Origin: Escherichia phage MN01
Length of the DNA: 64,000 nt
Sequence record: MT129652.1
Reading direction: 5' to 3' (one strand)
Shown here: positions 1 to 64,000 of the stretch, piece after piece
Position numbering within the stretch: position 1 is the stretch's first letter
Layout: every line of letters starts with the position of its first letter
The notes under the pieces: model-generated
What the model was told of the DNA's origin: nothing
Databases searched by the model: none
The model's input: the letters and a program-made list of their open reading frames with translations, nothing else
Position numbers and translations under genes: made by a program

Positions 1-272
1 ATAACCATAACCAACCAGATCTTCTGGCCGCAGTAAAAGAAATCCATGAAGCCATTCGCCGTGCTGAGGAAATTGCAGACAAATATGAGACTCATTTTAA
101 TATATACCCTGCTCGCGGTATGGGCGGTGACTATTATTCTCCTGGCGCCTTGAAAGCTGACCTTGCTCATTGGGAAGAAGATGGTCATCCTGAATGGGCC
201 ATTGTTAATACTCATGACTACACAACCGACCTGGAAAATGGCGGTTGGGTGTCCTCTTCTTCTGAATGTTAA
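1..272 (+). CDS. Partial CDS (3-prime end); small protein ending GWVSSSSEC, first member of a tandem paralog family
   Basis: Open frame from window edge to TAA at 270-272; C-terminal W-x-SS-x-C motif shared with the next three ORFs; AAGGAA SD for next gene follows. Confidence 0.5.
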   Translation, partial: NHNQPDLLAAVKEIHEAIRRAEEIADKYETHFNIYPARGMGGDYYSPGALKADLAHWEEDGHPEWAIVNTHDYTTDLENGGWVSSSSEC

Positions 273-280
273 GGAATTAT

Positions 281-478
281 ATGTCTCGTGAATTAGATTG
301 TGCAATCCGTACTGCCGCAGCAGCTATTGAAAACGTTATCCAGATTTGCAAAGAAGAACGCGAAGAAGCTGATATCTATATCGATGGTGTTCGTGACCTA
401 GACCGACATATTACGCTTTATAATGGTTGTATTACTATTAGTGGTACCTCTTGGGTGTCCTCCTCTTACGAATGCTAA
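281..478 (+). CDS. Hypothetical small protein, W-x-SS-x-C C-terminal family
   Basis: ATG at 281 with AAGGAA 5 nt upstream; ends SWVSSSYEC; the C-terminus-plus-SD DNA block is repeated at 449-490 and 677-718. Confidence 0.55.
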   Translation: MSRELDCAIRTAAAAIENVIQICKEEREEADIYIDGVRDLDRHITLYNGCITISGTSWVSSSYEC

Positions 479-487
479 GGAAATAAA

Positions 488-706
488 ATGACTACTAAAA
501 CTGTTAAAGAAATCGAAGACCAAATCCGTGCACTAATCTGTGAAGGTCTGACTGCGGCGGATGAAACCGGCGAACACTTCCGCGCCGGTGGCGAAGAATA
601 TATTCCAGCTTCTAGCCCGGAATATGACGATTATGAATGGGTTCGTGATGAATATTGTATTCCAGAAGGTGAAGGTTTCTGGTTTAACTCCTCTATGTCT
701 TGCTAA
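488..706 (+). CDS. Hypothetical small acidic protein, W-x-SS-x-C C-terminal family
   Basis: ORF track 72 aa; ends FWFNSSMSC; SD AAGGAAA upstream. Confidence 0.55.
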   Translation: MTTKTVKEIEDQIRALICEGLTAADETGEHFRAGGEEYIPASSPEYDDYEWVRDEYCIPEGEGFWFNSSMSC

Positions 707-715
707 GGTGATAAA

Positions 716-949
716 ATGACTACTACTGTTGAACATGCTGAATTAGAAAAAGCTGCCCTTGAACTGGCCGCGCTGTATAAGAAAGTAAAAGATATGGCTT
801 TTGCTCAAGATTTCGGTGTCGAGCTTGATGATTATGACGGCGAAGTCCGTCTTGAAGACTGGTTGAACAGCTCTTGTTATGGTGAAGAAGCTGGGCGTAC
901 CTTCGTTGCTCGTGCCGATGGTAAAATCTGGTACCCAAGTTCATGTTAA
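716..949 (+). CDS. Hypothetical small protein, W-x-SS-x-C C-terminal family
   Basis: ORF track 77 aa; internal DWLNSSC and terminal IWYPSSC motifs. Confidence 0.55.
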   Translation: MTTTVEHAELEKAALELAALYKKVKDMAFAQDFGVELDDYDGEVRLEDWLNSSCYGEEAGRTFVARADGKIWYPSSC

Positions 950-1170
950 AATTAAAGAAAAGATATATTCGTAAAATAAATGGTCTTCGTGATTACGCCA
1001 AAGGTTGGCCGTTAAGTATTATTATGGCTGATAGACATCCACGTTACAATACCGAGTTGACTTATTACAAAAAGTATGATTCGTATTGTCGGTCTAAAGC
1101 GGGTCGTTTAGATGGTTCCTATGAAGAATATTTCGGTAAAAAACCTACTCGTATTTCGTTAGGAAAATAA
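943..1170 (+). CDS. Hypothetical basic protein
   Basis: 75 aa ORF overlapping previous stop; lysine/arginine rich; no recognisable motif. Confidence 0.3.
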   Translation: MLKLKKRYIRKINGLRDYAKGWPLSIIMADRHPRYNTELTYYKKYDSYCRSKAGRLDGSYEEYFGKKPTRISLGK

Positions 1171-1273
1171 TTTAATCACAAGGATGTGATAGGAGGACTT
1201 ATGCGCAGAAATTTAGTGTACAAGCTCAAAGAAACGTAGTATCATTATCTTGTCAACTAATGAGGAAACCATT

Positions 1274-1504
1274 ATGTGGTATTATGCCCCAATGGCTGAT
1301 GAGCCTGTAAAAATTAGCCGTGCTAAGTTTACAAAGATTTACGGTCTCGTTTATAAAAAGTCTGATTACGGTGTGCGTTTTGAAGATGCACACTGTATCA
1401 ACGACCCTTATAATGAAGACCTCTATGGCAAATTGGTTCCTATCGTTAAGGGGTCCGCCTCTGAGATGATAGATGAATCTAATATATCTGCTGCTGAAAT
1501 TTAA
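1274..1504 (+). CDS. Hypothetical protein
   Basis: Second in-frame ATG of ORF 1250..1504 has GAGGAAA SD; promoter-leader cassette (GTGTACA ... ATCATTATC) directly upstream. Confidence 0.45.
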   Translation: MWYYAPMADEPVKISRAKFTKIYGLVYKKSDYGVRFEDAHCINDPYNEDLYGKLVPIVKGSASEMIDESNISAAEI

Positions 1505-1523
1505 GTTATCTGAGGAAAATATT

Positions 1524-2483
1524 ATGATGTTAGTTATTGGTTCTCGTGCATTACATAACGCTGGCCTGATTGAAAGTCAGAAAATTGAAAACTCTGATTG
1601 GGACTTCATCGCTGACCAAGGTTCCTGGAACCACTTTAAAGCACGTATGTTCGGTGCTCATGTTCCTGTGGATAACCCTGATGTCCAAGCTTTTAAATGT
1701 ATGTACAATGGCAAAGAAACTTATTTTGAAGCTTATATTGTCCGTGCCCTGACCAACGTACGAGAAATTACTGGTGAGCTTCAAGACGAAGATTTCACCT
1801 CAAGTTATCGTCTCTTGAAATACGCTGAAAATCATATTAAGAAAGACCGTCTTACAGGTTTCTATTGGGCAACTCCTGATATTTGTCTGGCAATTAAACT
1901 GTCTCATCGTTACCTGAAGAACAATCCATTCTTCCTGAAGACCATGAGCCATATTAATTACCTTCGTAATAAGGGTGTTGTTCTTAATGATGAACTGCAG
2001 AAAATCATGCTGCAACGGCAGGCAGAAACACTGTCATACAGCCACCCTAAACTAGACGTGGGCAAGAAAACTTTCTTTAATGATACAATCTATACCCTTG
2101 ACCATGACTCCATCCACGAGGCCGTGGCGCTTGCTGATAAGCCTGCATATAAGTTCTATATGAAGGATGATTCAGAAGTCATGACCTCGCGTGAAAAATT
2201 TGAAGCACTCCCTGATGTTATTAAACTGGCAGGTGTTTATGAAGAAGCATGTGTACTTGCTCTGGAGCGTTCGCAGGTTCCCAATGAGTTTAATATCTCT
2301 CCATCCGTGAGCTTCCATATTGCTCTGGAAAAAGTCTGCACCTCCATTACTTCTGGATGGTTCCGTGAGTATGCCTGGGAACATTACCAGGAAGTGGTTA
2401 ATATGTACAACACCCTGGGTCGCGAAGACTATGTTAAACGTTTCAAGGCTAACCAACATTTAATTCGTCCTTTCACAAAATAA
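1524..2483 (+). CDS. Hypothetical protein (319 aa)
   Basis: Internal ATG at 1524 preceded by GAGGAAAAT SD; long open frame typical of phage coding density. Confidence 0.6.
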   Translation: MMLVIGSRALHNAGLIESQKIENSDWDFIADQGSWNHFKARMFGAHVPVDNPDVQAFKCMYNGKETYFEAYIVRALTNVREITGELQDEDFTSSYRLLKYAENHIKKDRLTGFYWATPDICLAIKLSHRYLKNNPFFLKTMSHINYLRNKGVVLNDELQKIMLQRQAETLSYSHPKLDVGKKTFFNDTIYTLDHDSIHEAVALADKPAYKFYMKDDSEVMTSREKFEALPDVIKLAGVYEEACVLALERSQVPNEFNISPSVSFHIALEKVCTSITSGWFREYAWEHYQEVVNMYNTLGREDYVKRFKANQHLIRPFTK

Positions 2484-2542
2484 GTGTGTACATCCAAGTG
2501 GGACTATGACACAATGGTCCCACAATCAATGAGGAAAATATT

Positions 2543-3229
2543 ATGAACGGTCCAAAAACTTTTAATTCTCAAGCTCATGCAGTAGGCAGTTTCGCTGGTA
2601 AAATTTCTAATGATAAAATCAAAAACGAAACTATGTTCTTTAACAGCTCATTGGCTTTCGCTTTTGACAATGGTGGCCCTATTACTCGTAGCTTTATCAT
2701 GAGTCTGCCGGATGATTGGAACACTGACCAGGTTGTATTTGATTCTCGGGTTCATATGCTTATGCCTGGTTGGTATCCTGCTATCCCAGGTTATCACCAT
2801 GATGATGTACCACGCCCGGATATTCCGGTTGGTCAACACTTTATTACTGCAGGGCAACCTGATTATGATAATCCTCGTTACCATTCTGAACATATTCTTG
2901 GTCTTGTTAACGCTGATGTGTGTCCTACTTATTTTGCAACCGGAACTGCGCAATTTAGTCAGATTCCTGAAGGCGAACTTATCTATCGCCAGTGGCATAA
3001 AGAAGTTCTGGAAAAAATTGAGTCCAATGAATTAACCAAGTGGGATGCTCCTGACCGCACGTTGCTCCAGTTTGATTGGCAGACATGGCATACAGGTTCT
3101 CGCGCAGTAAGTAATGGTTGGCGCTGGTTTGGTCGTGTGTCTCGTAATACTGACCGTGTTAAAAAGATTACAAATGAAATCCGCGTCAATGCTCAAGTAT
3201 ATCTGGAATTCCCTATGGAGGGCTGGTAA
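2543..3229 (+). CDS. Hypothetical protein, possible 2OG-Fe(II) oxygenase/cupin-like
   Basis: 228 aa; His/Asp cluster GYHHDD followed later by WHTGSR...RVSR, resembling an HxD...H...R triad; promoter-leader with inverted repeat upstream. Confidence 0.55.
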   Translation: MNGPKTFNSQAHAVGSFAGKISNDKIKNETMFFNSSLAFAFDNGGPITRSFIMSLPDDWNTDQVVFDSRVHMLMPGWYPAIPGYHHDDVPRPDIPVGQHFITAGQPDYDNPRYHSEHILGLVNADVCPTYFATGTAQFSQIPEGELIYRQWHKEVLEKIESNELTKWDAPDRTLLQFDWQTWHTGSRAVSNGWRWFGRVSRNTDRVKKITNEIRVNAQVYLEFPMEGW

Positions 3230-3816
3230 TGGCCCTTTATGAACCCGGCTGCATGGGTGTTGATGTAAACTTCATCCGCCGGGCAGAAAATACAGGTATA
3301 ATTGTATCAAGAGACGAATTTATGATTACCAAAAAATATTGGGCGAACCTTGATGATGGTGATGAAGGAATCAAGGTGGAAAATGTTGATTGGTCGCGAT
3401 GCAATCGTCATGTGAAAGAGCTTTTAATTAAGGAATATAAAATGGGATACATCATTAATGGGCATCAACCAGAACCGCTCAAAGAACAGACACCCGACCC
3501 ATTAATTTCTTATAGCAAGAAATATGGATTTCGTACCTGGAGTGATGAATTTGATAAGTTGATTTGTTCCAGGTTTTATGCCTGGGCTGGAATCTTATTT
3601 TTACCATTCCTGTGGTTTTTCTTGACAGGCAAAAATGAAGCACCCGTAGCTGTAATGGGCGCGTGCTTTTCTACTGCTCTTGCTGGGCTTATTGCATCAT
3701 TTTTATGGACTATGGTTATTGAAGTACCTTTTCGTATTTCTAAAGTTAAAAAGGTATATGACGATATCACTAAGAAAAATACATTGAACTCCTTTATTGA
3801 GGAATGCCGTAAATGA
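3229..3816 (+). CDS. Hypothetical membrane protein
   Basis: 195 aa; TAATG overlap with upstream stop; C-terminal hydrophobic helices (WAGILFLPFLWFFL, ALAGLIASFLWTMVI). Confidence 0.55.
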   Translation: MALYEPGCMGVDVNFIRRAENTGIIVSRDEFMITKKYWANLDDGDEGIKVENVDWSRCNRHVKELLIKEYKMGYIINGHQPEPLKEQTPDPLISYSKKYGFRTWSDEFDKLICSRFYAWAGILFLPFLWFFLTGKNEAPVAVMGACFSTALAGLIASFLWTMVIEVPFRISKVKKVYDDITKKNTLNSFIEECRK

Positions 3817-4049
3817 GTATTGCAATTTATATTAAATCCGAGTCATGTGATTCTTATCTGTATTCCTATGACACTGGAACACCAGAAGAGAAAATCAAAG
3901 ATGATTTAGAAACTGATTTAGATATGTTCCGCCCGATTTCTGAATACAGAATTCAAACTTCTGATAGTGAATCTCCTTCATTGGAAAACAGACTTGAATT
4001 TTTAATGAGTGATATTTTTAACCAATCATGGAAACGTGACGATGAGTAA
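3813..4049 (+). CDS. Hypothetical acidic protein
   Basis: 78 aa; ATGA start/stop overlap with upstream gene. Confidence 0.45.
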   Translation: MSIAIYIKSESCDSYLYSYDTGTPEEKIKDDLETDLDMFRPISEYRIQTSDSESPSLENRLEFLMSDIFNQSWKRDDE

Positions 4050-4500
4050 GAAAAACAAGGTGAAAGAATTATCTGCTGGCATTATTTTCATGACTGAAGA
4101 TAAAGAGTTATTCATGGGTCGTGTGACTGGTTCTCGTAAACCAGGTATGCCTGCACACAAATGGGACATCCCTAAAGGTCATGTTGAAGCTGGTGAATCC
4201 CCGATTGAAGCGGCTATCCGTGAAACCGAAGAAGAAACCGGGTTTACTCAATACGACCCGGCATTCTTAAAGGACCTGGGCGAATTCCGTTATTCAGATA
4301 ACAAAAATCTTCACCTGTTTTTGTACACGGTTCCGGTCGAGCATGAGCAGTTCAGACATAGTAAATGCTCTGCCTATCATACCTTCCCGGATGGTAGTTC
4401 GATTCCAGAGTTCGATGCATTTGCTCTGATTAAACCAAGTCAATGGCAGTATGTGATGGGCAAATCGATGTACAAGGTACTGACTCAAATTTTCGGATAA
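4042..4500 (+). CDS. nudE: Nudix hydrolase NudE (e.1)
   Basis: Nudix box GHVEAGESPIEAAIRETEEETGF; position immediately upstream of lysozyme as in T4. Confidence 0.8.
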   Translation: MSKKNKVKELSAGIIFMTEDKELFMGRVTGSRKPGMPAHKWDIPKGHVEAGESPIEAAIRETEEETGFTQYDPAFLKDLGEFRYSDNKNLHLFLYTVPVEHEQFRHSKCSAYHTFPDGSSIPEFDAFALIKPSQWQYVMGKSMYKVLTQIFG

Positions 4501-4526
4501 TAAATACCCCTATATAAGGGGGTATT
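4497..4526 (+). promoter_or_regulatory. Late-promoter-like TAATAAATA plus hairpin sequestering the lysozyme SD
   Basis: AATACCCC (4503-4510) pairs with GGGGTATT (4519-4526); SD AGGGGG sits in the 3-prime arm; ATG at 4527. Confidence 0.5.
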
Positions 4527-5018
4527 ATGAATATATTCGAAATGTTACGCATAGATGAAGGTTGTAAGTTGGATTTGTATAAAGATACTGAAGGCTATTG
4601 GACCATTGGTATCGGGCAACTGATAACTAAGAACCCATCAAAAGATGTTGCTCGTGCCGAGCTCGACAAACTCATGGGTCGCGTCTGTAATGGTCGCATA
4701 ACCCAGCACGAAGCTGAAACATTGTTTAACCGTTCGGTCGAAAAAGCTAAAGCCGGAATCTTGAGACACCCTGTCTTAAAACCTGTTTATGATGTGCTAG
4801 ATGAAGTTCGTCGTTGTGCACTCATTAATATGGTATTCCAGATGGGTGTTGCTGGTGTTGCTGGTTTTCCTAAGGGTATGCGACTTCTGAAGTCTAAATC
4901 ATGGGAAGCAGCTGCTAAGGAACTGGCGGACTCAAGATGGTATAAAGTCCAGACTCCGAACCGAGCCAAACGAGTTATAGAAACGTTCCGTACTGGAACT
5001 TTTAGCGCATACAAATAA
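4527..5018 (+). CDS. e: Endolysin (T4 lysozyme e, muramidase)
   Basis: N-terminus [12 protein letters not shown]...[13 protein letters not shown] and [12 protein letters not shown]...PNRAKRVI closely match T4 lysozyme. Confidence 0.95.
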
Positions 5019-5026
5019 GGTAAAAT

Positions 5027-5329
5027 ATGAAAACGTATAAAGAATTTATCACCGAAGCGCGCGTAAGTGCAGGTAAATTAGAAGCCGCTGTAAATAAAAA
5101 GGCCCATTCATTTCATGATTTACCAGATAAAGACCGTAAGAAACTTGTAAGCCTTTATATTGACAAAGAGCGTATTCTAGCTCTCCCTGGCGCTAACGAA
5201 GGTAAACAGGCCAAGCCTTTGAATTCTGTCGAAAAGAAAATTGATAACTTTGCTTCTAAGTTCGGCATGTCTATGGATGACCTTCAGCAAGCGGCTATCG
5301 AAGCAGCTAAAGCAATTAAAGGTAAATAA
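5027..5329 (+). CDS. Internal head protein (IPIII/IPII-like) with capsid-targeting sequence
   Basis: Starts [11 protein letters not shown], matching the T4 internal-protein CTS MKTYQEFIAE with an I-x-E protease site; 100 aa; adjacent to e as in T4. Confidence 0.7.
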
Positions 5330-5331
5330 CA

Positions 5332-5384
5332 GTTTACTTCCACGATACGTGTGATATAATGTTCTCCTACAAACATAGGAGAAC
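5332..5384 (+). promoter_or_regulatory. Sigma70-type early promoter followed by SD-sequestering hairpin upstream of denV
   Basis: GTTTAC (5332-5337), 17-bp spacer, TATAAT (5355-5360); then GTTCTCCT/AGGAGAAC inverted repeat (5361-5384) containing the SD. Confidence 0.5.
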
Positions 5385-5388
5385 AAAC

Positions 5389-5805
5389 ATGACTCGCATT
5401 AATTTGACCCTGGTATCTGAACTTGCTGACCAACATCTTATGGCCGAATATCGTGAACTTCCTCGCGTGTTTGGCGCTGTTCGTAAGCATGTGCAAAATG
5501 GTAAAAAGGTTTCTGACTTTAAAATCCCATCATCTTTTCTTTTAGGGACTGGTCATGTCACCTTCTTTTATGATAAGCTTTTGTTCCTTAAAAACCGACA
5601 TCAAGAACTTATTGCGGAATGTTTAAAGCGAGGGTTTAACATAAAAGATATTTCTACCCAAGACTTAACTGATATTCCTGATGAATGGAAGAATGATTAT
5701 CAACCATCAATCTGGTCAATTGAAATCAGTCAAGCTAGGCTGAATGAGAAAATTTCTCAAAAGCCCGCTTGGTACAAATACTATGGGAAAGCTGTGTACG
5801 CTTAA
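5389..5805 (+). CDS. denV: Endonuclease V (pyrimidine-dimer DNA glycosylase)
   Basis: [35 protein letters not shown]... near-identical to T4 endonuclease V; 138 aa. Confidence 0.92.
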
Positions 5806-5853
5806 CTACAAAGGTTGTATAATGATTTTATCAACCAAACAATGGAATATAAA

Positions 5854-6153
5854 ATGAAAACTTATCAAGAATTTATTACTGAAGCCAAAGCTCCTAAAGC
5901 ATTTCAAATTGGGGTTCAGGGTAATTTAGACCAACAATATGTTGATGCTATTGTAGCAAGCCTCGGTAAACAGGGTGTACAAGTGGATTTGGTTGATTTT
6001 ACTAAAGGTAATACTTTTAATATTGTTACATCTAAAGGTTCTTTAGCTAAAGTTAAAAAGGCCTTTGGTGTAGCACAAGCATACGAAATCGACCATTCTG
6101 AATTAGAAAATAAAGGTCGCCAGAACACAATTAAAGGTTCTGGTTCTTTCTAA
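5854..6153 (+). CDS. Internal head protein (IPII-like) with capsid-targeting sequence
   Basis: Internal ATG gives MKTYQEFITEAKAPKAF...; CTS identical in pattern to T4 IP proteins; 99 aa. Confidence 0.7.
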   Translation: MKTYQEFITEAKAPKAFQIGVQGNLDQQYVDAIVASLGKQGVQVDLVDFTKGNTFNIVTSKGSLAKVKKAFGVAQAYEIDHSELENKGRQNTIKGSGSF

Positions 6154-6313
6154 TAAAGGCAAGCCGGCCCTCTCCTCATGAACGTCGCGTCCTCTGAGTG
6201 ATGGACCTTTCCCTACCTGTAATAAGGTCGAGCCCAAGTGCGGTAAAGGGTTTACATACGGATACATGGATGAATTATGTGCCAAGGAACGGCCCCACAA
6301 TTAAGAGACAACT

Positions 6314-6841
6314 ATGAAATTTTTAACTCCAATTTATCTAACCTTAATGCACGCCTTCGCTGAACGCGCCATTGAACGCTTAGATTCAGACCAATACGCC
6401 TGGTATGAACCCGCTTCAAGAATGCAAGAGTTTGGTACTCTTAGACTTGATGGTGGAAGACAAACGGGTAAAACAAGTGCCATTGCGCAGTTTGCTGCGG
6501 ATTGGGTTTCTAAGGGTAATGATGTGATTGTTATGTCAAGTTCTTCGCATCGCTCACGAGAAATCTGTGATATAATAAAGCGGGTTTCTAAGGCACAGCC
6601 GCATCTTAATGTTGAACGACCTGGTTTTGTTGTATATGATACTGTTCGTTCATTTTTAGATGAAGATCATTTTCACAAGTATCGTGGACTGTCTGTTACC
6701 CGATTATTGATTATTATTGAAGAGCCTATTCGTCTCCCAGCGATGGATAAGTTCTATGAAGCTTATCAGACAATGATGAATAAATTTATGCGTCAGGGTT
6801 CTAAACCTCTGCCACTGTTCTTTGTGGTAGGAATGCAATGA
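6314..6841 (+). CDS. Hypothetical P-loop protein
   Basis: 175 aa; Walker-A-like GGRQTGKTS. Confidence 0.5.
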   Translation: MKFLTPIYLTLMHAFAERAIERLDSDQYAWYEPASRMQEFGTLRLDGGRQTGKTSAIAQFAADWVSKGNDVIVMSSSSHRSREICDIIKRVSKAQPHLNVERPGFVVYDTVRSFLDEDHFHKYRGLSVTRLLIIIEEPIRLPAMDKFYEAYQTMMNKFMRQGSKPLPLFFVVGMQ

Positions 6842-7137
6842 TGACTGATGAAGAACTTTTTGACAAAATCTACTTTATTCCAAAGGTTAGGTCTGAAGAT
6901 TTCGTAAAGAACTATGAAATCTTTAATAAAGCTAATTTCTTTGAGTATGTGTTTTTGTCTGGGCCTTTTATTGGGTCCAGATTTCGTTGCACTGCTCCGA
7001 GTATTCGCTTGATGAAGTTGGTTCCTTACTTTACTCTGGAATTTATTTCTGGACCGTGTAAGGGTATTATCACTCGTAGCCTCCTGACCTATGACCAGGA
7101 TGTGCGATTAATTAGTGACTGGAAAAAATATGTCTAA
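6838..7137 (+). CDS. Hypothetical protein
   Basis: 99 aa ORF; ATGA overlap with upstream stop. Confidence 0.45.
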   Translation: MMTDEELFDKIYFIPKVRSEDFVKNYEIFNKANFFEYVFLSGPFIGSRFRCTAPSIRLMKLVPYFTLEFISGPCKGIITRSLLTYDQDVRLISDWKKYV

Positions 7138-7344
7138 ATTGACTATTGAAGGTTCTGAAGAAGCTCTGAAGATGTTTGTTGACTGGTTCCACGAACAGGG
7201 CGAACAAGGCTTTATGGAATGTTGGGACGGCGGCCAATGGAATGGTAAAGAAATTGTTTACCCAACTACGTATATCTCCGTGCAAGGTTTGACTGAAGGC
7301 CTTCGTTTGGTAGAATACGATATCGCAACTGGCGAGGAAGTGAA

Positions 7345-7348
<4 letters not shown>
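7130..7348 (+). CDS. Hypothetical acidic protein
   Basis: Internal ATG at 7130 after GGAAAAAAT; 72 aa. Confidence 0.45.
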
Positions 7349-7928
<580 letters not shown>

Positions 7929-7984
7929 TGTACAAGCAGATTGAAATGAGTTATGATTATCCCATCAAACAAAAGGAGATAATC

Positions 7985-8443
7985 ATGACTACTATCGATT
8001 CAAGTGTTTACATTCGCCGCAATAAACTTCGTCGCATTTTTGAAACGGAGTTCCTCAAAATTAATAATGCTATCAACAAGGCTTGTAAAGAAGCAGGCCT
8101 TGAAGCATTCTTCATTAAGTACAGTCCGCACCTGTTGGACCGTGCAATCCAACGTGAAATTGATGAACAATATGTTTTTGACTTGTTTGGAAAAATCACA
8201 CCACATGTAAAAGAAATCGTTGAATTCCTGGAGATGAAACCACTCCCGGAAGTTGAAGCACAAATTGACCCGAATGTGAACTACCGTCCACTTCGTCTGG
8301 AAATCACAGACAAGAACCTGTGGTTAGGAATGACAGTTAACCCGGCTCTTCCTGGGAAGTCTCCAACCATGTGTTGTCGTATGGCGTTTGTTAACTCTAA
8401 TCGTCTGGAAGGAAAAATTAGCACAAAAGTAATTTATATCTAA
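7985..8443 (+). CDS. regB: Probable RegB-like sequence-specific endoribonuclease
   Basis: MTTIDSSVYIRRNKLRRIFETEF... resembles the remembered T4 RegB N-terminus; 152 aa vs 153 aa in T4; lies between denV and tk as in T4; AAAAGGAG SD. Confidence 0.5.
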   Translation: MTTIDSSVYIRRNKLRRIFETEFLKINNAINKACKEAGLEAFFIKYSPHLLDRAIQREIDEQYVFDLFGKITPHVKEIVEFLEMKPLPEVEAQIDPNVNYRPLRLEITDKNLWLGMTVNPALPGKSPTMCCRMAFVNSNRLEGKISTKVIYI

Positions 8444-8453
8444 TGGGGAATTC

Positions 8454-8996
8454 ATGAAAAAAGTAATCGCCACCTTACTATTGACAGTTAGTATGTCTGC
8501 CCATAGCGTAGAGCCTACTTTCAGTAATGAACAAATGGGAAACCTCCAATATGCTTATGCGTTTGGAGAACAGTTCCAGAAAAATGGTAAGTACAAAGAA
8601 AATCCGCACCAACATAATGGTTTGGGATATATCATGGCTGGTTTAGCCTGGCAGGAAAGTTCTGCCGGGATTAATACTGGATTAAATAAAGATAAGCACC
8701 ATGCATATGGTATATTCCAAAATTATCTTCCAACCATTCGCGAACGCGTGAAACAGGTTGGGTGGACAATGACAGATAAAGAAATAATCAAGATGATAAG
8801 CAAGAGAGAGAACAGCGCACGTTGGGCTTACATTGAGCTTTCATACTGGTTGAATATTCATAAGGGGGATATAAGAAAAACACTATCATCATATAACGCA
8901 GGGTGGAATGTGAAAGCTGGTAATACGTATGCTTCGCAGGTCCTAGAAAAAGCTAACTACTTAAAATCACGAGGCCTATTAAAAACGGTGGATTAA
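8454..8996 (+). CDS. Secreted lytic-transglycosylase-like protein
   Basis: N-terminal signal peptide MKKVIATLLLTVSMSAHS; motifs GLAWQESS, YGIFQ, SYNAGWN resemble family-1 lytic transglycosylase E-S / GLMQ / AYNxG. Confidence 0.55.
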   Translation: MKKVIATLLLTVSMSAHSVEPTFSNEQMGNLQYAYAFGEQFQKNGKYKENPHQHNGLGYIMAGLAWQESSAGINTGLNKDKHHAYGIFQNYLPTIRERVKQVGWTMTDKEIIKMISKRENSARWAYIELSYWLNIHKGDIRKTLSSYNAGWNVKAGNTYASQVLEKANYLKSRGLLKTVD

Positions 8997-8998
8997 AA

Positions 8999-9358
8999 AT
9001 GGTAAGAGTTATCACTTTAGCCATAGGGTTAGTATTCAGCATGGGAGGAATAGCTTCAGTACAGAGCGACGACAACAACAGCATCATAGAATATGCAACG
9101 AGGACGGCTAAAGATTATTGCGCAGCAAGCAATGTGGATTGTGTAATCCAGTTCAGCGCCAAGCTCACCGCAGCCTATAAAGACGGCCAAAATGATGTTG
9201 AACACACGCTTTTGAAAAAGAATGTATTGTCCAACAAATATGAAAAGAAATTATTTGAAATGGATTGCATTCTGTCAAGTGCAAAATATAAGGCGGCCTG
9301 CACCAGTATGGTGGACAGGTTAGTGGATTCATATAATAGAGGATTGAACTCTAAATGA
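8999..9358 (+). CDS. Secreted hypothetical protein
   Basis: 119 aa; signal-peptide-like N-terminus MVRVITLAIGLVFSMGGIASVQS; several Cys. Confidence 0.5.
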   Translation: MVRVITLAIGLVFSMGGIASVQSDDNNSIIEYATRTAKDYCAASNVDCVIQFSAKLTAAYKDGQNDVEHTLLKKNVLSNKYEKKLFEMDCILSSAKYKAACTSMVDRLVDSYNRGLNSK

Positions 9359-9828
9359 TTACCCAGTATATTAAGGGCGATATCGTCGCCCTCTTTCTTC
9401 AAGGCAATATTATTGCACATGGTTGCAACTGCTTCCACACAATGGGTTCTGGCGTAGCTGGACAGTTGGCGAAGGCTTATCCAAAAGTTTTAGAAATAGA
9501 TAAAACCACTACTGAATACGGTTCCAGAGAAAAACTCGGTGATATGTCTATTGTTTTTAAACATAAACCTATTGGGTTTGGTATGTGCTATAATTTGTAC
9601 ACCCAATATGAACCGGGCCCTAATCTTGATTATGGTGCTTTAGTAAATTGTATGATAGAATTAAATCTACAGGCAGAAACCCTTTTGTTTAAACCTGTAA
9701 TTTATATTCCTCGTATTGGTTGTGGTATTGCCGGTGGGGATTGGGAAAAGGTCTCTGTATTAATTGACATGTTTACTCCTGACATTGATTTAATAGTGGT
9801 GGATTATGAGCCAAGCTCGAATTCTTAA
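9355..9828 (+). CDS. Macro-domain (ADP-ribose binding/processing) protein
   Basis: Motifs AHGCNCFHTMGSGVAGQLAKAYP and IPRIGCGIAGGDW match the OARD1/TARG1-type macro-domain signature. Confidence 0.65.
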   Translation: MITQYIKGDIVALFLQGNIIAHGCNCFHTMGSGVAGQLAKAYPKVLEIDKTTTEYGSREKLGDMSIVFKHKPIGFGMCYNLYTQYEPGPNLDYGALVNCMIELNLQAETLLFKPVIYIPRIGCGIAGGDWEKVSVLIDMFTPDIDLIVVDYEPSSNS

Positions 9829-10012
9829 AACGGCCAAATGTGAAAAATGCGAATGGCCAGTAATCGCAGCTTTATGCAACGATGAAATGAATTGCGAATA
9901 TGATTACTGGTGGTACTGTTCTAATAAAGGATGTTCTAATCATAAGGGTGAAGGTTTTCATTCTGGTTATTGCGAACATCCTAAATTTGTGCGATATGGT
10001 GAACCGAAATGA
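9806..10012 (+). CDS. Hypothetical Cys-rich small protein
   Basis: 68 aa; CEKCEW...C...CEYDYWWYCSNKGCSNHKGEGFHSGYCEH suggests metal binding. Confidence 0.4.
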   Translation: MSQARILKTAKCEKCEWPVIAALCNDEMNCEYDYWWYCSNKGCSNHKGEGFHSGYCEHPKFVRYGEPK

Positions 10013-10194
10013 GTTTAAGTATTAGTCAGAAAAGTAGATTATTTGAGCTTATTCATGAGCTTTTGGATGAGCATGCAGAAGCAAACGCTTTTTACGATGA
10101 ATATGGCCCGATAGATGCCGAACATCAGGAAGAATTTGCTAATCGATTTGATGAGAAAGAAAACGAATTAATAGCTTATGTGAATACACTTTAA
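10009..10194 (+). CDS. Hypothetical acidic small protein
   Basis: 61 aa; ATGA overlap with upstream gene. Confidence 0.4.
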   Translation: MSLSISQKSRLFELIHELLDEHAEANAFYDEYGPIDAEHQEEFANRFDEKENELIAYVNTL

Positions 10195-10203
10195 GAAGGT
10201 GAT

Positions 10204-10776
10204 ATGGCGAGTTTAATTTATCATTACGCAGCAATGAATGCAGGCAAAACAGCTTCATTGCTGACTGCAGCTTATTCCTATAAAGAGCGTGGAATGAGTG
10301 TGCTTTTGCTAAAACCTGTTATTGATAATCGGGACTCGGAATCTGAAATTAAATCACGCATCGGTATTAGCCAGGAAGCAAACCTGGTAACGGCCGACAT
10401 GAACCTGTTTGAATTCTATAAATGGGCCGAGTCTCAAAAGGATATCCATTGTGTCCTGGTCGATGAAGCTCAATTTTTGTTACCAGAGCAAATTGACCAG
10501 TTAGCTCAAGTGGTTGATAATTACAATATCCCCGTTATGTGTTACGGGCTAAGAACAGATTTTCGGGGCCAATTATTTCCCGGTTCGGCCAGACTTCTGG
10601 CTATTTCAGATAAACTGGTTGAATTAAAAGGCGTCTGTCATTGCGGCCGGAAAGCAACCATGACCGCTCGAGTAATCGACGGTGCTGCTGTAAAGGACGG
10701 CGAGCAAGTATTGGTCGGTGGGAATGAATCGTACGTATCTTTATGCAGAAAACATTGGCTCGAATTAACAAGCTGA
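10204..10776 (+). CDS. tk: Thymidine kinase
   Basis: MASLIYHYAAMNAGKTASLL...KERGMSVLLLKP with P-loop and C-terminal CxxC...CRKH zinc site; 190 aa; matches T4 Tk. Confidence 0.92.
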   Translation: MASLIYHYAAMNAGKTASLLTAAYSYKERGMSVLLLKPVIDNRDSESEIKSRIGISQEANLVTADMNLFEFYKWAESQKDIHCVLVDEAQFLLPEQIDQLAQVVDNYNIPVMCYGLRTDFRGQLFPGSARLLAISDKLVELKGVCHCGRKATMTARVIDGAAVKDGEQVLVGGNESYVSLCRKHWLELTS

Positions 10777-10783
10777 GGTTCGC

Positions 10784-11059
10784 ATGGTATACAAGGTTTG
10801 GACGTATATCTCTATTTTGATATTTCTGGTTCTGGTTTTTGTTCCTATGCAACAGGACCAGGAAAGGTATGAGCGCGAAGTCGAAATCGTGGCAAGTACC
10901 TATCACTCGTTCAATAAAGAGTGTCCTAATAAAAATGGAATAAGCCTGCAACAAGCATACTATTTGTCAACGGTCACCAGTCCAAAACAACGGGTCTGGG
11001 TCGAACGTAATTTTGCAAGTTTATTTTCAGAGTACTGCTTTAATTTTAAACGTTTATAA
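10784..11059 (+). CDS. Hypothetical membrane protein
   Basis: 91 aa; N-terminal hydrophobic helix ISILIFLVLVFVP; late-promoter-like TATAAATA at 11055-11062 at its 3-prime end. Confidence 0.45.
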   Translation: MVYKVWTYISILIFLVLVFVPMQQDQERYEREVEIVASTYHSFNKECPNKNGISLQQAYYLSTVTSPKQRVWVERNFASLFSEYCFNFKRL

Positions 11060-11131
11060 ATACAGTTGCTAACTAGTATTCCGCTATGTTAAGGCTGCAA
11101 AGCGTAATCATGACCAACAATAGGAGTCCTT

Positions 11132-11425
11132 ATGGACCTTATTCGAGGACTTTCATTAAGTCTAATAATCCTGGGCTGTTTAGGTCCAAATCTGTCCTCT
11201 GCAGCAGAGGGGAAGTTTACCCAATATGCAGATAGTGCGATGAAGATTTATTCGCAATTCAAAGAACCAAGCGTACATCAATCCGAACAGTTCTGGGCAT
11301 TTATCAAGACTGAATGGAACAACAAAAGCCAATGCGAAACCGAAATCACCTGCAAAAGCGATGGTAAAGCTGCGGCGAGAGAGTATGCTAAATTAATGAA
11401 GGTAAAATTGGAAGATGAAATTTGA
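11132..11425 (+). CDS. Secreted hypothetical protein
   Basis: 97 aa; signal-peptide-like LSLSLIILGCLGPNLSSAAEG. Confidence 0.5.
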   Translation: MDLIRGLSLSLIILGCLGPNLSSAAEGKFTQYADSAMKIYSQFKEPSVHQSEQFWAFIKTEWNNKSQCETEITCKSDGKAAAREYAKLMKVKLEDEI

Positions 11426-11798
11426 TGATTTCGTAACGGGTCGTGGGTCTGAGGTGGATTCATACATTGGGTGGTTGTTAGTCTCTTTGGCTTATTTTAA
11501 GTCTGCCCATCTTGAAACCAAAAGTTACGCCCGCCATAAAGCTTATGATTTCTACTTCACAGAAATCCAAGGTCCACTCGACCAGTTCAGTGAGCAATGG
11601 TTAGGTTACAGCGGGAAACAATACAAAGCTGCATTACCGTCCGCCTCGGACTTGCCGAAAGATACAATTTTGTTTTTAGATGAAATGATTAAAAGCTCGG
11701 AAAGAGTCTATAAAGTTGTACCCAAGGCTATTCAATCGACTCTGGACGATATCGTTGGAGTTTTCTTTCAGACTAAGTATCTGTTAACACTAGAGTAA
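11415..11798 (+). CDS. Hypothetical protein
   Basis: 127 aa; followed by an intrinsic terminator. Confidence 0.5.
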   Translation: MKFDDFVTGRGSEVDSYIGWLLVSLAYFKSAHLETKSYARHKAYDFYFTEIQGPLDQFSEQWLGYSGKQYKAALPSASDLPKDTILFLDEMIKSSERVYKVVPKAIQSTLDDIVGVFFQTKYLLTLE

Positions 11799-11803
11799 TT
11801 CAA

Positions 11804-11832
11804 AAGGTCTGCCTTCGGGTGGACCTTTTTTC
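11804..11832 (+). terminator. Rho-independent terminator
   Basis: AGGTCTGCCTTCGGGTGGACCT hairpin (UUCG loop) followed by TTTTTT. Confidence 0.6.
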
Positions 11833-11899
11833 ATTTAGGGGGTTTACATCCTCATAAAAAGGGTGTACTATTATCCCATCAACTACTGAGGAGAACACA

Positions 11900-12103
11900 A
11901 TGAGAATTAAAAATATTAAGATTGATGCAGTTAATACTGGTGATGAGGTTGTTATCTATCTTAATGATTATGCAATCTTTATGGACAGTGCCACTGATGA
12001 AGAAGTGGTTGAACTCTTACAGAAAGCTCCATTTGAACTGTGTGAAGAAGATGCTACTCATCTTTCATCAGCAATTTTCTCATTATCATATGTGGTGGAA
12101 TAA
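11900..12103 (+). CDS. Hypothetical protein
   Basis: 67 aa; promoter-leader cassette (ATCCCATCAACTACTGAGGAG) immediately upstream. Confidence 0.5.
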   Translation: MRIKNIKIDAVNTGDEVVIYLNDYAIFMDSATDEEVVELLQKAPFELCEEDATHLSSAIFSLSYVVE

Positions 12104-12339
12104 TGAAACTTACAAATACCATGGTTTCATTGGAATATGAAACCAATAATCATATTCTTGAAATTAAGATATTTGATGACGGAAGCATATTTGCTGATTA
12201 CCGCGGATATAGAATTCGTCTGGAAAAGGACGAGCTCAAAGAGCCATGGCTCCTTAAAGACACTTTAAAGGGTTGTGGGTGTAAGCTGAAGACCACTCAA
12301 GCCCAAGAATTAATTTCTACCATCAAAAAATACTGGTGA
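12103..12339 (+). CDS. Hypothetical protein
   Basis: 78 aa; TAATG overlap with upstream gene. Confidence 0.5.
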   Translation: MKLTNTMVSLEYETNNHILEIKIFDDGSIFADYRGYRIRLEKDELKEPWLLKDTLKGCGCKLKTTQAQELISTIKKYW

Positions 12340-12343
12340 TATT

Positions 12344-12526
12344 ATGTTAACTACTGAACAGATTGAACAAATCCTTAAACTTGCTACTGCTATTGAACGC
12401 GATTCTTATGATAGTGCAGTAGAACATTGTGAAGGCTATTCATATTCCGGAATAGAGCAGTGTAAACGAGATTTAGCGAATTCTAAAGCAGCATTGGTTG
12501 AGTATCTGAATGAGTTGAAAGAATAA
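12344..12526 (+). CDS. Hypothetical protein
   Basis: 60 aa ORF; compact spacing. Confidence 0.45.
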   Translation: MLTTEQIEQILKLATAIERDSYDSAVEHCEGYSYSGIEQCKRDLANSKAALVEYLNELKE

Positions 12527-12783
12527 TGGCTGTTGGATTTGCAAAAGATGGTGCTGAACAGTTAGAGATGGAAGCGGTTGTACAAGCCGCTATCATCCAT
12601 GCGAGAGCACAGGTTACAGTTGAAAGGGAGTCTGCTGAATTCTGCTTTGACTGCGACGAAAAAATTCCTGAAGCGCGGAGACAAGCGATTAAAGGTGTGA
12701 TATATTGTGTTGGTTGTCAATCAATGCATGATGAAATTTTTAAACGTGAGCCACGTAACTGCTGGCATAGGAGCATGAGATGA
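12526..12783 (+). CDS. TraR/DksA-family C4 zinc-finger protein
   Basis: CFDCDEKIPEARRQAIKGVIYCVGCQ: CxxC-x17-CxxC spacing and IPE-ARR motif typical of TraR/DksA. Confidence 0.6.
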   Translation: MAVGFAKDGAEQLEMEAVVQAAIIHARAQVTVERESAEFCFDCDEKIPEARRQAIKGVIYCVGCQSMHDEIFKREPRNCWHRSMR

Positions 12784-12874
12784 TTTACTATCTTGAACCT
12801 TGGGCTTGGCTTACAATGCTTATTGGTCCAGTTTTAATAGGTTTATTCTTTTCATGGTTAGCGAGGAAACTGTA

Positions 12875-13072
12875 ATGTTATACGACCCAAGTGGTAATTC
12901 TGAAGACGGTATTATTGTCCTTTTGGCAGATGTTGAAGAGTCTGACGATGACATTTTTGTTAAAGATTGGGAAGAAAAAGGCGGAATAACAATCCAGCAA
13001 GAAAATGATATGATTTGTCTGAATGCGAGCCAAGTCGAAGAACTGTACAGTATTTTAAAACACAACCGTTGA
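12875..13072 (+). CDS. Hypothetical acidic protein
   Basis: Internal ATG at 12875 after GAGGAAA SD; 65 aa. Confidence 0.4.
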   Translation: MLYDPSGNSEDGIIVLLADVEESDDDIFVKDWEEKGGITIQQENDMICLNASQVEELYSILKHNR

Positions 13073-13082
13073 GGAACAGAAA

Positions 13083-13643
13083 ATGATTATTGAAACAACT
13101 GAATTGTTTGGCGAACTGACCGCTGAAGTAGTTAATAATGCAATTGAGCTTTGTCAAGAAGACGATAAAATCGTACTGACTATCCAAGATATTAAACCAC
13201 TTTATGATTTAAAGGTTTTGGATAAAGATGAATATCTTAGCGGTAGTTTTAGTGGTGTATTTGATATTAACGATGATGTATGTGCTCGCATTTATAAGAA
13301 CGATGGCGGGTTTAATATTGAAACAGATGAAAAATGCCTGAGCATTAGTAATTCTGATAAATTCTTTAAATGTATTTTCAAACTGTTCCAGGAAGAATGC
13401 AAGCCAGAAGTCGAATGGAAAGTCCCTGGACAAGATGCACTGATTCGCTCTAGTGAAACCTTTGACGGTGACGAAGAGGAATTGAATTATAATACCGAAC
13501 TGACTGTTGTTCAACATGACGGTCGTGACCAACTATGTATTACCCAAGTACACGATGGTTTTAATGAAGTGGTATTTACTAAAGACGAGCTAAAAGTTTT
13601 AGTCTCTTATCTGAACTCTGTTATCCCAACTATGAACTCTTAA
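13083..13643 (+). CDS. Hypothetical acidic protein
   Basis: 186 aa ORF. Confidence 0.55.
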   Translation: MIIETTELFGELTAEVVNNAIELCQEDDKIVLTIQDIKPLYDLKVLDKDEYLSGSFSGVFDINDDVCARIYKNDGGFNIETDEKCLSISNSDKFFKCIFKLFQEECKPEVEWKVPGQDALIRSSETFDGDEEELNYNTELTVVQHDGRDQLCITQVHDGFNEVVFTKDELKVLVSYLNSVIPTMNS

Positions 13644-13653
13644 GGAAAATATT

Positions 13654-14106
13654 ATGATTATCAATTCAAACTCTTGGCACGTTAAATTACACGACCGTTT
13701 TTATGACCGTCATTCTCGACCACACTCTTTGTGTGCTTATTTCTGGAAAATGATTTGGGCTTGTTTTGCTTGTGCTATTGTTGCAGGTAGTACGCTTTTT
13801 GGATTAACTGTTGCAGGCGCTGGTGTATTAGAACATTTCTTTGTATTAAGTACTCCTGTTCTGTTGAGTCTAGGGTTTGTTTTAGGGTTGGCTGCAATAG
13901 CTCTTATTATTGCGCTATCCATTGGTTTGGCATTAGGTGCGATGAATTTACACGCATGGTATGATGCACGTATAGAAGAAAAGGAATGGCAACGTATTCA
14001 AGCTGAGCGGGAAGGCCGAGAAATTAAAGAAAATATCGTTATTCAATACATTAAAGCTCGTAAATCTAAGATGTGCCCGGTAATCCATTTTGAGGCGAAG
14101 AAATGA
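13654..14106 (+). CDS. Hypothetical membrane protein
   Basis: 150 aa; two or three hydrophobic helices (MIWACFACAIVAGSTLFGLTVAGAG; VLLSLGFVLGLAAIALIIALSIGLALG). Confidence 0.5.
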   Translation: MIINSNSWHVKLHDRFYDRHSRPHSLCAYFWKMIWACFACAIVAGSTLFGLTVAGAGVLEHFFVLSTPVLLSLGFVLGLAAIALIIALSIGLALGAMNLHAWYDARIEEKEWQRIQAEREGREIKENIVIQYIKARKSKMCPVIHFEAKK

Positions 14107-15113
14107 GAACAGTTATGAAAGGCTACTTCGGTAGCCATCTTTATGGGACAAGTACTCCGGAATCTGATGTCGATTTTAAAGAAATCTTTGTTCCTCATCC
14201 GCGAGATATCCTGCTCGGAACCGCGATGAACCATACCAACCTGAACACAAATAACACGGCTACCAAAAATACAAAAGATGATGTTGACCATGAACTTTAT
14301 AGCCTGAAATATTTCTTTAAACTGGCAGCCGAAGGTGAAACCGTTGCCCTGGATATGATTCACACACCGGCTGACCTGGTAGTCAAATCCGATTTACCAG
14401 ATGTATGGAAGTTTATTCAAGACAACCGTTCGCGGTTCTATACAACTAACATGAAAGCCTATTTGGGGTATGTCCGTAAGCAAGCTTCCAAATATGGTGT
14501 TAAAGGTTCTCGATTGGCTGCACTGCGTGGTGTACTGGCAATCGTTAACCAGATTCCTGAACAGTGGGTCGACTATCAAGAAGGAATCCCTGATAAACTT
14601 CGTCGTACTAAGGTAGAAGATATCAAACATCGACTTCCTGAAAACGAGTTCTGTGAATGGGTATTCCATAACCATGAGAAAACAGGTCCTCAAACGTTCT
14701 ATACTGTCCTCGGACGTAAGTACCAAACTACTCTGTCATTGGTCGAGCTTAAGCAATCTCTGAATAAACTTGATGCCGAATATGGCGAACGTGCTCGTAA
14801 GGCTGAAGCTAATGAAGGTATTGACTGGAAAGCACTGAGCCATGCATATCGTGCAGGGTATCAATTGATGGAAATCTACCAAACAGGTGACTTGGTATTC
14901 CCATTGCGTGAAGCCTCTATCATTAAGCTGATTAAAGCTGGTGAATTACCATTTAAAGAAGTTCAAGAACTTCTTGAAGATACTGTCGATTTAGTTGAAG
15001 TTCTGGCCATCCAGGCTGCTAAGAATGGTATGCCTGCGAAGGTGGACATGAAGTTCTGGGACAAGTTTGTTGAAGAGGTATACCTTGACAACCACAATTC
15101 CTATTATCGTTAA
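14103..15113 (+). CDS. Pol-beta-superfamily nucleotidyltransferase-fold protein
   Basis: GS-x10-DxD motif (GSHLYGTSTPESDVDF) and downstream acidic VALDMIH; 336 aa with helical C-terminal domain. Confidence 0.6.
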   Translation: MRTVMKGYFGSHLYGTSTPESDVDFKEIFVPHPRDILLGTAMNHTNLNTNNTATKNTKDDVDHELYSLKYFFKLAAEGETVALDMIHTPADLVVKSDLPDVWKFIQDNRSRFYTTNMKAYLGYVRKQASKYGVKGSRLAALRGVLAIVNQIPEQWVDYQEGIPDKLRRTKVEDIKHRLPENEFCEWVFHNHEKTGPQTFYTVLGRKYQTTLSLVELKQSLNKLDAEYGERARKAEANEGIDWKALSHAYRAGYQLMEIYQTGDLVFPLREASIIKLIKAGELPFKEVQELLEDTVDLVEVLAIQAAKNGMPAKVDMKFWDKFVEEVYLDNHNSYYR

Positions 15114-15309
15114 CAAAGAAATCAAGGTCTTCTTATCATACGGAAGACCTCATAAAGGCCGCCGATGGTATCTCGAAGCAGTCTGTCGAGAAACTGGTCG
15201 TCGAATCAATATCAAGTACACATGCAAACCAACACCCAAGCAAACTCGCAGGTTTGCTAATTGGGCTATCAATAATATCAGATTCCATAATTTTTGGAGT
15301 GCAATCTAA
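15067..15309 (+). CDS. Hypothetical basic protein (uncertain)
   Basis: 80 aa ORF overlapping the previous gene by 47 nt; no alternative in-frame ATG; ends just before a terminator. Confidence 0.3.
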   Translation: MLKRYTLTTTIPIIVNKEIKVFLSYGRPHKGRRWYLEAVCRETGRRINIKYTCKPTPKQTRRFANWAINNIRFHNFWSAI

Positions 15310-15332
15310 GGACCCTTCGGGGTCCTTTTTTA
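15309..15332 (+). terminator. Rho-independent terminator
   Basis: GGACCCTTCGGGGTCC hairpin followed by TTTTTT. Confidence 0.65.
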
Positions 15333-15393
15333 TTTTAAAGGTGTACAAACTTGTCTCTGTTGATGCATAATGAATTTTTACTAAGGAGCCATT

Positions 15394-15570
15394 ATGAATC
15401 ATATGAGACCTCGCGTATCCAAACAAACGCGAGAAGAAGCGATTGAACATTTTAAACGCCATCATGGAAGTCAATCATGCGAGGTGATTGTTGGTATCGA
15501 CATAGAAAAGATGAAGGAAACTGCCAAGCACTACCAGGGCAGGATTGATATTAAAAATTATATAAAGTAG
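15394..15570 (+). CDS. Hypothetical small protein (58 aa)
   Basis: ATG at 15394 with AAGGAG SD 7 nt upstream; below the ORF-track size cut-off. Confidence 0.4.
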   Translation: MNHMRPRVSKQTREEAIEHFKRHHGSQSCEVIVGIDIEKMKETAKHYQGRIDIKNYIK

Positions 15571-15639
15571 TGTACATCAGTATGGGGATAGACGTATAAT
15601 GTTCCCATACTGAGTTACCAAATAAAAACGGAGAATAAA
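15567..15639 (+). promoter_or_regulatory. Promoter-leader cassette, family A (GTGTACA...TATAAT in hairpin loop...CATACTGAGTTACCAAATA)
   Basis: Near-identical copy at 16154-16223; AGTATGGG/CCCATACT inverted repeat brackets the -10 TATAAT. Confidence 0.5.
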
Positions 15640-15846
15640 ATGTTAGAATTAATCAAAGCTGCTGGTGAAAAAGGTCTGATGGTTAACACTCGTGACCCTG
15701 AACAACGTCAAGCATTTGGTGAGTTAAAAGCTAAAGGTCTGGTTAAAGCATCCCTTGGTATTGGTAATGCTTTGCGTGTGACTTTGACCCCTGCTGGTAA
15801 AGCAATGTTCTTCCCTAAACCATTACCAAAACGTCGTCGCAAGTGA
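15640..15846 (+). CDS. Hypothetical small basic protein
   Basis: 68 aa; C-terminal PKPLPKRRRK. Confidence 0.5.
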   Translation: MLELIKAAGEKGLMVNTRDPEQRQAFGELKAKGLVKASLGIGNALRVTLTPAGKAMFFPKPLPKRRRK

Positions 15847-15852
15847 GGAATT

Positions 15853-16155
15853 ATGAAAAAGTATGAACTTGACATGATTGACGCATGTCTGAAATCTGCT
15901 GACCATTTTAAGTTGAAAATGCACAAGTTAAGAGGAATGGTCAAAACTCCAGAAGAGAAGAAGCGTTATGCTCTGAAGGAGAAATGTAAAGCTCTTATCA
16001 TGATGGATAAGATGCAAATGGTCGCCGCAGAAGCTCACAGAACACGTAAAGCTGAGGCCCTTGGTGTTTATATGGCGGAGCAGCTCCATCGCGCCCAGCA
16101 AGCCGTTAAGAGCGTCTGGTTCAGCGGTGAAAATACTGAAAGAACTTTTAATTAA
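15853..16155 (+). CDS. Hypothetical protein
   Basis: 100 aa; bracketed by the two family-A cassettes. Confidence 0.5.
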   Translation: MKKYELDMIDACLKSADHFKLKMHKLRGMVKTPEEKKRYALKEKCKALIMMDKMQMVAAEAHRTRKAEALGVYMAEQLHRAQQAVKSVWFSGENTERTFN

Positions 16156-16223
16156 ATGTGTACATAGTATGGGGATAGACGTATAATGTTCCCATACTGA
16201 GTTACCAAATACTGGAGAATAAA
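16154..16223 (+). promoter_or_regulatory. Promoter-leader cassette, family A (second copy)
   Basis: GTGTACATAGTATGGGGATAGACGTATAATGTTCCCATACTGAGTTACCAAATA; differs from the 15567 copy at only a few positions. Confidence 0.5.
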
Positions 16224-16748
16224 ATGGAAGCCAAATCAATCTTTAATCTGATTAATTACAATAATGGTAATTTTAAATCAGAAGCACAAAGCAAGTTCTT
16301 TAATGATGTTGCTTGTGCAGGTGAGATTACAGTATCAGGTGGCCAAACTTATAAAAACGCCTGGAACTGGATTGTGACTGTTGATTCAGTTGGTATTGTT
16401 GATGTGTATAAAAACACCAATAAAAACCGCTCTTTGTTCTGGTCAAGAGAGACTAATGCTGAGTATCAGGCAACAAGAGCAAAGAAAAATATGCCTACTG
16501 AATCTGATGTACAAAACATCAAATCAGATATCCAGTATTATGATGGTCTGATTGCTGAACAACAAGCGGTGCTTGATAAGTTCAATGAAATCAAAGCATG
16601 CAAAGAAATTCCTGAATTCATGCGGGAATCAGTTAATGAACAATACAATCTCACTTCAGAGCGTATTGAAACCTATACCAAACAAAGAGCAGAGCGCCAG
16701 GTACTCCTTCAGAAGTTTGAAGAGCGTTTAAAGACGGTTCTCGCATAA
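16224..16748 (+). CDS. Hypothetical protein
   Basis: 174 aa ORF. Confidence 0.55.
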   Translation: MEAKSIFNLINYNNGNFKSEAQSKFFNDVACAGEITVSGGQTYKNAWNWIVTVDSVGIVDVYKNTNKNRSLFWSRETNAEYQATRAKKNMPTESDVQNIKSDIQYYDGLIAEQQAVLDKFNEIKACKEIPEFMRESVNEQYNLTSERIETYTKQRAERQVLLQKFEERLKTVLA

Positions 16749-16811
16749 ACGCTTTATACCAAGGATGGTATAATGGTTCTGACCTTTGATTAATCTATTG
16801 AGGAAATTATT

Positions 16812-17660
16812 ATGTCACAAGCAATTAATGAAATTCGTTCTGAAGTTAAAAAAGCTATTAAATTTGGTCGTATTCCAAGCACCAAAGATGTGGTTTTAAA
16901 TGTTCTATATATGATGTGGAATAAGTTCAATGTTTGTACTAATTCCGCTGAATTCACTAAAATCTTTGAAAAGACCACTGGCCTTCTTACATTAGAAGAC
17001 CGAGTCATGAAAACTCTTCATCGTTCAGGTATGTTGTCTCGTGCTAATGCCAAAATTTTACTTAAAAATTATAACAAAGGCTATGACCTTTATGGTCGTG
17101 CGATTAGCACCATGACGTTTGATGAAGTGGTTAAAGACCTTTGGAAAAACCAGCGTCGTTTACTGGCATTAGGTGCTCGTTTAGCAAGCGGTCAAGATAA
17201 ACAAATGACCTTTAAAACCAATAATTCTTTAGATTATAAACTATTTAATGTTATTAAAGGTCAAAAAGAAGGCGAATACAGTATTTCTTCTTTTAGTGGC
17301 TGCCAATATGATAATTGGAAGTTCCATCTTCGTTTAGCATTGTCTGAACTGGAATGCCAGGGTGTTCTTACCTTTTATGATGTTCAAACTGGAGGTGTCC
17401 AGCGTATTAAATTATGTCAAATTAAAGACCAAGTTGAAGTCGAGAGCCCCATTGAACAAGCTCCTAAAATGGAACCTGTTCCAGTGCGAAGCAATGAAAA
17501 ATATTCAGAGCAAATTGAGCTTTTCACTAAACAGATTGAAGAGCTTAATATCACCATCCAGCAACAAGATGATGAAATTTTCCGTCTGGCGGGACTGAAT
17601 AACGCGGCGAAAGCCGAACGTCAGAAACTGATGAACGTTATTGAATTGCTTAAGGATTAA
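16812..17660 (+). CDS. Hypothetical protein with C-terminal coiled coil
   Basis: 282 aa; heptad-like C-terminus EQIELFTKQIEELNITIQQQDDEIFRLAG... Confidence 0.55.
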   Translation: MSQAINEIRSEVKKAIKFGRIPSTKDVVLNVLYMMWNKFNVCTNSAEFTKIFEKTTGLLTLEDRVMKTLHRSGMLSRANAKILLKNYNKGYDLYGRAISTMTFDEVVKDLWKNQRRLLALGARLASGQDKQMTFKTNNSLDYKLFNVIKGQKEGEYSISSFSGCQYDNWKFHLRLALSELECQGVLTFYDVQTGGVQRIKLCQIKDQVEVESPIEQAPKMEPVPVRSNEKYSEQIELFTKQIEELNITIQQQDDEIFRLAGLNNAAKAERQKLMNVIELLKD

Positions 17661-17744
17661 TAATGGAATGGCTTGCTGTTCTTGGTTATGTAATCGTCGC
17701 CACAGGTATTCTGTGGCTTATATTCTCAAATATTGTAGGTTAAT

Positions 17745-17960
17745 ATGACCATTTTGAGTATCAGTATTATTTTTGGCTATCTTGTGGTAGGATTTATTAC
17801 TACCCTGTTGCTCCACAAGTTTGATAGTCCCTACGAAAGTGGGGACGAGTATGATGCGGCGTTCACAACATTTTGCTGGCCTATATTCTGGGTAGTCGCT
17901 GTTATAATGTGTGTGACCTGGCCTATTGCTAAATTCTATGAAAAATTATTTGGACTATGA
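17745..17960 (+). CDS. Hypothetical membrane protein
   Basis: 71 aa; two hydrophobic helices. Confidence 0.45.
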   Translation: MTILSISIIFGYLVVGFITTLLLHKFDSPYESGDEYDAAFTTFCWPIFWVVAVIMCVTWPIAKFYEKLFGL

Positions 17961-17961
17961 T

Positions 17962-18861
17962 ATGAAAATTAAAACTCGTGCTGAATATGCTAGTAGTTAT
18001 GAACCACATGACGGTCGTGTGACTCGTCTTATCGCAATGAATTCTTTGGTTAACTTTGGCAAAATCAAATCAGGTTCTGCTACCCAGGGGTATGGTCAAC
18101 GTATTGTAAGAATTAACTCTCTGAATGATTACTGCCGCCGCCCAGCGTTTTTGTTTGGTGCCACGGTTCGTAAGAGTATCAAGGAAATTCTGGCCGGCGG
18201 ATTTCGTATTCGCAAAGCTCCGGTTAACATCAAGAACTATAATTTTAACTCTGACAACTTGATTATCAATATCAAGAATGATGGTGTACAGATTAAGTTC
18301 AAACCAACCACCAAGGGCGATGTTGCTCTTTGTCATAACTTTAAAGAGGTTATGGGTATTGCGCTGTTTTATATGCGCCATGCTGTTGAATCGTACACGT
18401 TTGATGAAGATACAAATTATATCCACCAAACGGAAAAATTCCTCAAAACTATAGCTATTGATATTAAATTAACTAAAGAATATCTTTTGTCTTATGCTCC
18501 TTATCAAGAGAAAAATGAACCAGAAGATAAAAAGGAACCAGAAATGGAACGTATCCCTACCGCATCATATGGCCCAGCATTTGCAGGTCAGTTTAAATCT
18601 TACGACCAGACTAAAATTTCACCACTGGAAGTTAAAAATATGTATCAATGGAAAATCCAGCCCGACAGCTCTCTTGAAATCTTTAACCCACCAATGAAGC
18701 CTATTGAGAGCTATCATGCTGATGCTATCCGGGAATCGGTTAACCGCTTAAATGGTCTGATTGAAGATGAGAAAAAGGGTATCCAGGATGTTCTGAATCG
18801 CATCAAGAATATGGAAAAACAACGCAATAAATTGCAAGCTGCAATCAAAGCATTAAAATAA
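17962..18861 (+). CDS. Hypothetical protein with C-terminal coiled coil
   Basis: Internal ATG at 17962 directly after upstream stop; 299 aa; C-terminus IQDVLNRIKNMEKQRNKLQAAIKALK. Confidence 0.55.
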   Translation: MKIKTRAEYASSYEPHDGRVTRLIAMNSLVNFGKIKSGSATQGYGQRIVRINSLNDYCRRPAFLFGATVRKSIKEILAGGFRIRKAPVNIKNYNFNSDNLIINIKNDGVQIKFKPTTKGDVALCHNFKEVMGIALFYMRHAVESYTFDEDTNYIHQTEKFLKTIAIDIKLTKEYLLSYAPYQEKNEPEDKKEPEMERIPTASYGPAFAGQFKSYDQTKISPLEVKNMYQWKIQPDSSLEIFNPPMKPIESYHADAIRESVNRLNGLIEDEKKGIQDVLNRIKNMEKQRNKLQAAIKALK

Positions 18862-18862
18862 T

Positions 18863-18892
18863 GTTTACTTCCAAGGATGGAGGGAGTATAAT
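18863..18892 (+). promoter_or_regulatory. Sigma70-type early promoter
   Basis: GTTTAC, 18-bp spacer, TATAAT; upstream of gene 18920. Confidence 0.45.
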
Positions 18893-18919
18893 GAATTCCT
18901 ACTTTATGAGGAGAACACT

Positions 18920-19912
18920 ATGACGCGTAACGAATATATCCAGGCCTTTAATACCACTATTGATGCAAAAGTAAAACCATTAATAGGTGAATCGGCTATC
19001 CTTTTAATTATCAATTACTGGTTAAATCAGATTGACTCGACGATTGTTGCATCCGGTCGCTTCAAGAAAGACATTGCGACTATTGCGAGTCGTGCCGGTA
19101 AAGATGATATCAAGAAAACTTTTAAAGGTTCCCGAGTCCTGGCATACCTAGTTAATAAAGACCTTCTTAATAAGTTTGGTGTTGAATCCAGACGTGGTAA
19201 AGGTACAATTGGATATCATTGGTTTGGTGATGTTGAAAAATACTACCTTGATAATCAAGGCTATACTGTTTCTGAATTCGCAAATTGCTGGGCTCGTGAA
19301 TTCAGAGATAACAAAATGTCTATCATCAAATCAGCGACAAAATTGATGGGTGGCGATTATCGCACTATCTCCCATTTGGCTGAGCACATGATAAAGGTTA
19401 AAGAGTCTGGTGCAAACCAGGTAATTATTACAGCTAAGTATGGATTCTTTACGCCAGTGGCTACCCCAGAAAATGTCAAAAAGTATTTTGATGCTGCAAG
19501 TACGCTTACTTCACAGATGCAGTGTGCCCTTAATTATATGCGTACTGTTGAAAAAATTAAAGTAGACCCTATCACCAGTACTCATGGTTGGAAAGGTTGG
19601 AAAATTGTGGTGACATTACGCGAAGTTAAATGTGCAAAGCAACCAACTGTTGCAGAAATCCATAAAAAGAAAAATGAGGAAATTATGAACGCTCCGCATG
19701 AAGTTACCACCCTTGAAGACCTGATTGATAATCTGAATAATGAGCCAGTGAAACAAAAAGCGCCTGAAATTGTTGCCCTGGAAACAGCGTATAATGAAGC
19801 TCTTGCTGTTAATAAAAAAGCAACTGAAGACTATACAAAAGCCAAGCGACTTTGGGAAGAATCAACCAATCGTCTGGATAAACTGGAACAGGCCCTGGAG
19901 CTGCTGAAATGA
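18920..19912 (+). CDS. Hypothetical protein with C-terminal coiled coil
   Basis: 330 aa; C-terminus ...ESTNRLDKLEQALELLK. Confidence 0.55.
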   Translation: MTRNEYIQAFNTTIDAKVKPLIGESAILLIINYWLNQIDSTIVASGRFKKDIATIASRAGKDDIKKTFKGSRVLAYLVNKDLLNKFGVESRRGKGTIGYHWFGDVEKYYLDNQGYTVSEFANCWAREFRDNKMSIIKSATKLMGGDYRTISHLAEHMIKVKESGANQVIITAKYGFFTPVATPENVKKYFDAASTLTSQMQCALNYMRTVEKIKVDPITSTHGWKGWKIVVTLREVKCAKQPTVAEIHKKKNEEIMNAPHEVTTLEDLIDNLNNEPVKQKAPEIVALETAYNEALAVNKKATEDYTKAKRLWEESTNRLDKLEQALELLK

Positions 19913-20247
19913 AACAACGTTTAGCTGAAGATATTGCAGAAACTGCATTTCCAGAATGGACCCCCGCTGTGGGGGTTAATAAAGGTCTTTTAAAATTTAT
20001 TGAAAACGCCGAAGGCGAAGACCTTGTACAGTTAGGAAAGATTCATGGCTGTGATGATTATAGTCAGGTTCCCGATTGGGATATGGTAATGGCTATGGTT
20101 CGCCGCCGTGAACGCGCTTCTAAGAGCGTTCCAAACTGTCCAGAATGCGGAACTGAACAGGTCCAGTTGGTCCATTGGCAGACTAGCAATCTTCGTTATA
20201 AATGCAGACATTGTAAACACAAATTTGAGCGAGAAGAAAATGATTAA
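19909..20247 (+). CDS. Hypothetical zinc-ribbon protein
   Basis: 112 aa; CPECG-x17-CRHCKHKF zinc-ribbon pattern. Confidence 0.5.
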   Translation: MKQRLAEDIAETAFPEWTPAVGVNKGLLKFIENAEGEDLVQLGKIHGCDDYSQVPDWDMVMAMVRRRERASKSVPNCPECGTEQVQLVHWQTSNLRYKCRHCKHKFEREEND

Positions 20248-20419
20248 TTTAGACGAATTAAAAAAGCTTAAAGAAAAATGTGCTTTGGATATAAATGACT
20301 TCGCAAAACAAATTTGTGAAGTCCAGCCCATGCCGGATAATTTAGTGTCAGACATCCTGGAAGCACTTGATGGTAAATCACTTGTAATCAGTCCGCGAGA
20401 AGAAAATGGCAAAGCGTAA
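20240..20419 (+). CDS. Hypothetical small protein
   Basis: Internal ATG at 20240; 59 aa. Confidence 0.35.
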
Positions 20420-20648
20420 AGAATATCTTGAGACTGCTGATAAGGTGGTCCGTGAATTAACTCTGGCCTATTATAAAGAACACGGTAAACTTCCGGATAG
20501 TTATTCAGTATTGAAATCTGCTTTAACTCGTTCATATAATAATATGCGTTCAGAAGTTTATGGTATTATGGTCAAACATAAAGAACAAACCGGTCAATAC
20601 CCCGATTATACTGAGACCTTCAAACAAGTATTAGGAATTAAGGAATAA
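20406..20648 (+). CDS. Hypothetical protein
   Basis: 80 aa ORF. Confidence 0.45.
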
Positions 20649-20649
20649 T

Positions 20650-20913
20650 ATGTTTAAAGTATATGGTTATGATTCATCTATTCATCGCTGCGTTTTCTGC
20701 GATAATGCAAAACGTCTACTTGACGTTAAAAAACAACCTTACGAATTCATCAATGTTATGCCGGAAAAAGGTGTGTTTGATGATGAGAAGATTGCTCAAC
20801 TCCTGGCTGCACTTGGTCGCGAATCCCAAATTGGTTTGACCATGCCGCAAGTATTTGCCCCTGACGGAAGTCATATTGGTGGCTTCGACCAACTGCGAGC
20901 ATATTTCAAATGA
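20650..20913 (+). CDS. nrdC: Thioredoxin/glutaredoxin NrdC
   Basis: MFKVYGYDSSIHRCVFCDNAKRLL...TMPQVFAPDGSHIGGFDQLRAYFK closely matches T4 NrdC; CVFC active site; 87 aa. Confidence 0.92.
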   Translation: MFKVYGYDSSIHRCVFCDNAKRLLDVKKQPYEFINVMPEKGVFDDEKIAQLLAALGRESQIGLTMPQVFAPDGSHIGGFDQLRAYFK

Positions 20914-21077
20914 TTGAATTATTGTTGGGTATTTTGTATCTTATCATCGGTATTGGTTATGCTAAGACCCTAGCTAAATTAGATGATTTCGGTGCAGGTG
21001 ACTTTTGCTGGTGGCTAACGTCTATGATTTGTTGGCCTTTATTTCTGGTTGGTGCTTCATTCTGGAACTTTAAATGA
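20910..21077 (+). CDS. Hypothetical small membrane protein (55 aa)
   Basis: ATG overlapping the nrdC stop; two hydrophobic segments; below ORF-track cut-off. Confidence 0.35.
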   Translation: MIELLLGILYLIIGIGYAKTLAKLDDFGAGDFCWWLTSMICWPLFLVGASFWNFK

Positions 21078-21099
21078 TTGACAAATTTATGGTGGAATT

Positions 21100-21408
21100 A
21101 TGAGTGAATTAGACGGACAAACAATTTATCTGGGTGACGGTAAAGAAGACGACCTGGAATATAAACTATACGAATACATGGTAGCCCTGGCAAAGGAAGA
21201 AGGTATTGACTTTGCTGTGGCTAACCCGTATGGTGAGAACACTGTTGTAATTGGCGGCACTGCTTATGAAGTCCAATGGCAATACGTTGGCCTTGAATCT
21301 GAAGTATATGAAGAAGATAAGCATGGCGATTGGCATCCCATGGGCCCTTGGTACTGGGACGACGGCGAGCCTGATTTTGAAGTATCAAGCTATTGGAGTG
21401 ACCAATGA
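21100..21408 (+). CDS. Hypothetical acidic protein
   Basis: 102 aa ORF. Confidence 0.5.
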   Translation: MSELDGQTIYLGDGKEDDLEYKLYEYMVALAKEEGIDFAVANPYGENTVVIGGTAYEVQWQYVGLESEVYEEDKHGDWHPMGPWYWDDGEPDFEVSSYWSDQ

Positions 21409-21725
21409 CTATTGAAAATGAATTAGATGTTGATGCTGTTTTAAGCGAAATCATTGAAGACCATGATGCGTTTACTGAATCATACGAGTTTGAATTTTCG
21501 GACTACCTGGTTCCGGTTGAATTAGGCGAATGGACACAAACCGGCAAATACCAATATCGCCAAGCAATTTATTTCAGCAAGAAACATAACGTGCATGTGG
21601 CCGTAAACGAAACTCGTACTGGTTCTTATCATACTGACTGGGACCATATGGTCCCGACTGTTGAACTGGTCAAGCTCCAAGAACGTGTCGTAACCCAAAC
21701 TATCAGAGAATGGATTACGCTATAA
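21405..21725 (+). CDS. Hypothetical acidic protein
   Basis: 106 aa; ATGA overlap. Confidence 0.5.
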   Translation: MTIENELDVDAVLSEIIEDHDAFTESYEFEFSDYLVPVELGEWTQTGKYQYRQAIYFSKKHNVHVAVNETRTGSYHTDWDHMVPTVELVKLQERVVTQTIREWITL

Positions 21726-21772
21726 AACCATGGTATACCGCTCGATGGGAAACCGTCGAGCCAGAGGAACCT

Positions 21773-21802
21773 GTTTACAACGATTCCGAAATAGATTATA
21801 AT
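21773..21802 (+). promoter_or_regulatory. Sigma70-type early promoter
   Basis: GTTTAC, 18-bp spacer, TATAAT. Confidence 0.4.
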
Positions 21803-21840
21803 GAACCTTCAAACAATGATTTAATCGATATGGAGTTTGG

Positions 21841-22014
21841 ATATGAGTACCAAAATTGAAATCGGCCGTCATAAAGGCCGTCTGATTGAACATTCGCTTT
21901 ATGAATTGTCGGATTCTCGTAAGTTACCCGATGAAGAATCTGCTTTGATTTTTGCCGCAGCTGACTACATTCATTGGCTTGAAGCCCAACTCCGCTTTTC
22001 TGATGAGGCCTTCT
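21841..22014 (+). CDS. Hypothetical small protein (57 aa)
   Basis: ATG at 21841; stop overlaps next ATG (TGATG). Confidence 0.35.
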
Positions 22015-22015
22015 G

Positions 22016-22318
22016 ATGAATTTATTTGAATTTGAAGGTAAAACTATTCGTATTACTGAAGAAGATGTCGACCATTATGTTGACTGGCCTGAATTAAACG
22101 GCAATCGCGGTTTTGAGTCAGGCGAGCTCTGTGAAGGTGCTGAAGTTAAAATCTTGAAGGTGGAGATTTCTCCATGGGGCAATCCTGAAATCATTGGCGT
22201 AACTGCTATCGAATTCAATGGTAAGGTATACGAATACACTAAAGAAATGTTTGAAGATACTAAAGCTTCATTCTGGTGTTTTTGGACTAACGATGATAAT
22301 GAATTTGAGGTCGCATGA
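22016..22318 (+). CDS. Hypothetical acidic protein
   Basis: 100 aa ORF. Confidence 0.5.
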   Translation: MNLFEFEGKTIRITEEDVDHYVDWPELNGNRGFESGELCEGAEVKILKVEISPWGNPEIIGVTAIEFNGKVYEYTKEMFEDTKASFWCFWTNDDNEFEVA

Positions 22319-22491
22319 AAACTGCATTAGTCTATACCGAAAAGTTAAACGGTGACAAGGTCTGGAAACTTCTTATCAAAGGAAGCCCTACTGACCAGTT
22401 TATGGCCACCTGTGTGGGATTGTATACTCGTCCTACCAAAAAGATGATTCGTCAATTTAAACGGTTGCACCGTTCGTTCTACGGGGTCTGA
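22315..22491 (+). CDS. Hypothetical small protein (58 aa)
   Basis: ATGA overlap with upstream stop; basic C-terminus. Confidence 0.35.
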   Translation: MKTALVYTEKLNGDKVWKLLIKGSPTDQFMATCVGLYTRPTKKMIRQFKRLHRSFYGV

Positions 22492-22582
22492 TATGGATGC
22501 TCTTATTACGGTATTTTGGGTCGGAGTTGTTTTATTCGGATTGTTGTTAGTGCTAAGTTGCACTGCTAAACTATTAGGATAT

Positions 22583-22620
22583 TAATAAATACCCTTATCT
22601 AATAATGGTAAGGGTTTATT
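22583..22620 (+). promoter_or_regulatory. Late-promoter-like TAATAAATA plus hairpin sequestering the gene 49 start region
   Basis: AATAAATACCCTTA pairs with TAAGGGTTTATT immediately 5-prime of the ATG at 22621; same TAATAAATACCC motif as upstream of e. Confidence 0.5.
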
Positions 22621-23094
22621 ATGTTGTTGACTGGCAAATTATACAAAGAAGAAAAACAAAAACTTTATGATGCACAAGCTGGTAAGTGTCCAATTTGCCA
22701 CCGTGATTTGGACTCTGATGTTCAGGCCAACCATCTTGACCATGACCACGAATTGAACGGGCCAAAAGCCGGTAAGGTTCGCGGGTTACTATGCAATCTG
22801 TGCAATGGAACAGAAGGGCAAATGAAGCATAAGTTCAGCCGTTCGGGTCTGAAAGGTCGTGATGTTGACTACCTGGAATGGTTAGAGAGTTTGCTTGTCT
22901 ATCTGAAATCTGATTATACCGAAAACAATATTCACCCTAATTTTGTGACAGACAAAGCTAAAGAGTTCGGTCGCCTGGGGAAAGAAGAAATGATTCAGGA
23001 AATGCTTTTGAACGGCATGACTTATAATGAATCTGATACGAAGCCTAAACTACAAGCTTCATTTAAAAAACAACTGAGGAAATCGCTTAAATGA
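22621..23094 (+). CDS. 49: Endonuclease VII (Holliday junction resolvase)
   Basis: MLLTGKLYKEEKQKLYDAQAGKCPICHRDL...HLDHDHELNGPKAGKVRGLLCNLCN...KKQLRKSLK closely matches T4 gp49; 157 aa. Confidence 0.93.
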   Translation: MLLTGKLYKEEKQKLYDAQAGKCPICHRDLDSDVQANHLDHDHELNGPKAGKVRGLLCNLCNGTEGQMKHKFSRSGLKGRDVDYLEWLESLLVYLKSDYTENNIHPNFVTDKAKEFGRLGKEEMIQEMLLNGMTYNESDTKPKLQASFKKQLRKSLK

Positions 23095-23179
23095 TTAATT
23101 TTTATGGAATTATTGTATATTGTATTGGCGAAGCTATAAACAATTTAATACGATTGATGGGTGAGGAGTATCCTTCTCA

Positions 23180-23431
23180 ATGGCTATTCCTCGTAACCAA
23201 TACAGGACCTTTCTAATGAACAAATTTCGTAATGCTGTTTCTGATATCCTGGCCAATATTACATTTGTCTTGTTTATTGTGTGCCTTTTAATTCTGGTCG
23301 TCCCATTTGGATTGCTGTTTGTGATGATTGGCGCCCTGAGTACTGAAAAGGGCCTTGAAGGGTCTGAGTTCGACAAACGAATCCAGGCTGTCCATAGTGT
23401 TATTGCTAAAATGATGAAGGTGAAAGAATGA
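23180..23431 (+). CDS. Hypothetical membrane protein
   Basis: 83 aa; central hydrophobic helix ITFVLFIVCLLILVVPFGLLFVMIGAL. Confidence 0.4.
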   Translation: MAIPRNQYRTFLMNKFRNAVSDILANITFVLFIVCLLILVVPFGLLFVMIGALSTEKGLEGSEFDKRIQAVHSVIAKMMKVKE

Positions 23432-23727
23432 AACGTTTTGAAGAATATGTAGCTACTAATTGGACTGCATGGGACAAGTTCGGTGATGAATGGTACTTCC
23501 ACGACTGTGACCTGGACCCGAAATTCTTTGCTGATAAAGAAGAAGACCTTAAAGATATCTATGCTCTATCTGAGATTCATGGAATCAAACCGACGGTTTA
23601 TTTCTCTTTCGATGACACAGGTTTCCTTATTCAGATTTATGTCCCGTACGCAACTTCCAGCGATGAAGAAGTTATTAAAACCTGGAACTACCAAGGAGTG
23701 ATTTCCTGTGGGCCAAAACTCGACTAA
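23428..23727 (+). CDS. Hypothetical acidic protein
   Basis: 99 aa; ATGA overlap. Confidence 0.5.
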   Translation: MKRFEEYVATNWTAWDKFGDEWYFHDCDLDPKFFADKEEDLKDIYALSEIHGIKPTVYFSFDDTGFLIQIYVPYATSSDEEVIKTWNYQGVISCGPKLD

Positions 23728-24025
23728 GATTGAAATCTATGGTATTCCCGAAGAAGTCGGTCGATGCCCAGGTTGTATGCACGTCAGGAGCCTTCTGGGC
23801 TCCTTAAACCTTCCTTATACATTCTATTCAGTCCTTAACAAACAAGGCTCTGAAATCGCTTATGACAGGCCTTTAATCGTGTCTCTGGCCAAGCGTGCTG
23901 GATATCCTACCCTTAACATTCGTTACCCGGTGATTTTTGTCAATGATGAAAAAATGACCAATATTCCTGCCTTTAAAACAAAACTGATATCCCTGGGGTA
24001 TGACCAGGACTTAATTGAAGATTAA
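23708..24025 (+). CDS. Glutaredoxin/NrdH-like thiol-disulfide oxidoreductase
   Basis: GTG start with AAGGAG SD; KIEIYGIP-x5-CPGC active-site pattern and later YPVIFVND resemble a glutaredoxin fold. Confidence 0.55.
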   Translation: MGQNSTKIEIYGIPEEVGRCPGCMHVRSLLGSLNLPYTFYSVLNKQGSEIAYDRPLIVSLAKRAGYPTLNIRYPVIFVNDEKMTNIPAFKTKLISLGYDQDLIED

Positions 24026-24030
24026 AAAGG

Positions 24031-24092
24031 GGTGTACAAGCCCCTTTGAATGATGTATCATTATCCCATCAACTACTGATGAGGAAAACATA
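24031..24092 (+). promoter_or_regulatory. Promoter-leader cassette, family B (GTGTACA in hairpin loop, TATCAT -10, ATCCCATCAACTACTGATGAGGA leader)
   Basis: GGGG-TGTACAA-GCCCC hairpin; leader motif recurs at about 11862, 43640, 50280, 54410 and in degenerate form elsewhere. Confidence 0.5.
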
Positions 24093-24269
24093 ATGACTAT
24101 CCAAGATAAAGAAATTAAAGTCAACCAGTATTATTCAATCAACGGCAAAGCTGTTCTAGTAACTGAAATATCTAGCCTGGATGTGTGGTATACCATAATT
24201 GACCTTAATATTAAAATGATTTGTGACCGTGGTGTATTTTGTTCGATAGCTAAGGAAATTAAATTATGA
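24093..24269 (+). CDS. Hypothetical small protein (58 aa)
   Basis: ATG at 24093 directly after the family-B leader; stop overlaps next ATG. Confidence 0.4.
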   Translation: MTIQDKEIKVNQYYSINGKAVLVTEISSLDVWYTIIDLNIKMICDRGVFCSIAKEIKL

Positions 24270-24520
24270 GCCTGAAATTACACTCAATGAAAAATATCAT
24301 TACCCTTAATCTGGATGATGAGCGCCTAATTTTTCTCACCGTCACTGATAAGAATATTGAAATTGCAAATGGTCCTAAGACTTATTGCTGCCCAGTGAAG
24401 AATTGGAAGCATGTAACCTTTTTGACCCTGTGTGACCGTCTGAAAGACCTTAAGTTGGATTTGGATGTCAAAGATATCCAGTACATTAAAAATCTTATTG
24501 GATACAAACTGTTGAGGTAA
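24266..24520 (+). CDS. Hypothetical protein
   Basis: 84 aa ORF. Confidence 0.45.
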   Translation: MSLKLHSMKNIITLNLDDERLIFLTVTDKNIEIANGPKTYCCPVKNWKHVTFLTLCDRLKDLKLDLDVKDIQYIKNLIGYKLLR

Positions 24521-24522
24521 CT

Positions 24523-24816
24523 ATGGGTAAAACTATTCGTCGTAAAGATTTGTCTTCTAAAGATTTTAATTGCATAGCTAGACGTAAAGCGCCTGATGGT
24601 GTATCAGAAGAAACTTTAAACGAAAATATCTTCCGTTCAGACAAATGGAAGCGCATGAGCGGTGTTGATTCTGAAGTTAAGAATGAAATGAATCGTCAAC
24701 TGCGTAAAGAAGTTCGTCAGTTGAAAAAAGATGTATACGTTGAGGATGATTTGGATTATAATACTTCTCACCGTGTTGCAAAGCGTAAATCAAACGAATG
24801 CTATCGTTACAGCTGA
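24523..24816 (+). CDS. Hypothetical basic protein
   Basis: 97 aa; lysine/arginine rich. Confidence 0.45.
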   Translation: MGKTIRRKDLSSKDFNCIARRKAPDGVSEETLNENIFRSDKWKRMSGVDSEVKNEMNRQLRKEVRQLKKDVYVEDDLDYNTSHRVAKRKSNECYRYS

Positions 24817-24823
24817 GGAAAAT

Positions 24824-24955
24824 ATGAATATCAAACGTATGCTTTTTAAACAAGGGTTATACACTTTAAATTCTGCTCCAAAAGGCGATACAACCAAGTG
24901 GTCAGTAAATGACTGGATTGAATTTATTGATGAAAACGGTAACTGGAAAATTTAA
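24824..24955 (+). CDS. Hypothetical small protein (43 aa)
   Basis: ATG at 24824 after GAGGAAAAT SD. Confidence 0.3.
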   Translation: MNIKRMLFKQGLYTLNSAPKGDTTKWSVNDWIEFIDENGNWKI

Positions 24956-24956
24956 A

Positions 24957-25154
24957 ATGAATCCACAATCTAAATTGTCACAACGTATTGCAGAAGAACG
25001 TGCCAAATTTTTCCAGAACATGAAACACTCTGGCATTGAGGATGAAGTTTTTCTGAACTGGTTTTGGAATAATAAGTATGCAGCATGTGAAGGCGCACTG
25101 CTTTTGTCCGTTGCAATGATGTATGAAGGCTGGAAAGCGGCTAAAGCGCAATAA
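24957..25154 (+). CDS. Hypothetical small protein
   Basis: Internal ATG at 24957 directly after upstream stop; 65 aa. Confidence 0.4.
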   Translation: MNPQSKLSQRIAEERAKFFQNMKHSGIEDEVFLNWFWNNKYAACEGALLLSVAMMYEGWKAAKAQ

Positions 25155-25226
25155 AAACCAACGGGGTCATGGTATAATGACCCCAGGATAATAAAATTTT
25201 AATTTAATGAGACTGAGGAATATATC

Positions 25227-25553
25227 ATGACTGCATCTATCACTAACATCATCGCTAATTTCGCATTTGCTAAAGTTAACACTCTGATGAAATCTGGTTT
25301 TGTTACCCCTGAGATTCTGGACCAGTGGGAAGGCGATGTACAGAAACTGATTATTGCGGAAGGTCAGACAATGGGTAAAGCGCGTATTCGTGAAAGCCTT
25401 GTCCAGTATATCCTGAATGAATTTGATGTAGTAGCGTTTGGTTTACCGCTTCTGCGTGAAAACAAAGAAGTTTCTGATAAAGCTATCAAGCGTATGAAGT
25501 CCCAACGCAAGAAGGGGTTTGTTGACCTGAAAATTGTTAAGGGTGCAAAATGA
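25227..25553 (+). CDS. Hypothetical protein
   Basis: 108 aa; upstream GGGGTC-ATGGTATAAT-GACCCC hairpin with TATAAT in the loop. Confidence 0.5.
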   Translation: MTASITNIIANFAFAKVNTLMKSGFVTPEILDQWEGDVQKLIIAEGQTMGKARIRESLVQYILNEFDVVAFGLPLLRENKEVSDKAIKRMKSQRKKGFVDLKIVKGAK

Positions 25554-25813
25554 TGTGCCCTGCTATTGAATTACCTGAAGGTGTTGCGGTAATAGTATCT
25601 TACAAACATACGTATGCTAATGGAATTCGCCGAGCTCATAAAATTAGTCACGGTTACTATTTACAAAGGACTTTAAATTATTTCATTTCAATGGGATATG
25701 AATTCAGAATCTATCCTATGTGTACTAAAACCAAGTACACTAAAATCGATGCTTGGGAAGCTTGGGCGGAAGGCATGACATTAGACGAATTCCTGGACTA
25801 CTTAAATGATTAA
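25550..25813 (+). CDS. Hypothetical protein
   Basis: 87 aa; ATGA overlap. Confidence 0.45.
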   Translation: MMCPAIELPEGVAVIVSYKHTYANGIRRAHKISHGYYLQRTLNYFISMGYEFRIYPMCTKTKYTKIDAWEAWAEGMTLDEFLDYLND

Positions 25814-26072
25814 AATAAAACTCTCTAATTACGATAAAAACCTGGAAATGATTACTATGAAAGAAGAACTCCTGAATGATGTCCGCTTTACGGGTTATGC
25901 AGTTCAATTTAATAATGCTGGTGTTCTCCAGATTGAAGGTGACCACTTTATTATCGAATATGAATTTAAACAGTATTGGTTGTATGCCAAAGATGAAGTA
26001 GGTGGGATTGATTATGTTGACCAGTTTGATAAGCTTGACGATGTTTTAGAAGCTGCTCAGATGGTGTACTGA
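25806..26072 (+). CDS. Hypothetical acidic protein
   Basis: 88 aa ORF. Confidence 0.45.
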   Translation: MIKIKLSNYDKNLEMITMKEELLNDVRFTGYAVQFNNAGVLQIEGDHFIIEYEFKQYWLYAKDEVGGIDYVDQFDKLDDVLEAAQMVY

Positions 26073-26338
26073 TGCACATCAATCATACAATGATATCCAT
26101 CCAGGACCTGGGAACGTTTTGTGTGGATGAATTCATGAAAATAACATTCTTCCCGCATGCAGAAGGATATGGCTCTTGGGAGTCTCATATCGGCATGTTG
26201 AATGAAGGACAATACCGCAACGAGCATGACCGTCTGATGGAATTCATTAGTGATGCCGAGGTTATTCCTTATATTGACATTCATGAATTTAAGGCAATTA
26301 TGGAGAAGGTCTTTCAGGCTTACTGTTTACTTCGCTAA
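26072..26338 (+). CDS. Hypothetical protein
   Basis: 88 aa ORF. Confidence 0.45.
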   Translation: MHINHTMISIQDLGTFCVDEFMKITFFPHAEGYGSWESHIGMLNEGQYRNEHDRLMEFISDAEVIPYIDIHEFKAIMEKVFQAYCLLR

Positions 26339-26386
26339 TGCTTTGTATCAAGGATGATATAATATTCATATACTAAGTGAGGCGAT

Positions 26387-26944
26387 ATGAACGAAATTAA
26401 ATTAACTAAGAATAACTATGTAAATAATAAAGAGCTTTTGAAAGCTATTTCGGAGTGGAAACAGAAGCTGAATGCGAACACCGACCCGAATAAAATTATT
26501 CGCCAGAACGATGTTATTGGTCTGGCAATTATGCTTATAGCCGAAGGTCTTAGCAAACGTTTCAACTTCTCCGGATATACCCAATCTTGGAAGCAAGAAA
26601 TGATTGCAGACGGAATTGAGGCCGCAATAAAAGGTCTTCACAACTTCGACGAAACAAAATACGATAATCCACATGCTTACATAACAATGGCTTGCTTCAA
26701 TGCTTTCGTTCAGCGTATCAAAAAAGAACGTAAAGAAATGGCAAAGAAATATAGCTACTTCGTCCATAACGTGTATGATTCACGTGACGACGATATGGTG
26801 GCTCTGGCTGATGAAACATTTATCCAGGACATCTATGACAAAATGACACAGTACGAATCCTCTTTAGTTAAAGCGCCAGGGTCTGATAAGAGCGCCAAAG
26901 ATAAAGAAGGTGATTTGGATTTTTTATATGGAACATCAATTTGA
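26387..26944 (+). CDS. 55: Late-transcription sigma factor gp55
   Basis: [16 protein letters not shown]...[40 protein letters not shown]... near-identical to T4 gp55; 185 aa. Confidence 0.93.
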
Positions 26945-27161
26945 TATTACCGATTTTTTAGATAAAATCGAGGAAGACTTTACTGCGCTCCCATATTTCA
27001 TTAAACTTTATCTGCGAGACATAAAAGGTCTTCCAATTGATATCGACCCTTTAAACGTCCGGAATCTGGAATTTACTTCACCGGATAATAACGTTGATTA
27101 CCGTTATCATGTGGATAATGCTAATCTATATTTTACAATTGAGTTAACTCCCAAGGATTAA
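26928..27161 (+). CDS. Hypothetical protein
   Basis: Internal ATG at 26928 overlapping the gp55 end; 77 aa. Confidence 0.4.
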
Positions 27162-27162
27162 T

Positions 27163-27474
27163 ATGCAAGCTCCAGATATTTCTCAACTGACCGATAAGCA
27201 GATTGAAGAAGCACAGGAACGTCTCGAAGAAGCGAACGCGCTCGAAGCACAGAGTCAAGCAGCAAAGATTCTGAAAAAGAATGCTCGTGAAATTGCACGA
27301 CTGAATAAGCATGCTCAAGGGGCAGTGCTGGAAAACAATTTTGAAGCATACAAATACGCTTTAGCTAAACTGCGTGGGATTTACCGCCAACCCGTTACGG
27401 AAGACCTGATTAAGTTGATGTGGGATTCTACTCGCAAACAAATTTGGGAAATCGTAAATGGCATTAGTAAATAA
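27163..27474 (+). CDS. Hypothetical protein
   Basis: 103 aa; helical, Ala/Glu rich. Confidence 0.5.
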   Translation: MQAPDISQLTDKQIEEAQERLEEANALEAQSQAAKILKKNAREIARLNKHAQGAVLENNFEAYKYALAKLRGIYRQPVTEDLIKLMWDSTRKQIWEIVNGISK

Positions 27475-27658
27475 ACCCTTTAAACGGCTTCTTATTGGAG
27501 CCGCTTTCAGACTTCGCTCATATGGTAATATCTGTATCAAGCAGACTGAAACCGAATATAAAATGGTTGGGCAGTATTCCGATGAAATTTTTCGGATTGA
27601 ACCTGTGGCCAAGGTTTGGGTGGATTCACATCAACTTAAGAAGTGGTGGCAACGATGA
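27458..27658 (+). CDS. Hypothetical basic protein
   Basis: 66 aa ORF. Confidence 0.35.
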   Translation: MALVNKPFKRLLIGAAFRLRSYGNICIKQTETEYKMVGQYSDEIFRIEPVAKVWVDSHQLKKWWQR

Positions 27659-27748
27659 TAACGTGGACAGGTGGCTAATGAAAGACGAACATCCGGATTT
27701 TTAAGCTTATGAATGACGAATACGAAAAAGTTTAAGAGGTCATATGAA

Positions 27749-27922
27749 TGACGAATTCGACGGATTTTGATAAGATTAAATCTGACAAAAATGAGATGAT
27801 ACTTCAATTTGAAGCCGCTCGCATTAAAGCAGAAAATGAAGGTACTATTACCTATAAGCCTATCAAGTTCAGGTCTTCTCATGAACCTCTGTATGGTGTA
27901 TTAATTGGAAAGGAAGCCTAGT
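27749..27922 (+). CDS. Hypothetical small protein (57 aa)
   Basis: ATG at 27749 after AAGAGG; preceded by a short duplicated pseudo-start ATGAATGACGAAT. Confidence 0.3.
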
Positions 27923-27958
27923 GCTTCCTTTTTTGCTTTATATTCGGGATGATAAAAT
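27911..27958 (+). promoter_or_regulatory. Terminator hairpin immediately followed by a MotA-box middle promoter
   Basis: GGAAGC-CTAGT-GCTTCC + TTTTTT; then TTTGCTTTA, 12 nt, TAAAAT. Confidence 0.5.
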
Positions 27959-27978
27959 GAACCAACTGAGGAGATTAT

Positions 27979-28122
27979 ATGGAATTATTTTTAGGATATG
28001 TTGTGTTATTCATGGCATTCTACACATTCACACGAGCTTGTTGGATAGGATTCTTTTCTACTCCTGACGGGTTCATTTCAATAATTTTATTTTGCACTGC
28101 GATAACGGCGCTTGGCTTATGA
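27979..28122 (+). CDS. Hypothetical small membrane protein (47 aa)
   Basis: ATG after GAGGAG SD; hydrophobic; stop overlaps the gene 47 start (ATGA). Confidence 0.35.
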   Translation: MELFLGYVVLFMAFYTFTRACWIGFFSTPDGFISIILFCTAITALGL

Positions 28123-29138
28123 AAATTTTAAATTTAGGTGATTGGCACTTGGGTGTCAAAGCTGACGACCCATGGGCTCAAAACATTCAACGTGATGGTA
28201 TTTTACAGGCGATTGCATATTCCAAAGCGAATGGAATTAAAGTCTGGATTCAATATGGTGATATTTTTGACGTCCGTAAGGCCGTAACGCATAAGACGAT
28301 GGAATTCAGCCGTGAGATTATGGAACTCCTTCGTGAAGCAGGAATTACTATGCACACGATAGTCGGGAACCATGACATGAATCTGAAGAATAAGATTCAT
28401 CCTAATGCTATCACTGAACTCCTGAATAAGTATGACCATGTTAAAATCTACGACAAGCCAACGACTGTTGATTTTGACGGTTGTCAGATTGATATGATTC
28501 CATGGATGTGTGACGAGAACGCGACTGACATTCATCAACACATCAAAACTTCTGGTGCCGAATATTGCATCGGTCACTGGGAATTAACCGGGTTTTATTT
28601 CTATAAAGGATTGAAATCCCACGGGCTTGAGCCTGATTTCCTTAAGAAGTACAAGCAGGTTTGGTCTGGACACTTCCATACCATTTCAGAAGCTGCAAAC
28701 GTTAAGTACATCGGGACACCATGGACATTAACGGCAGGTGATGAGAACGACCCGCGCGGGTTCTGGGAATTTGATACCAAAACCGAAGAGATGAAATTTA
28801 TTCCGAATGAAACCACCTGGCATCGGAAGATTTTCTATCCAAACGAAACTATTAACTACGACGACTTCAAAGACTTATCAGTCCGTGTTATTGTAGAAAA
28901 AGTCGATAAAGACCTGACCAAGTTCGAATCCGAATTAGAAAAGCGTGTGCATGAATTGCGTGTTGTCAATAAGGTTGATAACAGTGTTGATACGACTGAC
29001 TCCGAAGAAGAGTTAGATATAAAACGCTTAACTGATATGATGGCAGAATATATCGATGCATTACCTGACGCCAATGAGAAAGAATCAAAAGCTCTCAAAG
29101 CATTGGCCAACAAATTATACCTTGAGGTGCAACCATGA
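28119..29138 (+). CDS. 47: Recombination nuclease subunit gp47 (Mre11/SbcD-like)
   Basis: MKILNLGDWHLG phosphoesterase motif I, GDIFD, GNHD motifs; 339 aa as in T4. Confidence 0.92.
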   Translation: MKILNLGDWHLGVKADDPWAQNIQRDGILQAIAYSKANGIKVWIQYGDIFDVRKAVTHKTMEFSREIMELLREAGITMHTIVGNHDMNLKNKIHPNAITELLNKYDHVKIYDKPTTVDFDGCQIDMIPWMCDENATDIHQHIKTSGAEYCIGHWELTGFYFYKGLKSHGLEPDFLKKYKQVWSGHFHTISEAANVKYIGTPWTLTAGDENDPRGFWEFDTKTEEMKFIPNETTWHRKIFYPNETINYDDFKDLSVRVIVEKVDKDLTKFESELEKRVHELRVVNKVDNSVDTTDSEEELDIKRLTDMMAEYIDALPDANEKESKALKALANKLYLEVQP

Positions 29139-29398
29139 GACTTTATGATTTTAATGAAGCGGGGCTTGAGCATATCCGCGAATGTGATGTGGTTGACGAC
29201 GATAATCAACCGAATACTATTAAGTATTGGTTTGAAGCTATCACTGACCGGGAAACCGGTCAACTTATCAAAGTCTATGTAGTCACCGATTGGGCCGTGG
29301 AATTTAGCTTTAATGTAATGGAAGATGATACTCCAGAGACATTAATTCATATGGCTGAATCATGCATCAAGGATGCTTATTATGATGAAGACTTTTGA
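29135..29398 (+). CDS. Hypothetical acidic protein (46.2 position)
   Basis: 87 aa; ATGA overlap; synteny between 47 and 46. Confidence 0.5.
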   Translation: MRLYDFNEAGLEHIRECDVVDDDNQPNTIKYWFEAITDRETGQLIKVYVVTDWAVEFSFNVMEDDTPETLIHMAESCIKDAYYDEDF

Positions 29399-29591
29399 AT
29401 TTAATCTTGACGATGAATTTGTAGCAAATATTGATTATACCGAAGAAGATTCTAGATATATCGGAATAATTTATATCACATCAAAAACGGCGCAGGGAGT
29501 GGTTTGCATGGCTGAATTTGATGAATGCTTTTTAGATTATGATGATATGATAGAATGGTCTAAAAGATACATTAAAAGGAATCTTTTGTGA
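29373..29591 (+). CDS. Hypothetical acidic protein (46.1 position)
   Basis: 72 aa ORF. Confidence 0.45.
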   Translation: MLIMMKTFEFNLDDEFVANIDYTEEDSRYIGIIYITSKTAQGVVCMAEFDECFLDYDDMIEWSKRYIKRNLL

Positions 29592-31270
29592 AGACTTTTA
29601 AGCTTAAGAAAGTTATCTATAAAAATATTATGTCGGTTGGTGCTCAACCGATTACTGTTGAACTGGATAAAGTCCAGAAAACTCTGGTCACCGGCAAGAA
29701 TGGTGCGGGTAAATCTACGTTCCTTGAAGCGGTTACTTTTGCTATGTTCGGTAAGCCTTTCCGTGATGTAAAGAAAGGCCAGTTGATTAACTCGAGCAAC
29801 AAAAAAGATATGCTCGTTGAATTGTGGATGGAATATGATGGAAAAGAATACTATATCAAACGCGGGCAAAAACCCAATGTTTTTGAAATCTCTTGTGGCG
29901 GTAAACGTCTTGATGAATCTGCCAGCAGTAAAGACTTCCAAGCGGAATTTGAACAGCTTATCGGAATGTCATACGCCAGTTTCAAACAAATCGTCGTACT
30001 CGGCACAGCTGGATATACCCCTTTTATGGGCCTATCCACTCCTGCAAGAAGAAAACTCGTCGAAGACCTGTTAGAGGTTTCTGTACTGGCCGATATGGAT
30101 AAGCTGAACAAATCTCTTATCCGCGAAGTCAATAGCCAAATCCAGGTTATGGATGTACAGCATGACGGTATCGTTCAACAGATTAAAATCTATCAGGACA
30201 ATGAAGACCGTCAAAGAAAATTGTCAGGTGATAATCTGTTGCGACTGCAAACGATGTATGATGAACTTGCCACAGAAGCACGTGGAATCAAGGCAACTAT
30301 CGAAGAAGCAACGACAAGACTGACTGAAATAATCTTGGGAGAAGACCCCGAGCATGAACTCACGAAGTTAAAGCAGGAATCATTCCTGATTAAATCGAAG
30401 ATTGACGATTATCGAAAGGTTGTCAGCCTGTACGAGAAAGGTGGTTGTTGTCAGACTTGTGCTAGTCAGTTGCATCCAGGAGACCCTATTGTCGCCAGGA
30501 TTGAGTCAAAGATTGAAGAATGTAATGCATCGGCTGATAAGCATAAAGCTCGTCAGAATGCTGTTCAGGAGCAATTTGATACGTATTCTGCTGCAAGACA
30601 AAACCAGCGTACAATAGCACAAGACATTCAAACTAAGAAACAAACCTTAGTCCAGACTGTCGAAAAGGCTAAAAAGGTTAAAGCATTAATCGAGCAAGCC
30701 AAGTCAGAATTCATTGACCACGCAGCAGACATTAAAATGCTTCAAGACCAGCTTGATAAAATAGTCAAACAGAAATCTGACCTTGTGATGGAAAAATATC
30801 AACGTGGTATCCTAACGGATATGTTGAAAGATTCTGGTATTAAGGGCGCGATTATTAAGAAATATATTCCTATCTTTAATAAGCAGATAAACGCTTATCT
30901 TAAAGTTATGGAAGCTGATTATAGCTTTACGTTAGATGAAGAGTTCAACGAAACGATTAAATCTCGTGGTCGTGAAGACTTCAGCTATGCATCATTTAGC
31001 CAGGGTGAAAAAGCTCGTATCGATATTGCATTGCTGTTTACATGGCGCGATATTGCTGCAAAAGTATCTGGTGTGCAAATTAGTACGTTGATTCTGGATG
31101 AGGTCATGGATTCAGCCACTGACGCCGAAGGCATCAAAGCTATCCAGGCAATTATCAATAAATTGGAAGGTCAAAACGTGTTTATCATCAGTCACCGAGA
31201 CCATGACCCAGAAGCATATGGACAGCATCTTCAAATGAAAAAAGTCGGTCGATTTACTGTTCTGGAATGA
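29588..31270 (+). CDS. 46: Recombination ATPase gp46 (Rad50/SbcC-like)
   Basis: GTG start; Walker A TGKNGAGKST, central coiled coil with CxxC zinc hook (GGCCQTCASQ), signature SQGEKARI, Walker B LILDEV; 560 aa as in T4. Confidence 0.93.
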   Translation: MKTFKLKKVIYKNIMSVGAQPITVELDKVQKTLVTGKNGAGKSTFLEAVTFAMFGKPFRDVKKGQLINSSNKKDMLVELWMEYDGKEYYIKRGQKPNVFEISCGGKRLDESASSKDFQAEFEQLIGMSYASFKQIVVLGTAGYTPFMGLSTPARRKLVEDLLEVSVLADMDKLNKSLIREVNSQIQVMDVQHDGIVQQIKIYQDNEDRQRKLSGDNLLRLQTMYDELATEARGIKATIEEATTRLTEIILGEDPEHELTKLKQESFLIKSKIDDYRKVVSLYEKGGCCQTCASQLHPGDPIVARIESKIEECNASADKHKARQNAVQEQFDTYSAARQNQRTIAQDIQTKKQTLVQTVEKAKKVKALIEQAKSEFIDHAADIKMLQDQLDKIVKQKSDLVMEKYQRGILTDMLKDSGIKGAIIKKYIPIFNKQINAYLKVMEADYSFTLDEEFNETIKSRGREDFSYASFSQGEKARIDIALLFTWRDIAAKVSGVQISTLILDEVMDSATDAEGIKAIQAIINKLEGQNVFIISHRDHDPEAYGQHLQMKKVGRFTVLE

Positions 31271-31275
31271 GCCTC

Positions 31276-31992
31276 TTATTGAGGCTTCATTTTGCAGTTA
31301 TCAAAATGCCAACGTTTCATATTAGCTGGCATACCGACTACATTACAGTGTGGACACTGAATTTTGGGGTCCACCTTTTTCTTCCGGTTTGGATTGGATT
31401 TGCAGAATTGTTGGTGAGTGGATATAACACACTTTTTACCTTCAAGCCCGCAAAATTCACAATTTAAAATTTCATGTTTAGCTTGTTTTAAACCTACTGA
31501 AATTTTTTGCTTTTGCTTTTCCGGAATAGTATGAACAACCTTGTTTGGACCTTTGGAACAGTTATCAAAATGCCAACGATTCATATTGCCAGCGAGACCG
31601 GTTTTTCCACAGTGTGGACATTCGACTCTCGGTTTTAATTTGGCGGATTCTGACATTTTCTTTCTGGTTTCATCGGAGAAAATTTTATTTTGTTGAGCTT
31701 CCAAGTTTTTACGACGAAGCCATCCAAATAATTTGTTTTTGCTTCTGTCGGCATTTGGTGCAGAAACTGTCATCATGCGCGCGGCATAGACCAAAGAAGC
31801 GTTATTTGGATGCATTTTGACCAACAGTTGATGGCAAACGAAATGTTCCTCGGGAGTTAAATCAACAAGATTTGAAGCGTCGTCAGCCCCACCCATACAA
31901 CGGGGTATAATGTGATGGCTTTCAGAGTATGTGGTTAATTTGCGATTCAATGCTCTGCTAATAAGCTTTTGGTAAATGATGTTATAATTCAT
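31276..31992 (-). CDS. HNH homing-endonuclease-like protein with duplicated C-terminal zinc fingers
   Basis: Only long minus-strand gene in the region; HNH core SESHHIIPRCMGGADDASNLVDLTPEEHFVCH; repeats CPHCGKTGLAGNMNRWHFDNC and CPHCNVVGMPANMKRWHFDNC; start taken at internal ATG (MNYNIIYQ). Confidence 0.7.
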   Translation of the reverse strand: MNYNIIYQKLISRALNRKLTTYSESHHIIPRCMGGADDASNLVDLTPEEHFVCHQLLVKMHPNNASLVYAARMMTVSAPNADRSKNKLFGWLRRKNLEAQQNKIFSDETRKKMSESAKLKPRVECPHCGKTGLAGNMNRWHFDNCSKGPNKVVHTIPEKQKQKISVGLKQAKHEILNCEFCGLEGKKCVISTHQQFCKSNPNRKKKVDPKIQCPHCNVVGMPANMKRWHFDNCKMKPQ

Positions 31993-32005
31993 ATCAGACC
32001 CTTGT

Positions 32006-32224
32006 TTGATACTGCAACGGATAATATTATTTATGAGCAATTTTTTAACCGGGCAGCATTTACTGGCTGTCCCTGAAATTAAACGGTATGTGTTAGTTAA
32101 TACCTTTTCGAAAGATGAACACCTTGTCACTGAACGTGACTTGCAAAACGCTTTCGGTGAAGAATATGTTAAAATAATCGCGAACAGACACAATGCCTGG
32201 TTCGCATATGAATACTTTGATTAA
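32006..32224 (+). CDS. Hypothetical protein (uncertain; 45.2 position)
   Basis: 72 aa ORF between the HNH gene and rpbA; no motif. Confidence 0.3.
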   Translation: MILQRIILFMSNFLTGQHLLAVPEIKRYVLVNTFSKDEHLVTERDLQNAFGEEYVKIIANRHNAWFAYEYFD

Positions 32225-32248
32225 TTGATAATGAATAGAGAGAATATT

Positions 32249-32656
32249 ATGAACAACGTAACTGCTAAAGATATCCAAGTTAAAACCATCCGCACTGACG
32301 CTAACCCGCATAACCAAAACCGTGTGCGCAAATCCTGGGTTCTGGCCTGTGATGAAGCATCTGCTACCCGTCTGCAGTCTCTGCCGCAAGAAATTAAATT
32401 CATGCTGTACGGTGTGATTGATACTGATGTATCTGATAAGTGGATTGAACTGATGCGTAATCACTACAACGATTCACTGGCTGCTGGTGCTAAACTGGTT
32501 ATCGACCGTGACGGTTCCGAACGTCTTGAAGATGATTATTGCGTTAACTCTGACGACCATCTGGTGCAAGCTGGTTCTATTATTGCTGCACAACTTCCAG
32601 AGTATATTGAATCTCTTCCGGAAGCTATCCGCAAACAAATGGCAGTTGTTGCTTAA
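32249..32656 (+). CDS. rpbA: RNA polymerase-binding protein RpbA
   Basis: Synteny between 46 and 45; about 135 aa; internal ATG after AGAGAGAAT SD. Confidence 0.55.
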   Translation: MNNVTAKDIQVKTIRTDANPHNQNRVRKSWVLACDEASATRLQSLPQEIKFMLYGVIDTDVSDKWIELMRNHYNDSLAAGAKLVIDRDGSERLEDDYCVNSDDHLVQAGSIIAAQLPEYIESLPEAIRKQMAVVA

Positions 32657-32686
32657 TTAATTTTGATTTGAATAAAAGGTAATTAA

Positions 32687-33382
32687 ATGAAATTCTCTAA
32701 AGACACTATCGCAGTTCTGAAAAACTTCACTTCCATTTACTCTGGCATTATGCTTAAGCCAGGTAATACCATCCTGACTCGTTCCGTAACTGGAGCGTCA
32801 TATGGCGAATCTGAAATCAATGATACAATTGACTTTGAAGCTGCGATTTATGACCTGAACGGCTTCTTAAGTATCCTGGGCCTGGTAACTGACCAAGCTG
32901 AAGTATCTCTGGCTGAAGACGCATCAAACATCATTATCAAAGACCAACGTTCAACGATTCACTGGCCTGCAGCAGACCCGAGCACTATCGTGTTCCCTGC
33001 TAAGAAGATTCCTTTCCCGGTAGCTAAGGTTATCTTCGACCTGAAAGGTAGTGACCTGCAGCAGCTTCTGCGCGTGGCTGGTGGTTTGTCTCTGGATACT
33101 TTTGCAATCACCAACAAAGACGGTAAGATTGTTATCCATGGTTATAATCAGCTCGAAGATAAAGAGTTGGCGCGTCCATTGTATTCCCTGGTGTGTGGCG
33201 ACTACGAAGGCGATGCAGCGTTTAAATTTATCATTAACAAACTGAACATGAAAATGATTCCGGCTGATTACCGTGTTATGCTTTGGGCGAAAGATGATAA
33301 ATTTGCTACGAAGTTTGAAGGCACACAAGCAAGCTATGTGATTGCAATGGAACAAGGCTCTAGCCACGAATTCCAAGATTAA
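32687..33382 (+). CDS. 45: Sliding clamp gp45
   Basis: MKFSKDTIAVLKNFTSIYSGIMLKPG...TIHWPAADPSTIVFP...LLWAKDDKFATKFEG closely matches T4 gp45. Confidence 0.95.
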   Translation: MKFSKDTIAVLKNFTSIYSGIMLKPGNTILTRSVTGASYGESEINDTIDFEAAIYDLNGFLSILGLVTDQAEVSLAEDASNIIIKDQRSTIHWPAADPSTIVFPAKKIPFPVAKVIFDLKGSDLQQLLRVAGGLSLDTFAITNKDGKIVIHGYNQLEDKELARPLYSLVCGDYEGDAAFKFIINKLNMKMIPADYRVMLWAKDDKFATKFEGTQASYVIAMEQGSSHEFQD

Positions 33383-33405
33383 TAAATGGGGCTTCGGCCC
33401 CATGG
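33383..33405 (+). promoter_or_regulatory. Intercistronic RNA hairpin between 45 and 44
   Basis: TGGGGC-TTCG-GCCCCA stem-loop with no trailing T-run. Confidence 0.4.
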
Positions 33406-33438
33406 AGTACAAAGTAGAAACTAATATGAGGAAAATAT

Positions 33439-34398
33439 ATGTTAACGGTTAATGACAAAGAATTCATGTGGGAACAAAAATACCGCCCAGGTACATTATC
33501 AGAGTGTATTCTTCCTGCTCATGATAAAGAAACATTAGAGGCGATTGTTAAAAAAGGTTTGATTCCTAACTTGATTCTGGTCAGTAGTTCCCCTGGTACT
33601 GGTAAGACAACAGTTGCGAAAGCTATGTGCGCGGATACAAATTCTGATATGCTGTTTGTTAACGGCTCCGATTGCCGAATTGACTTTGTGCGTAATGAAT
33701 TGACTCGCTTTGCATCGTCCAAATCAATCGAAGGACGCCGCAAGGTAATCGTTATCGATGAGTTTGACCGTGCAGGTCTGGCTGAATCACAACGACACCT
33801 TCGCAGCTTTATGGAAGCTTATTCAAGCAACTGTTCAATCATTATGACCGCGAACAATATCGATGGCATCATCACTCCGTTGCAGTCTCGTTGTCGCGTA
33901 ATTAAGTTTGGTGAAGCAACTCCGGCTGACCAGACTACTATGATGAAAGAGATGATTCATCGCGCAGTCGCGGTATGTAAAAATGAAGGCGTTGAAATCG
34001 AAGACCTGAAAGTTGTTGCTGCTCTGGTTAAGCATAACTTCCCGGACCTGCGTAAGACAATTAACGAACTTGACCGTTACTCTGCAAAGGGTGTTATCGA
34101 TTCCGGTATTCTGAGTATCGTGACAAACAATCGCACGCCAATTGATGATGTGATTGATGCCCTTAAGGACCGCAACTTTAAAGTTCTCCGTGGTCTGGCT
34201 CCTAAGCATGCAAATGATTATTCAAACTTCATTGCAAAGCTGGCTGATGAAATGTACGGCAAACTGACTGGTGCAAGCATTATCCGTATGTATGAGATTG
34301 TGGGTGAGAATAATCAGTACCATGGCATTGCAGCCAATACCGAAGTTCACTTGACTTATCTGTTTGCTCAACTGGCTGGGGAAATGAAATGGCTGTAA
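33439..34398 (+). CDS. 44: Clamp loader large subunit gp44 (AAA+ ATPase)
   Basis: Walker A SPGTGKTT, Walker B VIVIDEFD, SRC motif; closely matches T4 gp44; 319 aa. Confidence 0.95.
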   Translation: MLTVNDKEFMWEQKYRPGTLSECILPAHDKETLEAIVKKGLIPNLILVSSSPGTGKTTVAKAMCADTNSDMLFVNGSDCRIDFVRNELTRFASSKSIEGRRKVIVIDEFDRAGLAESQRHLRSFMEAYSSNCSIIMTANNIDGIITPLQSRCRVIKFGEATPADQTTMMKEMIHRAVAVCKNEGVEIEDLKVVAALVKHNFPDLRKTINELDRYSAKGVIDSGILSIVTNNRTPIDDVIDALKDRNFKVLRGLAPKHANDYSNFIAKLADEMYGKLTGASIIRMYEIVGENNQYHGIAANTEVHLTYLFAQLAGEMKWL

Positions 34399-34967
34399 GT
34401 CTCTTTGATGATGACGTTCAATTAAACGAACATGAGGTTGCGTGGAAATCACGCGACTTTAACAAAATTCAGGAATTGTCCGATTCATACAAAGAGAAAG
34501 CAGAAAATGAATTGTTCGCGATTCTTAATGACATAACCGTTAGCAAAAAACCACGGAACCTGATTCAATCGGAAAACTACAATAAATTCTGGTTGGAAAA
34601 CGCATTGAGTCAACATGTCGATTGCATTATGCAGGTGAATGTGATGAACTTAATCGGTTCCGGGTTAACAGACCAACAGCATTATAATTATTTGCTGCAT
34701 GCAGTTCCACAAGGCAAGCGTTATGGCAAATGGGCAAAGGCTGAGCCGGATGTGGTCAACGTCCAGCTTGTGTTAAAGCTTTTAATGAAATATTATACAA
34801 TTAATGCAGATGATGCTTTGATGTATATGGAAACATTGAAAGTCAAAGGTAGTCTTAAAGATGTTTTGAAAAAGACAAAAGGTCTGGTAACGGATGAATT
34901 CTTAAAGACCGTTACCAGTAATGTGAAAGAACAAAAAGAAATTAAAAAACAAATATTGGAATGGTAA
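34389..34967 (+). CDS. 62: Clamp loader small subunit gp62
   Basis: QLNEHEVAW...KRYGKWAK...GLVTDEFLK...VKEQK matches T4 gp62; overlaps the gp44 stop. Confidence 0.9.
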   Translation: MAVSLFDDDVQLNEHEVAWKSRDFNKIQELSDSYKEKAENELFAILNDITVSKKPRNLIQSENYNKFWLENALSQHVDCIMQVNVMNLIGSGLTDQQHYNYLLHAVPQGKRYGKWAKAEPDVVNVQLVLKLLMKYYTINADDALMYMETLKVKGSLKDVLKKTKGLVTDEFLKTVTSNVKEQKEIKKQILEW

Positions 34968-34968
34968 A

Positions 34969-35337
34969 ATGATTGAAATTACATTAAAGCAACCTGAAGA
35001 CTTCCTGAAAGTTAAAGAAACTCTGACCCGTATGGGCATCGCAAATAATAAAGACCGTGTACTGTACCAGAGCTGCCACATCCTCCAGAAGCAAGGTCGT
35101 TACTATATTGTTCACTTCAAAGAAATGCTGCGTATGGATGGTCGTCAGGTGGATATTGATGGCGAAGACTATCAGCGCCGTGATTCCATCGCTCAACTGC
35201 TCGAAGACTGGGGCTTAATCGCTATCAAAGAAGAAGAGCATAATGAATTGTTCGCAGTAACAAACAACTTCCGTGTTATCTCCTTTAAACAAAAAGACGA
35301 CTGGAAGCTCGTAGCCAAATATACAATTGGTAATTAA
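34969..35337 (+). CDS. regA: Translational repressor RegA
   Basis: MIEITLKQPEDFLKVKETLTRMGIANNKD...; 122 aa as in T4; between 62 and 43. Confidence 0.9.
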   Translation: MIEITLKQPEDFLKVKETLTRMGIANNKDRVLYQSCHILQKQGRYYIVHFKEMLRMDGRQVDIDGEDYQRRDSIAQLLEDWGLIAIKEEEHNELFAVTNNFRVISFKQKDDWKLVAKYTIGN

Positions 35338-35346
35338 TTTAAAGCA

Positions 35347-35367
35347 AAGGGACTTCGGTCCCTTTTG
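35347..35367 (+). terminator. Rho-independent terminator (followed by TATAAT)
   Basis: GGGAC-TTCG-GTCCC + TTTT, then GTAGTATAAT. Confidence 0.55.
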
Positions 35368-35427
35368 TAGTATAATAGCGTCAAGTCATAAAACAAAAGT
35401 CAATCACTCGACTATAAAGGAAACCAA

Positions 35428-38142
35428 ATGCAAGAATTTTATTTAACTATCGAACAAATCGGTGACAATCTGCTCGAACGATATATTGACAAGAACGGTC
35501 ATGAACGTGTTCGTGAAATCCCTTATGCTCCATGCTTGTTTATGCACGCCCGCGAAGACCAGGCTGCAAAGTATACAGACATCTATAATAAAGGTTGTGT
35601 GAAAAAAGAATTCGATTCCATGCGTGATGCATCCCAGTGGATGAAGCGAATGAATGAAATGGGTCTCGAAGCTATGGGTATGGATGACTTTAAACTCGCA
35701 TACTTGTCCGACCGTTACCCGCACGAAATCAAATACGATTCAAGTAAAATCCGTGTGGCTAACTTCGATATCGAGGTGACATCTCCTGATGGGTTCCCTG
35801 AGCCGTCTGAAGCACGTCACCCTATTGATGCCCTGACACACTATGATTCGGTAGACGATAAATTCTATGTCTTTGACCTTTTGAGCTCACCATACGCCAC
35901 TGTGGAGCAATGGTCTATCGATATTGCTGCCAAGCTGCAAGAAGATGGCGGCGATGAAGTCCCTGAAGAAATCCTGGAAAAAATTGTTTATATGGCTTTC
36001 GATTCAGAAGAAGAAATGCTCCAGCAGTATTTGGTATTCTGGAACGAGAAAACTCCGGTTATGTTAACTGGTTGGAACATCGAGAAGTTTGATATTCCAT
36101 ATATCTACAACCGCCTTAAAAATGTATTTGGTGAAGCTACGGCAAAACGTCTGAGTCCACATCGTCGTACAAAAGTTAAGGTCATTAACAACGGTTTCGG
36201 TGAAGAACAAGAAATCATTCAGATTCTGGGTATCTCTGTTCTGGATTATCTGGACCTGTATAAAAAGTTCAGCTTCACAAACCAACCGTCTTATTCGTTG
36301 GATTATGTTGCGGAATCTGAACTGGGTGTTGGTAAACTCCCGTATGATGGTCCGATTTCTAAACTGCGTGAATCAAATCACCAGCGGTATATTTCTTATA
36401 ACATCATTGACGTTTATCGTGTTGTGCAGATTGACCGTAAGCGGCAGTTTATTAACCTGAGTCAGTCAATGGGTTATTACGCAAAAATGCAGATTCAGTC
36501 TGTATTCAGCCCAATCAAAACTTGGGATGCGATTATCTTTAACAGCCTGAAGACTCAAAACAAAGTCATTCCGGAAACCAAATCGCATGTTCGTCAATCG
36601 TTCCCTGGTGCATTTGTTAAGGAACCGATTCCGAACGCATACAAATATGTAATGAGCTGTGACTTAACATCTCTGTATCCGAGCATCATCCGACAGATTA
36701 ACATCAGTCCAGAAACGATTGCCGGGTCATTTACACCAGCGCCGATGTATGAATACATTGCAGGAACTGCTGACCGCCCATCTGATACATTTAGTTGTGC
36801 TCCAAACGGTATGATGTATTTTAAAGATGTTGCGGGTATTATTCCGACAGAAGTCACCAAGGTGTTTAATCAGCGTAAAGAGCACAAAGGTTATATGCTT
36901 GCGGCTCAACGTAATGGTGAACTGATTAAGGAAGCCCTGCGTAATCCAGGAACTGGTACAACCGAGCCTGAAGTTGATTATCGTTATGACTTCGATGACA
37001 ATATGAAAACAACCTTGCACGGTCTGAATCAAACAGTTCTGAATGGTATGTTGTACAAAGCGCAGATGGAAGAAGTTGCAGGCATGACCGCACAGATTAA
37101 CCGTAAACTGCTTATCAACAGTTGTTATGGCGCTCTGGGTAATATCTGGTTCCGTTACTTTGACCTGCGAAATGCAACCGCGATTACATCTTTCGGACAA
37201 CTTGCATTGCAGTGGATTGAGCGTAAAGTTAACGAATATTTTGATAGTGTTTGCGGTACAAGTGGTGAAACATATGTATTCTATGGTGATACTGACTCCA
37301 TTTATATCCAGTGCGATAACCTGATTAAAAAGGTTGGTGGTGAATCTAAATTCCGCGATACAAACCACCTGGTTGACTTCATGGACAAGTTTGCGAAAGA
37401 CCGTTTGGAACCGGCAATCGATAAAGCTTTCCGTGAGCTGGCTGAATACATGAACAACAAACAGCACCTTATGTTTATGGACCGTGAAGCGATTGCATGT
37501 CCTCCGCTTGGTTCTAAAGGTGTTGGTGGATTCTGGACAGCGAAGAAGCGTTATGCTCTGAACGTGTACGATATGGAAGGCACACGATATGCTGTTCCGA
37601 AACTGAAAATCATGGGTCTGGAAACTCAAAAGTCGAGCACACCAAAAGCATGTCAGAAAGCTCTGAAAGAATGTATCCGCCGTATGTTGCAAGAAGGTGA
37701 AGAATCTCTGCAGACATACTTCAAGGAATTCAATAAGGAATTTAATGAGCTTAACTACATGACCATTGCAGGTGTATCATCGGTTAACAACATCCAGAAA
37801 TATAATGAAGGTGGTTTCCCTGGATTTAAGTGTCCGGCTCATATCAAAGGCGTGCTCGCTTACATGCGTGCAACCAAAGGGTTGAAGACTGTTCCACAAA
37901 TCATGGAAGGGGAAAAGGTGTATGTGCTTCCTCTTAAAGTTGGTAACCCGTTTGGCGAAACCGTGATTGCATGGCCATCAGGGATTGAACTCCCGATTGA
38001 AATTCGTGACCAAGTCTTGCAATGGATGGACTACAACACACTGTTCCAGAAGACTTTTGTTAAGCCATTGACAGGGTTCTCTGAAGCAGCTAAGGTTGAT
38101 TACGAGAAAAAAGCATCTCTTTTTGATATGTTTGACTTTTAA
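35428..38142 (+). CDS. 43: DNA polymerase gp43 (family B, with 3-5 exonuclease)
   Basis: Exo motif FDIEV, polymerase motifs SLYPSII and YGDTDS; 904 aa; strong similarity to T4 gp43. Confidence 0.97.
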   Translation: MQEFYLTIEQIGDNLLERYIDKNGHERVREIPYAPCLFMHAREDQAAKYTDIYNKGCVKKEFDSMRDASQWMKRMNEMGLEAMGMDDFKLAYLSDRYPHEIKYDSSKIRVANFDIEVTSPDGFPEPSEARHPIDALTHYDSVDDKFYVFDLLSSPYATVEQWSIDIAAKLQEDGGDEVPEEILEKIVYMAFDSEEEMLQQYLVFWNEKTPVMLTGWNIEKFDIPYIYNRLKNVFGEATAKRLSPHRRTKVKVINNGFGEEQEIIQILGISVLDYLDLYKKFSFTNQPSYSLDYVAESELGVGKLPYDGPISKLRESNHQRYISYNIIDVYRVVQIDRKRQFINLSQSMGYYAKMQIQSVFSPIKTWDAIIFNSLKTQNKVIPETKSHVRQSFPGAFVKEPIPNAYKYVMSCDLTSLYPSIIRQINISPETIAGSFTPAPMYEYIAGTADRPSDTFSCAPNGMMYFKDVAGIIPTEVTKVFNQRKEHKGYMLAAQRNGELIKEALRNPGTGTTEPEVDYRYDFDDNMKTTLHGLNQTVLNGMLYKAQMEEVAGMTAQINRKLLINSCYGALGNIWFRYFDLRNATAITSFGQLALQWIERKVNEYFDSVCGTSGETYVFYGDTDSIYIQCDNLIKKVGGESKFRDTNHLVDFMDKFAKDRLEPAIDKAFRELAEYMNNKQHLMFMDREAIACPPLGSKGVGGFWTAKKRYALNVYDMEGTRYAVPKLKIMGLETQKSSTPKACQKALKECIRRMLQEGEESLQTYFKEFNKEFNELNYMTIAGVSSVNNIQKYNEGGFPGFKCPAHIKGVLAYMRATKGLKTVPQIMEGEKVYVLPLKVGNPFGETVIAWPSGIELPIEIRDQVLQWMDYNTLFQKTFVKPLTGFSEAAKVDYEKKASLFDMFDF

Positions 38143-38211
38143 GTGTTTACAACGGCAAAGGACTGCCGTATGATTACTCCATCAACTGATGATTAAATTA
38201 AGGATATTAAA

Positions 38212-38454
38212 ATGGAAACATTAATTGCAGGTACTGTTGTTCTTGGCGCTGGTTCTTTCTTCCTGGCTGCACTGGCATATTTTCTGCCGTGGATTATCGC
38301 ACTACTGCGAGGAACCAAAAGTAATTGCGGAATCTTCTTTGTTAACCTCCTGTTAGGTTGGACAATGGTCGGATGGTTTATTGCATTTATCTGGGCACTC
38401 GTTGCTGAGCGTAAATCAAACGCACAAGTAATTATCATCAAGGAAACCAAATGA
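38212..38454 (+). CDS. imm: Imm-like superinfection immunity membrane protein
   Basis: 80 aa, two TM helices, LLGWTMVGWFIAFIWAL motif; immediately downstream of 43 as in T4. Confidence 0.55.
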   Translation: METLIAGTVVLGAGSFFLAALAYFLPWIIALLRGTKSNCGIFFVNLLLGWTMVGWFIAFIWALVAERKSNAQVIIIKETK

Positions 38455-38594
38455 AGATAATTACAATTATTGTACTGACTGCATTTTTTAGTATGTCAAT
38501 CTATTGGGCAATAATGACTCCGCATATGATTCCAACTTTAATTTTGGGTTGGGTATTTTTGGGACTCCAAGCTCGCTATGAATGTTTTAATTGA
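38451..38594 (+). CDS. Hypothetical small membrane protein (47 aa)
   Basis: ATGA overlap with the imm stop; hydrophobic. Confidence 0.3.
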   Translation: MKIITIIVLTAFFSMSIYWAIMTPHMIPTLILGWVFLGLQARYECFN

Positions 38595-38604
38595 GGAAAA
38601 TACA

Positions 38605-39108
38605 ATGAAAAAGTTAGCTATCGCAGCTGTTATGCTGCTATCTGGTTGTGCTTACCAGGGTGATGTTGTTAATGCCAACGAGATTGGTAAAGCGCGAATT
38701 GCTGCAGACCGTCAGGTGCATAATGGTTCCTTTGATTTCAAAGGTGGTACTGGACTTATCTACAAACGCGACAACAATCAATGTGGAAATAACTGCGCGA
38801 AATATGCTCAACGTGAAGTTGAATATCAGCGTGAACAAGCCGCGAAGCATGATGAAGTAATCGCTAAATTGGAAGCAGAAACCAAGCGACAAAATGACCT
38901 GGATACTGTTAACCAGATTTCACAGGTCTGCATGTCATATATCAATATGCAGATAAACATCATGCGTGCAGAAGCTTATCAGGCAGCGGAGACGGGTTCT
39001 CCAAAAGCCAATGAGTATCGCGATATGTATCAGCGTTCTGCTCAAAACCGTCTGAGCTATATTAATAAATGTGTAGCTAAAGAGAAAGCACGCCAAGGTA
39101 TTAACTGA
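38605..39108 (+). CDS. Putative lipoprotein
   Basis: Signal peptide with lipobox MKKLAIAAVMLLSGC after GAGGAAAAT SD; helical/coiled C-terminal region; 167 aa. Confidence 0.55.
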   Translation: MKKLAIAAVMLLSGCAYQGDVVNANEIGKARIAADRQVHNGSFDFKGGTGLIYKRDNNQCGNNCAKYAQREVEYQREQAAKHDEVIAKLEAETKRQNDLDTVNQISQVCMSYINMQINIMRAEAYQAAETGSPKANEYRDMYQRSAQNRLSYINKCVAKEKARQGIN

Positions 39109-39215
39109 TGCTATTATTACTTCTGATTGTTGGAACAGTAATTGGTTTGCTGCTATTAGAAAAGCGTAATAAGCATTTGGCTGAAGAAAACTGGAAACGT
39201 GGAAACGTTTACTAA
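39108..39215 (+). CDS. Hypothetical single-pass membrane peptide (35 aa)
   Basis: MLLLLLIVGTVIGLLLL... ; ATG overlaps the lipoprotein stop. Confidence 0.3.
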   Translation: MLLLLLIVGTVIGLLLLEKRNKHLAEENWKRGNVY

Positions 39216-39242
39216 ATTACTCTGAACTGCGAGAAAAATATT

Positions 39243-39371
39243 ATGATTGGTACGCTATTGATTAGTCTGTGGCTGTTGTCTGCATTTGGTATTGGTTTTA
39301 TGTACTGGTGGGACAAACGTCAGACCCGGAAGATTGTTGAACGTGCAATTAATCGTGGATTCAATCGTTAA
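39243..39371 (+). CDS. Hypothetical single-pass membrane peptide (42 aa)
   Basis: MIGTLLISLWLLSAFGIGFMYWW... hydrophobic N-terminus, basic C-terminus. Confidence 0.3.
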   Translation: MIGTLLISLWLLSAFGIGFMYWWDKRQTRKIVERAINRGFNR

Positions 39372-39450
39372 TTGCTCTAAAAATACAGTGATATAATTAT
39401 CCTATCTTAAACCTGTGAGAAAAATATAATGGTGCCTATGGAAAAAATGA

Positions 39451-40629
39451 ATGTCTATTGCAGATTTGAAATCCCGTTTGATTAAAGCTTCTACATCTAA
39501 AATGACTGCGACTCTTACCAAGTCCAAGTTTTTTAATGATAAAGATGTAGTTCGTACAAAAATCCCGATGCTGAACATTGCAATCAGCGGTGCACTAGAT
39601 GGTGGTATGCAGTCAGGTTTGACTATTTTTGCTGGTCCGTCAAAACACTTTAAATCCAATATGGGTTTAACGATGGTCTCTGCATATATGAACAAATACC
39701 CCGATGCAATCTGTTTGTTCTATGATTCAGAATTTGGTATCACAGAAGCATATCTTCGTGCAATGAAAGTAGACCCGGAACGTGTTATCCATACACCAAT
39801 CCAGTCGGTTGAACAATTGAAAGTTGATATGGTTAACCAGCTTGAAGCAATTGAGCGTGGTGAAAAAGTCATTATCTTTATTGACTCAATCGGTAACATG
39901 GCGTCGAAAAAAGAAACAGAAGATGCGATGAACGAAAAAGTCGTTGGCGATATGACTCGTGCTAAATCCCTGAAATCTCTGTTCCGTATTGTTACCCCAT
40001 ATTTTAGTATCAAGGATATTCCTTGTGTCGCGGTTAACCATACAATCGAGACGATTGAGATGTACAGCAAAACCGTTATGACCGGTGGTACAGGTGTTAT
40101 GTATTCTGCGGACACAGTATTCATTATCGGCAAACGCCAGATTAAAGAAACTGGTAAAGAACTTGAAGGTTTCCAATTTGTTCTGAACGCCGAAAAATCT
40201 CGTATGGTCAAAGAGAAAAGTAAATTCTTCATTGATGTAAAATTCGATGGTGGTATTGACCCGTATTCTGGTCTGCTTGATATGGCAATGGAAATCGGAT
40301 TTGTGGTGAAACCGAAAGTTGGTTGGTATAACCGTGAATATCTTGATGTTGAGACCGGTGAAATGGTCCGCGAAGAAAAATCATGGCGTGCAAAAGATAC
40401 TAACTGCACCGAATTCTGGGGTCCGTTGTTCAAGCACGAACCTTTCCGCGATGCAATCAAACGCCATTACCAACTGGGTGCAATCGATAGCAATGCTGTT
40501 GTTGATGCCGAAGTTGATGCGCTTATTGCCTCCAAGGTTGAAAAATACTCTGCTCCTGAAGGTAAGACAAAACCGTCTGCTGCAGATATCGAAAACGATT
40601 TAGATATGATGGAAGACCTTGATGAATGA
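39451..40629 (+). CDS. uvsX: Recombinase UvsX (RecA-like)
   Basis: MSIADLKSRLIKASTSKMTATLTKSKFFNDKDVV..., Walker A GPSKHFKS; 392 aa vs 391 in T4. Confidence 0.95.
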   Translation: MSIADLKSRLIKASTSKMTATLTKSKFFNDKDVVRTKIPMLNIAISGALDGGMQSGLTIFAGPSKHFKSNMGLTMVSAYMNKYPDAICLFYDSEFGITEAYLRAMKVDPERVIHTPIQSVEQLKVDMVNQLEAIERGEKVIIFIDSIGNMASKKETEDAMNEKVVGDMTRAKSLKSLFRIVTPYFSIKDIPCVAVNHTIETIEMYSKTVMTGGTGVMYSADTVFIIGKRQIKETGKELEGFQFVLNAEKSRMVKEKSKFFIDVKFDGGIDPYSGLLDMAMEIGFVVKPKVGWYNREYLDVETGEMVREEKSWRAKDTNCTEFWGPLFKHEPFRDAIKRHYQLGAIDSNAVVDAEVDALIASKVEKYSAPEGKTKPSAADIENDLDMMEDLDE

Positions 40630-40963
40630 TATCGATTTATCTGATTTAGATAATTTCGAGAAAGATGCGGAGGGAGCTAAGGCTCCTTCTGTACCTTACT
40701 ACGAAAAAAGTTTGGAGATTATCCGGCAATCCATGGGAACTGTACGACAGGAAATTCTGTTATCACTCCCTGATGGGTCCAGTCACATCGTGTACGTAAC
40801 CGGAATTAAAATTGAACCATCTGGAAAAGTTTCAGTTGATTTCGGCACCCCTTCTGAAGACCGCAAAGCGGAGCTTGCAGTGCATGTAGAAAAGTGTGTT
40901 ACAATGCAAATACAAGATGAAATTGATAAGATTAAAATGAAAAAGAGGTGGTGGAAGTGGTAG
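40619..40963 (+). CDS. 40: gp40-like protein (head vertex assembly chaperone position)
   Basis: 114 aa; synteny between uvsX and 41. Confidence 0.55.
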   Translation: MMNDIDLSDLDNFEKDAEGAKAPSVPYYEKSLEIIRQSMGTVRQEILLSLPDGSSHIVYVTGIKIEPSGKVSVDFGTPSEDRKAELAVHVEKCVTMQIQDEIDKIKMKKRWWKW

Positions 40964-42387
40964 AAACTATTTTATCCCAGCTACTCTTTAACAAGGAATA
41001 TTTTGTTAAAGTCTGGCCATATCTGAATAACACATATTTTGAAAAGGGTCCAGCGAAGACCCTTTTCAATACGATTAACGAACACGTAAAAGAATATCAA
41101 GCGGTACCAACTAAGACTGCACTTGATATCGCGCTCGACAGCTCTGACCTTTCTGAAGTCGAATATGAAGGCACAAAGAAACTCTTAGGAGTCCTGGCCG
41201 ATACTCCAGAAGACCAGGAATGGTTGGTTAAAGAAACCGAGAAGTATGTACAGAAGTCTGCGATGTTCAATGCCACATCCAGGATTATCGAAATTCAGAG
41301 CAATGCCGAACTTCCGAAAGATAAACGTGATAAACGAATCCCGGATATTGGTGCTATCCCTGATATCATGCGGGATGCATTATCTATCTGTTTTGACTCT
41401 GCCCTGGGCCATGACTGGTTAAACGATTACGAAGCTCGATTCCAGACTTATCTGAACAAATCGAAAAAGGTTCCGTTTCGCATTAACATCCTGAATAAAA
41501 TCACGAAGGGTGGAGTTGAGTATGGTACAGAGAACGTTTTACTGGCCGGGACAAACGTCGGGAAATCTCTAGGACTTTGTTCATTAGCCGCTGACTATCT
41601 TCAGACTGGTCATAATGTGCTTTATATAAGCATGGAAATGGCTGAAGAAGTATGTGCCAAACGTATTGATGCCAACTTGCTGGATGTGTCTCTGGATGAT
41701 ATTGATGAAGGTCATATATCATGGGCGGAATATAAAGCTAAGATGGAAAAATGGCGTGCTTCCGGGACTCTTGGGACTCTGAAGATAAAACAATATCCAA
41801 CTGGTGGTGCTCATGCGGATACCTTCCGCGCATTGCTGAATGAATACAAACTGAAGCAGGGGTTTGTACCGGATGTGATTATTGTTGACTACCTGGCAAT
41901 CTGCGCAAGCTCAAGACTGAAAACGTTTACCGAAAATAGTTACGGTCTGATTAAGATGGTTGCAGAAGAACTTCGTGGTCTGGCAGTCGAGAAAAATGTG
42001 GTTCTATGGACCGCGGCGCAGACAACCAGGGGCGCGAACGTTGCAGCTGAGATTGATATGGCTGATATCGCAGAATCCTTTGGTATTGCTCACACGGCTG
42101 ACTTTATGTTGGGTGTTGTTGAGACCGAAGAATTCGCTCAAATGGGGCTGCAGTTAATCAAACAGCTTAAGTCTCGTTATGGCGATAAGAACTACTATAA
42201 TAAATTCAAGATGGGCGTTAAGAAAGGCAATCAGCGCTGGTATGAGGTTGATGATGATTCGGCTCCTAAACAAGGCCCTACGGTTAAAGAAGCCACCGGT
42301 GAGATGAATCGCCAGGCTGAAATGAATAGACAAACCAGGGTCAACAGGAGCGACCTGGACGACCTCGCTGCTCAAATGAAATTTTAA
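40957..42387 (+). CDS. 41: Replicative DNA helicase gp41 (DnaB-like)
   Basis: GTG start (40948, 40951 or 40957; T4 begins MVEIILS); Walker A GTNVGKS; strong similarity along the whole length. Confidence 0.95.
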   Translation: MVETILSQLLFNKEYFVKVWPYLNNTYFEKGPAKTLFNTINEHVKEYQAVPTKTALDIALDSSDLSEVEYEGTKKLLGVLADTPEDQEWLVKETEKYVQKSAMFNATSRIIEIQSNAELPKDKRDKRIPDIGAIPDIMRDALSICFDSALGHDWLNDYEARFQTYLNKSKKVPFRINILNKITKGGVEYGTENVLLAGTNVGKSLGLCSLAADYLQTGHNVLYISMEMAEEVCAKRIDANLLDVSLDDIDEGHISWAEYKAKMEKWRASGTLGTLKIKQYPTGGAHADTFRALLNEYKLKQGFVPDVIIVDYLAICASSRLKTFTENSYGLIKMVAEELRGLAVEKNVVLWTAAQTTRGANVAAEIDMADIAESFGIAHTADFMLGVVETEEFAQMGLQLIKQLKSRYGDKNYYNKFKMGVKKGNQRWYEVDDDSAPKQGPTVKEATGEMNRQAEMNRQTRVNRSDLDDLAAQMKF

Positions 42388-42403
42388 AATATTTTTAAAA
42401 AAG

Positions 42404-42485
42404 GGGTGTACAAGCCCCTTGTCTTAGGACATAATGATTCCGTACTGAGTTACACAATAAACCAACTGTTAAAAAGGAAAACCAT
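42404..42485 (+). promoter_or_regulatory. Promoter-leader cassette (GGGG-TGTACAA-GCCCC hairpin, CATAAT -10, CGTACTGAGTTACACAATA leader)
   Basis: Hybrid of the family A leader with the family B style hairpin. Confidence 0.45.
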
Positions 42486-42788
42486 ATGTTTAATCAAACC
42501 GATATGAACCGTTACTATTTTGGTCAGTTCGCTCGCCGTGATGAAAACTGTGCTGCTCTTATCGCATCAGGCATTCAAACTGGTAAATTAATAAAGCTCA
42601 AAAGCGATGTTCAACCTTCATCTGTTCGCAGCTCTCTTCGTGAGTATCTGCTTGCAGGCGGTGAAGTATATGTTATCGCTGAACCTTTTGTTAACGTGTG
42701 TGATGATTACACAATTAGTGTGACTGTTATGCACCCAACTACTGGGAAAATTCGTTGTCTGACTATGCACAACTATGAGTTGGCGTAA
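42486..42788 (+). CDS. Hypothetical protein
   Basis: 100 aa; terminator follows. Confidence 0.5.
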   Translation: MFNQTDMNRYYFGQFARRDENCAALIASGIQTGKLIKLKSDVQPSSVRSSLREYLLAGGEVYVIAEPFVNVCDDYTISVTVMHPTTGKIRCLTMHNYELA

Positions 42789-42795
42789 GTGAACA

Positions 42796-42818
42796 AAGGG
42801 GCTTACAGCCCCTTTTTC
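42796..42818 (+). terminator. Rho-independent terminator
   Basis: GGGGC-TTACA-GCCCC + TTTTT. Confidence 0.6.
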
Positions 42819-42856
42819 TTATGTTATAATGACTCTATCAACTACTGGAGAATAAA

Positions 42857-43174
42857 ATGAAAACCATTGATTGCAAGGCAGAATACAAAGTTTATTATCA
42901 TGGGTCAAGCTCTAATGCTGGAATCCAAAATATGCTTTGTCCTCCTGATGCAACTGGTGTTCTGTCAGAAGTTGGACGTAAGAAAAATTTAGGGCGTGTG
43001 TTTTTTACTGAAGATATTGGTTTGGCGCGTATCTATGCAGGAAGAGCAGCTCGCTCATATGGAGGAGAACCCCGTCTTTATCGTGTGATTGCACCGGTTG
43101 ACGTGGTTTGTTTAAATGATACTAAAGGCGCAACAGTTTATCACGCTGCCTGGGCCTTTTGTGAGGAAATCTAA
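42857..43174 (+). CDS. Hypothetical protein
   Basis: 105 aa ORF. Confidence 0.5.
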   Translation: MKTIDCKAEYKVYYHGSSSNAGIQNMLCPPDATGVLSEVGRKKNLGRVFFTEDIGLARIYAGRAARSYGGEPRLYRVIAPVDVVCLNDTKGATVYHAAWAFCEEI

Positions 43175-43378
43175 ATGTATAAATTAGAGAACGTAGTGTT
43201 TATTGGTTGGTTTGAAAATGGTAATATGTTTACCAAAGAAACCGCCCTGGATGTCAGTGACAAAAATATGATTGAATGGGTTACAGTGCAGTATGCAGAA
43301 GTGAATAATGCGCTGGTTAAAGCCTTTGTTAATGACAATAAAGTTTTTGAATATGATGCCCGCATTGAGGAAATTTAA
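43175..43378 (+). CDS. Hypothetical protein
   Basis: 67 aa; TAAATG junction. Confidence 0.45.
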   Translation: MYKLENVVFIGWFENGNMFTKETALDVSDKNMIEWVTVQYAEVNNALVKAFVNDNKVFEYDARIEEI

Positions 43379-43618
43379 ATGAATATCGCATTAATGAAAC
43401 CTACCCCTAGTTCTTTTTGGAATAAATCTTTTGGTAAGCATAATATGTTTATCCAACGCACCGTAAGCAGCTGGGAACTAGTTCTTTCAGTCGGCCACAA
43501 TGATTATGAACAAGAATACGTAGAGTTCTTCGATTTTCCTGTGAAACCTACCAAGCGTCAGATTCGTCAGACAAAACGCAAATTCCGCAAAATTTATCTG
43601 GAAGATGCATTAAAATAG
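43379..43618 (+). CDS. Hypothetical basic protein
   Basis: 79 aa ORF. Confidence 0.45.
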   Translation: MNIALMKPTPSSFWNKSFGKHNMFIQRTVSSWELVLSVGHNDYEQEYVEFFDFPVKPTKRQIRQTKRKFRKIYLEDALK

Positions 43619-43675
43619 TGTACAACAAAGGGATAATGCTGTATATTATCCCTATCAACTACTGAGGAGATTGAA

Positions 43676-43969
43676 ATGAAAAAGTTATTAATCGCGGCAA
43701 TTCTTACCGTAGCATCATGTGGTACAGCTCCAGTTACTGCTGGACTTGATAAAGACCTTTGTGAGTGGTCTATGACTGCCGACCAGACTGATGTTGAACA
43801 TCAGATTTATGCTGATATCATGAACATAACTAAACGTGACCGCCCTGATATGGTTAAAGAAGTATCTGACCAATTGACTTCTGGTGACGTTATGCAGTAT
43901 AACTATGTTCTGTATTGCGATGCTTCATTTGACAATAGCAAAATTGTTCAATGGGTTACAGGTGAATAA
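43676..43969 (+). CDS. sp: Spackle-like periplasmic protein (possible superinfection exclusion)
   Basis: 97 aa with signal peptide MKKLLIAAILTVASCGTAPVTA; same size and position (between 41 and 61) as T4 Spackle. Confidence 0.5.
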   Translation: MKKLLIAAILTVASCGTAPVTAGLDKDLCEWSMTADQTDVEHQIYADIMNITKRDRPDMVKEVSDQLTSGDVMQYNYVLYCDASFDNSKIVQWVTGE

Positions 43970-43970
43970 A

Positions 43971-44408
43971 ATGATTAACAGAAATTTAGTTATCAAAAAA
44001 CTTCGCTGTAAAAATCCAAATGCACAGGCATACCGGGTGTTTTGGAGCGATGAAATTCAATACCTGGGTTATTTTCTTGTTGATAGTGATGACAGAATTA
44101 CGTTTGCTCATAAGCTTCTTAACAAAGAATTAAACCATTGGCAAGAACTTATTGCAGTCAAGTCTAAATTATTTTCGCGCAATACAATGCACCAATTGGT
44201 TTATTTTTTCGCTGATGGTATTCCTGACAAGGTTGAATTTGATGGGTTTGAATTTAAAGACATCAACCCTGACAATGAATTGAATGACAGTATTGTTAAT
44301 ATGGGTATCCCAGGTAAGTACATTAAAAACAGTCTTTTGAAACTTCTGGAAACCCCTGTATATTCAGTAGACGACCAAATTTTTAATGCCTTTATGAAGC
44401 GAGATTAA
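43971..44408 (+). CDS. Hypothetical protein ending DDQIFNAFMKRD
   Basis: 145 aa; C-terminal 11 codons plus junction repeated at the end of the next gene. Confidence 0.5.
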   Translation: MINRNLVIKKLRCKNPNAQAYRVFWSDEIQYLGYFLVDSDDRITFAHKLLNKELNHWQELIAVKSKLFSRNTMHQLVYFFADGIPDKVEFDGFEFKDINPDNELNDSIVNMGIPGKYIKNSLLKLLETPVYSVDDQIFNAFMKRD

Positions 44409-44409
44409 T

Positions 44410-44778
44410 ATGTATATTCAAAGCGATTTATCTTATCTGAATTTTGAATTAGTTAAAAATAATGATGGTAATGCTCATTATGAATTCCGTGAACCCAGGT
44501 TTAATCAGGCGATTGGTTATATCATCGTTAAAGATGATGTTATCATAAAGGCTCGCTCATTTATGGTAATGAATGGGCCTTATGAAGATACTCGTGGCTA
44601 TCCATTTGATAAAAAGAATGTACGCGATTGTGCAGCATGGATAACCGGAAACCCTGAAATTGGGGTCATGTTATCTACTGAAGCAAATGACATTCTGGAT
44701 GCTGGCTGGGTTAAAGCTCAAGAACCGCCTACTGATATTGATGACCAGATTTTTAATGCTTTCATGAAGCGAGGTTAA
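44410..44778 (+). CDS. Hypothetical protein ending DDQIFNAFMKRG
   Basis: 122 aa; shares only the C-terminal block with the upstream gene. Confidence 0.5.
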   Translation: MYIQSDLSYLNFELVKNNDGNAHYEFREPRFNQAIGYIIVKDDVIIKARSFMVMNGPYEDTRGYPFDKKNVRDCAAWITGNPEIGVMLSTEANDILDAGWVKAQEPPTDIDDQIFNAFMKRG

Positions 44779-44779
44779 T

Positions 44780-44971
44780 ATGACTGCAATGTGTACGGGC
44801 TCTAAGATTTCGGTCTTCCAGATTTTTGAAGAATATGAAATCGTGTCGCAAGACCAAGAAGCAATCCATGTTATTGCTGATGATGGGGTTACCTGGATTA
44901 TTCCGTTGTATCATGAAGACACTTATGAAGTGACTGATGCAAATGGTGATAAAGCTATCTTCGTTGTATAA
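44780..44971 (+). CDS. Hypothetical small protein
   Basis: 63 aa ORF. Confidence 0.4.
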   Translation: MTAMCTGSKISVFQIFEEYEIVSQDQEAIHVIADDGVTWIIPLYHEDTYEVTDANGDKAIFVV

Positions 44972-44974
44972 ATA
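44967..44974 (+). promoter_or_regulatory. Late promoter (TATAAATA)
   Basis: Exact T4 late-promoter consensus 17 nt upstream of the ATG at 44991. Confidence 0.45.
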
Positions 44975-44990
44975 GCGGAAAGGGGGTGTT

Positions 44991-45158
44991 ATGAAAACAT
45001 TCAAAGATTTTATCAACGAAGATATGGTTGCCGGTGATGCAGGCGGAAACCCAACTAATATCGCAACAGGTACCACTTCCGGGGCAGTTGTCAATAAAGG
45101 CCCTGAACAAATCCCATCAAAAAAGCGTAAGAACAAAGACGATAAACCTACAGTATAA
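44991..45158 (+). CDS. Hypothetical small protein with CTS-like N-terminus (MKTFKDFINED)
   Basis: 55 aa; N-terminus resembles the internal-protein capsid-targeting sequence; late promoter upstream; reading frame depends on the A-run at 45117-45124. Confidence 0.35.
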   Translation: MKTFKDFINEDMVAGDAGGNPTNIATGTTSGAVVNKGPEQIPSKKRKNKDDKPTV

Positions 45159-45190
45159 TGGTCCTTCGGGGCCATTGAAATGAGGAAACT

Positions 45191-46219
45191 ATGTCATATA
45201 TTGATAAAGAATTTGCAGTCAGAGCTTTATCGTATCAACCACGTTATAGAGAAGTCACCGGGAGCACATTTAAGGCAAACTGTCGTTGCAAGGTTTGCGG
45301 TGACTCTCAGAAAGATTCACACAAGGCCCGATTCTGGGCGTATACCAATCCGGCTGACGGTGCGGTTTACGTGAAATGTTTTAACTGTGACTACTCCACG
45401 CATATAAGCAAATACATAAAAGAGTTTGAGCCTGATTTACATCGGGAATATATGGTTGAGAAGTATAAGGAGAATGCCTTTGGCAGACAACGTAATGAAG
45501 TTGCAGAAACTCCGAAAGAACCAGAAAAAACTCCGGTTATTGAGCAACTTGCTTTTTGCGAAAGAATCGATACTTTACCAGAAGCGCATCCGATAGTTAA
45601 GTATGTAAAAAGTCGGTGTATTCCGAGCAATGTTTGGAACCGGTTATGGTTTACAAACAAATGGCCTGCATTAGTTAACTCCGTTAATCCTGGGACGTAT
45701 AAGAATGAAACGAATGAACCACGCTTGGTTATTCCTATCTTCAACGGCAAAAAAGAAATCGAATCTTTCCAAGGACGAGCTCTTCGCAAAGATGCACCAC
45801 AAAAATATATCACAATCAAAGCCCACCCAGAAGCTTCCAAAGTCTATGGTGTAGACAAGATTGACGAACGCAAGCGCGTGTGGGTAATGGAAGGTCCGAT
45901 TGATAGTTTGTTTATCCCTAACAGCATTGCGATAACCGGTGGAACATTAGCATTGGAAGCCGTTCCTTATGCAGAAACCCGAGTATGGGTAATGGACAAC
46001 GAGCCAAGACATCCTGATACGATTAAACGTATGAAGAAACTTGTTGAAGCCGGTGAAGCCGTTATGTTCTGGGACAATGCACCATGGCATACGAAAGACA
46101 TAAATGAGATGGTTAAATCAGAGGGTGCAACCCCTGAACAAATCGAATCATATATGGCCGATAACGTTACTCAAGGGCTGCTGGCGAGAATGCGACTTTC
46201 GAAGTACGCAAAAGTTTAG
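45191..46219 (+). CDS. 61: DNA primase gp61
   Basis: N-terminal zinc-binding CRCKVCGDS...CFNC, TOPRIM-like core; 342 aa as in T4. Confidence 0.9.
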   Translation: MSYIDKEFAVRALSYQPRYREVTGSTFKANCRCKVCGDSQKDSHKARFWAYTNPADGAVYVKCFNCDYSTHISKYIKEFEPDLHREYMVEKYKENAFGRQRNEVAETPKEPEKTPVIEQLAFCERIDTLPEAHPIVKYVKSRCIPSNVWNRLWFTNKWPALVNSVNPGTYKNETNEPRLVIPIFNGKKEIESFQGRALRKDAPQKYITIKAHPEASKVYGVDKIDERKRVWVMEGPIDSLFIPNSIAITGGTLALEAVPYAETRVWVMDNEPRHPDTIKRMKKLVEAGEAVMFWDNAPWHTKDINEMVKSEGATPEQIESYMADNVTQGLLARMRLSKYAKV

Positions 46220-46416
46220 GAAGGGATTCCGGTAAAGTAACCGATGATGGAATGGATATGTTCCATTGTGACCTGGGGTAAGTGTACCCCTTGTGATGCA
46301 GCGATAGGCACAACCAGTAAGTTCCACAGAAAAACATCAAGAGCTAAAAAGCCCATGATTAGTTTTTTGTCTTTCTTACTGGTTAATTTCCAAATCTGAT
46401 AGAATAATGTTCCCAT
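46216..46416 (-). CDS. Hypothetical small membrane protein, minus strand (paralog 2)
   Basis: 66 aa; GGTGG SD on the minus strand; LWNLLVVPIAASQG motif shared with the neighbouring minus-strand gene. Confidence 0.45.
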   Translation of the reverse strand: MGTLFYQIWKLTSKKDKKLIMGFLALDVFLWNLLVVPIAASQGVHLPQVTMEHIHSIIGYFTGIPS

Positions 46417-46424
46417 AGTTCCAC

Positions 46425-46622
46425 CTATACAAGGCCGATTAATGCCAGTGAAACATCTACAACCGATTCGAGCGCGACGACTGGTAATATAATACCATAT
46501 GTCAATGCAACAGGAGCAACAATGAAGTTCCAGAGTAGAACTGAACAGAGCACCGAAAGGACCAGAATCGTTCGCTTACGACTGCCTTTGATGGCTTGAA
46601 TTAGACTAGATAGTTTTAGCAT
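46425..46622 (-). CDS. Hypothetical small membrane protein, minus strand (paralog 1)
   Basis: Start at internal ATG with AGGAGG SD 6 nt upstream (minus strand); LLWNFIVAPVALTYG motif; 65 aa. Confidence 0.5.
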   Translation of the reverse strand: MLKLSSLIQAIKGSRKRTILVLSVLCSVLLWNFIVAPVALTYGIILPVVALESVVDVSLALIGLV

Positions 46623-46706
46623 ATATCCTCCTTTCTTGTATTTATGCTTCAAACCAATACGATATAATTAACATACAAATAACATGAATTGATAAGGAAA
46701 AATATA

Positions 46707-47225
46707 ATGGCTCATTTTAACGAGTGTTCTCAACTGATTGCGGGTGTTGATAAAGCTGAAGAAGCTTATGACAATGCAATTATCGAAGGTACTGACCCGC
46801 TGCAGATTATGCTTGATATGCAGAAATCTTTGCAGGTCCGGTTGGCTACTGAAAAACCAGAATATAACTCACATCCAGATGAATTGGCTACTGCAGGTGA
46901 TGTTGTTACCTGGCTCCGCAACCAGAAAGATTATATTGATGATGAATTCCGCGAACTGATTACTGCATTAGGTGGCATGTCCAATGGCGAGAAAGCTGCC
47001 TCGGCCGTATGGAAACCATGGAAAGCACAACATGGTGAAATGCAGCAAACCCTGATTAACGATTTGTCTCCTGAAGACCAGCTCGAAATTAAATTCGAAA
47101 TGATTGATATCCTGCACTTTGTTCTGAACATGTTCCATGGTCTTGGTCTATCTGCAGAAGAAATCTTTAAACTGTATTACCTGAAAAACGCTGAGAACTT
47201 TGCTCGTCAGGACCGAGGTTATTAA
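46707..47225 (+). CDS. 56: dCTP pyrophosphatase gp56 (MazG-like)
   Basis: MAHFNECSQLIAGVDKA...DPLQIMLDMQ...EDQLEIKFEMIDILHFVLNMF...NFARQDRGY closely matches T4 gp56. Confidence 0.9.
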   Translation: MAHFNECSQLIAGVDKAEEAYDNAIIEGTDPLQIMLDMQKSLQVRLATEKPEYNSHPDELATAGDVVTWLRNQKDYIDDEFRELITALGGMSNGEKAASAVWKPWKAQHGEMQQTLINDLSPEDQLEIKFEMIDILHFVLNMFHGLGLSAEEIFKLYYLKNAENFARQDRGY

Positions 47226-47506
47226 TGGCTCGTTTAAATAAACGTCAGCTTAAGAAAGCTCGTAAGAAGCATATTAATGATATAATTGAAAACGCTAATG
47301 TTGAAATCTTTGTAGAACTTTTAGCCAATCAACTAAAAAATTTATCTAAACAAGAAATTGCTATGAATACTGAAAATGCTAAAAATGTAATCGAAACTCA
47401 TAATGTTTTTGCCCAAGCTACTGCTGAATACATTGCTAATCCTACTGCTGAAAATCTAGCTAAAATGACCGAAGCCAATAAAGCAGTCCAAGCCGCCAAA
47501 TTGTAA
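47225..47506 (+). CDS. Hypothetical protein
   Basis: 93 aa; basic N-terminus. Confidence 0.5.
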   Translation: MARLNKRQLKKARKKHINDIIENANVEIFVELLANQLKNLSKQEIAMNTENAKNVIETHNVFAQATAEYIANPTAENLAKMTEANKAVQAAKL

Positions 47507-47508
47507 GT

Positions 47509-47516
47509 TATAAATA
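47509..47516 (+). promoter_or_regulatory. Late promoter (TATAAATA) for soc
   Basis: Exact TATAAATA about 32 nt upstream of the soc ATG. Confidence 0.55.
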
Positions 47517-47547
47517 CACCTGTAATTAAACATCAAAGGAGATAATT

Positions 47548-47781
47548 ATGGGTGGTTTCGTTAATATCAAAACCTTTACGCATGCAGCTGGTGAAGGTAA
47601 AGAAGTTAAAGGTACTGAGGTTTCAGTTCCATTTGAAATCTATTCTGATGCGCATCGTATTGCTAATGCTCATTATCAGACTTTCCCTTCGGCCGTTGCA
47701 GCCTATTCTACTGTAGTGACTGATGCTGCTGACTGGAAGACCAAGAATGAGGCAATGTTTACGCCGACCGATATTGTTTAA
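47548..47781 (+). CDS. soc: Small outer capsid protein Soc
   Basis: GFVNIKTF...EVSVPFEIYSDAHRIANAHYQTFPSAVAAYSTV matches T4 Soc; 77 aa. Confidence 0.85.
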   Translation: MGGFVNIKTFTHAAGEGKEVKGTEVSVPFEIYSDAHRIANAHYQTFPSAVAAYSTVVTDAADWKTKNEAMFTPTDIV

Positions 47782-47785
47782 TTAT

Positions 47786-47832
47786 AGGGACTCTTCGGAG
47801 TCCCTTTTTGCTTTTAATAGAAGCGGTATAAT
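47786..47832 (+). promoter_or_regulatory. Terminator hairpin followed by a MotA-box middle promoter
   Basis: AGGGACTC-TTCG-GAGTCCCT + TTTTT; then TTTGCTTTT, about 11 nt, TATAAT (47827-47832). Confidence 0.55.
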
Positions 47833-47857
47833 TATTTCAATTACAGAGGAGAATACT

Positions 47858-48055
47858 ATGTTAAACCGTTGGATTAAACCAAATAAAGCTTTAGATGAAA
47901 TTATTGCTCATGATGTCCATTTTAAGTATGGATTGGGTGTGTTTGATGAGGTTATCGTACATTCATTCATGATGCATGACGATGACTCTTTAGAATTCAA
48001 TATTGAAATCCGATGTGATGATGGTAAAGTTGAATTTAAACGAGGTTTCCTATGA
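47858..48055 (+). CDS. Hypothetical protein
   Basis: Internal ATG at 47858 after GAGGAGAAT SD; 65 aa. Confidence 0.4.
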   Translation: MLNRWIKPNKALDEIIAHDVHFKYGLGVFDEVIVHSFMMHDDDSLEFNIEIRCDDGKVEFKRGFL

Positions 48056-48393
48056 TTAGTTGGCTCAAGAATTTATTCAAGACTAAACCTGGTGAGGGTG
48101 TGGTTCCAGTTAACGTGCCAGATGTTAAGCTAAGAGAATATGTTTACATGGGCGACGGCATGATGGAAGAAGTGGTCAAATCGAAATCAAAAGACCTATA
48201 TTCTACAATGTCAGAAGAAGACTTACAAAAACGTTTAACTCGACTGCAAGAACAAAGAGCTCAAGCGCAAAGCAGTATCGATACTACTTCGATTGTGGTC
48301 ACCGCTGCTGCAGTCAGTTCGTGGACCGGTGATTCGTCTTATTCCTCCTATGATTCGGGAAGCTGTGATTCGTCTTCCAGCTCGTGTGATTAA
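48052..48393 (+). CDS. Hypothetical protein with Ser-rich C-terminus
   Basis: 113 aa; C-terminal SSWTGDSSYSSYDSGSCDSSSSSCD. Confidence 0.45.
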   Translation: MISWLKNLFKTKPGEGVVPVNVPDVKLREYVYMGDGMMEEVVKSKSKDLYSTMSEEDLQKRLTRLQEQRAQAQSSIDTTSIVVTAAAVSSWTGDSSYSSYDSGSCDSSSSSCD

Positions 48394-48588
48394 ATGAGAA
48401 TTACAAGTTGGCTTAAAGATTGGTTGGTTACTCCAGGGATTGATGATTCCTGGGTGGCCAGAGCCGAGGAAGAAATGCAGCGCGAAGCCGAAGAATGGGC
48501 CGTTAACGGGCTTAAAGCCATGCAGGAAAAGAAGACCGAACGAGCAGCGCTTAAACTGATGCGTGATATCTACGGAGATAAATCATGA
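48394..48588 (+). CDS. Hypothetical protein
   Basis: 64 aa; N-terminus [10 protein letters not shown] resembles MISWLKNLFK of the upstream gene. Confidence 0.4.
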
Positions 48589-48734
48589 CACAAGAAGACG
48601 CTGAACGCCGGGCAAAAGAAGCGCTGGATTTGCTTTTGAAAATTGGCAGTAAAATGATGGAAGAAAACGAAAAGTACATCAAGGAAAATAAAGTTCCTGA
48701 TGGTCCATTAGTTGGTAAGAGGAAATCATTATGA
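48585..48734 (+). CDS. Hypothetical small protein (49 aa)
   Basis: ATGA overlaps at both ends. Confidence 0.35.
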
Positions 48735-49219
48735 AAGTATATGAATTAGAATTCTATGTCCGTGATTCCGCTGGACAGACACGACCTTACGATGCTACCG
48801 CATGCCTTATCATGGTTTACAATGGCATGGATTCGGTCACTGCATTGGAAACAAAATTAATGAACCTGACGATGCCAGAAAACGTTATGCTGAAAGTATT
48901 TCATAGAAAAAACGTTAATGTGGCCGAAGGGTGCCCGTTTACTGTTTCCGAAGCTCTGCACATCAAAGGCTATCGTTATCCGGACCATTATGCAGAAGGA
49001 ACCGCGGATATTTTCTATAAAGATACTGATAAAAATTCCAATGAACGTCTTCAGGGTCGCACTTATCTGATTTCTGCACCTGAAGACCTTACTGAAGTCG
49101 AACGTCAGATTTGGAAACACTTTGATATCGGCTTGCGCTTTACTTTAACAGAAGAAGCTCTGCGCGATACTAAAATGCGTGCTCGTATGTATGGTTACGG
49201 TCCTATCGGTGGTTACTAA
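48731..49219 (+). CDS. Hypothetical protein (mrh position)
   Basis: 162 aa; position between soc and the modA/modB-like genes. Confidence 0.5.
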
Positions 49220-49398
49220 TGGATTTATTTGAACTTTTTGAAGAGCCTAAAGCTCCTACGGAAGCCCGTGTTGACCTAGTTGACGAACTTGATGCGATTA
49301 TACAGAAGCACGGTTTTAGCCTCCCAATGGAAGTTCTACGCGACCTGGCCTCATATTATGACGACCCACCTCCATGGGCACCATGGGTGAAACAATGA
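49219..49398 (+). CDS. Hypothetical small acidic protein (59 aa)
   Basis: TAATG overlap; ends PPPWAPWVKQ. Confidence 0.35.
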   Translation: MDLFELFEEPKAPTEARVDLVDELDAIIQKHGFSLPMEVLRDLASYYDDPPPWAPWVKQ

Positions 49399-49649
49399 AC
49401 TGGTTAACAAATATTCCCACATCGGCGCTGGATATCGACCGTAAACATGCTCATAAGGAAATCGAGCAACAAAAAATTAATCGGTTACAAAGGCTTAAGA
49501 CTGAATCCGAGACAATTAAAGCCGAACGACCGACAGAATCGAAAAGTTCTTACTCATCATATCAATCTCCTAACTCATCATATCAATCTCCTATTGGCAT
49601 GGCCGTAGACATTGCAGTCTTTGGCGTTCCACTTGGAGTGTTTAAGTAG
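49395..49649 (+). CDS. Hypothetical protein with SSYSSYQSPNSSYQSP repeat and hydrophobic tail
   Basis: Internal ATG at 49395; 84 aa. Confidence 0.35.
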   Translation: MNWLTNIPTSALDIDRKHAHKEIEQQKINRLQRLKTESETIKAERPTESKSSYSSYQSPNSSYQSPIGMAVDIAVFGVPLGVFK

Positions 49650-49705
49650 TTTACTTACTCCCCTCCTAATGACATAATGGTCTTTCTTACAACAGAGAGA
49701 CCATT

Positions 49706-50266
49706 ATGAACATCATCAAATCTGATACCGAACCCAACCAGTTAAAATTTAGTGAAATGGAGATAGCTTCATTATTTGAATGCCGCACATCAAAGGTTGA
49801 TAAGACCTTGCATTCAAATGTCAACTCAATCATCAAGTCAAGGTTGTCTATACCCGATACAGTCTTGTGGCGCGGAGTAACCCAGCAAGAGATTGATTTG
49901 TTAGATGAAGCAAAAGAATCAATGCAACCTTTTGAATTTGGACGGGTAACCTCCTTTACAGAAGACTATGGTATTGCCAGGGATTTTGCTGCAATGGAAT
50001 ATGTGACTAGGACTATCGTCAGATTGAATCAGACCAAAGCTTTTTGTTACCATGATGCGATGCGCAAAATCGCGCTTGACGTTCCACTGGAATTCTTCAA
50101 TACAGCTTCTGGTTCCGCCCGGGCAGCTACATTAAGGCGCGAAGAATACATGGACATGATTGATTCTGAGCTTGAATGGTTTGTTCCAGTTGACCAGAAA
50201 TTCGTGGTAGTTGACGCTGGATTTGTTGGTGATTATTATGTTCTTGACTGTGTACAAGAGCAATAA
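49706..50266 (+). CDS. ADP-ribosyltransferase, ModA/ModB-like (first copy)
   Basis: R-S-ExE triad candidates LWRGVT, TSFT, ELEWFVP; 186 aa; tandem with a paralog. Confidence 0.6.
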   Translation: MNIIKSDTEPNQLKFSEMEIASLFECRTSKVDKTLHSNVNSIIKSRLSIPDTVLWRGVTQQEIDLLDEAKESMQPFEFGRVTSFTEDYGIARDFAAMEYVTRTIVRLNQTKAFCYHDAMRKIALDVPLEFFNTASGSARAATLRREEYMDMIDSELEWFVPVDQKFVVVDAGFVGDYYVLDCVQEQ

Positions 50267-50310
50267 GACACGTTAAGATGTTCCTATCAACTACTGATGA
50301 GGATAATAAA

Positions 50311-50925
50311 ATGCTGTACACTGATGACGTTTTGAATGGAATTATTGACACTGCCGCTTCTAGCGAGTCTTTTCGTGACCAATGTCAAGCTGAGATTGAT
50401 GCTCTTTATACAGATAATGAGCAATCAGTACTCTGGCAGTGTATGGAAAATAAACCCGACCTGATTCAAGAAGACTTGTCCAGGATTATCCGCAACAATC
50501 TGAATACTGCACCGCCGGCAGCATTGTTCCGTGGTATATCAAAGAAAACCATGGAATACCTGGAAGATTTAAGATATGTTGGTGCAATAATTGAGTTCAA
50601 CCGTGTGATGAGTTTTTCCAGAGACTGGCAGGTTGCAAGAAATTTTGCATCATACAGTTTCTATGGCACAAGGAACATTTTCTGTATAAACAATGCACCA
50701 TATGCGTATAACTATCAGGAAGCAATCTTCAAAATGATTTGCGGTGCTCCTCCCGAAGAGTTCAATGGTGCATATCCAGAAGCAACCAGGAAGTCAAACC
50801 TACACCTGGTTAATGATGAGGATGAGTTTATGTTTCCCGCTGGGACTACGCTTCGCGTAGACTTGATTGAAACTCACCCATTGAATAACCTTTATACTGT
50901 TTGGCATTTGACTGTTTTGAACTAA
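50311..50925 (+). CDS. ADP-ribosyltransferase, ModA/ModB-like (second copy)
   Basis: LFRGIS, MSFS, DEDEFMFP motifs; 205 aa; family-B leader upstream. Confidence 0.6.
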   Translation: MLYTDDVLNGIIDTAASSESFRDQCQAEIDALYTDNEQSVLWQCMENKPDLIQEDLSRIIRNNLNTAPPAALFRGISKKTMEYLEDLRYVGAIIEFNRVMSFSRDWQVARNFASYSFYGTRNIFCINNAPYAYNYQEAIFKMICGAPPEEFNGAYPEATRKSNLHLVNDEDEFMFPAGTTLRVDLIETHPLNNLYTVWHLTVLN

Positions 50926-50982
50926 CCAAAGACCTTAGAACCATTATACGCAGTAAAAATAAAAGCGTTAAAGGTGAAAAAG

Positions 50983-51060
50983 TAGTGTACATGAAAGATG
51001 AACAGTGTATAATAATTTCATACTGAGTTACCAAATCGTCCGTAAGATGAGAAAAATAAC
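50983..51060 (+). promoter_or_regulatory. Promoter-leader cassette, family A variant
   Basis: GTGTACATGAAAGATGAACAGTGTATAATAATTTCATACTGAGTTACCAAAT. Confidence 0.45.
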
Positions 51061-51804
51061 ATGAATATGTCAAAAGAAGAGTTTGAATTAAAAGTTTACA
51101 AACGTCGCGAGCATACCAAAACGTCTGCAAAACGTCGTAACAAGGATTTCAATCTGTCTAGTAAGTATATTGCTAATCTTTTGAAACAAGAATTCTGTGC
51201 GTATTCTGGTGAACGTTTTGATGAAAATTCAACTCAAGATAAAGTTTCCTTTGAACGCTTTAACAATGATATAGGTTATATTGAAGGCAATGTTATCCCT
51301 GTCAAAACTAAGTACAACGGTTTACGTGCTGATTTATCTCTTGATGAACTTAAACGTGCACAGACTCGTTTGGCGGTGCGTATTAATGGCGGTTCTAAGA
51401 TGCCCAATAGTTTTAAAGTAACTCCTGATGGCTATTATAAAATTCGCAAAATTGTTAAAAATATTAAAGATACTGAACGTGGAATCAAGAAGCGTCAAAA
51501 ACATTTAAAAGAGCTTTATAAAAGTGGCGCTAAAGATACCACCCCTTCTGTGATTGCAGTCAAGGCTCGTATACATGGACAAATGGCTTCCATTGGAACT
51601 AGTCAACGTGGACTGAAAATGGTTATGGGTGGTCCTGACTGGCGTCTGAAAATGAAATCATCTGACGCTGAAACGCGTTACGATATGTATGATAAAATTA
51701 TTCAAGGTCTGGAGCGTTTAGATAAGTTGTCATTCATTGACCGTCTTAAACTGAAACGTGGCCTGCCTTTGAACGCGTCAATTTTTAAACTGATTAGAGG
51801 TTAA
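51061..51804 (+). CDS. srd: Srd-like protein
   Basis: 247 aa basic protein at the T4 srd position (between the modA/modB-like genes and dda.1/dda); no motif confirmed. Confidence 0.4.
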   Translation: MNMSKEEFELKVYKRREHTKTSAKRRNKDFNLSSKYIANLLKQEFCAYSGERFDENSTQDKVSFERFNNDIGYIEGNVIPVKTKYNGLRADLSLDELKRAQTRLAVRINGGSKMPNSFKVTPDGYYKIRKIVKNIKDTERGIKKRQKHLKELYKSGAKDTTPSVIAVKARIHGQMASIGTSQRGLKMVMGGPDWRLKMKSSDAETRYDMYDKIIQGLERLDKLSFIDRLKLKRGLPLNASIFKLIRG

Positions 51805-51805
51805 T

Positions 51806-52105
51806 GTGATGTACTACGCATATGTGCTGGTCCACAAAGATAAAGATGGTTTTGAACACCCATTGGAGTATAATGGAAAGGTTACCTTATACACCACAAA
51901 AGCGGGCGCAGAATATGAACTTGCCAACTATTCATATACTACAAACCGATATTTAAGTATGGGACGTATTGAAACCAGTTACATTCCCAGGAAGTGGTGG
52001 TTTGATAAACGGGAAACAAAAACAGTTTTTCCTACTGAAGAACACGCACGAGAATTGAAACAGGTTTTATATACTTTATATGTTAAGCGAGTAAAATTGG
52101 CATGA
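51806..52105 (+). CDS. Hypothetical protein (dda.1 position)
   Basis: 99 aa; ATGA overlap with the dda start. Confidence 0.5.
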   Translation: MMYYAYVLVHKDKDGFEHPLEYNGKVTLYTTKAGAEYELANYSYTTNRYLSMGRIETSYIPRKWWFDKRETKTVFPTEEHARELKQVLYTLYVKRVKLA

Positions 52106-53430
52106 TTAAATTTGAAGACTTGAACACAGGACAAAAAGAAGCTTTTGATTATATCACTGAAGCTATTCAGCGACGTTCAGGGGAATGTATCACTCTGAAT
52201 GGTCCAGCTGGCACAGGTAAGACCACTCTGACAAAATTTGTCATTGACCACTTAGTGCGTAATGGAGTTATGGGAATTGTGCTCGCTGCACCAACTCACC
52301 AGGCGAAAAAAGTTTTATCTAAATTGTCTGGTCAAACAGCGAATACAATCCATAGTATCTTGAAGATTAACCCGACCACATATGAAGACCAAAACGTTTT
52401 TGAACAGCGCGAAATGCCTGACATGTCAAAATGTAATGTTCTGGTTTGCGATGAAGCAAGTATGTATGACGGGTCTCTGTTTAAGATTATTCTTAACTCT
52501 GTTCCTGAATGGTGTACTATTCTTGGGATTGGTGATATGCACCAGCTGCAGCCGGTTGACCCAGGAAGTACACAACAAAAGATAAGTCCATTCTTTACGC
52601 ATCCTAAGTTCAAACAGATTCATTTGACTGAGGTCATGCGAAGCAATGCTCCTATCATTGAAGTGGCGACAGAAATTCGCAATGGTGGTTGGTTCCGCGA
52701 CTGTATGTATGAAGGTCATGGCGTGCAAGGTTTCACCTCACAAACTGCTTTAAAGGATTTCATGGTAAACTATTTCAGTATTGTAAAAGATGCTGATATG
52801 TTGATGGAAAACAGGATGTATGCATACACGAATAAATCAGTTGAAAAACTGAACAATATTATTCGTCGCAAGCTATATGAAACGGATAAAGCATTTTTAC
52901 CGTATGAAGTCCTGGTTATGCAAGAGCCGCACATGAAAGAGCTGGAATTTGAAGGTAAGAAATTCAGCGAAACCATTTTTAATAATGGTCAGTTGGTTCG
53001 CATCAAGGATTGCAAATACACTTCCACCATTCTCCGTTGTAAAGGCGAATCGCACCAGTTAGTGATTAATTACTGGGACCTGGAAGTTGAGTCAATTGAT
53101 GAAGATGAAGAATATCAGGTTGACCGCATTAAAGTTTTACCAGAAGACCAGCAACCAAAATTCCAGGCATATCTGGCGAAAGTTGCTGACACATACAAAC
53201 AGATGAAAGCCGCTGGTAAACGTCCAGAGTGGAAAGACTTCTGGAAAGCGCGCAGGACCTTTTTGAAAGTTCGTGCTCTTCCGGTCAGTACAATCCACAA
53301 GGCCCAGGGCGTTTCAGTGGACAAAGCATTCATCTATACTCCATGCATCCATATGGCCGAAGCTTCATTAGCGAGCCAGTTGGCTTATGTTGGAATCACA
53401 CGAGCGAGGTACGACGCATATTATGTATAA
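52102..53430 (+). CDS. dda: DNA helicase Dda (SF1B)
   Basis: Walker A GPAGTGKTT; LAAPTHQAKKVLSKLSG...; C-terminal TIHKAQGVSVDKAFIYTP; strong match to T4 Dda; 442 aa. Confidence 0.95.
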   Translation: MIKFEDLNTGQKEAFDYITEAIQRRSGECITLNGPAGTGKTTLTKFVIDHLVRNGVMGIVLAAPTHQAKKVLSKLSGQTANTIHSILKINPTTYEDQNVFEQREMPDMSKCNVLVCDEASMYDGSLFKIILNSVPEWCTILGIGDMHQLQPVDPGSTQQKISPFFTHPKFKQIHLTEVMRSNAPIIEVATEIRNGGWFRDCMYEGHGVQGFTSQTALKDFMVNYFSIVKDADMLMENRMYAYTNKSVEKLNNIIRRKLYETDKAFLPYEVLVMQEPHMKELEFEGKKFSETIFNNGQLVRIKDCKYTSTILRCKGESHQLVINYWDLEVESIDEDEEYQVDRIKVLPEDQQPKFQAYLAKVADTYKQMKAAGKRPEWKDFWKARRTFLKVRALPVSTIHKAQGVSVDKAFIYTPCIHMAEASLASQLAYVGITRARYDAYYV

Positions 53431-53668
53431 AGTACATAAAGAAGATTTAGATAATCTTATCTATGGTATTCAGGACGCGGTTGAATTTTTCGAAGATAAT
53501 CCGACTATCGTCGTGCAGGGTAATTACGTTTTGCTGGAACTGAATCTTATTCGGAAACGTATGGCCGCGATTGAATATTTTAACAATGAAGAGCCAGGGA
53601 TTTTTATCTCCGACTATGTTGCTGGTGAAATTCAGAAATTAAAAGAGATGTGCGATGGTTGCTGGTGA
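53423..53668 (+). CDS. Hypothetical protein (dexA.1 position); C-terminus altered by tandem duplication
   Basis: Internal ATG at 53423; reading frame runs into the second copy of the 40-bp repeat and ends ...EMCDGCW. Confidence 0.45.
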   Translation: MYKVHKEDLDNLIYGIQDAVEFFEDNPTIVVQGNYVLLELNLIRKRMAAIEYFNNEEPGIFISDYVAGEIQKLKEMCDGCW

Positions 53669-53697
53669 AATTCAAAAATTAAAAGAGATGTGCGATG
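53618..53697 (+). repeat. 40-bp tandem direct duplication (2 copies, 1 mismatch)
   Basis: GTTGCTGGTGAAATTCAGAAATTAAAAGAGATGTGCGATG at 53618-53657, repeated at 53658-53697 with CAG to CAA; spans the upstream stop and the dexA ATG. Confidence 0.9.
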
Positions 53698-54378
53698 ATT
53701 GATGCTATTATTGACTTTGAAACTCTGGGAAACGGCTCGAAGGGAGCCGTTATTGACCTGGCTCTGATTACATTCGAATCTGACCCTGCTATTGTGGAAT
53801 CATTCGAAACCCTGGTTAATCGCGGCAAACGTATTAAGTTCAGTCTCGAATACCAAAAAGGTAAGCGGTTGTTCGACACAACAACCATGGGTTGGTGGAA
53901 AAAGCAATCAGCGGAAGCCCGTGTTAACTTGGCTCCTTCTGCACAAGATGTTGATACTCTGACCGGTATCCAACAAGCAATTGATTATCTGAATGGTAAT
54001 GGAATTAACAAATACGAAAGCCTTATGTGGTGTCGTGGAATGTCTTTTGACTTCCCGTTGTTTGTTGACCTTATCCGCGACCTGCAACGCAATGAGGGGA
54101 TTCCTGAGCGCGAATTGAATACCTATGACCTGGAGCCGGTTGTATTCTGGAACCAGCGAGATATCAGGACAGCCATCGAAGCCCTATCACTCGTCCGTAA
54201 GATGTGTGAAACTCCATTACCGAAGGGGACTTTAGATGGATTTGTGGCGCATGATTCGGTGCATGACTGCGCGAAAGATATTTTGATGTTGAAGTATGCC
54301 CAGCGCTATGCTCTTGGTTTAGATGAAGTTCCTTCCGAAGAAGATGCAGACCCATTATCTTTACCGAAAAAACGATAA
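53695..54378 (+). CDS. dexA: Exonuclease A (DexA, DEDD family)
   Basis: MIDAIIDFETLG...WCRGMSFDFP...GFVAHDSVHDCAKDILMLKYA matches T4 DexA; 227 aa. Confidence 0.92.
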   Translation: MIDAIIDFETLGNGSKGAVIDLALITFESDPAIVESFETLVNRGKRIKFSLEYQKGKRLFDTTTMGWWKKQSAEARVNLAPSAQDVDTLTGIQQAIDYLNGNGINKYESLMWCRGMSFDFPLFVDLIRDLQRNEGIPERELNTYDLEPVVFWNQRDIRTAIEALSLVRKMCETPLPKGTLDGFVAHDSVHDCAKDILMLKYAQRYALGLDEVPSEEDADPLSLPKKR

Positions 54379-54445
54379 AAAGTAGTGTACAAGGCCAATG
54401 GAAAGAGACATAATTATCTCATCAACTACTGATGAGGATAACAAA

Positions 54446-54703
54446 ATGATTACTTCTTTTGAAATTGGCCAACAATATGAAATGTCTGCTCTTCAAGCTG
54501 CTGAAGCAGGTCTGACTAAAGCGTTTGAATGTGCATTTACAAATATTCGTGGTAAAATCTTTACTGTCAATAAAATTGCGGTATATGATAAAGAAACAGA
54601 CATGAACAAAGGCATCTACTTGAACGTGTCAAACGCAAAAGGTCGTCGTGAAATTATGGTTGTACAACCTAACCAACTGGCGATGTTCAATAAGGTTGCA
54701 TAA
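54446..54703 (+). CDS. Hypothetical protein
   Basis: Internal ATG right after the family-B leader; 85 aa. Confidence 0.45.
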   Translation: MITSFEIGQQYEMSALQAAEAGLTKAFECAFTNIRGKIFTVNKIAVYDKETDMNKGIYLNVSNAKGRREIMVVQPNQLAMFNKVA

Positions 54704-55458
54704 TGAAACCAGAATTTATTGACTTTGATGTTGTAAGCATGTATGTTCGCCCAATTAAACCATTAAAACTTGAGAAACAAAATATGACTATTGAAATTAA
54801 CAAAACTTATCAACTGATTGAACCTATTATTCAAAACGCAGCTATGGTTTCTGGGTATAATACTCTGACTGATGCTTTAGGCGAAGGTGAATTTATTGTT
54901 GAAACTTTTGTAAAAAGTAACTGGTTTGATAAAGCATATATTCTACATGCACGTCGCCTTGATACAAATGAAGTAGAAAAAATTACGGTTTATGAAGCTG
55001 AGATTGAACTCTTCAAAGAAGTTGAAGAAACTCCTATCAAAGTTGGTAAAACCTATCAGCTTATTGAAGATGCTAGTCAGTTTGGAAAGACCGTTGCAAT
55101 GCATGCTGGTTGGCGCGTACTGAAAGGTATTTTTGGATTTGCTCCATTTACCGTTAAAACAGTTAAGTACCACAATCACCAAAGCATCTTTGAATTTACT
55201 GCGGTCAATGAATCAGGTGACAATCTTGAAGCTATCCTTTATCCGCGTGAATCTGTACTGCTGGAAGAAGTTAGCGAACTGGGTGACCCTATTGACTTGC
55301 TGTGTAAACCAGTTCAAATCAAACGCCCATTTAACAGTTCCATTTGTGGTTGGGTAACAGACCAGTGGATTGAAGAGGGTGTTGAACTCCTGAACGTTGT
55401 TCATGCTGGTGAATTTACTGTTGTACCACGTTCCATGGTTGTTGAAATTTTTAATTAA
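54703..55458 (+). CDS. Hypothetical protein with internal repeat; paralog of 55538..56098
   Basis: 251 aa; repeated NKTYQLIEPIIQNAAMVSG / GKTYQLIEDASQFGKTVAMHAG; C-terminal GWVTDQWIEEGVELLNVV...FTVVPRS shared with the next gene. Confidence 0.55.
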   Translation: MKPEFIDFDVVSMYVRPIKPLKLEKQNMTIEINKTYQLIEPIIQNAAMVSGYNTLTDALGEGEFIVETFVKSNWFDKAYILHARRLDTNEVEKITVYEAEIELFKEVEETPIKVGKTYQLIEDASQFGKTVAMHAGWRVLKGIFGFAPFTVKTVKYHNHQSIFEFTAVNESGDNLEAILYPRESVLLEEVSELGDPIDLLCKPVQIKRPFNSSICGWVTDQWIEEGVELLNVVHAGEFTVVPRSMVVEIFN

Positions 55459-55537
55459 ATTTAAAGTGTACAAACTCTTGGGGTCGGAGTATAATGACCC
55501 CACTGGAGAATAAACTTATTAACCAAGAGAGAAAATT

Positions 55538-56098
55538 ATGAAAGTTGAAGCTGGCGAAATCGTTCGCGTATCCAAAAAATCTCGTTCAAGAGCTGCTGGA
55601 CGTTTTGTTGAGGTTGTCAGTATTCGTGCTGATATTTTTGTTGACCATCCTGATAATGAAGTAAAGGTGCGTATCATTCCCAAAAATGGTCAGACTGAAA
55701 CTCAATTCGCTTATGTACGTGCTAAATTCCTGGAATCAACTGCTATCACTGCCACCAACCTCCCTGTGGTTGAAGAAGTTGAATCCCATGATGGATATGT
55801 GTGCGAAAGCAATGATATTCGTGGCGTAATTGCTCAAGACGTTGAAACCATTGACCAGTCTCATGTTGGGGTTGATTTTAAATGGAAATTGGGCAAAGGT
55901 GTCTTTTTTGTTTCACCTAAACCGTTTGAATATGTTGACGAACCTTTTGGTACTTATGAAACCACTAGCATGTCTGGTTACATCACAGACCAGTGGGTTG
56001 AAGAAGGCGTTAAGCTCTATAACATCGTGTTCCTTGGAACCTTTAAGGTGGTTCCTGAAAGCTTTATCGTTGAGTATGCTGATATTCATCGTGCCTAA
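55538..56098 (+). CDS. Hypothetical protein; paralog of 54703..55458
   Basis: 186 aa; C-terminal GYITDQWVEEGVKLYNIVFLGTFKVVPES. Confidence 0.55.
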   Translation: MKVEAGEIVRVSKKSRSRAAGRFVEVVSIRADIFVDHPDNEVKVRIIPKNGQTETQFAYVRAKFLESTAITATNLPVVEEVESHDGYVCESNDIRGVIAQDVETIDQSHVGVDFKWKLGKGVFFVSPKPFEYVDEPFGTYETTSMSGYITDQWVEEGVKLYNIVFLGTFKVVPESFIVEYADIHRA

Positions 56099-56146
56099 AT
56101 TATAAAAATGATAGGGTAATTTTGCCCTATCAATGAGGAGAATATT

Positions 56147-56371
56147 ATGTTTAATGAAGATTGTGTAACCACTTCCCTGACCGCTGAAGAGTTTTGGGAT
56201 ACTGCTGAAAGTGATAAAGTGATTGTGAAGAAAAACATCAATGAATTTCTTTGCACCACTGATATCATTTATGTGTATGCAGACAAAGACGCAGAACTAC
56301 CTAGCTATGCACTGTTCCGCGAAGAATCAGAAAATGGTACAGATTTTTGGAAGGAGATTTATAATGTCTAA
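56147..56371 (+). CDS. Hypothetical acidic protein
   Basis: 74 aa ORF. Confidence 0.4.
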   Translation: MFNEDCVTTSLTAEEFWDTAESDKVIVKKNINEFLCTTDIIYVYADKDAELPSYALFREESENGTDFWKEIYNV

Positions 56372-56735
56372 ATTTGAAACTGATAAGTGGTATTATTTTA
56401 AAGATAATGTTGCTGAAAGCAGATTCCGTTTGTTATGCTCTGATAATGATAATATAGCCAATGCTATAATCAATGGCGAGGGATTTAGACCAGTCAGAAT
56501 TGAAGATGGTGATGTGTATAAAATGGAATTATCAACTGGTGAATTTGTGAGCCTATTCATAAAGGAAGATGAATTCCGTTTCTTTGAAGAAGAAAAAGAT
56601 GACGATACTGAAGATGAATGCGAAGACGCAGCTCCATCTGAGCCAAGCGAATTCCCTTTGACTAAAATCACCATCTCTAATAACTCCGAAGCCTGGACCG
56701 TTTACCAGATGTTGAAAGCACACTTTAAGGAATAA
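56364..56735 (+). CDS. Hypothetical acidic protein
   Basis: Internal ATG at 56364 after AAGGAG SD; 123 aa; Asp/Glu-rich stretch. Confidence 0.45.
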   Translation: MSKFETDKWYYFKDNVAESRFRLLCSDNDNIANAIINGEGFRPVRIEDGDVYKMELSTGEFVSLFIKEDEFRFFEEEKDDDTEDECEDAAPSEPSEFPLTKITISNNSEAWTVYQMLKAHFKE

Positions 56736-56736
56736 C

Positions 56737-56913
56737 ATGCCACTTTATGATTACAAATGTCAATCTGATGACTGCGCGAAAGAATACGAAAAAATCAAGA
56801 AAATCTCTGAAAGAGATAATGATGTTTGTCCTGATTGCCATCGGCTGGCTGTTCGGTTAGTCTCGGCTCCTAAACATGTTAATGGCGGTTTTTACGACCT
56901 GCTGACTAAGTGA
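56737..56913 (+). CDS. FmdB-like zinc-ribbon small protein (58 aa)
   Basis: MPLYDYKCQSDDC...CPDCH pattern typical of the FmdB/regulatory zinc-ribbon family. Confidence 0.45.
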   Translation: MPLYDYKCQSDDCAKEYEKIKKISERDNDVCPDCHRLAVRLVSAPKHVNGGFYDLLTK

Positions 56914-56919
56914 GAAATT

Positions 56920-57180
56920 ATGAAATACATTAATCGTTCTATTGCCGCGCTGGTGCTGGCGGTTTCATTGGCTGGTTGTACTGATGCAGATAACGCCATT
57001 CGTGTATTAGATGCAAACGGCTATGAGCAAATCCAAATCACCGGTTATAACTGGTTGGGTTGCTCTGAAGATGATTTTCAGCATACTGGTTTTACAGCCG
57101 TAGGCCCAACTGGTAAGAAAGTTAAAGGAACTGTTTGTTCTGGTTTGCTGTTTAAGAATTCAACCATCCGATTTGAATGA
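56920..57180 (+). CDS. Putative lipoprotein
   Basis: Signal peptide with lipobox LAVSLAGC; 86 aa. Confidence 0.45.
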   Translation: MKYINRSIAALVLAVSLAGCTDADNAIRVLDANGYEQIQITGYNWLGCSEDDFQHTGFTAVGPTGKKVKGTVCSGLLFKNSTIRFE

Positions 57181-57592
57181 GGCTATTATGTTTAAAATTG
57201 GAAAGAGTTATTGCATTAAAGATTTAGATGGCTTCCTTAAACATGTCGGTATGCCCGGTAGCATTTTGAACCAACAAGGAACCTCTATTATTGATTTGGT
57301 TACTACCAAAGAGTTTTCAGTCACTAAGATGGAAGCAAATGTTGTTACGGAATTTAGTACTATCGATGGAACTGGATTTTCTTTCCATAGTCGTAATGGA
57401 ACCGGTCTTATTTTTGGTGATGAATTTAAATATTTTGAAGAAACCCCGATAAAGGAATGTGATTCTGAAATAACCGAACAGGAATCAAAAGAGGATATCG
57501 TTGTTACCGGTGGCGATGTTATTATTACGGTTAAAACTGAAGTCGGACGCCTACAAGCTATTAAAATGTTAGAGCAGCTTCGATTCAAATAA
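57173..57592 (+). CDS. Hypothetical protein
   Basis: 139 aa; terminator follows. Confidence 0.45.
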   Translation: MNEAIMFKIGKSYCIKDLDGFLKHVGMPGSILNQQGTSIIDLVTTKEFSVTKMEANVVTEFSTIDGTGFSFHSRNGTGLIFGDEFKYFEETPIKECDSEITEQESKEDIVVTGGDVIITVKTEVGRLQAIKMLEQLRFK

Positions 57593-57635
57593 AAGGCCTT
57601 CGGGCCTTTTTGCTTTAAAATATGTGACTTATAAT
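57593..57635 (+). promoter_or_regulatory. Terminator hairpin followed by a MotA-box middle promoter for gene 39
   Basis: AGGCC-TTCG-GGCCT + TTTTT; TTTGCTTTA, 12 nt, TATAAT (57630-57635). Confidence 0.55.
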
Positions 57636-57657
57636 ACCTCCATACACAAGAGGAAAG

Positions 57658-59490
57658 ATGATGATTAATAATGAAATTAAAGTACTCTCGGACGTTGAGC
57701 ATATCAAAAAACGTTCCGGGATGTATATTGGTTCCAGTTCAAATGAAGCGCATGAGCGATTCTTGTTTGGTGAATATAAGTCCGTAAGCTATGTTCCTGG
57801 TATTGTAAAACTGATTGATGAAATTATCGATAACTCTGTTGATGAAGCAATTCGCACCAGTTTTAAATTTGCCAATAAAATTGATGTCCAAATTAAAGAT
57901 AATCAGATTTCGGTTTCCGATAATGGCCGTGGTATTCCACAGGCAATGGTTACAGACCAAAACGGTGAACAAATCCCTGGCCCTGTTGCAGCATGGACTA
58001 TTCCAAAAGCTGGTGGTAACTTCGGCGATGATGCTGAACGTAAAACTGGCGGGATGAACGGCGTCGGGTCTTCTCTGACCAATATTTTCTCTGTATTGTT
58101 TACCGGGATTACCGCTGATGGTGCAAATGAAATCACCGTTAACTGCTCCAATGGTATGGAAAACAAATGTTGGTCGACTAAGAAATCAAAAGGTAAAGGT
58201 ACGACTGTTATATTTATTCCAGACTTTAGTCACTTTGAAGAAAATAGTCTGTCCCAGATTTATCTGGATATTACATTGGACCGTCTGCAGACTCTTGCGG
58301 TTGTTTATCCGGATATTCAGTTTACCTTTAATGGTAAAAAGGTTGATGGTAATTTCAAAAAGTTTGCCAAGCAATTCGGAACCGAAGTTGTTATCCAGGA
58401 AACTGATACAGTATCGATGGCCTTTACGACTAGTCCGGATGGTTTCCGTCAGTTGACTTATGTCAACAACATTCATACAAAGAATGGTGGGCACCACGTT
58501 GAATGTGTTATGGATGATATCTGTGAACATCTTCAACCAGCCATTAAACGCAAATATAAAGGCATTGAGGTGACCAAGGCACGAGTTAAAGAATGTCTCA
58601 CCATGCTTATGTTCATCCGCGATATGAGCAACATGCGATTTGATTCCCAGACTAAGGAGCGATTGACTTCTCCGGCTGGTGAAATTCGAAATCACATTAA
58701 GATTGATGCCAAGAAAATCGCGCAAGCTATTCTGAAAAATGAACCGCTGATTATGCCGATTGTTGAAGCTGCATTAGCCCGTAAATTGGCAGCAGAGAAA
58801 GCAGCAGAGACAAAGGCGAATAAGAAAGCTTCGAAGGCCAAGGTGCAGAAACATATCAAGGCAAACGAATGGGGTAATGATAAACTGGAAACGACTCTGT
58901 TCCTGACCGAAGGTGATTCCGCAACCGGTCCATTTATCAAGGTTCGCGACCGTGAATTGCAAGGTGCTTATCCGTTACGCGGTAAGTTCAAAAACACATG
59001 GGGTCTGAAAGCTGTTGACGTTATGAAGAACGCCGAAGCCTTTGATGTGTGTGCGATTACTGGTTTAACGATTGGACAACCGGCCGAGAATATGAATTAC
59101 CGAAACATTGCTATCATGACAGATGCGGATGTGGATGGTGTCGGTAGTATCTATCCATCGTTATTGGCGTTTTTCAGTAACTGGCCAGAGTTGTTCCATG
59201 AAGGACGAATTCGCTTTGTGAAAACTCCTGTTATTATTGCGCAGCTCAAAGATAAACAAGAATGGTTCTATTCTCTTCCTGACTATGAAGAAGCTAAGGA
59301 TAAACTTCCGAAGCACACCATCCGATATATCAAGGGGCTTGGTTCTCTGGAAGATGCCGAGTACAAACGCGTATTGCTCGAACCGGTATTCGAAGTTGTT
59401 GAATTACCTGACAACTGGAAAGAACTGTTCGAAATGCTCTTCGGTAAAGATTCCCAGCAGCGTAAAGATTGGATGAATGCGACACTATAA
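57658..59490 (+). CDS. 39: DNA topoisomerase II large subunit gp39, fused with the gene 60 portion
   Basis: GHKL ATPase motifs (IDNSVDEA, DNGRGIP, GGMNGVGSS) and C-terminal TOPRIM region in one 610 aa frame; close match to T4 gp39. Confidence 0.95.
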   Translation: MMINNEIKVLSDVEHIKKRSGMYIGSSSNEAHERFLFGEYKSVSYVPGIVKLIDEIIDNSVDEAIRTSFKFANKIDVQIKDNQISVSDNGRGIPQAMVTDQNGEQIPGPVAAWTIPKAGGNFGDDAERKTGGMNGVGSSLTNIFSVLFTGITADGANEITVNCSNGMENKCWSTKKSKGKGTTVIFIPDFSHFEENSLSQIYLDITLDRLQTLAVVYPDIQFTFNGKKVDGNFKKFAKQFGTEVVIQETDTVSMAFTTSPDGFRQLTYVNNIHTKNGGHHVECVMDDICEHLQPAIKRKYKGIEVTKARVKECLTMLMFIRDMSNMRFDSQTKERLTSPAGEIRNHIKIDAKKIAQAILKNEPLIMPIVEAALARKLAAEKAAETKANKKASKAKVQKHIKANEWGNDKLETTLFLTEGDSATGPFIKVRDRELQGAYPLRGKFKNTWGLKAVDVMKNAEAFDVCAITGLTIGQPAENMNYRNIAIMTDADVDGVGSIYPSLLAFFSNWPELFHEGRIRFVKTPVIIAQLKDKQEWFYSLPDYEEAKDKLPKHTIRYIKGLGSLEDAEYKRVLLEPVFEVVELPDNWKELFEMLFGKDSQQRKDWMNATL

Positions 59491-59517
59491 ATAGATACGG
59501 GAGAATATTCTCCCGTC
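59486..59517 (+). promoter_or_regulatory. Late promoter (TATAAATA) overlapping the gene 39 stop, followed by a hairpin
   Basis: TATAAATA at 59486-59493; inverted repeat ACGGGAGAATATTCTCCCGT at 59498-59517. Confidence 0.4.
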
Positions 59518-59532
59518 TTATAGGAGAAGTCC

Positions 59533-59685
59533 ATGAAAAAGTGGTGGGTTACGTTGTCAAATGGCGAATACGGTTATCTGTGGGCCGATACTAAACCTCT
59601 GTTTGCATCCTTTGTCACCATTATGTGCGAGACTTGGGATGGCGAATACTATACCGCATATGGGCAAGTCTATAAAGTTGAGTAG
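59533..59685 (+). CDS. Hypothetical small protein (50 aa)
   Basis: ATG after AGGAGAAG SD; Trp/Tyr rich; terminator follows. Confidence 0.3.
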   Translation: MKKWWVTLSNGEYGYLWADTKPLFASFVTIMCETWDGEYYTAYGQVYKVE

Positions 59686-59688
59686 CCA

Positions 59689-59711
59689 AAAGGACCTTCG
59701 GGTCCTTTTTT
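59689..59711 (+). terminator. Rho-independent terminator
   Basis: GGACC-TTCG-GGTCC + TTTTTT. Confidence 0.65.
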
Positions 59712-59761
59712 ATTATGTACAAGCCACAAAAATTACGTTAAGATATCCTTGAGGTGAACAT

Positions 59762-60061
59762 ATGATTATGTCTGACGGAAGTTTAGTTAATCTGCAGAAT
59801 GTTGCACGTTGTATTATGGAAGCTGGTCTGAGGAAGGTACAGGAGCTCCCAGATAGCGACAGGAAGCGAAGTTACTTGTTGGCTGTAAGAGCATCAGCCA
59901 TGAGCATTAAGGCTGGCCAGAAGGTTCCTGAGGAGCGAATTGAAGCACTCCTTGCATTGATATACCATGGCCAAGAACATAAAGCTACCATGCGTAGTAT
60001 GAGAAAAATATTGCAGGAGATTGGAAATGACAAACTTCAAAGTGAATATGGAACTGTTTGA
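59762..60061 (+). CDS. Hypothetical protein
   Basis: 99 aa ORF. Confidence 0.45.
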   Translation: MIMSDGSLVNLQNVARCIMEAGLRKVQELPDSDRKRSYLLAVRASAMSIKAGQKVPEERIEALLALIYHGQEHKATMRSMRKILQEIGNDKLQSEYGTV

Positions 60062-60230
60062 TAAGGCTATCCATAAAGAATACCGTGTTATCCAACGATT
60101 TTTTGATATAAGAGAAGCTGAAGAGTTTAAAGAACGCTTCAAAGAAATCCGTATTAAAATAGCTTCAGACACCGCAACAAAGGATGAACTTCTTGAAGTT
60201 GCAGAATTAATCAAACGTAACATAAAGTGA
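60021..60230 (+). CDS. Hypothetical protein (start uncertain)
   Basis: 69 aa ORF overlapping the previous gene; alternative ATG at 60048. Confidence 0.35.
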   Translation: MEMTNFKVNMELFDKAIHKEYRVIQRFFDIREAEEFKERFKEIRIKIASDTATKDELLEVAELIKRNIK

Positions 60231-60237
60231 GAAAAAC

Positions 60238-62472
60238 ATGATTTTAGAAACTGAAAAGGAAACAATCCTTGGTAATGGTGCCAAGGCATCAGCATTCACA
60301 ATCCAGGCATCTCCAAAGGTGTTTAAGATTCTGACCAGCGACCTTTACACAAATAAGGTGCGTGCAGTTGTTCGTGAGCTGATTACCAATATGATTGATG
60401 CTCATATGCTCAATGGCTGTCAGGATAAATTCATTGTCCAAGCTCCTGGTGAACTGGACCCACGTTTTGTGTGTCGTGACTTTGGTCCGGGTATGAGTGA
60501 TTTCCAGATTCGTGGTGATGAAAATACTCCAGGTCTGTATAACAGTTTCTTTGCATCATCCAAGGCTGAATCCAATGATTTTATTGGTGGCTTTGGTCTG
60601 GGTTCTAAATCTCCGTTCAGTTATACAGAGACGTTTAGCCTGATTTCGTATCATGATGGCCAAGTTAATGGTTATGTCGCTTATATGGATGGCGATGGTC
60701 CACAGATTAAGCCGACCTTTAGCGAACCAATGAAACCCGGTGACCGTACGGGGATTGAAGTTGTTGTCCCGGTTGATAGTAATGATTTTGGTAAGTTCCG
60801 CCACGAGATTTCATATATCATGCGCCCATTTGCTGGACTGGCTGAAGTACAAGGCGTAGGCGAAATTAATTACTTCCCGGAATTTGATGATTATTATGCT
60901 CCAGAGCGTATTGATTATAGCAGCCCAGAACGTTATGGTCTTTATGCAATTTACGGTGGAATTGTTTATCCAATTGCCGACGGTTATACAAAGAAAACCT
61001 GGATGACCGCCAAAAATGATGTTGTCTTTATTAAGTTCCCGATGGGTTCGTTGGATATTGCACCTTCTCGCGAAGCATTATCACTGGATAAACGTACGGT
61101 CGCAAATATCGTTGAACGTATTGAATCCCTTGATAAGAAAGTCATGGAAGATGATTGTAAGAAATGGCAGGAATCAGAATGTATCCGCCACACGTATCGC
61201 GAATTACAGAGTCTGAGTTATGAAGCTCGTAATTTTCTGAAAGCTCGTAATGCTGAAACGAAATTTACGAAATCGCAATTGACCTTTAACCAGATGTATG
61301 AAATGTTCGAGCTGGACAAAGACCTTATTAATGCCGGGGTTGTCTATGATATCTATAGCACTACCCGTCTGAAACGTCTGCGTAACTCAAGCTCGAACAC
61401 GAATACTGCAAGCCTGACGAGCATGTTTGGTATTCAGAATAATACCTTGAACATTGTTATTGACGATGCTAAAGGGCGAATTGCGATGATTCGGGGCATC
61501 AGTTCAATGCTGTATGACACCAGCGCGAAAGCCAAAAAGCTCAAAGCATCTGGTAAAGTCCCGACTGTACAAGGTAGTAGTCTATTGTTCGTTGACCCAA
61601 CCAGCGAAATTCAAACACGTCTGATGGTTCAACTTCAAGAACGATTTAAAGGCGATACAGTTAATATCTATCGTACGTCTGAACTGACCGCCCTTGTAAA
61701 AGACTGGATTCCGGTTGCTGACCCGAAAGCGCGCGTTAAGTCAAAGACTCCATCATTGATTCGTTGGACTAAAACTAATGGCAAATGGCAGTCTGTTGAA
61801 GAATTTACATGTGCAGCTGATGCAGAGGAAATCGATGGTTATGCTGTATTCATTAACCGCAGTAGCATTTCCCCGTTGAATCAAGAATATGGCACCACGA
61901 CCTTCGGGACCCAGACATTGTGTAAACTGGCAAACCTGTTGGAAATCAATGAATTCTGTGTTATTCGTCCACAGCTTCAGAAAAAGGTTACCAAGCTGGC
62001 GCAGTGTGATTGTTTGATTGAAGCTGCAGTCAATCGTTATGTGGAATTGATTGATTCAGTTGATGCGGACCAGTACATTGCCGCTTCAAGCCGTTCGCGT
62101 TATTATATTCCTATCCTGTCTGAATATGCGGAACTGAATTTTATGTTCAAGTATTTTTATGCAAAAGATGTTCAGAAAGATGTGAATACTGACTATGCCG
62201 AACTAATGCAGTTCAATAAGTTCTTTGCTTATAACGCATATAACAGTGGAACGGTTGATAAGACCATGCAGGAAACTCTGGTCCTTTGTAATAAGATTTA
62301 TGACGACCTGACCAAAAACGCTTCGGTAACAAGTGATAAAATGGTTTTTGAATTTGAAAAGAATCACCCGATTGTTTCACACTTTTTATATAACCGTAAC
62401 GCCATGTCAACTGAACAAGTACAGAACGTTGCTCAAATCATGAAGGCCGTGGAAGCGGCCAATAAGGAATAA
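60238..62472 (+). CDS. rIIA: rIIA protein (membrane-associated, GHKL-type ATPase domain)
   Basis: N-terminal N-box ELITNMIDAH and G-box DFGPGMS; 744 aa (T4 rIIA about 725 aa); followed directly by an rIIB-like gene. Confidence 0.8.
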   Translation: MILETEKETILGNGAKASAFTIQASPKVFKILTSDLYTNKVRAVVRELITNMIDAHMLNGCQDKFIVQAPGELDPRFVCRDFGPGMSDFQIRGDENTPGLYNSFFASSKAESNDFIGGFGLGSKSPFSYTETFSLISYHDGQVNGYVAYMDGDGPQIKPTFSEPMKPGDRTGIEVVVPVDSNDFGKFRHEISYIMRPFAGLAEVQGVGEINYFPEFDDYYAPERIDYSSPERYGLYAIYGGIVYPIADGYTKKTWMTAKNDVVFIKFPMGSLDIAPSREALSLDKRTVANIVERIESLDKKVMEDDCKKWQESECIRHTYRELQSLSYEARNFLKARNAETKFTKSQLTFNQMYEMFELDKDLINAGVVYDIYSTTRLKRLRNSSSNTNTASLTSMFGIQNNTLNIVIDDAKGRIAMIRGISSMLYDTSAKAKKLKASGKVPTVQGSSLLFVDPTSEIQTRLMVQLQERFKGDTVNIYRTSELTALVKDWIPVADPKARVKSKTPSLIRWTKTNGKWQSVEEFTCAADAEEIDGYAVFINRSSISPLNQEYGTTTFGTQTLCKLANLLEINEFCVIRPQLQKKVTKLAQCDCLIEAAVNRYVELIDSVDADQYIAASSRSRYYIPILSEYAELNFMFKYFYAKDVQKDVNTDYAELMQFNKFFAYNAYNSGTVDKTMQETLVLCNKIYDDLTKNASVTSDKMVFEFEKNHPIVSHFLYNRNAMSTEQVQNVAQIMKAVEAANKE

Positions 62473-62473
62473 T

Positions 62474-63451
62474 ATGTTTAATATCAAATGTATGTCTAAA
62501 GCCGAACAAGCTGATGTGGTCCAGATGTATTCAACGGGCAATTATACCCAGCCTGAATTGGCAGAATATTTTGCTGTGTCCGTTGACACCATTCGCCGCG
62601 TTTTGAAAAATGATAAAGAATCAAAATTAGCTAGAACCATTTCCGCATCACTGAAAGCAGCTGTTGGTGTGGCGATTAATGCTCCGGTGACAGTAACGGT
62701 TGAAGTCCCGGTTGCTGATACAATCGGCGGTAGCCGCCCGGAAATCGTATGGAACGCATCAAGCAAATTCGTTTCCATCACCGAAGGCCGCACGGTCTGG
62801 AACGCAACAAAAGACCATAAACACTTTGATGATATTATTCAGGCATTGATTGAATTCCGGTATGAAGATGCTATCGAGTTTATCTCTATCAAAGCTGCAG
62901 TGCAAAAATATGTGAAAGGTGATGTGCGTATTGAAGGTGGTAGCCTGTTCTATCAGGGAATTGAACTGCGCTCTGGTTTGGTTACTCGTATCATCGATTC
63001 AATGCAAAATGGCGAAGACTTTGAATTCTATCTGCCATTCCTTGAAAATCTCCTTGAGAACCCGAGTGAGAAAGCTGTACAGCGTTTGTTTGACTTCTTG
63101 GTTGCTAACGATATCGAAATCACCGAAGATGGCCATTTCATCGCCTGGAAAATGGTTCGTTCAACCTACAAAGATTGCCACTCAAATACATTCGACAACA
63201 GCCCTGGTCAATATGTTAAAATGCCGCGCTCTCGTGTGAATGACAATGACGAACAGACCTGTTCAACTGGGCTGCACGTTTGTTCTAAAGGTTATATCGG
63301 AAGTGGCTTTGGTCATGGTGATGGGCGCATCGTATCCTGTAAAGTTCACCCGCGCGATGTTGTAAGCATCCCGGTGGATTATTCCGATAGTAAGATGAGG
63401 GTTTGCGGTTACCTGGTTCTTGAAGATGTGACCGAACGTTTCAATGATTAA
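62474..63451 (+). CDS. rIIB: rIIB protein
   Basis: 325 aa directly downstream of rIIA with N-terminal helix-turn-helix-like segment (ELAEYFAVSVDTIRRVL); synteny. Confidence 0.7.
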   Translation: MFNIKCMSKAEQADVVQMYSTGNYTQPELAEYFAVSVDTIRRVLKNDKESKLARTISASLKAAVGVAINAPVTVTVEVPVADTIGGSRPEIVWNASSKFVSITEGRTVWNATKDHKHFDDIIQALIEFRYEDAIEFISIKAAVQKYVKGDVRIEGGSLFYQGIELRSGLVTRIIDSMQNGEDFEFYLPFLENLLENPSEKAVQRLFDFLVANDIEITEDGHFIAWKMVRSTYKDCHSNTFDNSPGQYVKMPRSRVNDNDEQTCSTGLHVCSKGYIGSGFGHGDGRIVSCKVHPRDVVSIPVDYSDSKMRVCGYLVLEDVTERFND

Positions 63452-63935
63452 ACAAACAATTGCTAAAGATGGCTCGGCTCGTGGTATTGTCCACGGGCTA
63501 GGTCACACGCCTGAATACATTGTATGGATTGGCATGAAAGCTCGGTGTTGCAATCCAACACATATTAGTTATTCTCGATATGGCGGTCGGGGTATCACTG
63601 TTTGCGATGAATGGCTGCATGATTTTGAAAGATTTTATACAGATATGGGGCCACGACCCACTGACAAACATCAACTTGACCGAACAGATAACGATAAAGG
63701 GTACTCTCCCGATAACTGCAGATGGGTTAGTCCAGGCGAGAATGCTTTAAATAAGCGCCCGTATAATAACAACAAGTCTGGATTTAAAGGAGTCTCGTTT
63801 GATAAACGAGCTTTGAATAAACCATGGCGAGCCACTATTATGCGAAATAAAAAACAAATTCAAGTCGGAGCTTTTGCAACTCCAGAAGAAGCAAATGAAG
63901 CTCGATTAAAATATATGGAAGAACACAATGTCTAA
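63444..63935 (+). CDS. HNH endonuclease domain protein with C-terminal AP2-like DNA-binding domain
   Basis: YSPDNCRWVSPGENALNK (HNH_3-like) followed by NKSGFKGVSFDKRALNKPWRA...GAFATPEEANEA (AP2-like); 163 aa. Confidence 0.6.
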   Translation: MIKQTIAKDGSARGIVHGLGHTPEYIVWIGMKARCCNPTHISYSRYGGRGITVCDEWLHDFERFYTDMGPRPTDKHQLDRTDNDKGYSPDNCRWVSPGENALNKRPYNNNKSGFKGVSFDKRALNKPWRATIMRNKKQIQVGAFATPEEANEARLKYMEEHNV

Positions 63936-64000
63936 AGAAATGTTAGGTTTCCAAGCACGTGTAGTTGAAGAATATGACCAGCTGGTTTTGAAAATCAATG
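63928..64000 (+). CDS. Partial CDS (5-prime end), hypothetical
   Basis: ATG overlapping the upstream stop; open to the window edge (MSKEMLGFQARVVEEYDQLVLKIN...). Confidence 0.35.
   Translation, partial: MSKEMLGFQARVVEEYDQLVLKIN

Follow-up and report, generated by a model that had tools for sequence, protein, structure and literature searches.

A tandem pair of predicted Mod-family ADP-ribosyltransferase genes in a T4-like Gaprivervirus, with a candidate hairpin gate at the first start codon

Two adjacent open reading frames at 49706-50925 of Escherichia phage MN01 (MT129652.1) raise the question of whether this phage, like T4, encodes a pair of enzymes that attach ADP-ribose to host proteins, and which T4 enzyme each frame represents. 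We analysed a stretch of 64,000 nucleotides, here called the window. Very probably, ORF1 and ORF2 occupy the modB and modA slots, respectively, of a T4-like Gaprivervirus and encode R-S-ExE ADP-ribosyltransferases of about 190-200 aa. Coordinates of all features are collected in Table 1.

Table 1. Features of the mod locus and related genes in the window.
Feature	Position	Strand	Description
Nudix hydrolase	4009-4500	+	T4 NudE orthologue; Pfam NUDIX 3.3e-16
Macro-domain protein	9355-9828	+	T4 Tk.4 (AdfM) orthologue; Pfam Macro 9.5e-8
modA.3/Mrh-like	48731-49219	+	Pfam T4_MRH 2e-44
modA.2	49219-49398	+	upstream neighbour; order as in VR7 and T4
Candidate early-type sigma-70 promoter	49649-49678	+	G-TTTACT (-35), 17-nt spacer, TG-n-CATAAT (-10 at 49673-49678)
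Predicted 15-bp RNA hairpin	49673-49708	+	5' arm 49673-49687; 3' arm 49694-49708
ORF1	49706-50266	+	186 aa; Mod-family ADP-ribosyltransferase, modB (upstream) slot
ORF1 catalytic codons	R56 49871-49873; S83 49952-49954; E155 50168-50170; E157 50174-50176	+	
Shine-Dalgarno of ORF2	50299-50303	+	GAGGA; sequence reading; 7 nt 5' of ATG 50311
ORF2 (likely start)	50311-50925	+	204 aa; Mod-family ADP-ribosyltransferase, modA (downstream) slot
ORF2 catalytic codons (204-aa numbering)	R74 50530-50532; S101 50611-50613; E170 50818-50820; E172 50824-50826	+	
srd	51061-51804	+	PHROG 1400 Srd 2e-89
dda.1	51806-52105	+	downstream neighbour; VR7 and T4 annotation
dda helicase	52102-53430	+	VR7 and T4 annotation

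The gene pair, its neighbours and its relatives

A reading of the DNA made without database searches had proposed tandem paralogs at this site. Both ORFs were found there, and they are paralogous (BLASTP 65.5 bits, E 4e-18, 28% identity over 151 aa). In BLASTP comparisons that span most of the protein length, ORF1 matched T4 ModB at 1e-23 and T4 ModA at 4e-14, and ORF2 matched them at 9e-29 and 8e-20, respectively. Both proteins also matched PHROG 832, "RNA polymerase ADP-ribosylase" (ORF1 5e-28, ORF2 3e-38). Precomputed Pfam annotation assigns homologues to PF26816.1, a model absent from the results of our local Pfam scan, which gave only sub-threshold matches for the two proteins (DRAT at 0.025 and 0.0042, Sld5, and FTR). 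An NCBIfam scan of both gave no match, and PADLOC gave one chance-level match. No third Mod copy was found in the 64,000-nt window; a weak match at 1072-1203 crosses a stop codon and is attributed to chance.

The source phage is a VR7-like Gaprivervirus. Over 3.5 kb the region is 89-96% nucleotide-identical to the Gaprivervirus relatives VR7, VR20, VR25, and ECML-359, whose records already label both genes modB and modA. The pair is therefore already known, and its presence here is an ordinary finding. Order and neighbours are identical to those of VR7 ModB and ModA (ADR32397.1 and ADR32396.1), the differences being a few substitutions; ORF1 shares about 95% amino-acid identity with VR7 ModB and 98.9% with an EAWsc9 protein, and for ORF2 the closest cluster reaches 98%. 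The relatives P479, VR5, and Phage NC-G differ in carrying another modA-slot allele, 65% identical. A locus search with an 8-sequence alignment returned Gaprivervirus and Dhakavirus loci only, and an exhaustive search of representative proteins returned 81 clusters.

The order modA.3-modA.2-(small ORF)-modB-modA-srd-dda.1-dda is identical in T4, VR7, and JS10. The map position of T4 modA/modB, which had been claimed for the pair from sequence, was thus confirmed: it lies between modA.2 and srd/dda.1/dda, as in T4 and VR7. A PHROG 1234 match fell among the upstream genes modA.3/modA.2 (48731-49398), and a Pfam Phage_Y01A match (6e-27) among the downstream genes srd/dda.1/dda (51061-53430).

The ORF2 frame is open from an ATG at 50278, giving 215 aa (50278-50925, plus strand), and the start is likely to be ATG 50311 instead. 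Dhakavirus JS10 has no counterpart of the upstream ATG but keeps both GAGGA and ATG 50311, and homologue clusters all measure 200-204 aa except one (185 aa, with an internal deletion). From the ORF1 stop to this likely start the distance is 44 nt, whereas in T4 the two genes share a 4-nt overlap. A promoter-like site inside ORF1 (50211-50239, TTGACG-17-TATTAT) could serve ORF2; in a consensus scan it was indistinguishable from chance.

Catalytic residues, predicted fold and proposed reaction

Three motifs define the putative active sites: W55-R56-G57, S83-F-T85, and E155-L-E157 in ORF1, and F73-R74-G75, S101-F-S103, and E170-D-E172 in ORF2 (F84-R85-G86, S112-F-S114, and E181-D-E183 in the 215-aa numbering). 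An arginine in a (W/F)RG context and an acidic E-x-E, both proposed earlier, are thus present in each protein. The S-x-S motif proposed for both held for ORF2; in ORF1 the aligned motif is S-F-T, as in T4 ModB, and its sole S-x-S (S135-G-S137) falls in a non-conserved insert. Three motifs this short could by themselves be chance, which is excluded here because they fall in alignment columns invariant with T4 ModA/ModB and across 58 family members. In that alignment the arginine and the glycine were found in 58/58 sequences, the serine in 57/58, and each glutamate in 56/58; the E-x-E of both ORFs aligned to the E-Q-E of T4 ModA/ModB, and R72, S96, and E163/E165 of T4 ModA aligned with the R, S, and E-x-E here. 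The family-wide serine is that of S-F-[S/T] on strand 2, not the later "F-A-S" serine a few residues beyond, which is variable in the family and an alanine in ORF1. A failure of the triad to align with known ADP-ribosyltransferases was to count against the sequence-only reading; since the catalytic residues of both proteins aligned with T4 ModA/ModB, no such failure was seen.

Structure prediction is consistent with this assignment. AF2 models of ORF1 (pLDDT 84.9) and ORF2 (pLDDT 96.3, pTM 0.90) placed the three catalytic residue types of both proteins (R, S, and E) on the strands where they were expected, with WRG on predicted strand 54-57 and SFT on 82-85 in ORF1, and FRG on 71-75 and SFS on 100-103 in ORF2. 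Both are predicted to adopt the ADP-ribosyltransferase fold as a single domain, an N-terminal helical part followed by the R-S-ExE core; the ORF1 model lacks the first two N-terminal helices present in ORF2. Foldseek matched the ORF2 model to Certhrax, XopAI, HopU1, C3, Tre1, and Vis in the PDB (prob 1.00) and, in BFVD, to Serratia phage CBH8 ModB (TM 0.87) and Shigella phage Sf22 ModA (TM 0.85). Single-sequence searches of PDB sequences with ORF1 and ORF2 gave chance matches only; it was a 45-sequence family profile that reached the Vis toxin (4xzj, E 0.0077), aligning YRG/SFS/ExE to YRG/STS/EAE. Identity to the R-S-E toxins and effectors (HopU1 3u0j, Tre1 6drh, VIP2 1qs1, Vis 4xzj, Certhrax 4fk7, C3 1gzf, and iota-like) was 9-16%. 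These bacterial proteins have S-T-S where the Mod proteins have S-F-[ST]; the N-terminal helical part is specific to the phage proteins, which carry no secretion or translocation module.

A mechanism can be proposed by homology with T4 ModA/ModB and the solved C3/Vis/VIP2-type enzymes. The strand 1 arginine (R56 in ORF1, R74 in ORF2) and the strand 2 serine (S83, S101) would hold NAD+, the second E-x-E glutamate (E157, E172) would promote release of nicotinamide, and the first (E155, E170) would steer ADP-ribose to a host-protein arginine. In T4, the target of ModA is Arg265 on each of the two RNA polymerase alpha subunits, while ModB acts on ribosomal protein S1, EF-Tu, and trigger factor and is able to attach NAD-capped RNA as well (PMC10468400, PMC3014915, PMC2988021); the T4 Mod proteins belong to the early class (PMC9697503). 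In a T4 ModB R73A/G74A mutant the burst at 50 min is 4-fold lower (PMC10468400). By analogy, both enzymes are probably active and most likely attach ADP-ribose to host proteins of transcription and translation. Arginine specificity and early timing would likewise carry over from T4: expression would be early, probably from the candidate promoter at 49649-49678, with ORF2 co-transcribed, and the host machinery would be reprogrammed as in T4.

One or both proteins might instead be catalytically dead relics, or NADases or ADP-ribosyltransferases of nucleic acids. Some enzymes of the R-S-E clade do act on DNA, which counts towards a non-protein substrate, and ORF1 is very divergent, is shorter at its N-terminus, and has a Cys in the F-N-Y segment where most of the compared proteins have Asn. 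We consider these possibilities very improbable. Every strongly conserved family position is retained in both proteins, and both are clearly homologous to ModA and ModB, biochemically characterised protein-arginine enzymes. Purifying selection acts on the pair: dN/dS against four relatives was 0.03-0.125 (0.03-0.07 for ORF2), which speaks against dead relics.

The sequence-only reading had credited the phage with writer, eraser, and hydrolase functions for ADP-ribose, counting a macro-domain and a Nudix gene alongside the pair. Both genes exist in the window: the Nudix protein is 63% identical to T4 NudE (E 2e-72), and the macro protein is 56% identical to T4 Tk.4 (E 2e-68), with DarG as its top NCBIfam and PADLOC model. 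A single phage ADP-ribose cycle, with the macro protein reversing Mod marks, would fit the occurrence of all three domain types in one window, the inclusion of ADP-ribose among the substrates hydrolysed by T4 NudE, and the general ability of macro domains to remove ADP-ribose adducts. It is nonetheless very improbable. The macro and Nudix genes lie 40-45 kb from the mod pair in separate clusters, without genomic linkage to it, as in T4. No macrodomain is known to cleave arginine N-glycosidic ADP-ribose. The marks left by ModB are of this arginine-linked kind, and ARH1 removed them whereas ARH3, HgCl2, and NH2OH did not (PMC10468400). T4 Tk.4 has been reported as AdfM, an anti-DarTG2 factor thought to strip ADP-ribose from DNA (bioRxiv 10.1101/2025.11.20.689424); it gives protection from DarTG2 and is similar to DarG, which is a DNA ADP-ribosyl glycohydrolase. 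Counter-defence against DarT is thus a more likely role for the phage macro domain than the erasure of Mod marks, and the writer/eraser reading was a tempting over-reading.

Assignment of the two copies

ORF1 is called modB and ORF2 modA by gene order alone. T4 ModB (NP_049636, 207 aa) is likewise encoded by the upstream gene of its pair, between modA.2 and modA, and shares with ORF1 the motifs Y/W-R-G, S-F-T, and E-x-E-W; it is only 32% identical, and ORF1 lacks about 20 N-terminal residues, corresponding to two helices. T4 ModA (NP_049635, 200 aa) is likewise encoded by the downstream gene, directly 5' of srd; it is 35% identical to ORF2 and diverges more than any other protein in the set compared. 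In a neighbour-joining tree the deep nodes were weak, with bootstrap values of 17% for ORF2 with T4 ModA and 1% for ORF1 with T4 ModB, and ORF1 and ORF2 were mutual closest relatives in only 20 of 300 replicates. As these nodes lack resolution, no ModA or ModB identity was assigned from the tree.

An alternative is that both genes encode active Mod enzymes but that gene order misleads as to their functions: ORF2 might be the ModB-like enzyme (acting on translation factors or RNAylating), and ORF1, a fast-evolving copy specific to its lineage, might have another host or defence target. Both ORFs scored higher against T4 ModB than against T4 ModA, ORF2 by 94 bits (37%) to 70 bits (35%), the best viral structure match of ORF2 is a protein named ModB, and the tree leaves orthology undecided. 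The upstream slot is also hypervariable across genera, ORF1 sharing 30% identity with the Dhakavirus upstream copy as against 64% in the downstream slot. In T-even phages, moreover, Alt and one orthologue of ModA came up in a screen as hits linked to evasion of Mokosh, so that ADP-ribosyltransferases can have defence-related roles. We regard such a swap as unlikely, though clearly less so than the alternatives above. Gene order and flanks are shared by T4, Dhakavirus, and Gaprivervirus, which favours positional orthology; the best tree, itself weak, places ORF2 with T4 ModA and ORF1 inside a larger group containing T4 ModB; and S-F-T and E-x-E-W are common to ORF1 and T4 ModB.

T4 Alt (NP_049811, 682 aa), classed beside the Mod family (PMC9503650), likewise belongs to the R-S-E clade and is a phage enzyme that ADP-ribosylates arginine. 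Unlike the Mod pair it is large, packaged in the virion, injected, and encoded elsewhere in the genome; a tblastn search found no Alt homologue in the 64,000-nt window.

With the labels kept by position, ORF1 is, judged by its sequence, a narrow and divergent lineage. It had 33 phage records at at least 90% identity; all others were below 60%, and among those listed identity was about 29-32%. A protein search limited by its word index returned few relatives, 12 for ORF2 and, among 5.8 billion proteins, two clusters only for ORF1. Because it is divergent, narrowly distributed, and without the two N-terminal helices, ORF1 may differ from T4 ModB in its targets. The targets S1, EF-Tu, and trigger factor, together with RNAylation, are known for T4 ModB only, and the Arg265 target in RNA polymerase alpha, known for T4 ModA, is putative for ORF2. 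Evolution is much faster in the modB slot than in the modA slot, and there are genera with one mod gene only; this bears on extending findings on T4 ModB, including RNAylation, to other T-even phages.

A predicted hairpin at the ORF1 start site

The candidate promoter upstream of ORF1 has 9 of 12 consensus matches plus an extended -10 TG. Such a match is weak by itself, because a consensus scan of the region found fewer promoter sites than in shuffles. The GTTTAC...-10 layout recurs in T4, where it lies 5' of modB, and in Dhakavirus, Marfavirus, and Winklervirus loci, where it lies 5' of whichever mod gene comes first.

Overlapping this promoter is a predicted RNA hairpin whose 5' arm comprises the -10 hexamer and a CT-rich tract and whose 3' arm comprises a Shine-Dalgarno-like GAGAG and the ORF1 AUG. 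Its minimum free energy was -20.8 kcal/mol (z -7.8), and none of 200 shuffles was equally stable. Among 131 plus-strand gene-start regions in the window it was the strongest (mean -4.6, sd 3.4; next -14.4). Within Gaprivervirus the arms show pair-preserving changes (U-A to C-G or U-G), and analogous hairpins of other sequence were found in T4, where one likewise covers the modB start site within its promoter, and in Dhakavirus, Marfavirus, and Winklervirus. An intrinsic terminator was considered and rejected, as no T-run follows the hairpin.

On read-through transcripts from upstream, the hairpin would hide the ribosome site and AUG of ORF1. Transcripts begun at the proximal promoter, with a predicted 5' end at about 49684-49686, would be translatable, because they would lack the 5' arm, which is formed by the promoter's own -10 box. 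The same logic is described for T4 e, soc, 49, and I-TevI, where a hairpin at the start sequesters the Shine-Dalgarno and/or AUG on upstream transcripts and the proximal promoter lies within the 5' arm, so that proximal transcripts escape (PMC3014915). In those genes the proximal promoter is late, whereas the mod candidate resembles an early sigma-70-type promoter, and the mod hairpin is a predicted structure. Among the start-hairpin examples of that review (PMC3014915), modB does not appear.

We tentatively propose, at somewhat below even odds, that the hairpin is a conserved, previously undescribed translational gate of the first mod gene and, separately, that ORF1 is a lineage-specific ADP-ribosyltransferase with targets unlike those of T4 ModB. 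If the proposal is true, only transcripts from the proximal promoter would yield the toxic enzyme, and read-through from upstream would stay silent. A promoter-embedded hairpin, its design kept across several genera, would then be a simple means of restricting the production of a toxic enzyme.

A tandem Mod pair in the T4 gene order

The sequence-only reading had proposed tandem paralogous ADP-ribosyltransferases at 49706-50925, in the map position of T4 modA/modB. That interval corresponds exactly to two adjacent plus-strand open reading frames, ORF1 (upstream) and ORF2 (downstream; Table), whose products are paralogs with 28% identity across 151 residues (BLASTP E = 4e-18). ORF2 likely starts at its second in-frame ATG, because this codon is preceded at 7 nt by a GAGGA Shine-Dalgarno sequence (the ATG at 50278 has only TTAAG), because the Dhakavirus phage JS10 keeps both GAGGA and the matching ATG while lacking the upstream one, and because the homologue clusters are 200-204 aa long throughout, except for one of 185 aa with an internal deletion. 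Against four Gaprivervirus relatives (dS 0.2-0.3), dN/dS was 0.08-0.125 for ORF1 and 0.03-0.07 for ORF2, and both genes are under clear purifying selection.

Table. Features in and around the Mod pair and elsewhere in the window
Feature	Coordinates	Strand	Description
Nudix gene	4009-4500	+	Pfam NUDIX 3.3e-16; orthologue of T4 NudE, 63% identity
Lysozyme e homologue	4527-5018	+	
Macro-domain gene	9355-9828	+	Pfam Macro 9.5e-8; orthologue of T4 Tk.4, 56% identity
nrdC.11	14103-15113		nucleotidyltransferase
Small ORF	49374-49649		likely start ATG 49395
Tandem duplication	49552-49593		perfect, 21 bp; TRF score 84
Promoter-like site	49649-49678	+	GTTTAC-type -35, 17-nt spacer, TG-n-CATAAT -10
RNA hairpin	49673-49708	+	15 bp; -20.8 kcal/mol, z -7.8
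ORF1	49706-50266	+	186 aa
Promoter-like sequence	50211-50239	+	TTGACG-17-TATTAT
ORF2 open frame	50278-50925	+	215 aa; 204 aa from likely start at 50311
Promoter-like sequence	50986-51013	+	TGTACA-16-TATAAT

The map position was borne out as well. Gene order in the window is modA.3, modA.2, small ORF, modB, modA, srd, dda.1, dda, the same as in T4 and JS10, and family scans of the neighbours were concordant (T4_MRH 2e-44, Srd 2e-89, Phage_Y01A 6e-27). The plus strand is the direction of T4 early transcription. The pair is already known and annotated in near-identical phages: over the 3.5 kb spanning it, identity to Gaprivervirus phages, among them ECML-359, EAWsc9, VR20 and VR7, is 89-96%, and VR7, whose ModB shares 95% amino-acid identity with ORF1, has both genes annotated as modB and modA.

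The small ORF between modA.2 and ORF1 had no family match; its likely start is that of the VR7 annotation. It contains the 21-bp duplication, which inserts SSYQSPN into the encoded small protein, whose C-terminus is hydrophobic; VR7 has one copy of the unit rather than two. Two further promoter-like sequences, one inside ORF1 at its 3' end, 5' of ORF2, and one within the 135-nt gap 5' of srd, were indistinguishable from chance in the scan.

A hairpin embedded in the ORF1 promoter-like site

The 5' arm of the hairpin at the ORF1 start comprises the -10 box and a CT-rich tract, and the 3' arm comprises the GAGAG ribosome site and the ORF1 AUG. No other of the window's 131 plus-strand gene-start regions folds as strongly (mean -4.6, s.d. 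3.4), and at the two variable positions of the stem in Gaprivervirus the changes preserve pairing. The same design in other sequence was found in T4 (z -6.2), Dhakavirus (z -3.8 and -4.7), Marfavirus (z -6.6) and Winklervirus (z -3.8); Jiaodavirus has only a weak version (z -0.6 and -0.45), and the arrangement differs in Roskildevirus FBB1.

The predicted consequence is hairpin control of ORF1 translation: a transcript begun about 7 nt past the -10 box would be free of the 5' arm and open to translation, and in read-through RNA from upstream the hairpin would hide the ORF1 start site. Such start-hiding logic has precedents in the T4 genes e, soc, 49 and I-TevI; modB is not among the examples in that source (PMC3014915), and in the literature searched we found no description of a promoter-embedded mod hairpin. 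Separately, the lysozyme e homologue has a start-region fold of -13.1 kcal/mol, weaker than the ORF1 hairpin and ranking third in the window; this is consistent with retention of the known T4 gene e hairpin.

Slot identity and copy number

Sequence comparison does not assign ORF1 and ORF2 to ModA or ModB. Both score higher against T4 ModB (ORF1, E = 1e-23, 32% identity; ORF2, 9e-29, 37%) than against T4 ModA (4e-14, 29%; 8e-20, 35%), which diverges most among the proteins compared. In a neighbour-joining analysis of 49 proteins, the ORF2 clade joined T4 ModA with 17% bootstrap and ORF1 joined T4 ModB in 1% of replicates. Gene order is the sole argument for equating ORF1, in the upstream slot, with modB, and ORF2, in the downstream slot, with modA. 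Since the two were mutual closest relatives in just 20 of 300 replicates, the pair does not reflect a recent local duplication.

Judged from identity to the JS10 copies (30% upstream, 64% downstream), the modB slot is far more divergent than the modA slot between Gaprivervirus and Dhakavirus. The ORF1 lineage is narrow: 33 phage records share at least 90% identity, the remaining matches are all below 60% (about 29-32% among those listed), and a collection of 5.8 billion proteins held two clusters only. In the Gaprivervirus-like phages P479, VR5 and NC-G, a modA-slot allele of 65% identity is set in DNA that is otherwise ~90% identical, a pattern suggestive of mosaic replacement.

Tevenvirinae genera differ in how many Mod-family genes they have and where these lie. 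Just one mod gene is found between modA.2 and srd in Jiaodavirus, Winklervirus and Marfavirus; in Moonvirus CF1 and Tequatrovirus GRNsp7, an extra short Mod-like gene (161 aa) adjoins nrdC.11. No such copy adjoins nrdC.11 in the window, where neither a third Mod copy nor an Alt homologue was found.

Catalytic residues, fold and predicted function

Both proteins matched PHROG 832, 'RNA polymerase ADP-ribosylase' (5e-28 for ORF1, 3e-38 for ORF2). The family is small: a profile search run exhaustively over 1.84 billion representatives yielded 81 clusters at E ≤ 1e-3, of which 36 reached ≤ 1e-10. Among 58 aligned members, the R and G of the aromatic-R-G motif are each present in all 58, the first serine of S-F-[S/T] in 57 and each glutamate of E-x-E in 56; all strongly conserved positions are kept in both ORF1 and ORF2. 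In a six-sequence alignment, R56, G57, S83, E155 and E157 of ORF1 are invariant with T4 ModA/ModB. The later F-A-S serine is variable across the family and is alanine in ORF1. The best PDB sequence match of a 45-sequence profile was Vis (4xzj; E = 0.0077), a solved arginine ADP-ribosyltransferase, with YRG aligned to YRG, S-F-S to S-T-S and E-x-E to E-A-E. The catalytic triad therefore aligns with known ADP-ribosyltransferases, and the interpretation of the pair as R-S-ExE paralogs is supported.

AlphaFold2 models (ORF1, pLDDT 84.9, pTM 0.77; ORF2, 96.3 and 0.90) place the catalytic R on strand 54-57 of ORF1 and 71-75 of ORF2, the catalytic S on 82-85 and 100-103, and the second glutamate of E-x-E at the start of 157-160 and 172-175. 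Foldseek matched ORF2 with probability 1.00 to Certhrax, XopAI, HopU1, C3, Tre1, Vis and iota-type toxins; predicted viral structures matching it included ModB of Serratia phage CBH8 (TM 0.87) and ModA of Shigella phage Sf22 (TM 0.85). The first two N-terminal helices of ORF2 have no counterpart in ORF1.

The further suggestion that the macro-domain and Nudix genes complete a set of ADP-ribose writer, eraser and hydrolase functions stands only in that the genes are present. Both lie 40-45 kb from the pair, and no functional connection with Mod marks is supported. For the macro protein this is because T4 tk.4, named adfM, is reported in a 2025 preprint to be needed against DarTG2, to be DarG-like and probably to encode removal of ADP-ribose from DNA (10.1101/2025.11.20.689424), and because the best curated-model matches of the window protein are DarG antitoxin macrodomains (2e-7 and 5e-8, short of the curated NCBIfam threshold). 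In view of this recent report on Tk.4/AdfM, MN01 probably carries the same anti-DarTG2 counter-defence.

The T4 enzymes Alt, ModA and ModB are specific for arginine and have an R-S-EXE site; ModA brings the modification of RNA polymerase alpha at Arg265 to completion, and ModB, for which R73 is essential to catalysis, targets S1, EF-Tu and trigger factor, can attach NAD-capped RNA, and forms arginine N-glycosides removable by ARH1 (PMC10468400, PMC3014915, PMC2988021). ModA and ModB are early proteins (PMC9697503). By homology, ORF1 and ORF2 most likely perform the same kind of ADP-ribosyltransferase chemistry early in infection.

Follow-up and report, generated by a model that had tools for sequence, protein, structure and literature searches.

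The stretch of phage DNA analysed here (64,000 nucleotides, hereafter the window) belongs to a T4-like phage, a member of the genus Gaprivervirus (group of VR7, SP18 and VR20). The genes and features of the locus all lie on the + strand. The first of them is dda (52102–53430), a DNA helicase gene recognized by the Pfam families SH3_14 and AAA_30. It is followed by a small DexA.2-like gene (53423–53668), which encodes a protein of 81 amino acids ending in ...EMCDGCW and was identified from the list of open reading frames, PHROG 5263 and GenBank annotations. The third gene is dexA (53695–54378), encoding the 227-aa exonuclease A, an assignment supported by PF16473 (E = 5e-16), the exonuclease profile phrog_255 (E = 6.5e-75) and GenBank annotations. 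An untranslated spacer of 26 nt (53669–53694) separates the DexA.2-like stop from the dexA ATG; it is absent from relatives that carry the sequence described below in one copy, as the two genes overlap there. A mini-ORF of 15 codons (53655–53702; translation MVAGEIQKLKEMCDD followed by the stop) runs across the spacer and was created by the duplication that is the subject of this report. The order dda, small ORF, dexA is kept out to the Karamvirus CC31.

The small protein matched PHROG 5263 over profile positions 1–76 of 77 (E = 2.9e-32). Our own Pfam scan of the protein (53423–53665) returned no family; the scanned copy of Pfam may lack PF26837 (Phage_T4_Y00H_G), for which a precomputed match was found on the identical 81-aa protein in a contig collection. 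The GenBank records of VR20 and ECML-359, among others, annotate the gene as 'similar to T4 DexA.2'. Its start has been annotated variously, at the ATG at 53387, deep inside dda, in UPEC01, UPEC07, CJ20 and YenM_P8 (93 or 91 aa), and at the ATG at 53423 in VR20, ECML-359 and SP18 (81 or 79 aa). We favour the start at 53423 because the CC31 homolog is 80 aa long. At 53423–53430, the end of dda and the beginning of the DexA.2-like gene have 8 nt in common (ATGTATAA), and this overlap shares the design ATGNNTRA with the ancestral DexA.2-like/dexA junction, ATGATTGA.

At the boundary between the DexA.2-like gene and dexA, a 40-bp unit (GTTGCTGGTGAAATTCAGAAATTAAAAGAGATGTGCGATG) is present twice, head-to-tail, with copy 1 at 53618–53657 and copy 2 at 53658–53697. 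A preliminary description of the window, made from its sequence, had reported a tandem duplication here and called it exact in its title, although its own text gave the one G/A difference. The position was correct; the copies are identical at 39 of 40 positions, the sole mismatch being G53635 versus A53675 at unit position 18. Tandem Repeats Finder ranked the array as the top tandem repeat of the 64-kb window (period 40, 2.1 copies, score 154). A search of the window with the unit, allowing up to three mismatches, recovered exactly two copies, compared with 0.00 expected from 100 dinucleotide-preserving shuffles. The 40-bp tandem duplication is confirmed as real and beyond chance. Copy 1 encodes the C-terminal DexA.2-like residues VAGEIQKLKEMCD, and its final three bases repeat the dexA start codon. 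Copy 2 contains the DexA.2-like TGA (53666–53668), the 26-nt spacer, a Shine-Dalgarno-like AAGAG (53683–53687) and, as its last three bases, the dexA ATG (53695–53697). The upstream ORF thus ends in ...EMCDGCW within copy 2, and dexA starts at the end of that copy, both as originally proposed. The junction reads GTGYGATGGTTGYTGG in two-copy genomes and ACTATGTTGCTGG...GTGYGATGATTGATGC in one-copy genomes.

In one-copy relatives, the DexA.2-like protein has 79 amino acids and ends in ...EMCDD, which is the C-terminus that had been presumed ancestral. The TGA of the small gene overlaps the dexA ATG by 8 nt in these genomes (ATGATTGA). This length of overlap, ancestral in the genus Gaprivervirus, contradicts the ATGA overlap assumed for the ancestor; the 4-nt form was seen only in the distant CC31, where dda, an 80-aa homolog of the small protein and dexA follow one another and the stop/start overlap is ATGA. 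Homologs of the small protein outside the genus were found only in Karamvirus-type Enterobacter phages and are ~33% identical. A single copy with overlapping genes is also present in the divergent clade of VR7, VR25, VR26, TH15 and TH40. Since a single copy and overlapping genes are shared by the one-copy relatives, the VR7 clade and the outgroup CC31, sequence comparison indicates that overlapping genes and a protein of ~79 aa are ancestral and that the duplication is derived, in agreement with the polarity suggested at the outset.

The consequences for the two annotated genes are small. The frame of the upstream gene is indeed shifted, as had been noted, but the effect is limited to the very end of the protein, where Asp79 is replaced by Gly and Cys-Trp is added. 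The PHROG profile is already covered by DexA.2-like residues 1–78. Because copy 2 supplies the leader, dexA keeps an identical 37-nt leader, including the Shine-Dalgarno-like AAGAG 7 nt before the ATG. The 8-nt stop/start overlap is replaced in the window by the 26-nt spacer, so that translational coupling to dexA could change; the suggestion to this effect in the preliminary description is therefore plausible. The duplication also explains why the small ORF has been annotated with 79, 81, 91 or 93 aa.

The distribution of the duplication was determined with a megablast search of 53387–53800. The 33 records retrieved represent 27 distinct GenBank phages, and the junction was read directly in all 27 loci. 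Two copies were present in nine of them (TH22, TH55, TH41, TH54, TH57, UPEC01, UPEC07, ECML-359 and VR20), which matched over the full 414 bp. The other 18 have one copy and matched over 374 bp in two pieces. TH22, TH41, TH54, TH55 and TH57 come from raw sewage in the USA, UPEC01 and UPEC07 from wastewater in Uganda and VR20 from wastewater in Lithuania; the ECML-359 record gives no country. The carriers were sequenced by several independent groups. Two copies were found, in addition, in seven independent metagenome/SRA assemblies (ENA or Logan), which were reached by exact look-up of the 81-aa protein and then read at the DNA level.

This distribution bears directly on whether the array could be a recent replication slip private to the isolate, or else a single copy that was mis-assembled. 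The near identity of the copies is what such a history would leave, and copy number can evidently change on short time scales. The one-copy phage EAWsc9 has ±300-bp flanks identical to those of the two-copy phages UPEC07, ECML-359, TH22 and TH55, which argues for a recent copy-number change on one haplotype. Nevertheless, the same junction is present in nine GenBank genomes, with three countries named, and in seven independent assemblies, and the window's own form of the repeat (CAA in copy 2) is common to seven of these genomes and two SRA contigs. Moreover, one short read is enough to span an 80-bp array, and assemblers do not create such arrays by mistake. A private slip or mis-assembly is thus highly improbable as an account of the array, and the single-copy artefact that the preliminary description had named as its refutation is effectively refuted by the population data. 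Assembly artefact and isolate-private mutation are excluded by these observations; the duplication is a natural length variant of related T4-like phages from the USA, Uganda and Lithuania.

The protein look-up also gave a measure of how common the variant is. Among the cluster members listed, exact matching placed ...EMCDGCW on 18 contigs and ...EMCDD on 92. The frequency of the two-copy allele is roughly 15–35%, a rough estimate, as the look-up biases metagenome carriers to variants that are silent in the DexA.2-like frame. Scanning the viral_contigs collection with the unit re-found only VR20, VR25 and VR26, and the same scan of metagenome_contigs gave a single contig, which has one copy. 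The best 20-kb matches of the window (44000–64000) were EAWsc9 and M719-6WT.2, both one-copy, at ~96% identity; the genome is therefore distinct from the listed relatives. Around dexA, the flanks of the window are a mosaic of several known genomes. A separate anomaly was observed in the record of phage DCP80 (PQ671644.1, 140,978 bp; 3159–4374), where terminase and tail-sheath genes follow ~200 bp after dexA. All other relatives have motB.1 and motB at this place, so that the DCP80 record either is mis-assembled or reflects a rearrangement or a large deletion.

We distinguished at least six forms of the repeat, with differences at unit positions 5, 9, 18 and 36. In form A, found in the window, seven GenBank genomes and two SRA contigs, copy 1 has CAG and TGC and copy 2 has CAA and TGC. 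Form B (VR20 and UPEC01) has the same copy 1, with CAG and TGT in copy 2. The remaining four forms come from metagenome/SRA contigs. Form C (L033) combines CAG and TGC in copy 1 with T at position 5, CAA and TGC in copy 2; form D (L037 and L038) has this same copy 2 behind a copy 1 with CAG and TGT. In form E (L041), copy 1 has C at position 9, CAG and TGC, and copy 2 has T at position 5, CAG and TGC. Form F (L042) has CAG and TGT in both copies, which are exact at 40 of 40 positions. The variants at positions 9, 18 and 36 were found in one-copy genomes too, as would be expected from exchange between one-copy and two-copy phages. The C-to-T change at position 5, by comparison, was seen in copy 2 only (L033, L037, L038 and L041) and in no one-copy genome read. 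In the extended DexA.2-like frame the change leaves the residue as it is (TGC to TGT), whereas in the mini-ORF, which is the ancestral frame, it turns Ala into Val. Its restriction to copy 2 would fit relaxed constraint on that copy; the contigs concerned were found by exact protein look-up, which favours changes silent in the DexA.2-like frame.

All 17 carriers, namely the window, the nine GenBank genomes and the seven metagenome/SRA contigs, share one and the same junction, GATG|GTTG. No perfect microhomology was found at the end points of the unit, with T53617 facing G53657 on the left and A53698 facing G53658 on the right; the right end point shows an imperfect TTGNTG match only. The short perfect direct repeats expected at both end points after slipped-strand mispairing are thus missing, and the replication slippage suggested in the preliminary description is one candidate mechanism among others. 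With no perfect microhomology at the end points, independent events would be unlikely to strike the same two bases repeatedly, and a single origin of the duplication appears most likely from these sequences.

The alternative is recurrent origin at a hotspot, for example by unequal exchange between co-infecting phages with different alleles. Such exchange would explain why copies 1 and 2 often carry different population variants. Indeed, CAA occurs as a single copy only in M719-6WT.2 and TGT only in DK-13, PSD2001 and the metagenome contig L031, so that copy 2 of form A equals the single-copy allele of the former and copy 2 of form B that of the latter three, while copy 1 is the common allele and the carriers stand on unrelated flanks. 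One origin with later homologous exchange, or the collapse of two-copy arrays, would account for these mixed forms just as well, however, and the mosaic flanks show that exchange with one-copy genomes is rampant. The end points are, furthermore, the same in every carrier though no perfect microhomology directs them there. We consider recurrent origin unlikely.

To follow the history of the single-origin allele, we examined the sequences close to the junction. In a MAFFT alignment of the whole locus, the position of the 40-bp gap was inconsistent, and the flanks were therefore analysed separately. Trees built from 2 kb on either side scattered the carriers among one-copy genomes; with flanks this mosaic, they are uninformative on whether carriers form a clade. 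We therefore turned to SNP tables, pairwise distances and four-gamete tests close to the junction. The 10 two-copy genomes have seven distinct ±300-bp haplotypes, up to 29 substitutions apart. All four gametes were present for copy number against SNPs as near as −4, −7 and +75 bp. The preliminary description had taken the duplication for a recent event. With the same junction in nine GenBank genomes and seven metagenome/SRA assemblies, on at least seven haplotypes and in at least six sequence forms, this dating does not hold, and the sequences indicate that the two-copy allele is not young.

Loss of a copy may also be part of this history. The flanks of M719-6WT.2 and DK-13 are close to those of two-copy genomes, and the single-copy CAA and TGT variants match what collapse between the copies would leave; import of these variants into copy 2 is equally compatible, and the two cannot be told apart. 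We propose a single origin of the duplication, in an illegitimate event that took place without microhomology and could have been unequal exchange or slippage. Highly active homologous recombination would then have spread it onto many genetic backgrounds, and it would sometimes have been lost again through recombination or slippage between the copies. Collectively, our results make it likely that the array is a heritable 40-bp tandem duplication allele segregating in natural Gaprivervirus populations, and one that is probably near-neutral.

The mini-ORF offers a possible reason for near-neutrality. Its ATG at 53655 is the duplicated dexA ATG and stands behind the copy-1 leader with AAGAG at 53643–53647. 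Its TGA (53700–53702) overlaps the dexA ATG by 8 nt, as the stop of the ancestral gene did (ATGATTGA). As 40 = 39 + 1 and dexA starts in the +1 frame relative to the upstream gene, the duplicated ATG automatically falls into the ancestral frame of copy 2. The peptide is a copy of its neighbour's C-terminus, with Ala changed to Val in four metagenome contigs. In every two-copy genome read, the mini-ORF is open and has its stop on the dexA ATG. With this arrangement the mini-ORF may be translated. Ribosomes starting at 53655, or re-initiating there after terminating 11 nt downstream, would be passed to dexA. Because the stop of the mini-ORF restores the 8-nt overlap, the hand-over of ribosomes to dexA could continue, and the duplication would be largely self-buffering because the downstream initiation region was copied along with the end of the upstream gene. 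We infer a buffering role for the mini-ORF, and the net fitness effect of the duplication is probably close to neutral.

Predictions at the RNA level were consistent with this picture. The mean unpaired probability from −15 to +12 around the dexA start was 0.54 in the two-copy state versus 0.49–0.52 in one-copy sequences. The 121-nt repeat region showed no unusual RNA structure (z = +0.78), and no Rfam family was found in the repeat, the sole match being isrF at 12.9 bits against a cut-off of 40 bits. A scan of 53618–53697 found no promoter-like or terminator-like site. Two further explanations of the unit were rejected, a MotA box or sigma-70 promoter inside it by inspection and the promoter scan, and a target-site duplication left by a mobile element by the finding that nothing lies between the copies.

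Could the duplication instead be an adaptive regulatory allele, which uncouples dexA from the upstream gene or uses the mini-ORF as a leader that tunes DexA synthesis? Its intermediate frequency and its persistence on many backgrounds, although 40-bp direct repeats are expected to be unstable, might be read in this way, and could reflect positive or balancing selection. The same can be said of the intact mini-ORF, open and ending over the dexA ATG in every carrier read. Yet an open mini-ORF is an automatic by-product of the geometry, since the ancestral coding end and copy 2 share their sequence, and the mini-ORF peptide is not conserved, as the Ala-to-Val change in four contigs shows. Moreover, no change in the accessibility of the dexA start is predicted, and dexA and dexA.2 are genes that we take to be non-essential in T4. 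An adaptive role is accordingly improbable in our view. The more specific proposal, that selection keeps the allele as a segregating translational-coupling switch in which the mini-ORF ribosome relay sets DexA independently of the upstream gene, is quite improbable as well. The near-neutral allele is the reading retained below.

We also considered recoding, in which ribosomes would bypass or frameshift across 40 nt, from GAT 53652–53654 to GAT 53692–53694, and so remake ...EMCDD. Matching GAT codons do stand exactly 40 nt apart, a spacing that follows simply from the duplication. The would-be take-off GAT is not followed by a stop codon, however, and the unit has no X XXY YYZ slippery heptamer; a stable hairpin is not predicted in the repeat, nor is there an Rfam element. 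As the defining signals are absent, translational bypass or frameshifting was rejected, and its probability is very small. The window repeat differs in the same respects from the bypass in T4 gene 60, as it lacks a take-off stop, a slippery heptamer and a stimulatory structure.

Small tandem duplications and deletions have long been known from work on T4 rII and lysozyme (Streisinger-type slippage and unequal or illegitimate recombination). The 40-bp duplication resembles those of T4 in being head-to-tail, tens of bases long, derived relative to one-copy relatives and revertible by collapse. It differs from the laboratory mutants of T4 in being a long-lived natural polymorphism, with many haplotypes, at least six forms and no perfect microhomology. 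A second likeness is to the coupled overlapping gene pairs of T4-like early clusters, seen in the 8-nt overlap of one-copy relatives, the ATGA of CC31 and the 8-nt dda/DexA.2-like overlap. Unlike such pairs, the two annotated genes of the window are 26 nt apart; the DexA.2-like and dexA genes do not overlap, whereas the mini-ORF and dexA do, so that the mini-ORF provides the overlap, and the coupling is putative. Similar to leader ORFs that relay ribosomes, the mini-ORF has its own Shine-Dalgarno-like sequence and ends atop the dexA start. Unlike them, it is a by-product of the duplication with a variable peptide, and no structured RNA was found with it.

Our limited literature searches found no prior description of the junction duplication. 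GenBank has contained the two-copy sequence from the VR20 record onwards, if not longer; the 81-aa ORF is listed there as hypothetical. We regard the duplication as a new, undescribed case within a familiar class, the ordinary small tandem duplications, rather than as a novel type of element. Its biological weight is small, as it amounts to a small indel polymorphism, and the early-gene block of the T4-like phage in which it lies is non-essential. It can nonetheless be typed by PCR as a 40-bp length marker, both to tell Gaprivervirus lineages apart and to track recombination in mixed infections, and it illustrates in natural genomes how duplicating a stop/start overlap can buffer its own effects. 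If the mini-ORF relay does matter, the locus would also be a small case study in translational coupling.

The window contains other tandem repeats. An exact 21-bp repeat in two copies (ACTCATCATATCAATCTCCTA, TRF score 84) lies at 49552–49593, in frame within a 91-aa ORF (49374–49649), and encodes the peptide SSYQSP twice. Relatives matched this ORF over 276, 270 or 255 bp, the last being 276 − 21. With this variation in length, the ORF represents a second tandem-unit length polymorphism in the same early-gene block. Tandem Repeats Finder also reported a 24-bp repeat at 47418–47463 (1.9 copies, 81% match) and an 18-bp repeat at 18506–18543 (2.1 copies, 90% match).

Follow-up and report, generated by a model that had tools for sequence, protein, structure and literature searches.

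Introduction

Homing endonucleases of the classical HNH(HNN)-AP2 type are reportedly the subject of a study by Magnani et al. from 2004. Enzymes of this class have been described in the phages RB49, RB43, RB16 and JSE (Petrov et al., 2010, PMC2993671) and in Xanthomonas phages (PMC2248197), and for T4-related phages, the first four among them, HNH-AP2 genes are an established category (PMC2993671, PMC1524935). A further class, the IPA-HNH homing endonuclease genes (HEGs), was defined in Vibrio phage ICP1 (gp59, gp115/116 and gp209) by an HNH-like domain that the Pfam HNH_3 model misses and a C-terminal AP2 domain; T4 was stated to have no IPA-HNH genes, and the active site was not discussed (Barth et al., 2023, PMC10448857). 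Among other phage His-Me homing enzymes, I-HmuI, I-TwoI and I-BasI are monomeric and have one active site that nicks a single strand, and the free-standing HEGs of T4 (the Mob proteins) spread through cleavage, recombinational repair and co-conversion of the flanks. CasPRs, phage anti-CRISPR proteins composed of CapR and AP2, have been shown experimentally to silence transcription (bioRxiv 10.64898/2026.02.23.707548); these AP2 proteins derive from the DNA-binding modules of homing endonucleases, bind DNA instead of cutting it, and are found in the acr loci of Bacillota prophages. Finally, PacI (PDB 3m7k/3ldy), a restriction enzyme that forms homodimers, has two Cys4 zinc sites and lacks AP2, is an HNH enzyme without the His: a Tyr in the inter-strand loop substitutes for it, and an Asp and an Asn hold the metal (PMC5714182, PMC4081073).

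Here we analysed a 64,000-nt stretch of Escherichia phage MN01 (MT129652.1; hereafter the window), in which an open reading frame, called HEG below, lies between rIIB and denB.1. Our results make it probable that this gene is free-standing and encodes a homing endonuclease of the atypical HNH-AP2 ('IPA-HNH') class, and that it has invaded the rIIB-denB.1 junction. As in the classical HNH-AP2 enzymes, a predicted N-terminal His-Me nuclease domain is joined to AP2 in a free-standing protein, and the genes are sporadic and prone to degeneration in T4-related phages. Unlike the classical enzymes, with their Asp-His dyad and Pfam HNH_3 match, the window protein carries Asp-Arg and has no Pfam match.

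The features that define IPA-HNH proteins are present in it, with an N-terminal domain unseen by Pfam HNH_3 and a C-terminal AP2 domain, and like the IPA-HNH HEGs it is free-standing and adjoins phage genes. BLASTP relates it to ICP1 gp59 (E 3e-6, 27% identity over 115 columns, aa 27-132); ICP1 gp115 alone gave no match to it. In gp59 the His is likewise absent (QLDK, with Lys at the His position). Nevertheless, the window protein represents a different subfamily, as the YGGRGI motif of the window protein is not retained in gp59; the protein has 163 aa against the 272 aa of gp59, and its locus is the rIIB-denB.1 junction of a T4-like phage. While I-HmuI, I-TwoI, I-BasI and the Mob proteins use a canonical His as general base and NUMOD/HTH modules, the window protein has AP2 instead; its sequence match to I-HmuI is marginal, being reached by the full-length profile only (E 1.3), and its route of spread would resemble that of the Mob proteins. 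Longer homologs of the window protein share the CasPR-type CxCxC...CGC N-terminal zinc finger, but the CapR finger is missing from the window protein, which does have a predicted His-Me domain; CasPRIB1 apparently lacks this domain, judged from the residue numbers in the preprint.

Position and predicted expression of the gene

The gene and its neighbours occupy the following positions:

62474..63451, + strand: rIIB, the left flanking gene (PHROG 609, 7.8e-103)
63444..63935, + strand: HEG, 163 aa, ATG start, from the list of open reading frames; free-standing and homing-endonuclease-like, IPA-HNH / HNH-AP2 type
63444..63451, + strand: overlap of the HEG start and the rIIB stop, ATGATTAA, seen in the sequence
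63928..63935, + strand: overlap of the HEG stop and the upstream denB.1 start, ATGTCTAA, seen in the sequence
63940..64000, + strand: 5' part of denB.1, the right flank, which continues past the end of the window (sequence comparison)

An earlier sequence-only reading of this DNA had called an open reading frame at 63444-63935 that overlaps the rIIB stop. The frame is real (+ strand, 163 aa, ATG start), and 8 nt are indeed shared with rIIB: within ATGATTAA, the HEG ATG lies at 63444-63446 and the rIIB TAA at 63449-63451. The two motifs that it quoted were located at aa 90-100 (DNCRWVSPGEN) and aa 111-130 (KSGFKGVSF...WRA). The product matches PHROG 374, 'HNH endonuclease' (7.9e-59), and proteins 98.8-100% identical to it are encoded by VR7, TH54 and DCP80; the VR7 counterpart is ORF292c, labelled "HNH endonuclease" in RefSeq (YP_004063973, 98.8% aa identity). 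Upstream of HEG lies also rIIA (PHROG 612, 3.6e-230), and across the region members of the genus Gaprivervirus (VR7, SP18, RZ, TH54 and others; Tevenvirinae) share 92-97% identity with the window. No paralog of HEG was found within the window. At its 3' end, the HEG TAA (63933-63935) overlaps an in-frame denB.1 ATG at 63928 (ATGTCTAA), which adds four codons to denB.1 (MSKE-MLGF... in place of MLGF...); both denB.1 starts are annotated in the DCP80 record.

We found no terminator-like site between rIIA and HEG, promoter-like matches occurred at chance level only, and no Shine-Dalgarno sequence precedes the HEG ATG. The sequence-only reading had proposed co-transcription with the rII genes, a proposal that is supported. 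The lack of a Shine-Dalgarno sequence, together with the overlaps ATGATTAA and ATGTCTAA, suggests that translation of HEG may be low-level and coupled to that of rIIB, and that of denB.1 coupled to HEG. The ATGTCTAA overlap takes the place of the GAGG Shine-Dalgarno sequence that serves denB.1 at the empty site. With such coupling the rII operon would stay uninterrupted despite the insertion.

Domain architecture and fold of the product

The product is divided as follows:

63492..63773, + strand: N-terminal His-Me-finger-like domain (aa 17-110), three helices and a beta-beta-alpha core
63669..63755, + strand: beta-beta-alpha core (aa 76-104), with D79, R80, Y87, N91, N100 and N103
63777..63926, + strand: C-terminal AP2 DNA-binding domain (aa 112-161), three strands and a helix

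The C-terminal half of the product is an AP2 domain, with strands at 117-119, 128-134 and 137-144 and a helix at 147-161 in the AlphaFold model (pLDDT 90.6). As a single sequence it scored 21.9 bits in Pfam, below the gathering score of 33.3 (PF00847), and a profile of 101 homologs matched the AP2 domains of WRI1 (8.3e-10), TEM1 (5.3e-6) and ERF96 (2e-4). The N-terminal half is a His-Me (HNH-type) fold as modelled. In the structural comparison PacI was the top nuclease match and the nearest solved structure, and the other His-Me enzymes scored below it (DraIII 2.9, Gme HNH 2.5, Cas9 HNH 2.1, CAD 2.0); a Foldseek search of the PDB returned weak AP2 matches and PacI at rank 20.

At the sequence level, no Pfam HNH model, including HNH_3 (PF13392), matched the HEG product; ICP1 gp80, the positive control for HNH_3, scored 25.8 bits. 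A search of NCBIfam returned nothing, and the whole protein, the N-domain profile and the profile of the beta-beta-alpha core gave no significant nuclease match among PDB sequences. Of the HNH_3-like motif plus AP2 domain claimed in the sequence-only reading, the architecture (His-Me fold and AP2) stands, and the likeness to HNH_3 is genuine; the motif is not a canonical HNH_3, however, as its first His is replaced by Arg, and neither Pfam HNH_3 nor NCBIfam matches.

Candidate catalytic residues

We aligned the HEG core by eye with that of ICP1 gp80, a bona fide HNH_3 protein (VNHKDGNKLNNHVNNLEHVSHSQNQRH over LDRTDNDKGYSPDN-CRWVSPGENALN); hhalign of the N-domain profile against this single protein was uninformative. 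In the by-eye alignment R80 falls at the position of the catalytic His and D79 at that of the preceding metal ligand, N91 corresponds to the structural Asn, and N100 and N103 to the ligands in the helix. Where a canonical HNH_3 domain has its His at the end of beta-strand 1, in an Asp/Asn-His dyad, the window protein has R80, and the structural Asn before beta-strand 2 and the metal-binding Asn/His of the helix are present as N91 and N103. Among 101 homologs, R80, Y87, N91, W94 and N103 are each found in all 101, position 79 is D in 92 and E in 7, position 100 is N or Q, and H76, a His close to R80, occurs in merely 64. In 318 further domain copies R80 is kept in 311 (98%) and replaced by His in none, and position 87 is Tyr in 91% and Phe in 9%. 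The window copy has lost none of the residues that are invariant in the family.

The pattern of D79, Y87 and N103 would fit the precedent of PacI, and by analogy with that enzyme we infer the roles of the residues in the HEG product. Catalysis would probably proceed without the canonical His, in a PacI-like manner in which D79 and N103 (or N100) hold the metal; the general base or nucleophile would be the invariant Y87 of the loop, with the invariant R80 occupying the usual place of the His. The likeness to PacI consists of a fold match and a residue pattern, and no sequence-level relationship between the two was detected. The combination of a family-wide Arg at the His position, an invariant loop Tyr and PacI as the nearest structure goes beyond routine annotation, and we found no discussion of the Arg-for-His / loop-Tyr feature of this family in the literature consulted.

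Homologs and a possible non-cutting role of the product

The closest relatives of the HEG product, at 64-70% identity, belong to Morganella phage MP1 and to four metagenomic proteins on five contigs. All of them lie directly 3' of rIIB in other T4-like lineages (n=5; rIIB of 313-433 aa), with start codons within or overlapping the last rIIB codons, at a conserved ...(E/D)DVT..F coding sequence (GAAGATGTTAC), and denB.1 and/or denB then follows. In all six lineages of the clade made up of HEG and these relatives, the gene sits at the rIIB 3' end. A distant homolog in the Streptococcus prophage Javan129 lies between two lysin fragments, carries no other nuclease domain and has on either side one half of a split match to group I introns (RF00028; below the gathering score at 32.8 bits, E 3e-6); this is a classical homing endonuclease setting. 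The idea that the Streptococcus homologs are CasPR anti-CRISPRs in acr loci was rejected, since the Javan129 copy lies instead inside a split lysin gene with a group I intron signal.

The N-domain defines a very large family, with 126,800 cluster representatives (50% identity) at E<=1e-3 and 109,512 at E<=1e-10, for which no matching model was found in Pfam or NCBIfam. It is the constant part of these proteins; its partners vary and include AP2, HTH-like modules and CapR-type CxCxC..CGC zinc fingers. Such a constant domain with exchangeable DNA-binding partners is the modular build that homing endonucleases typically show. In many members of the family the domain is repeated in tandem (2-4 copies), an arrangement less to be expected of a catalytic domain and more usual for DNA-binding modules.

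Those tandem copies are one reason to ask whether the product cuts DNA at all. It could be a non-catalytic, sequence-specific DNA binder, a domesticated relative of homing endonucleases that regulates or silences genes of the phage, the host or a competitor, and that owes its spread among Gapriverviruses to ordinary recombination and its usefulness, not to cutting of its own. The sequence-only reading had likewise named a transcription regulator as an alternative. Arg replaces the catalytic His in all copies, His-Me folds without the His can serve purely to bind DNA, as in the SMAD MH1 domain (PMC5714182, PMC3384342), AP2 is a transcription-factor domain, and the CapR+AP2 CasPRs of phages are demonstrated silencers (bioRxiv 10.64898/2026.02.23.707548). 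We nonetheless hold this reading to be unlikely. D79, Y87, N91 and N103 are conserved exactly at the places that a PacI-type active site requires, one homolog, itself devoid of other nuclease domains, is found within a group-I-intron-like element, and the members of the closest clade, from six lineages, all occupy a single insertion site where they overlap the end of rIIB. Moreover, one copy is decaying (see below), as the life cycle of homing endonucleases predicts, and the CasPR parallel is weakened by CasPRIB1, which, going by the preprint's residue numbering, seems too short between zinc finger and AP2 to hold the 95-aa N-domain.

Insertion at the rIIB-denB.1 junction and recent spread

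Comparison with relatives that have or lack the gene delimits two further features:

63452..63939, + strand: inserted segment, 488 bp relative to HEG-minus relatives (junction alignments)
63383..63451, + strand: 3' end of rIIB with the HEG-linked haplotype, ~70 nt (sequence comparison)

HEG is present in 4/27 distinct related Gaprivervirus genomes (TH54, DCP80, VR7 and phage 212), and in phage 212 its frame is broken by a 2-bp insertion. In T4 there is no gene at this position, where rIIB is followed by a 27-nt spacer and denB.1; this bears out the suggestion in the sequence-only reading that T4 has no such gene here, and the comparison of relatives that it proposed returned a sporadic gene instead of a universally conserved one. 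Presence is thus confined to a single locus with precise boundaries, as is characteristic of homing endonuclease genes. In HEG-minus genomes the rIIB stop is followed by a 33-nt spacer, with the GGGGCTTCGGCCCC hairpin (CUUCGG) and a GAGG Shine-Dalgarno sequence, and then by denB.1. The T4 spacer is laid out likewise, with GGCTTCGGCC and then TAAGGA. In the window, the 488-bp insert replaces a 29-bp spacer that held the GGGGCTTCGGCCCC hairpin and the denB.1 Shine-Dalgarno sequence. Since the hairpin-plus-Shine-Dalgarno layout is common to T4 and the HEG-minus Gapriverviruses, the empty rIIB-denB.1 site is the ancestral state and HEG the insertion.

The DNA of HEG is identical at 489/489 nt in the window, TH54 and DCP80, and the VR7 copy differs from that of the window at 4 nt. 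However, the rIIB genes of the HEG-identical phages are merely 92-94% identical (6-8% different). Between 120 and 220 nt before the end of rIIB, the identity of the window is 99-100% with the HEG-minus phages M719, UPEC01 and PSD2001 and 92-93% with the HEG-plus phages. Within the last ~70 nt of rIIB, 11 differences, D->E and Q->R among them, are fixed between the HEG-plus (five) and HEG-minus (nine) genomes compared, and the HEG-plus rIIB allele has a two-codon extension at its 3' end. This association with HEG is gone beyond ~120 nt from the rIIB end, and no HEG-linked differences were found downstream in denB.1. The rIIB 3' end at 63383-63451 is likely a co-converted, cleavage-resistant target region. 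The pattern is that of horizontal spread with flank co-conversion, although ordinary phage recombination plus selection could also account for the identity across backgrounds and the short linked tract.

A homing-endonuclease-type protein had also been suggested from the sequence at the outset, and this suggestion is supported by the sporadic locus, the precise insertion, the identical DNA in divergent backgrounds, the one frameshifted copy and the related open reading frames in group-I-intron-like sequence. From the comparisons we infer that the product would cleave DNA and where its target would lie. In a mixed infection, the HEG protein would be made at a low level through coupling to rIIB, and its AP2 domain would recognise HEG-minus DNA in the vicinity of the rIIB stop and the hairpin of the spacer. 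Close to the bound site the DNA would then be nicked or cut by the single His-Me-type domain, and repair by recombination from the HEG-plus genome would copy in HEG together with ~70 nt of the rIIB end. The carrier would be immune because its own allele is altered or deleted at the target site.

What counts against the homing reading, on sequence grounds, is that the canonical catalytic His is missing from every copy examined, that no Pfam HNH model or solved HNH sequence matches significantly, and that many members have 2-4 tandem domain copies, with Phe for Y87 in 9%. In addition, we found in the literature no demonstrated nuclease activity for any member of this protein family.

An inactive relic is a further alternative, and a very improbable one. 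In that case HEG would be a former homing endonuclease gene that is carried passively, its frame intact by chance or owing to polar effects on denB.1 translation. The frameshifted copy of phage 212 would fit such a history, and deletion of the gene could be costly if the ATGTCTAA coupling makes HEG the sole translational entry to denB.1. Against it, zero substitutions in 489 nt across three divergent phages point to very recent spread, dN/dS is 0.08-0.14 between lineages (HEG against the relatives at 64-70% identity), and the window copy keeps every family-invariant residue. Least credible of all, and rejected, is an ancestral accessory gene of the rII operon whose patchy distribution reflects repeated loss and not gain: homologs do occupy the same position in several T4-like genera, but T4 and the Gapriverviruses have the same empty-site architecture with a specific hairpin-plus-Shine-Dalgarno spacer that deletion would not recreate, the presence of HEG is at odds with the relatedness of the flanking sequences, and the HEG copies are identical where the flanks differ by 6-8%.

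Significance of the locus and of the N-domain family

Taken as a homing endonuclease gene, HEG offers a clean natural case of recent spread, with an identical insert, precise boundaries, a one-sided linked tract of ~70 nt and one decaying copy. Its setting is the historically important rII region, and homing and marker exclusion in Tevenvirinae other than T4 could be studied conveniently there. For the family as a whole we offer only a tentative proposal, on balance doubtful: the Arg-for-His N-domain proteins would be either PacI-like Tyr nucleases, possibly with a covalent phosphotyrosyl intermediate, or, with the IPA-HNH class as a whole unable to cut DNA, mobile sequence-specific binders or silencers that spread by other means. 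If the first option were true, Tyr-dependent His-Me enzymes would be a major class of homing endonucleases. Whether and how the N-domain family cuts DNA bears on the reading of tens of thousands of phage "HNH endonuclease" annotations.

For MN01 itself the result is ordinary, one more free-standing HEG in a T4-like genome, with a counterpart in VR7 that is already annotated. As a side observation on base composition, the GC content of the gene is unremarkable (41.3% vs 40.1% for the window) and its GC3 is somewhat lower (30.5% vs ~40%).

Composition of the rIIB-denB.1 insertion and hairpins at operon boundaries

We compared the codon composition of the putative homing endonuclease gene (HEG; window 63444-63935, + strand) with that of rIIA and rIIB. 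The GC content at third codon positions was 30.5% in the HEG against about 40-43% in rIIA and rIIB, despite a similar overall GC content. This lower value is compatible, if weakly, with a foreign origin of the HEG.

C(UUCG)G tetraloop hairpins were seen at operon boundaries in the window and in the empty-site spacer of T4 and of the Gapriverviruses that lack the HEG:

Window 59688-59709, + strand, ahead of the rIIA region: hairpin AAAAGGACCTTCGGGTCCTTTT, then a T-run
rIIB-denB.1 spacer of HEG-minus phages: hairpin GGGGCTTCGGCCCC

The second of these was lost from the window through the HEG insertion.

The N-terminal domain family and the Javan129 homolog

The search with the N-terminal His-Me domain of the HEG protein outlined a family of about 110,000 clusters at 50% identity (E<=1e-10), to which neither Pfam nor NCBIfam had a match. 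Among proteins P0121-P0270 of this family, many contain two to four tandem copies of the domain, each followed by an HTH-like module. In some members there are zinc fingers of the CapR/DUF4379 type, in others a fragment of a DNA methylase.

In Streptococcus phage Javan129 (L008, 2510-4743) a stretch of about 1 kb divides the lysin gene into two CDS. Within this stretch lies a 230-aa homolog comprising a zinc finger, the N-terminal domain and AP2. A group I intron match in two parts lies there as well (RF00028, E 3e-6); it scores under the gathering threshold.

Genes downstream of the HEG site

The gene 3' of denB.1 lies beyond the window end and was seen in the related loci L002, L004, L005 and L016-L021. 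Among these Gapriverviruses it occurs as two unrelated alleles, which align at ~50% identity:

Allele 1: 270 nt, RB69ORF272c-like
Allele 2: 321 nt, YopX-domain gene

HEG presence and allele type were distributed independently across these loci, and the alleles look like a second swapped cassette adjoining the HEG site.

In one metagenomic T4-like contig (L010), the gene 3' of the HEG, at the denB.1 position (4500-4721), has a precomputed match to Pfam PF21825 'Sequestin', which may hint at the identity of the genes at this position.

Records with broken or possibly broken frames

In Escherichia phage 212 (L006) a 2-bp insertion at about 2150-2175 breaks the frame of the HEG copy (GGTCGTGTGG vs GGTC--GGGG), and only a 3' fragment is annotated; this copy is therefore either decaying or mis-sequenced. 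In Escherichia phage RZ (L021, NC_070780, 444-2673) rIIA is entered as two overlapping CDS (444..1718 and 1708..2673), which suggests that in this record the frame is shifted or the sequence contains an error.
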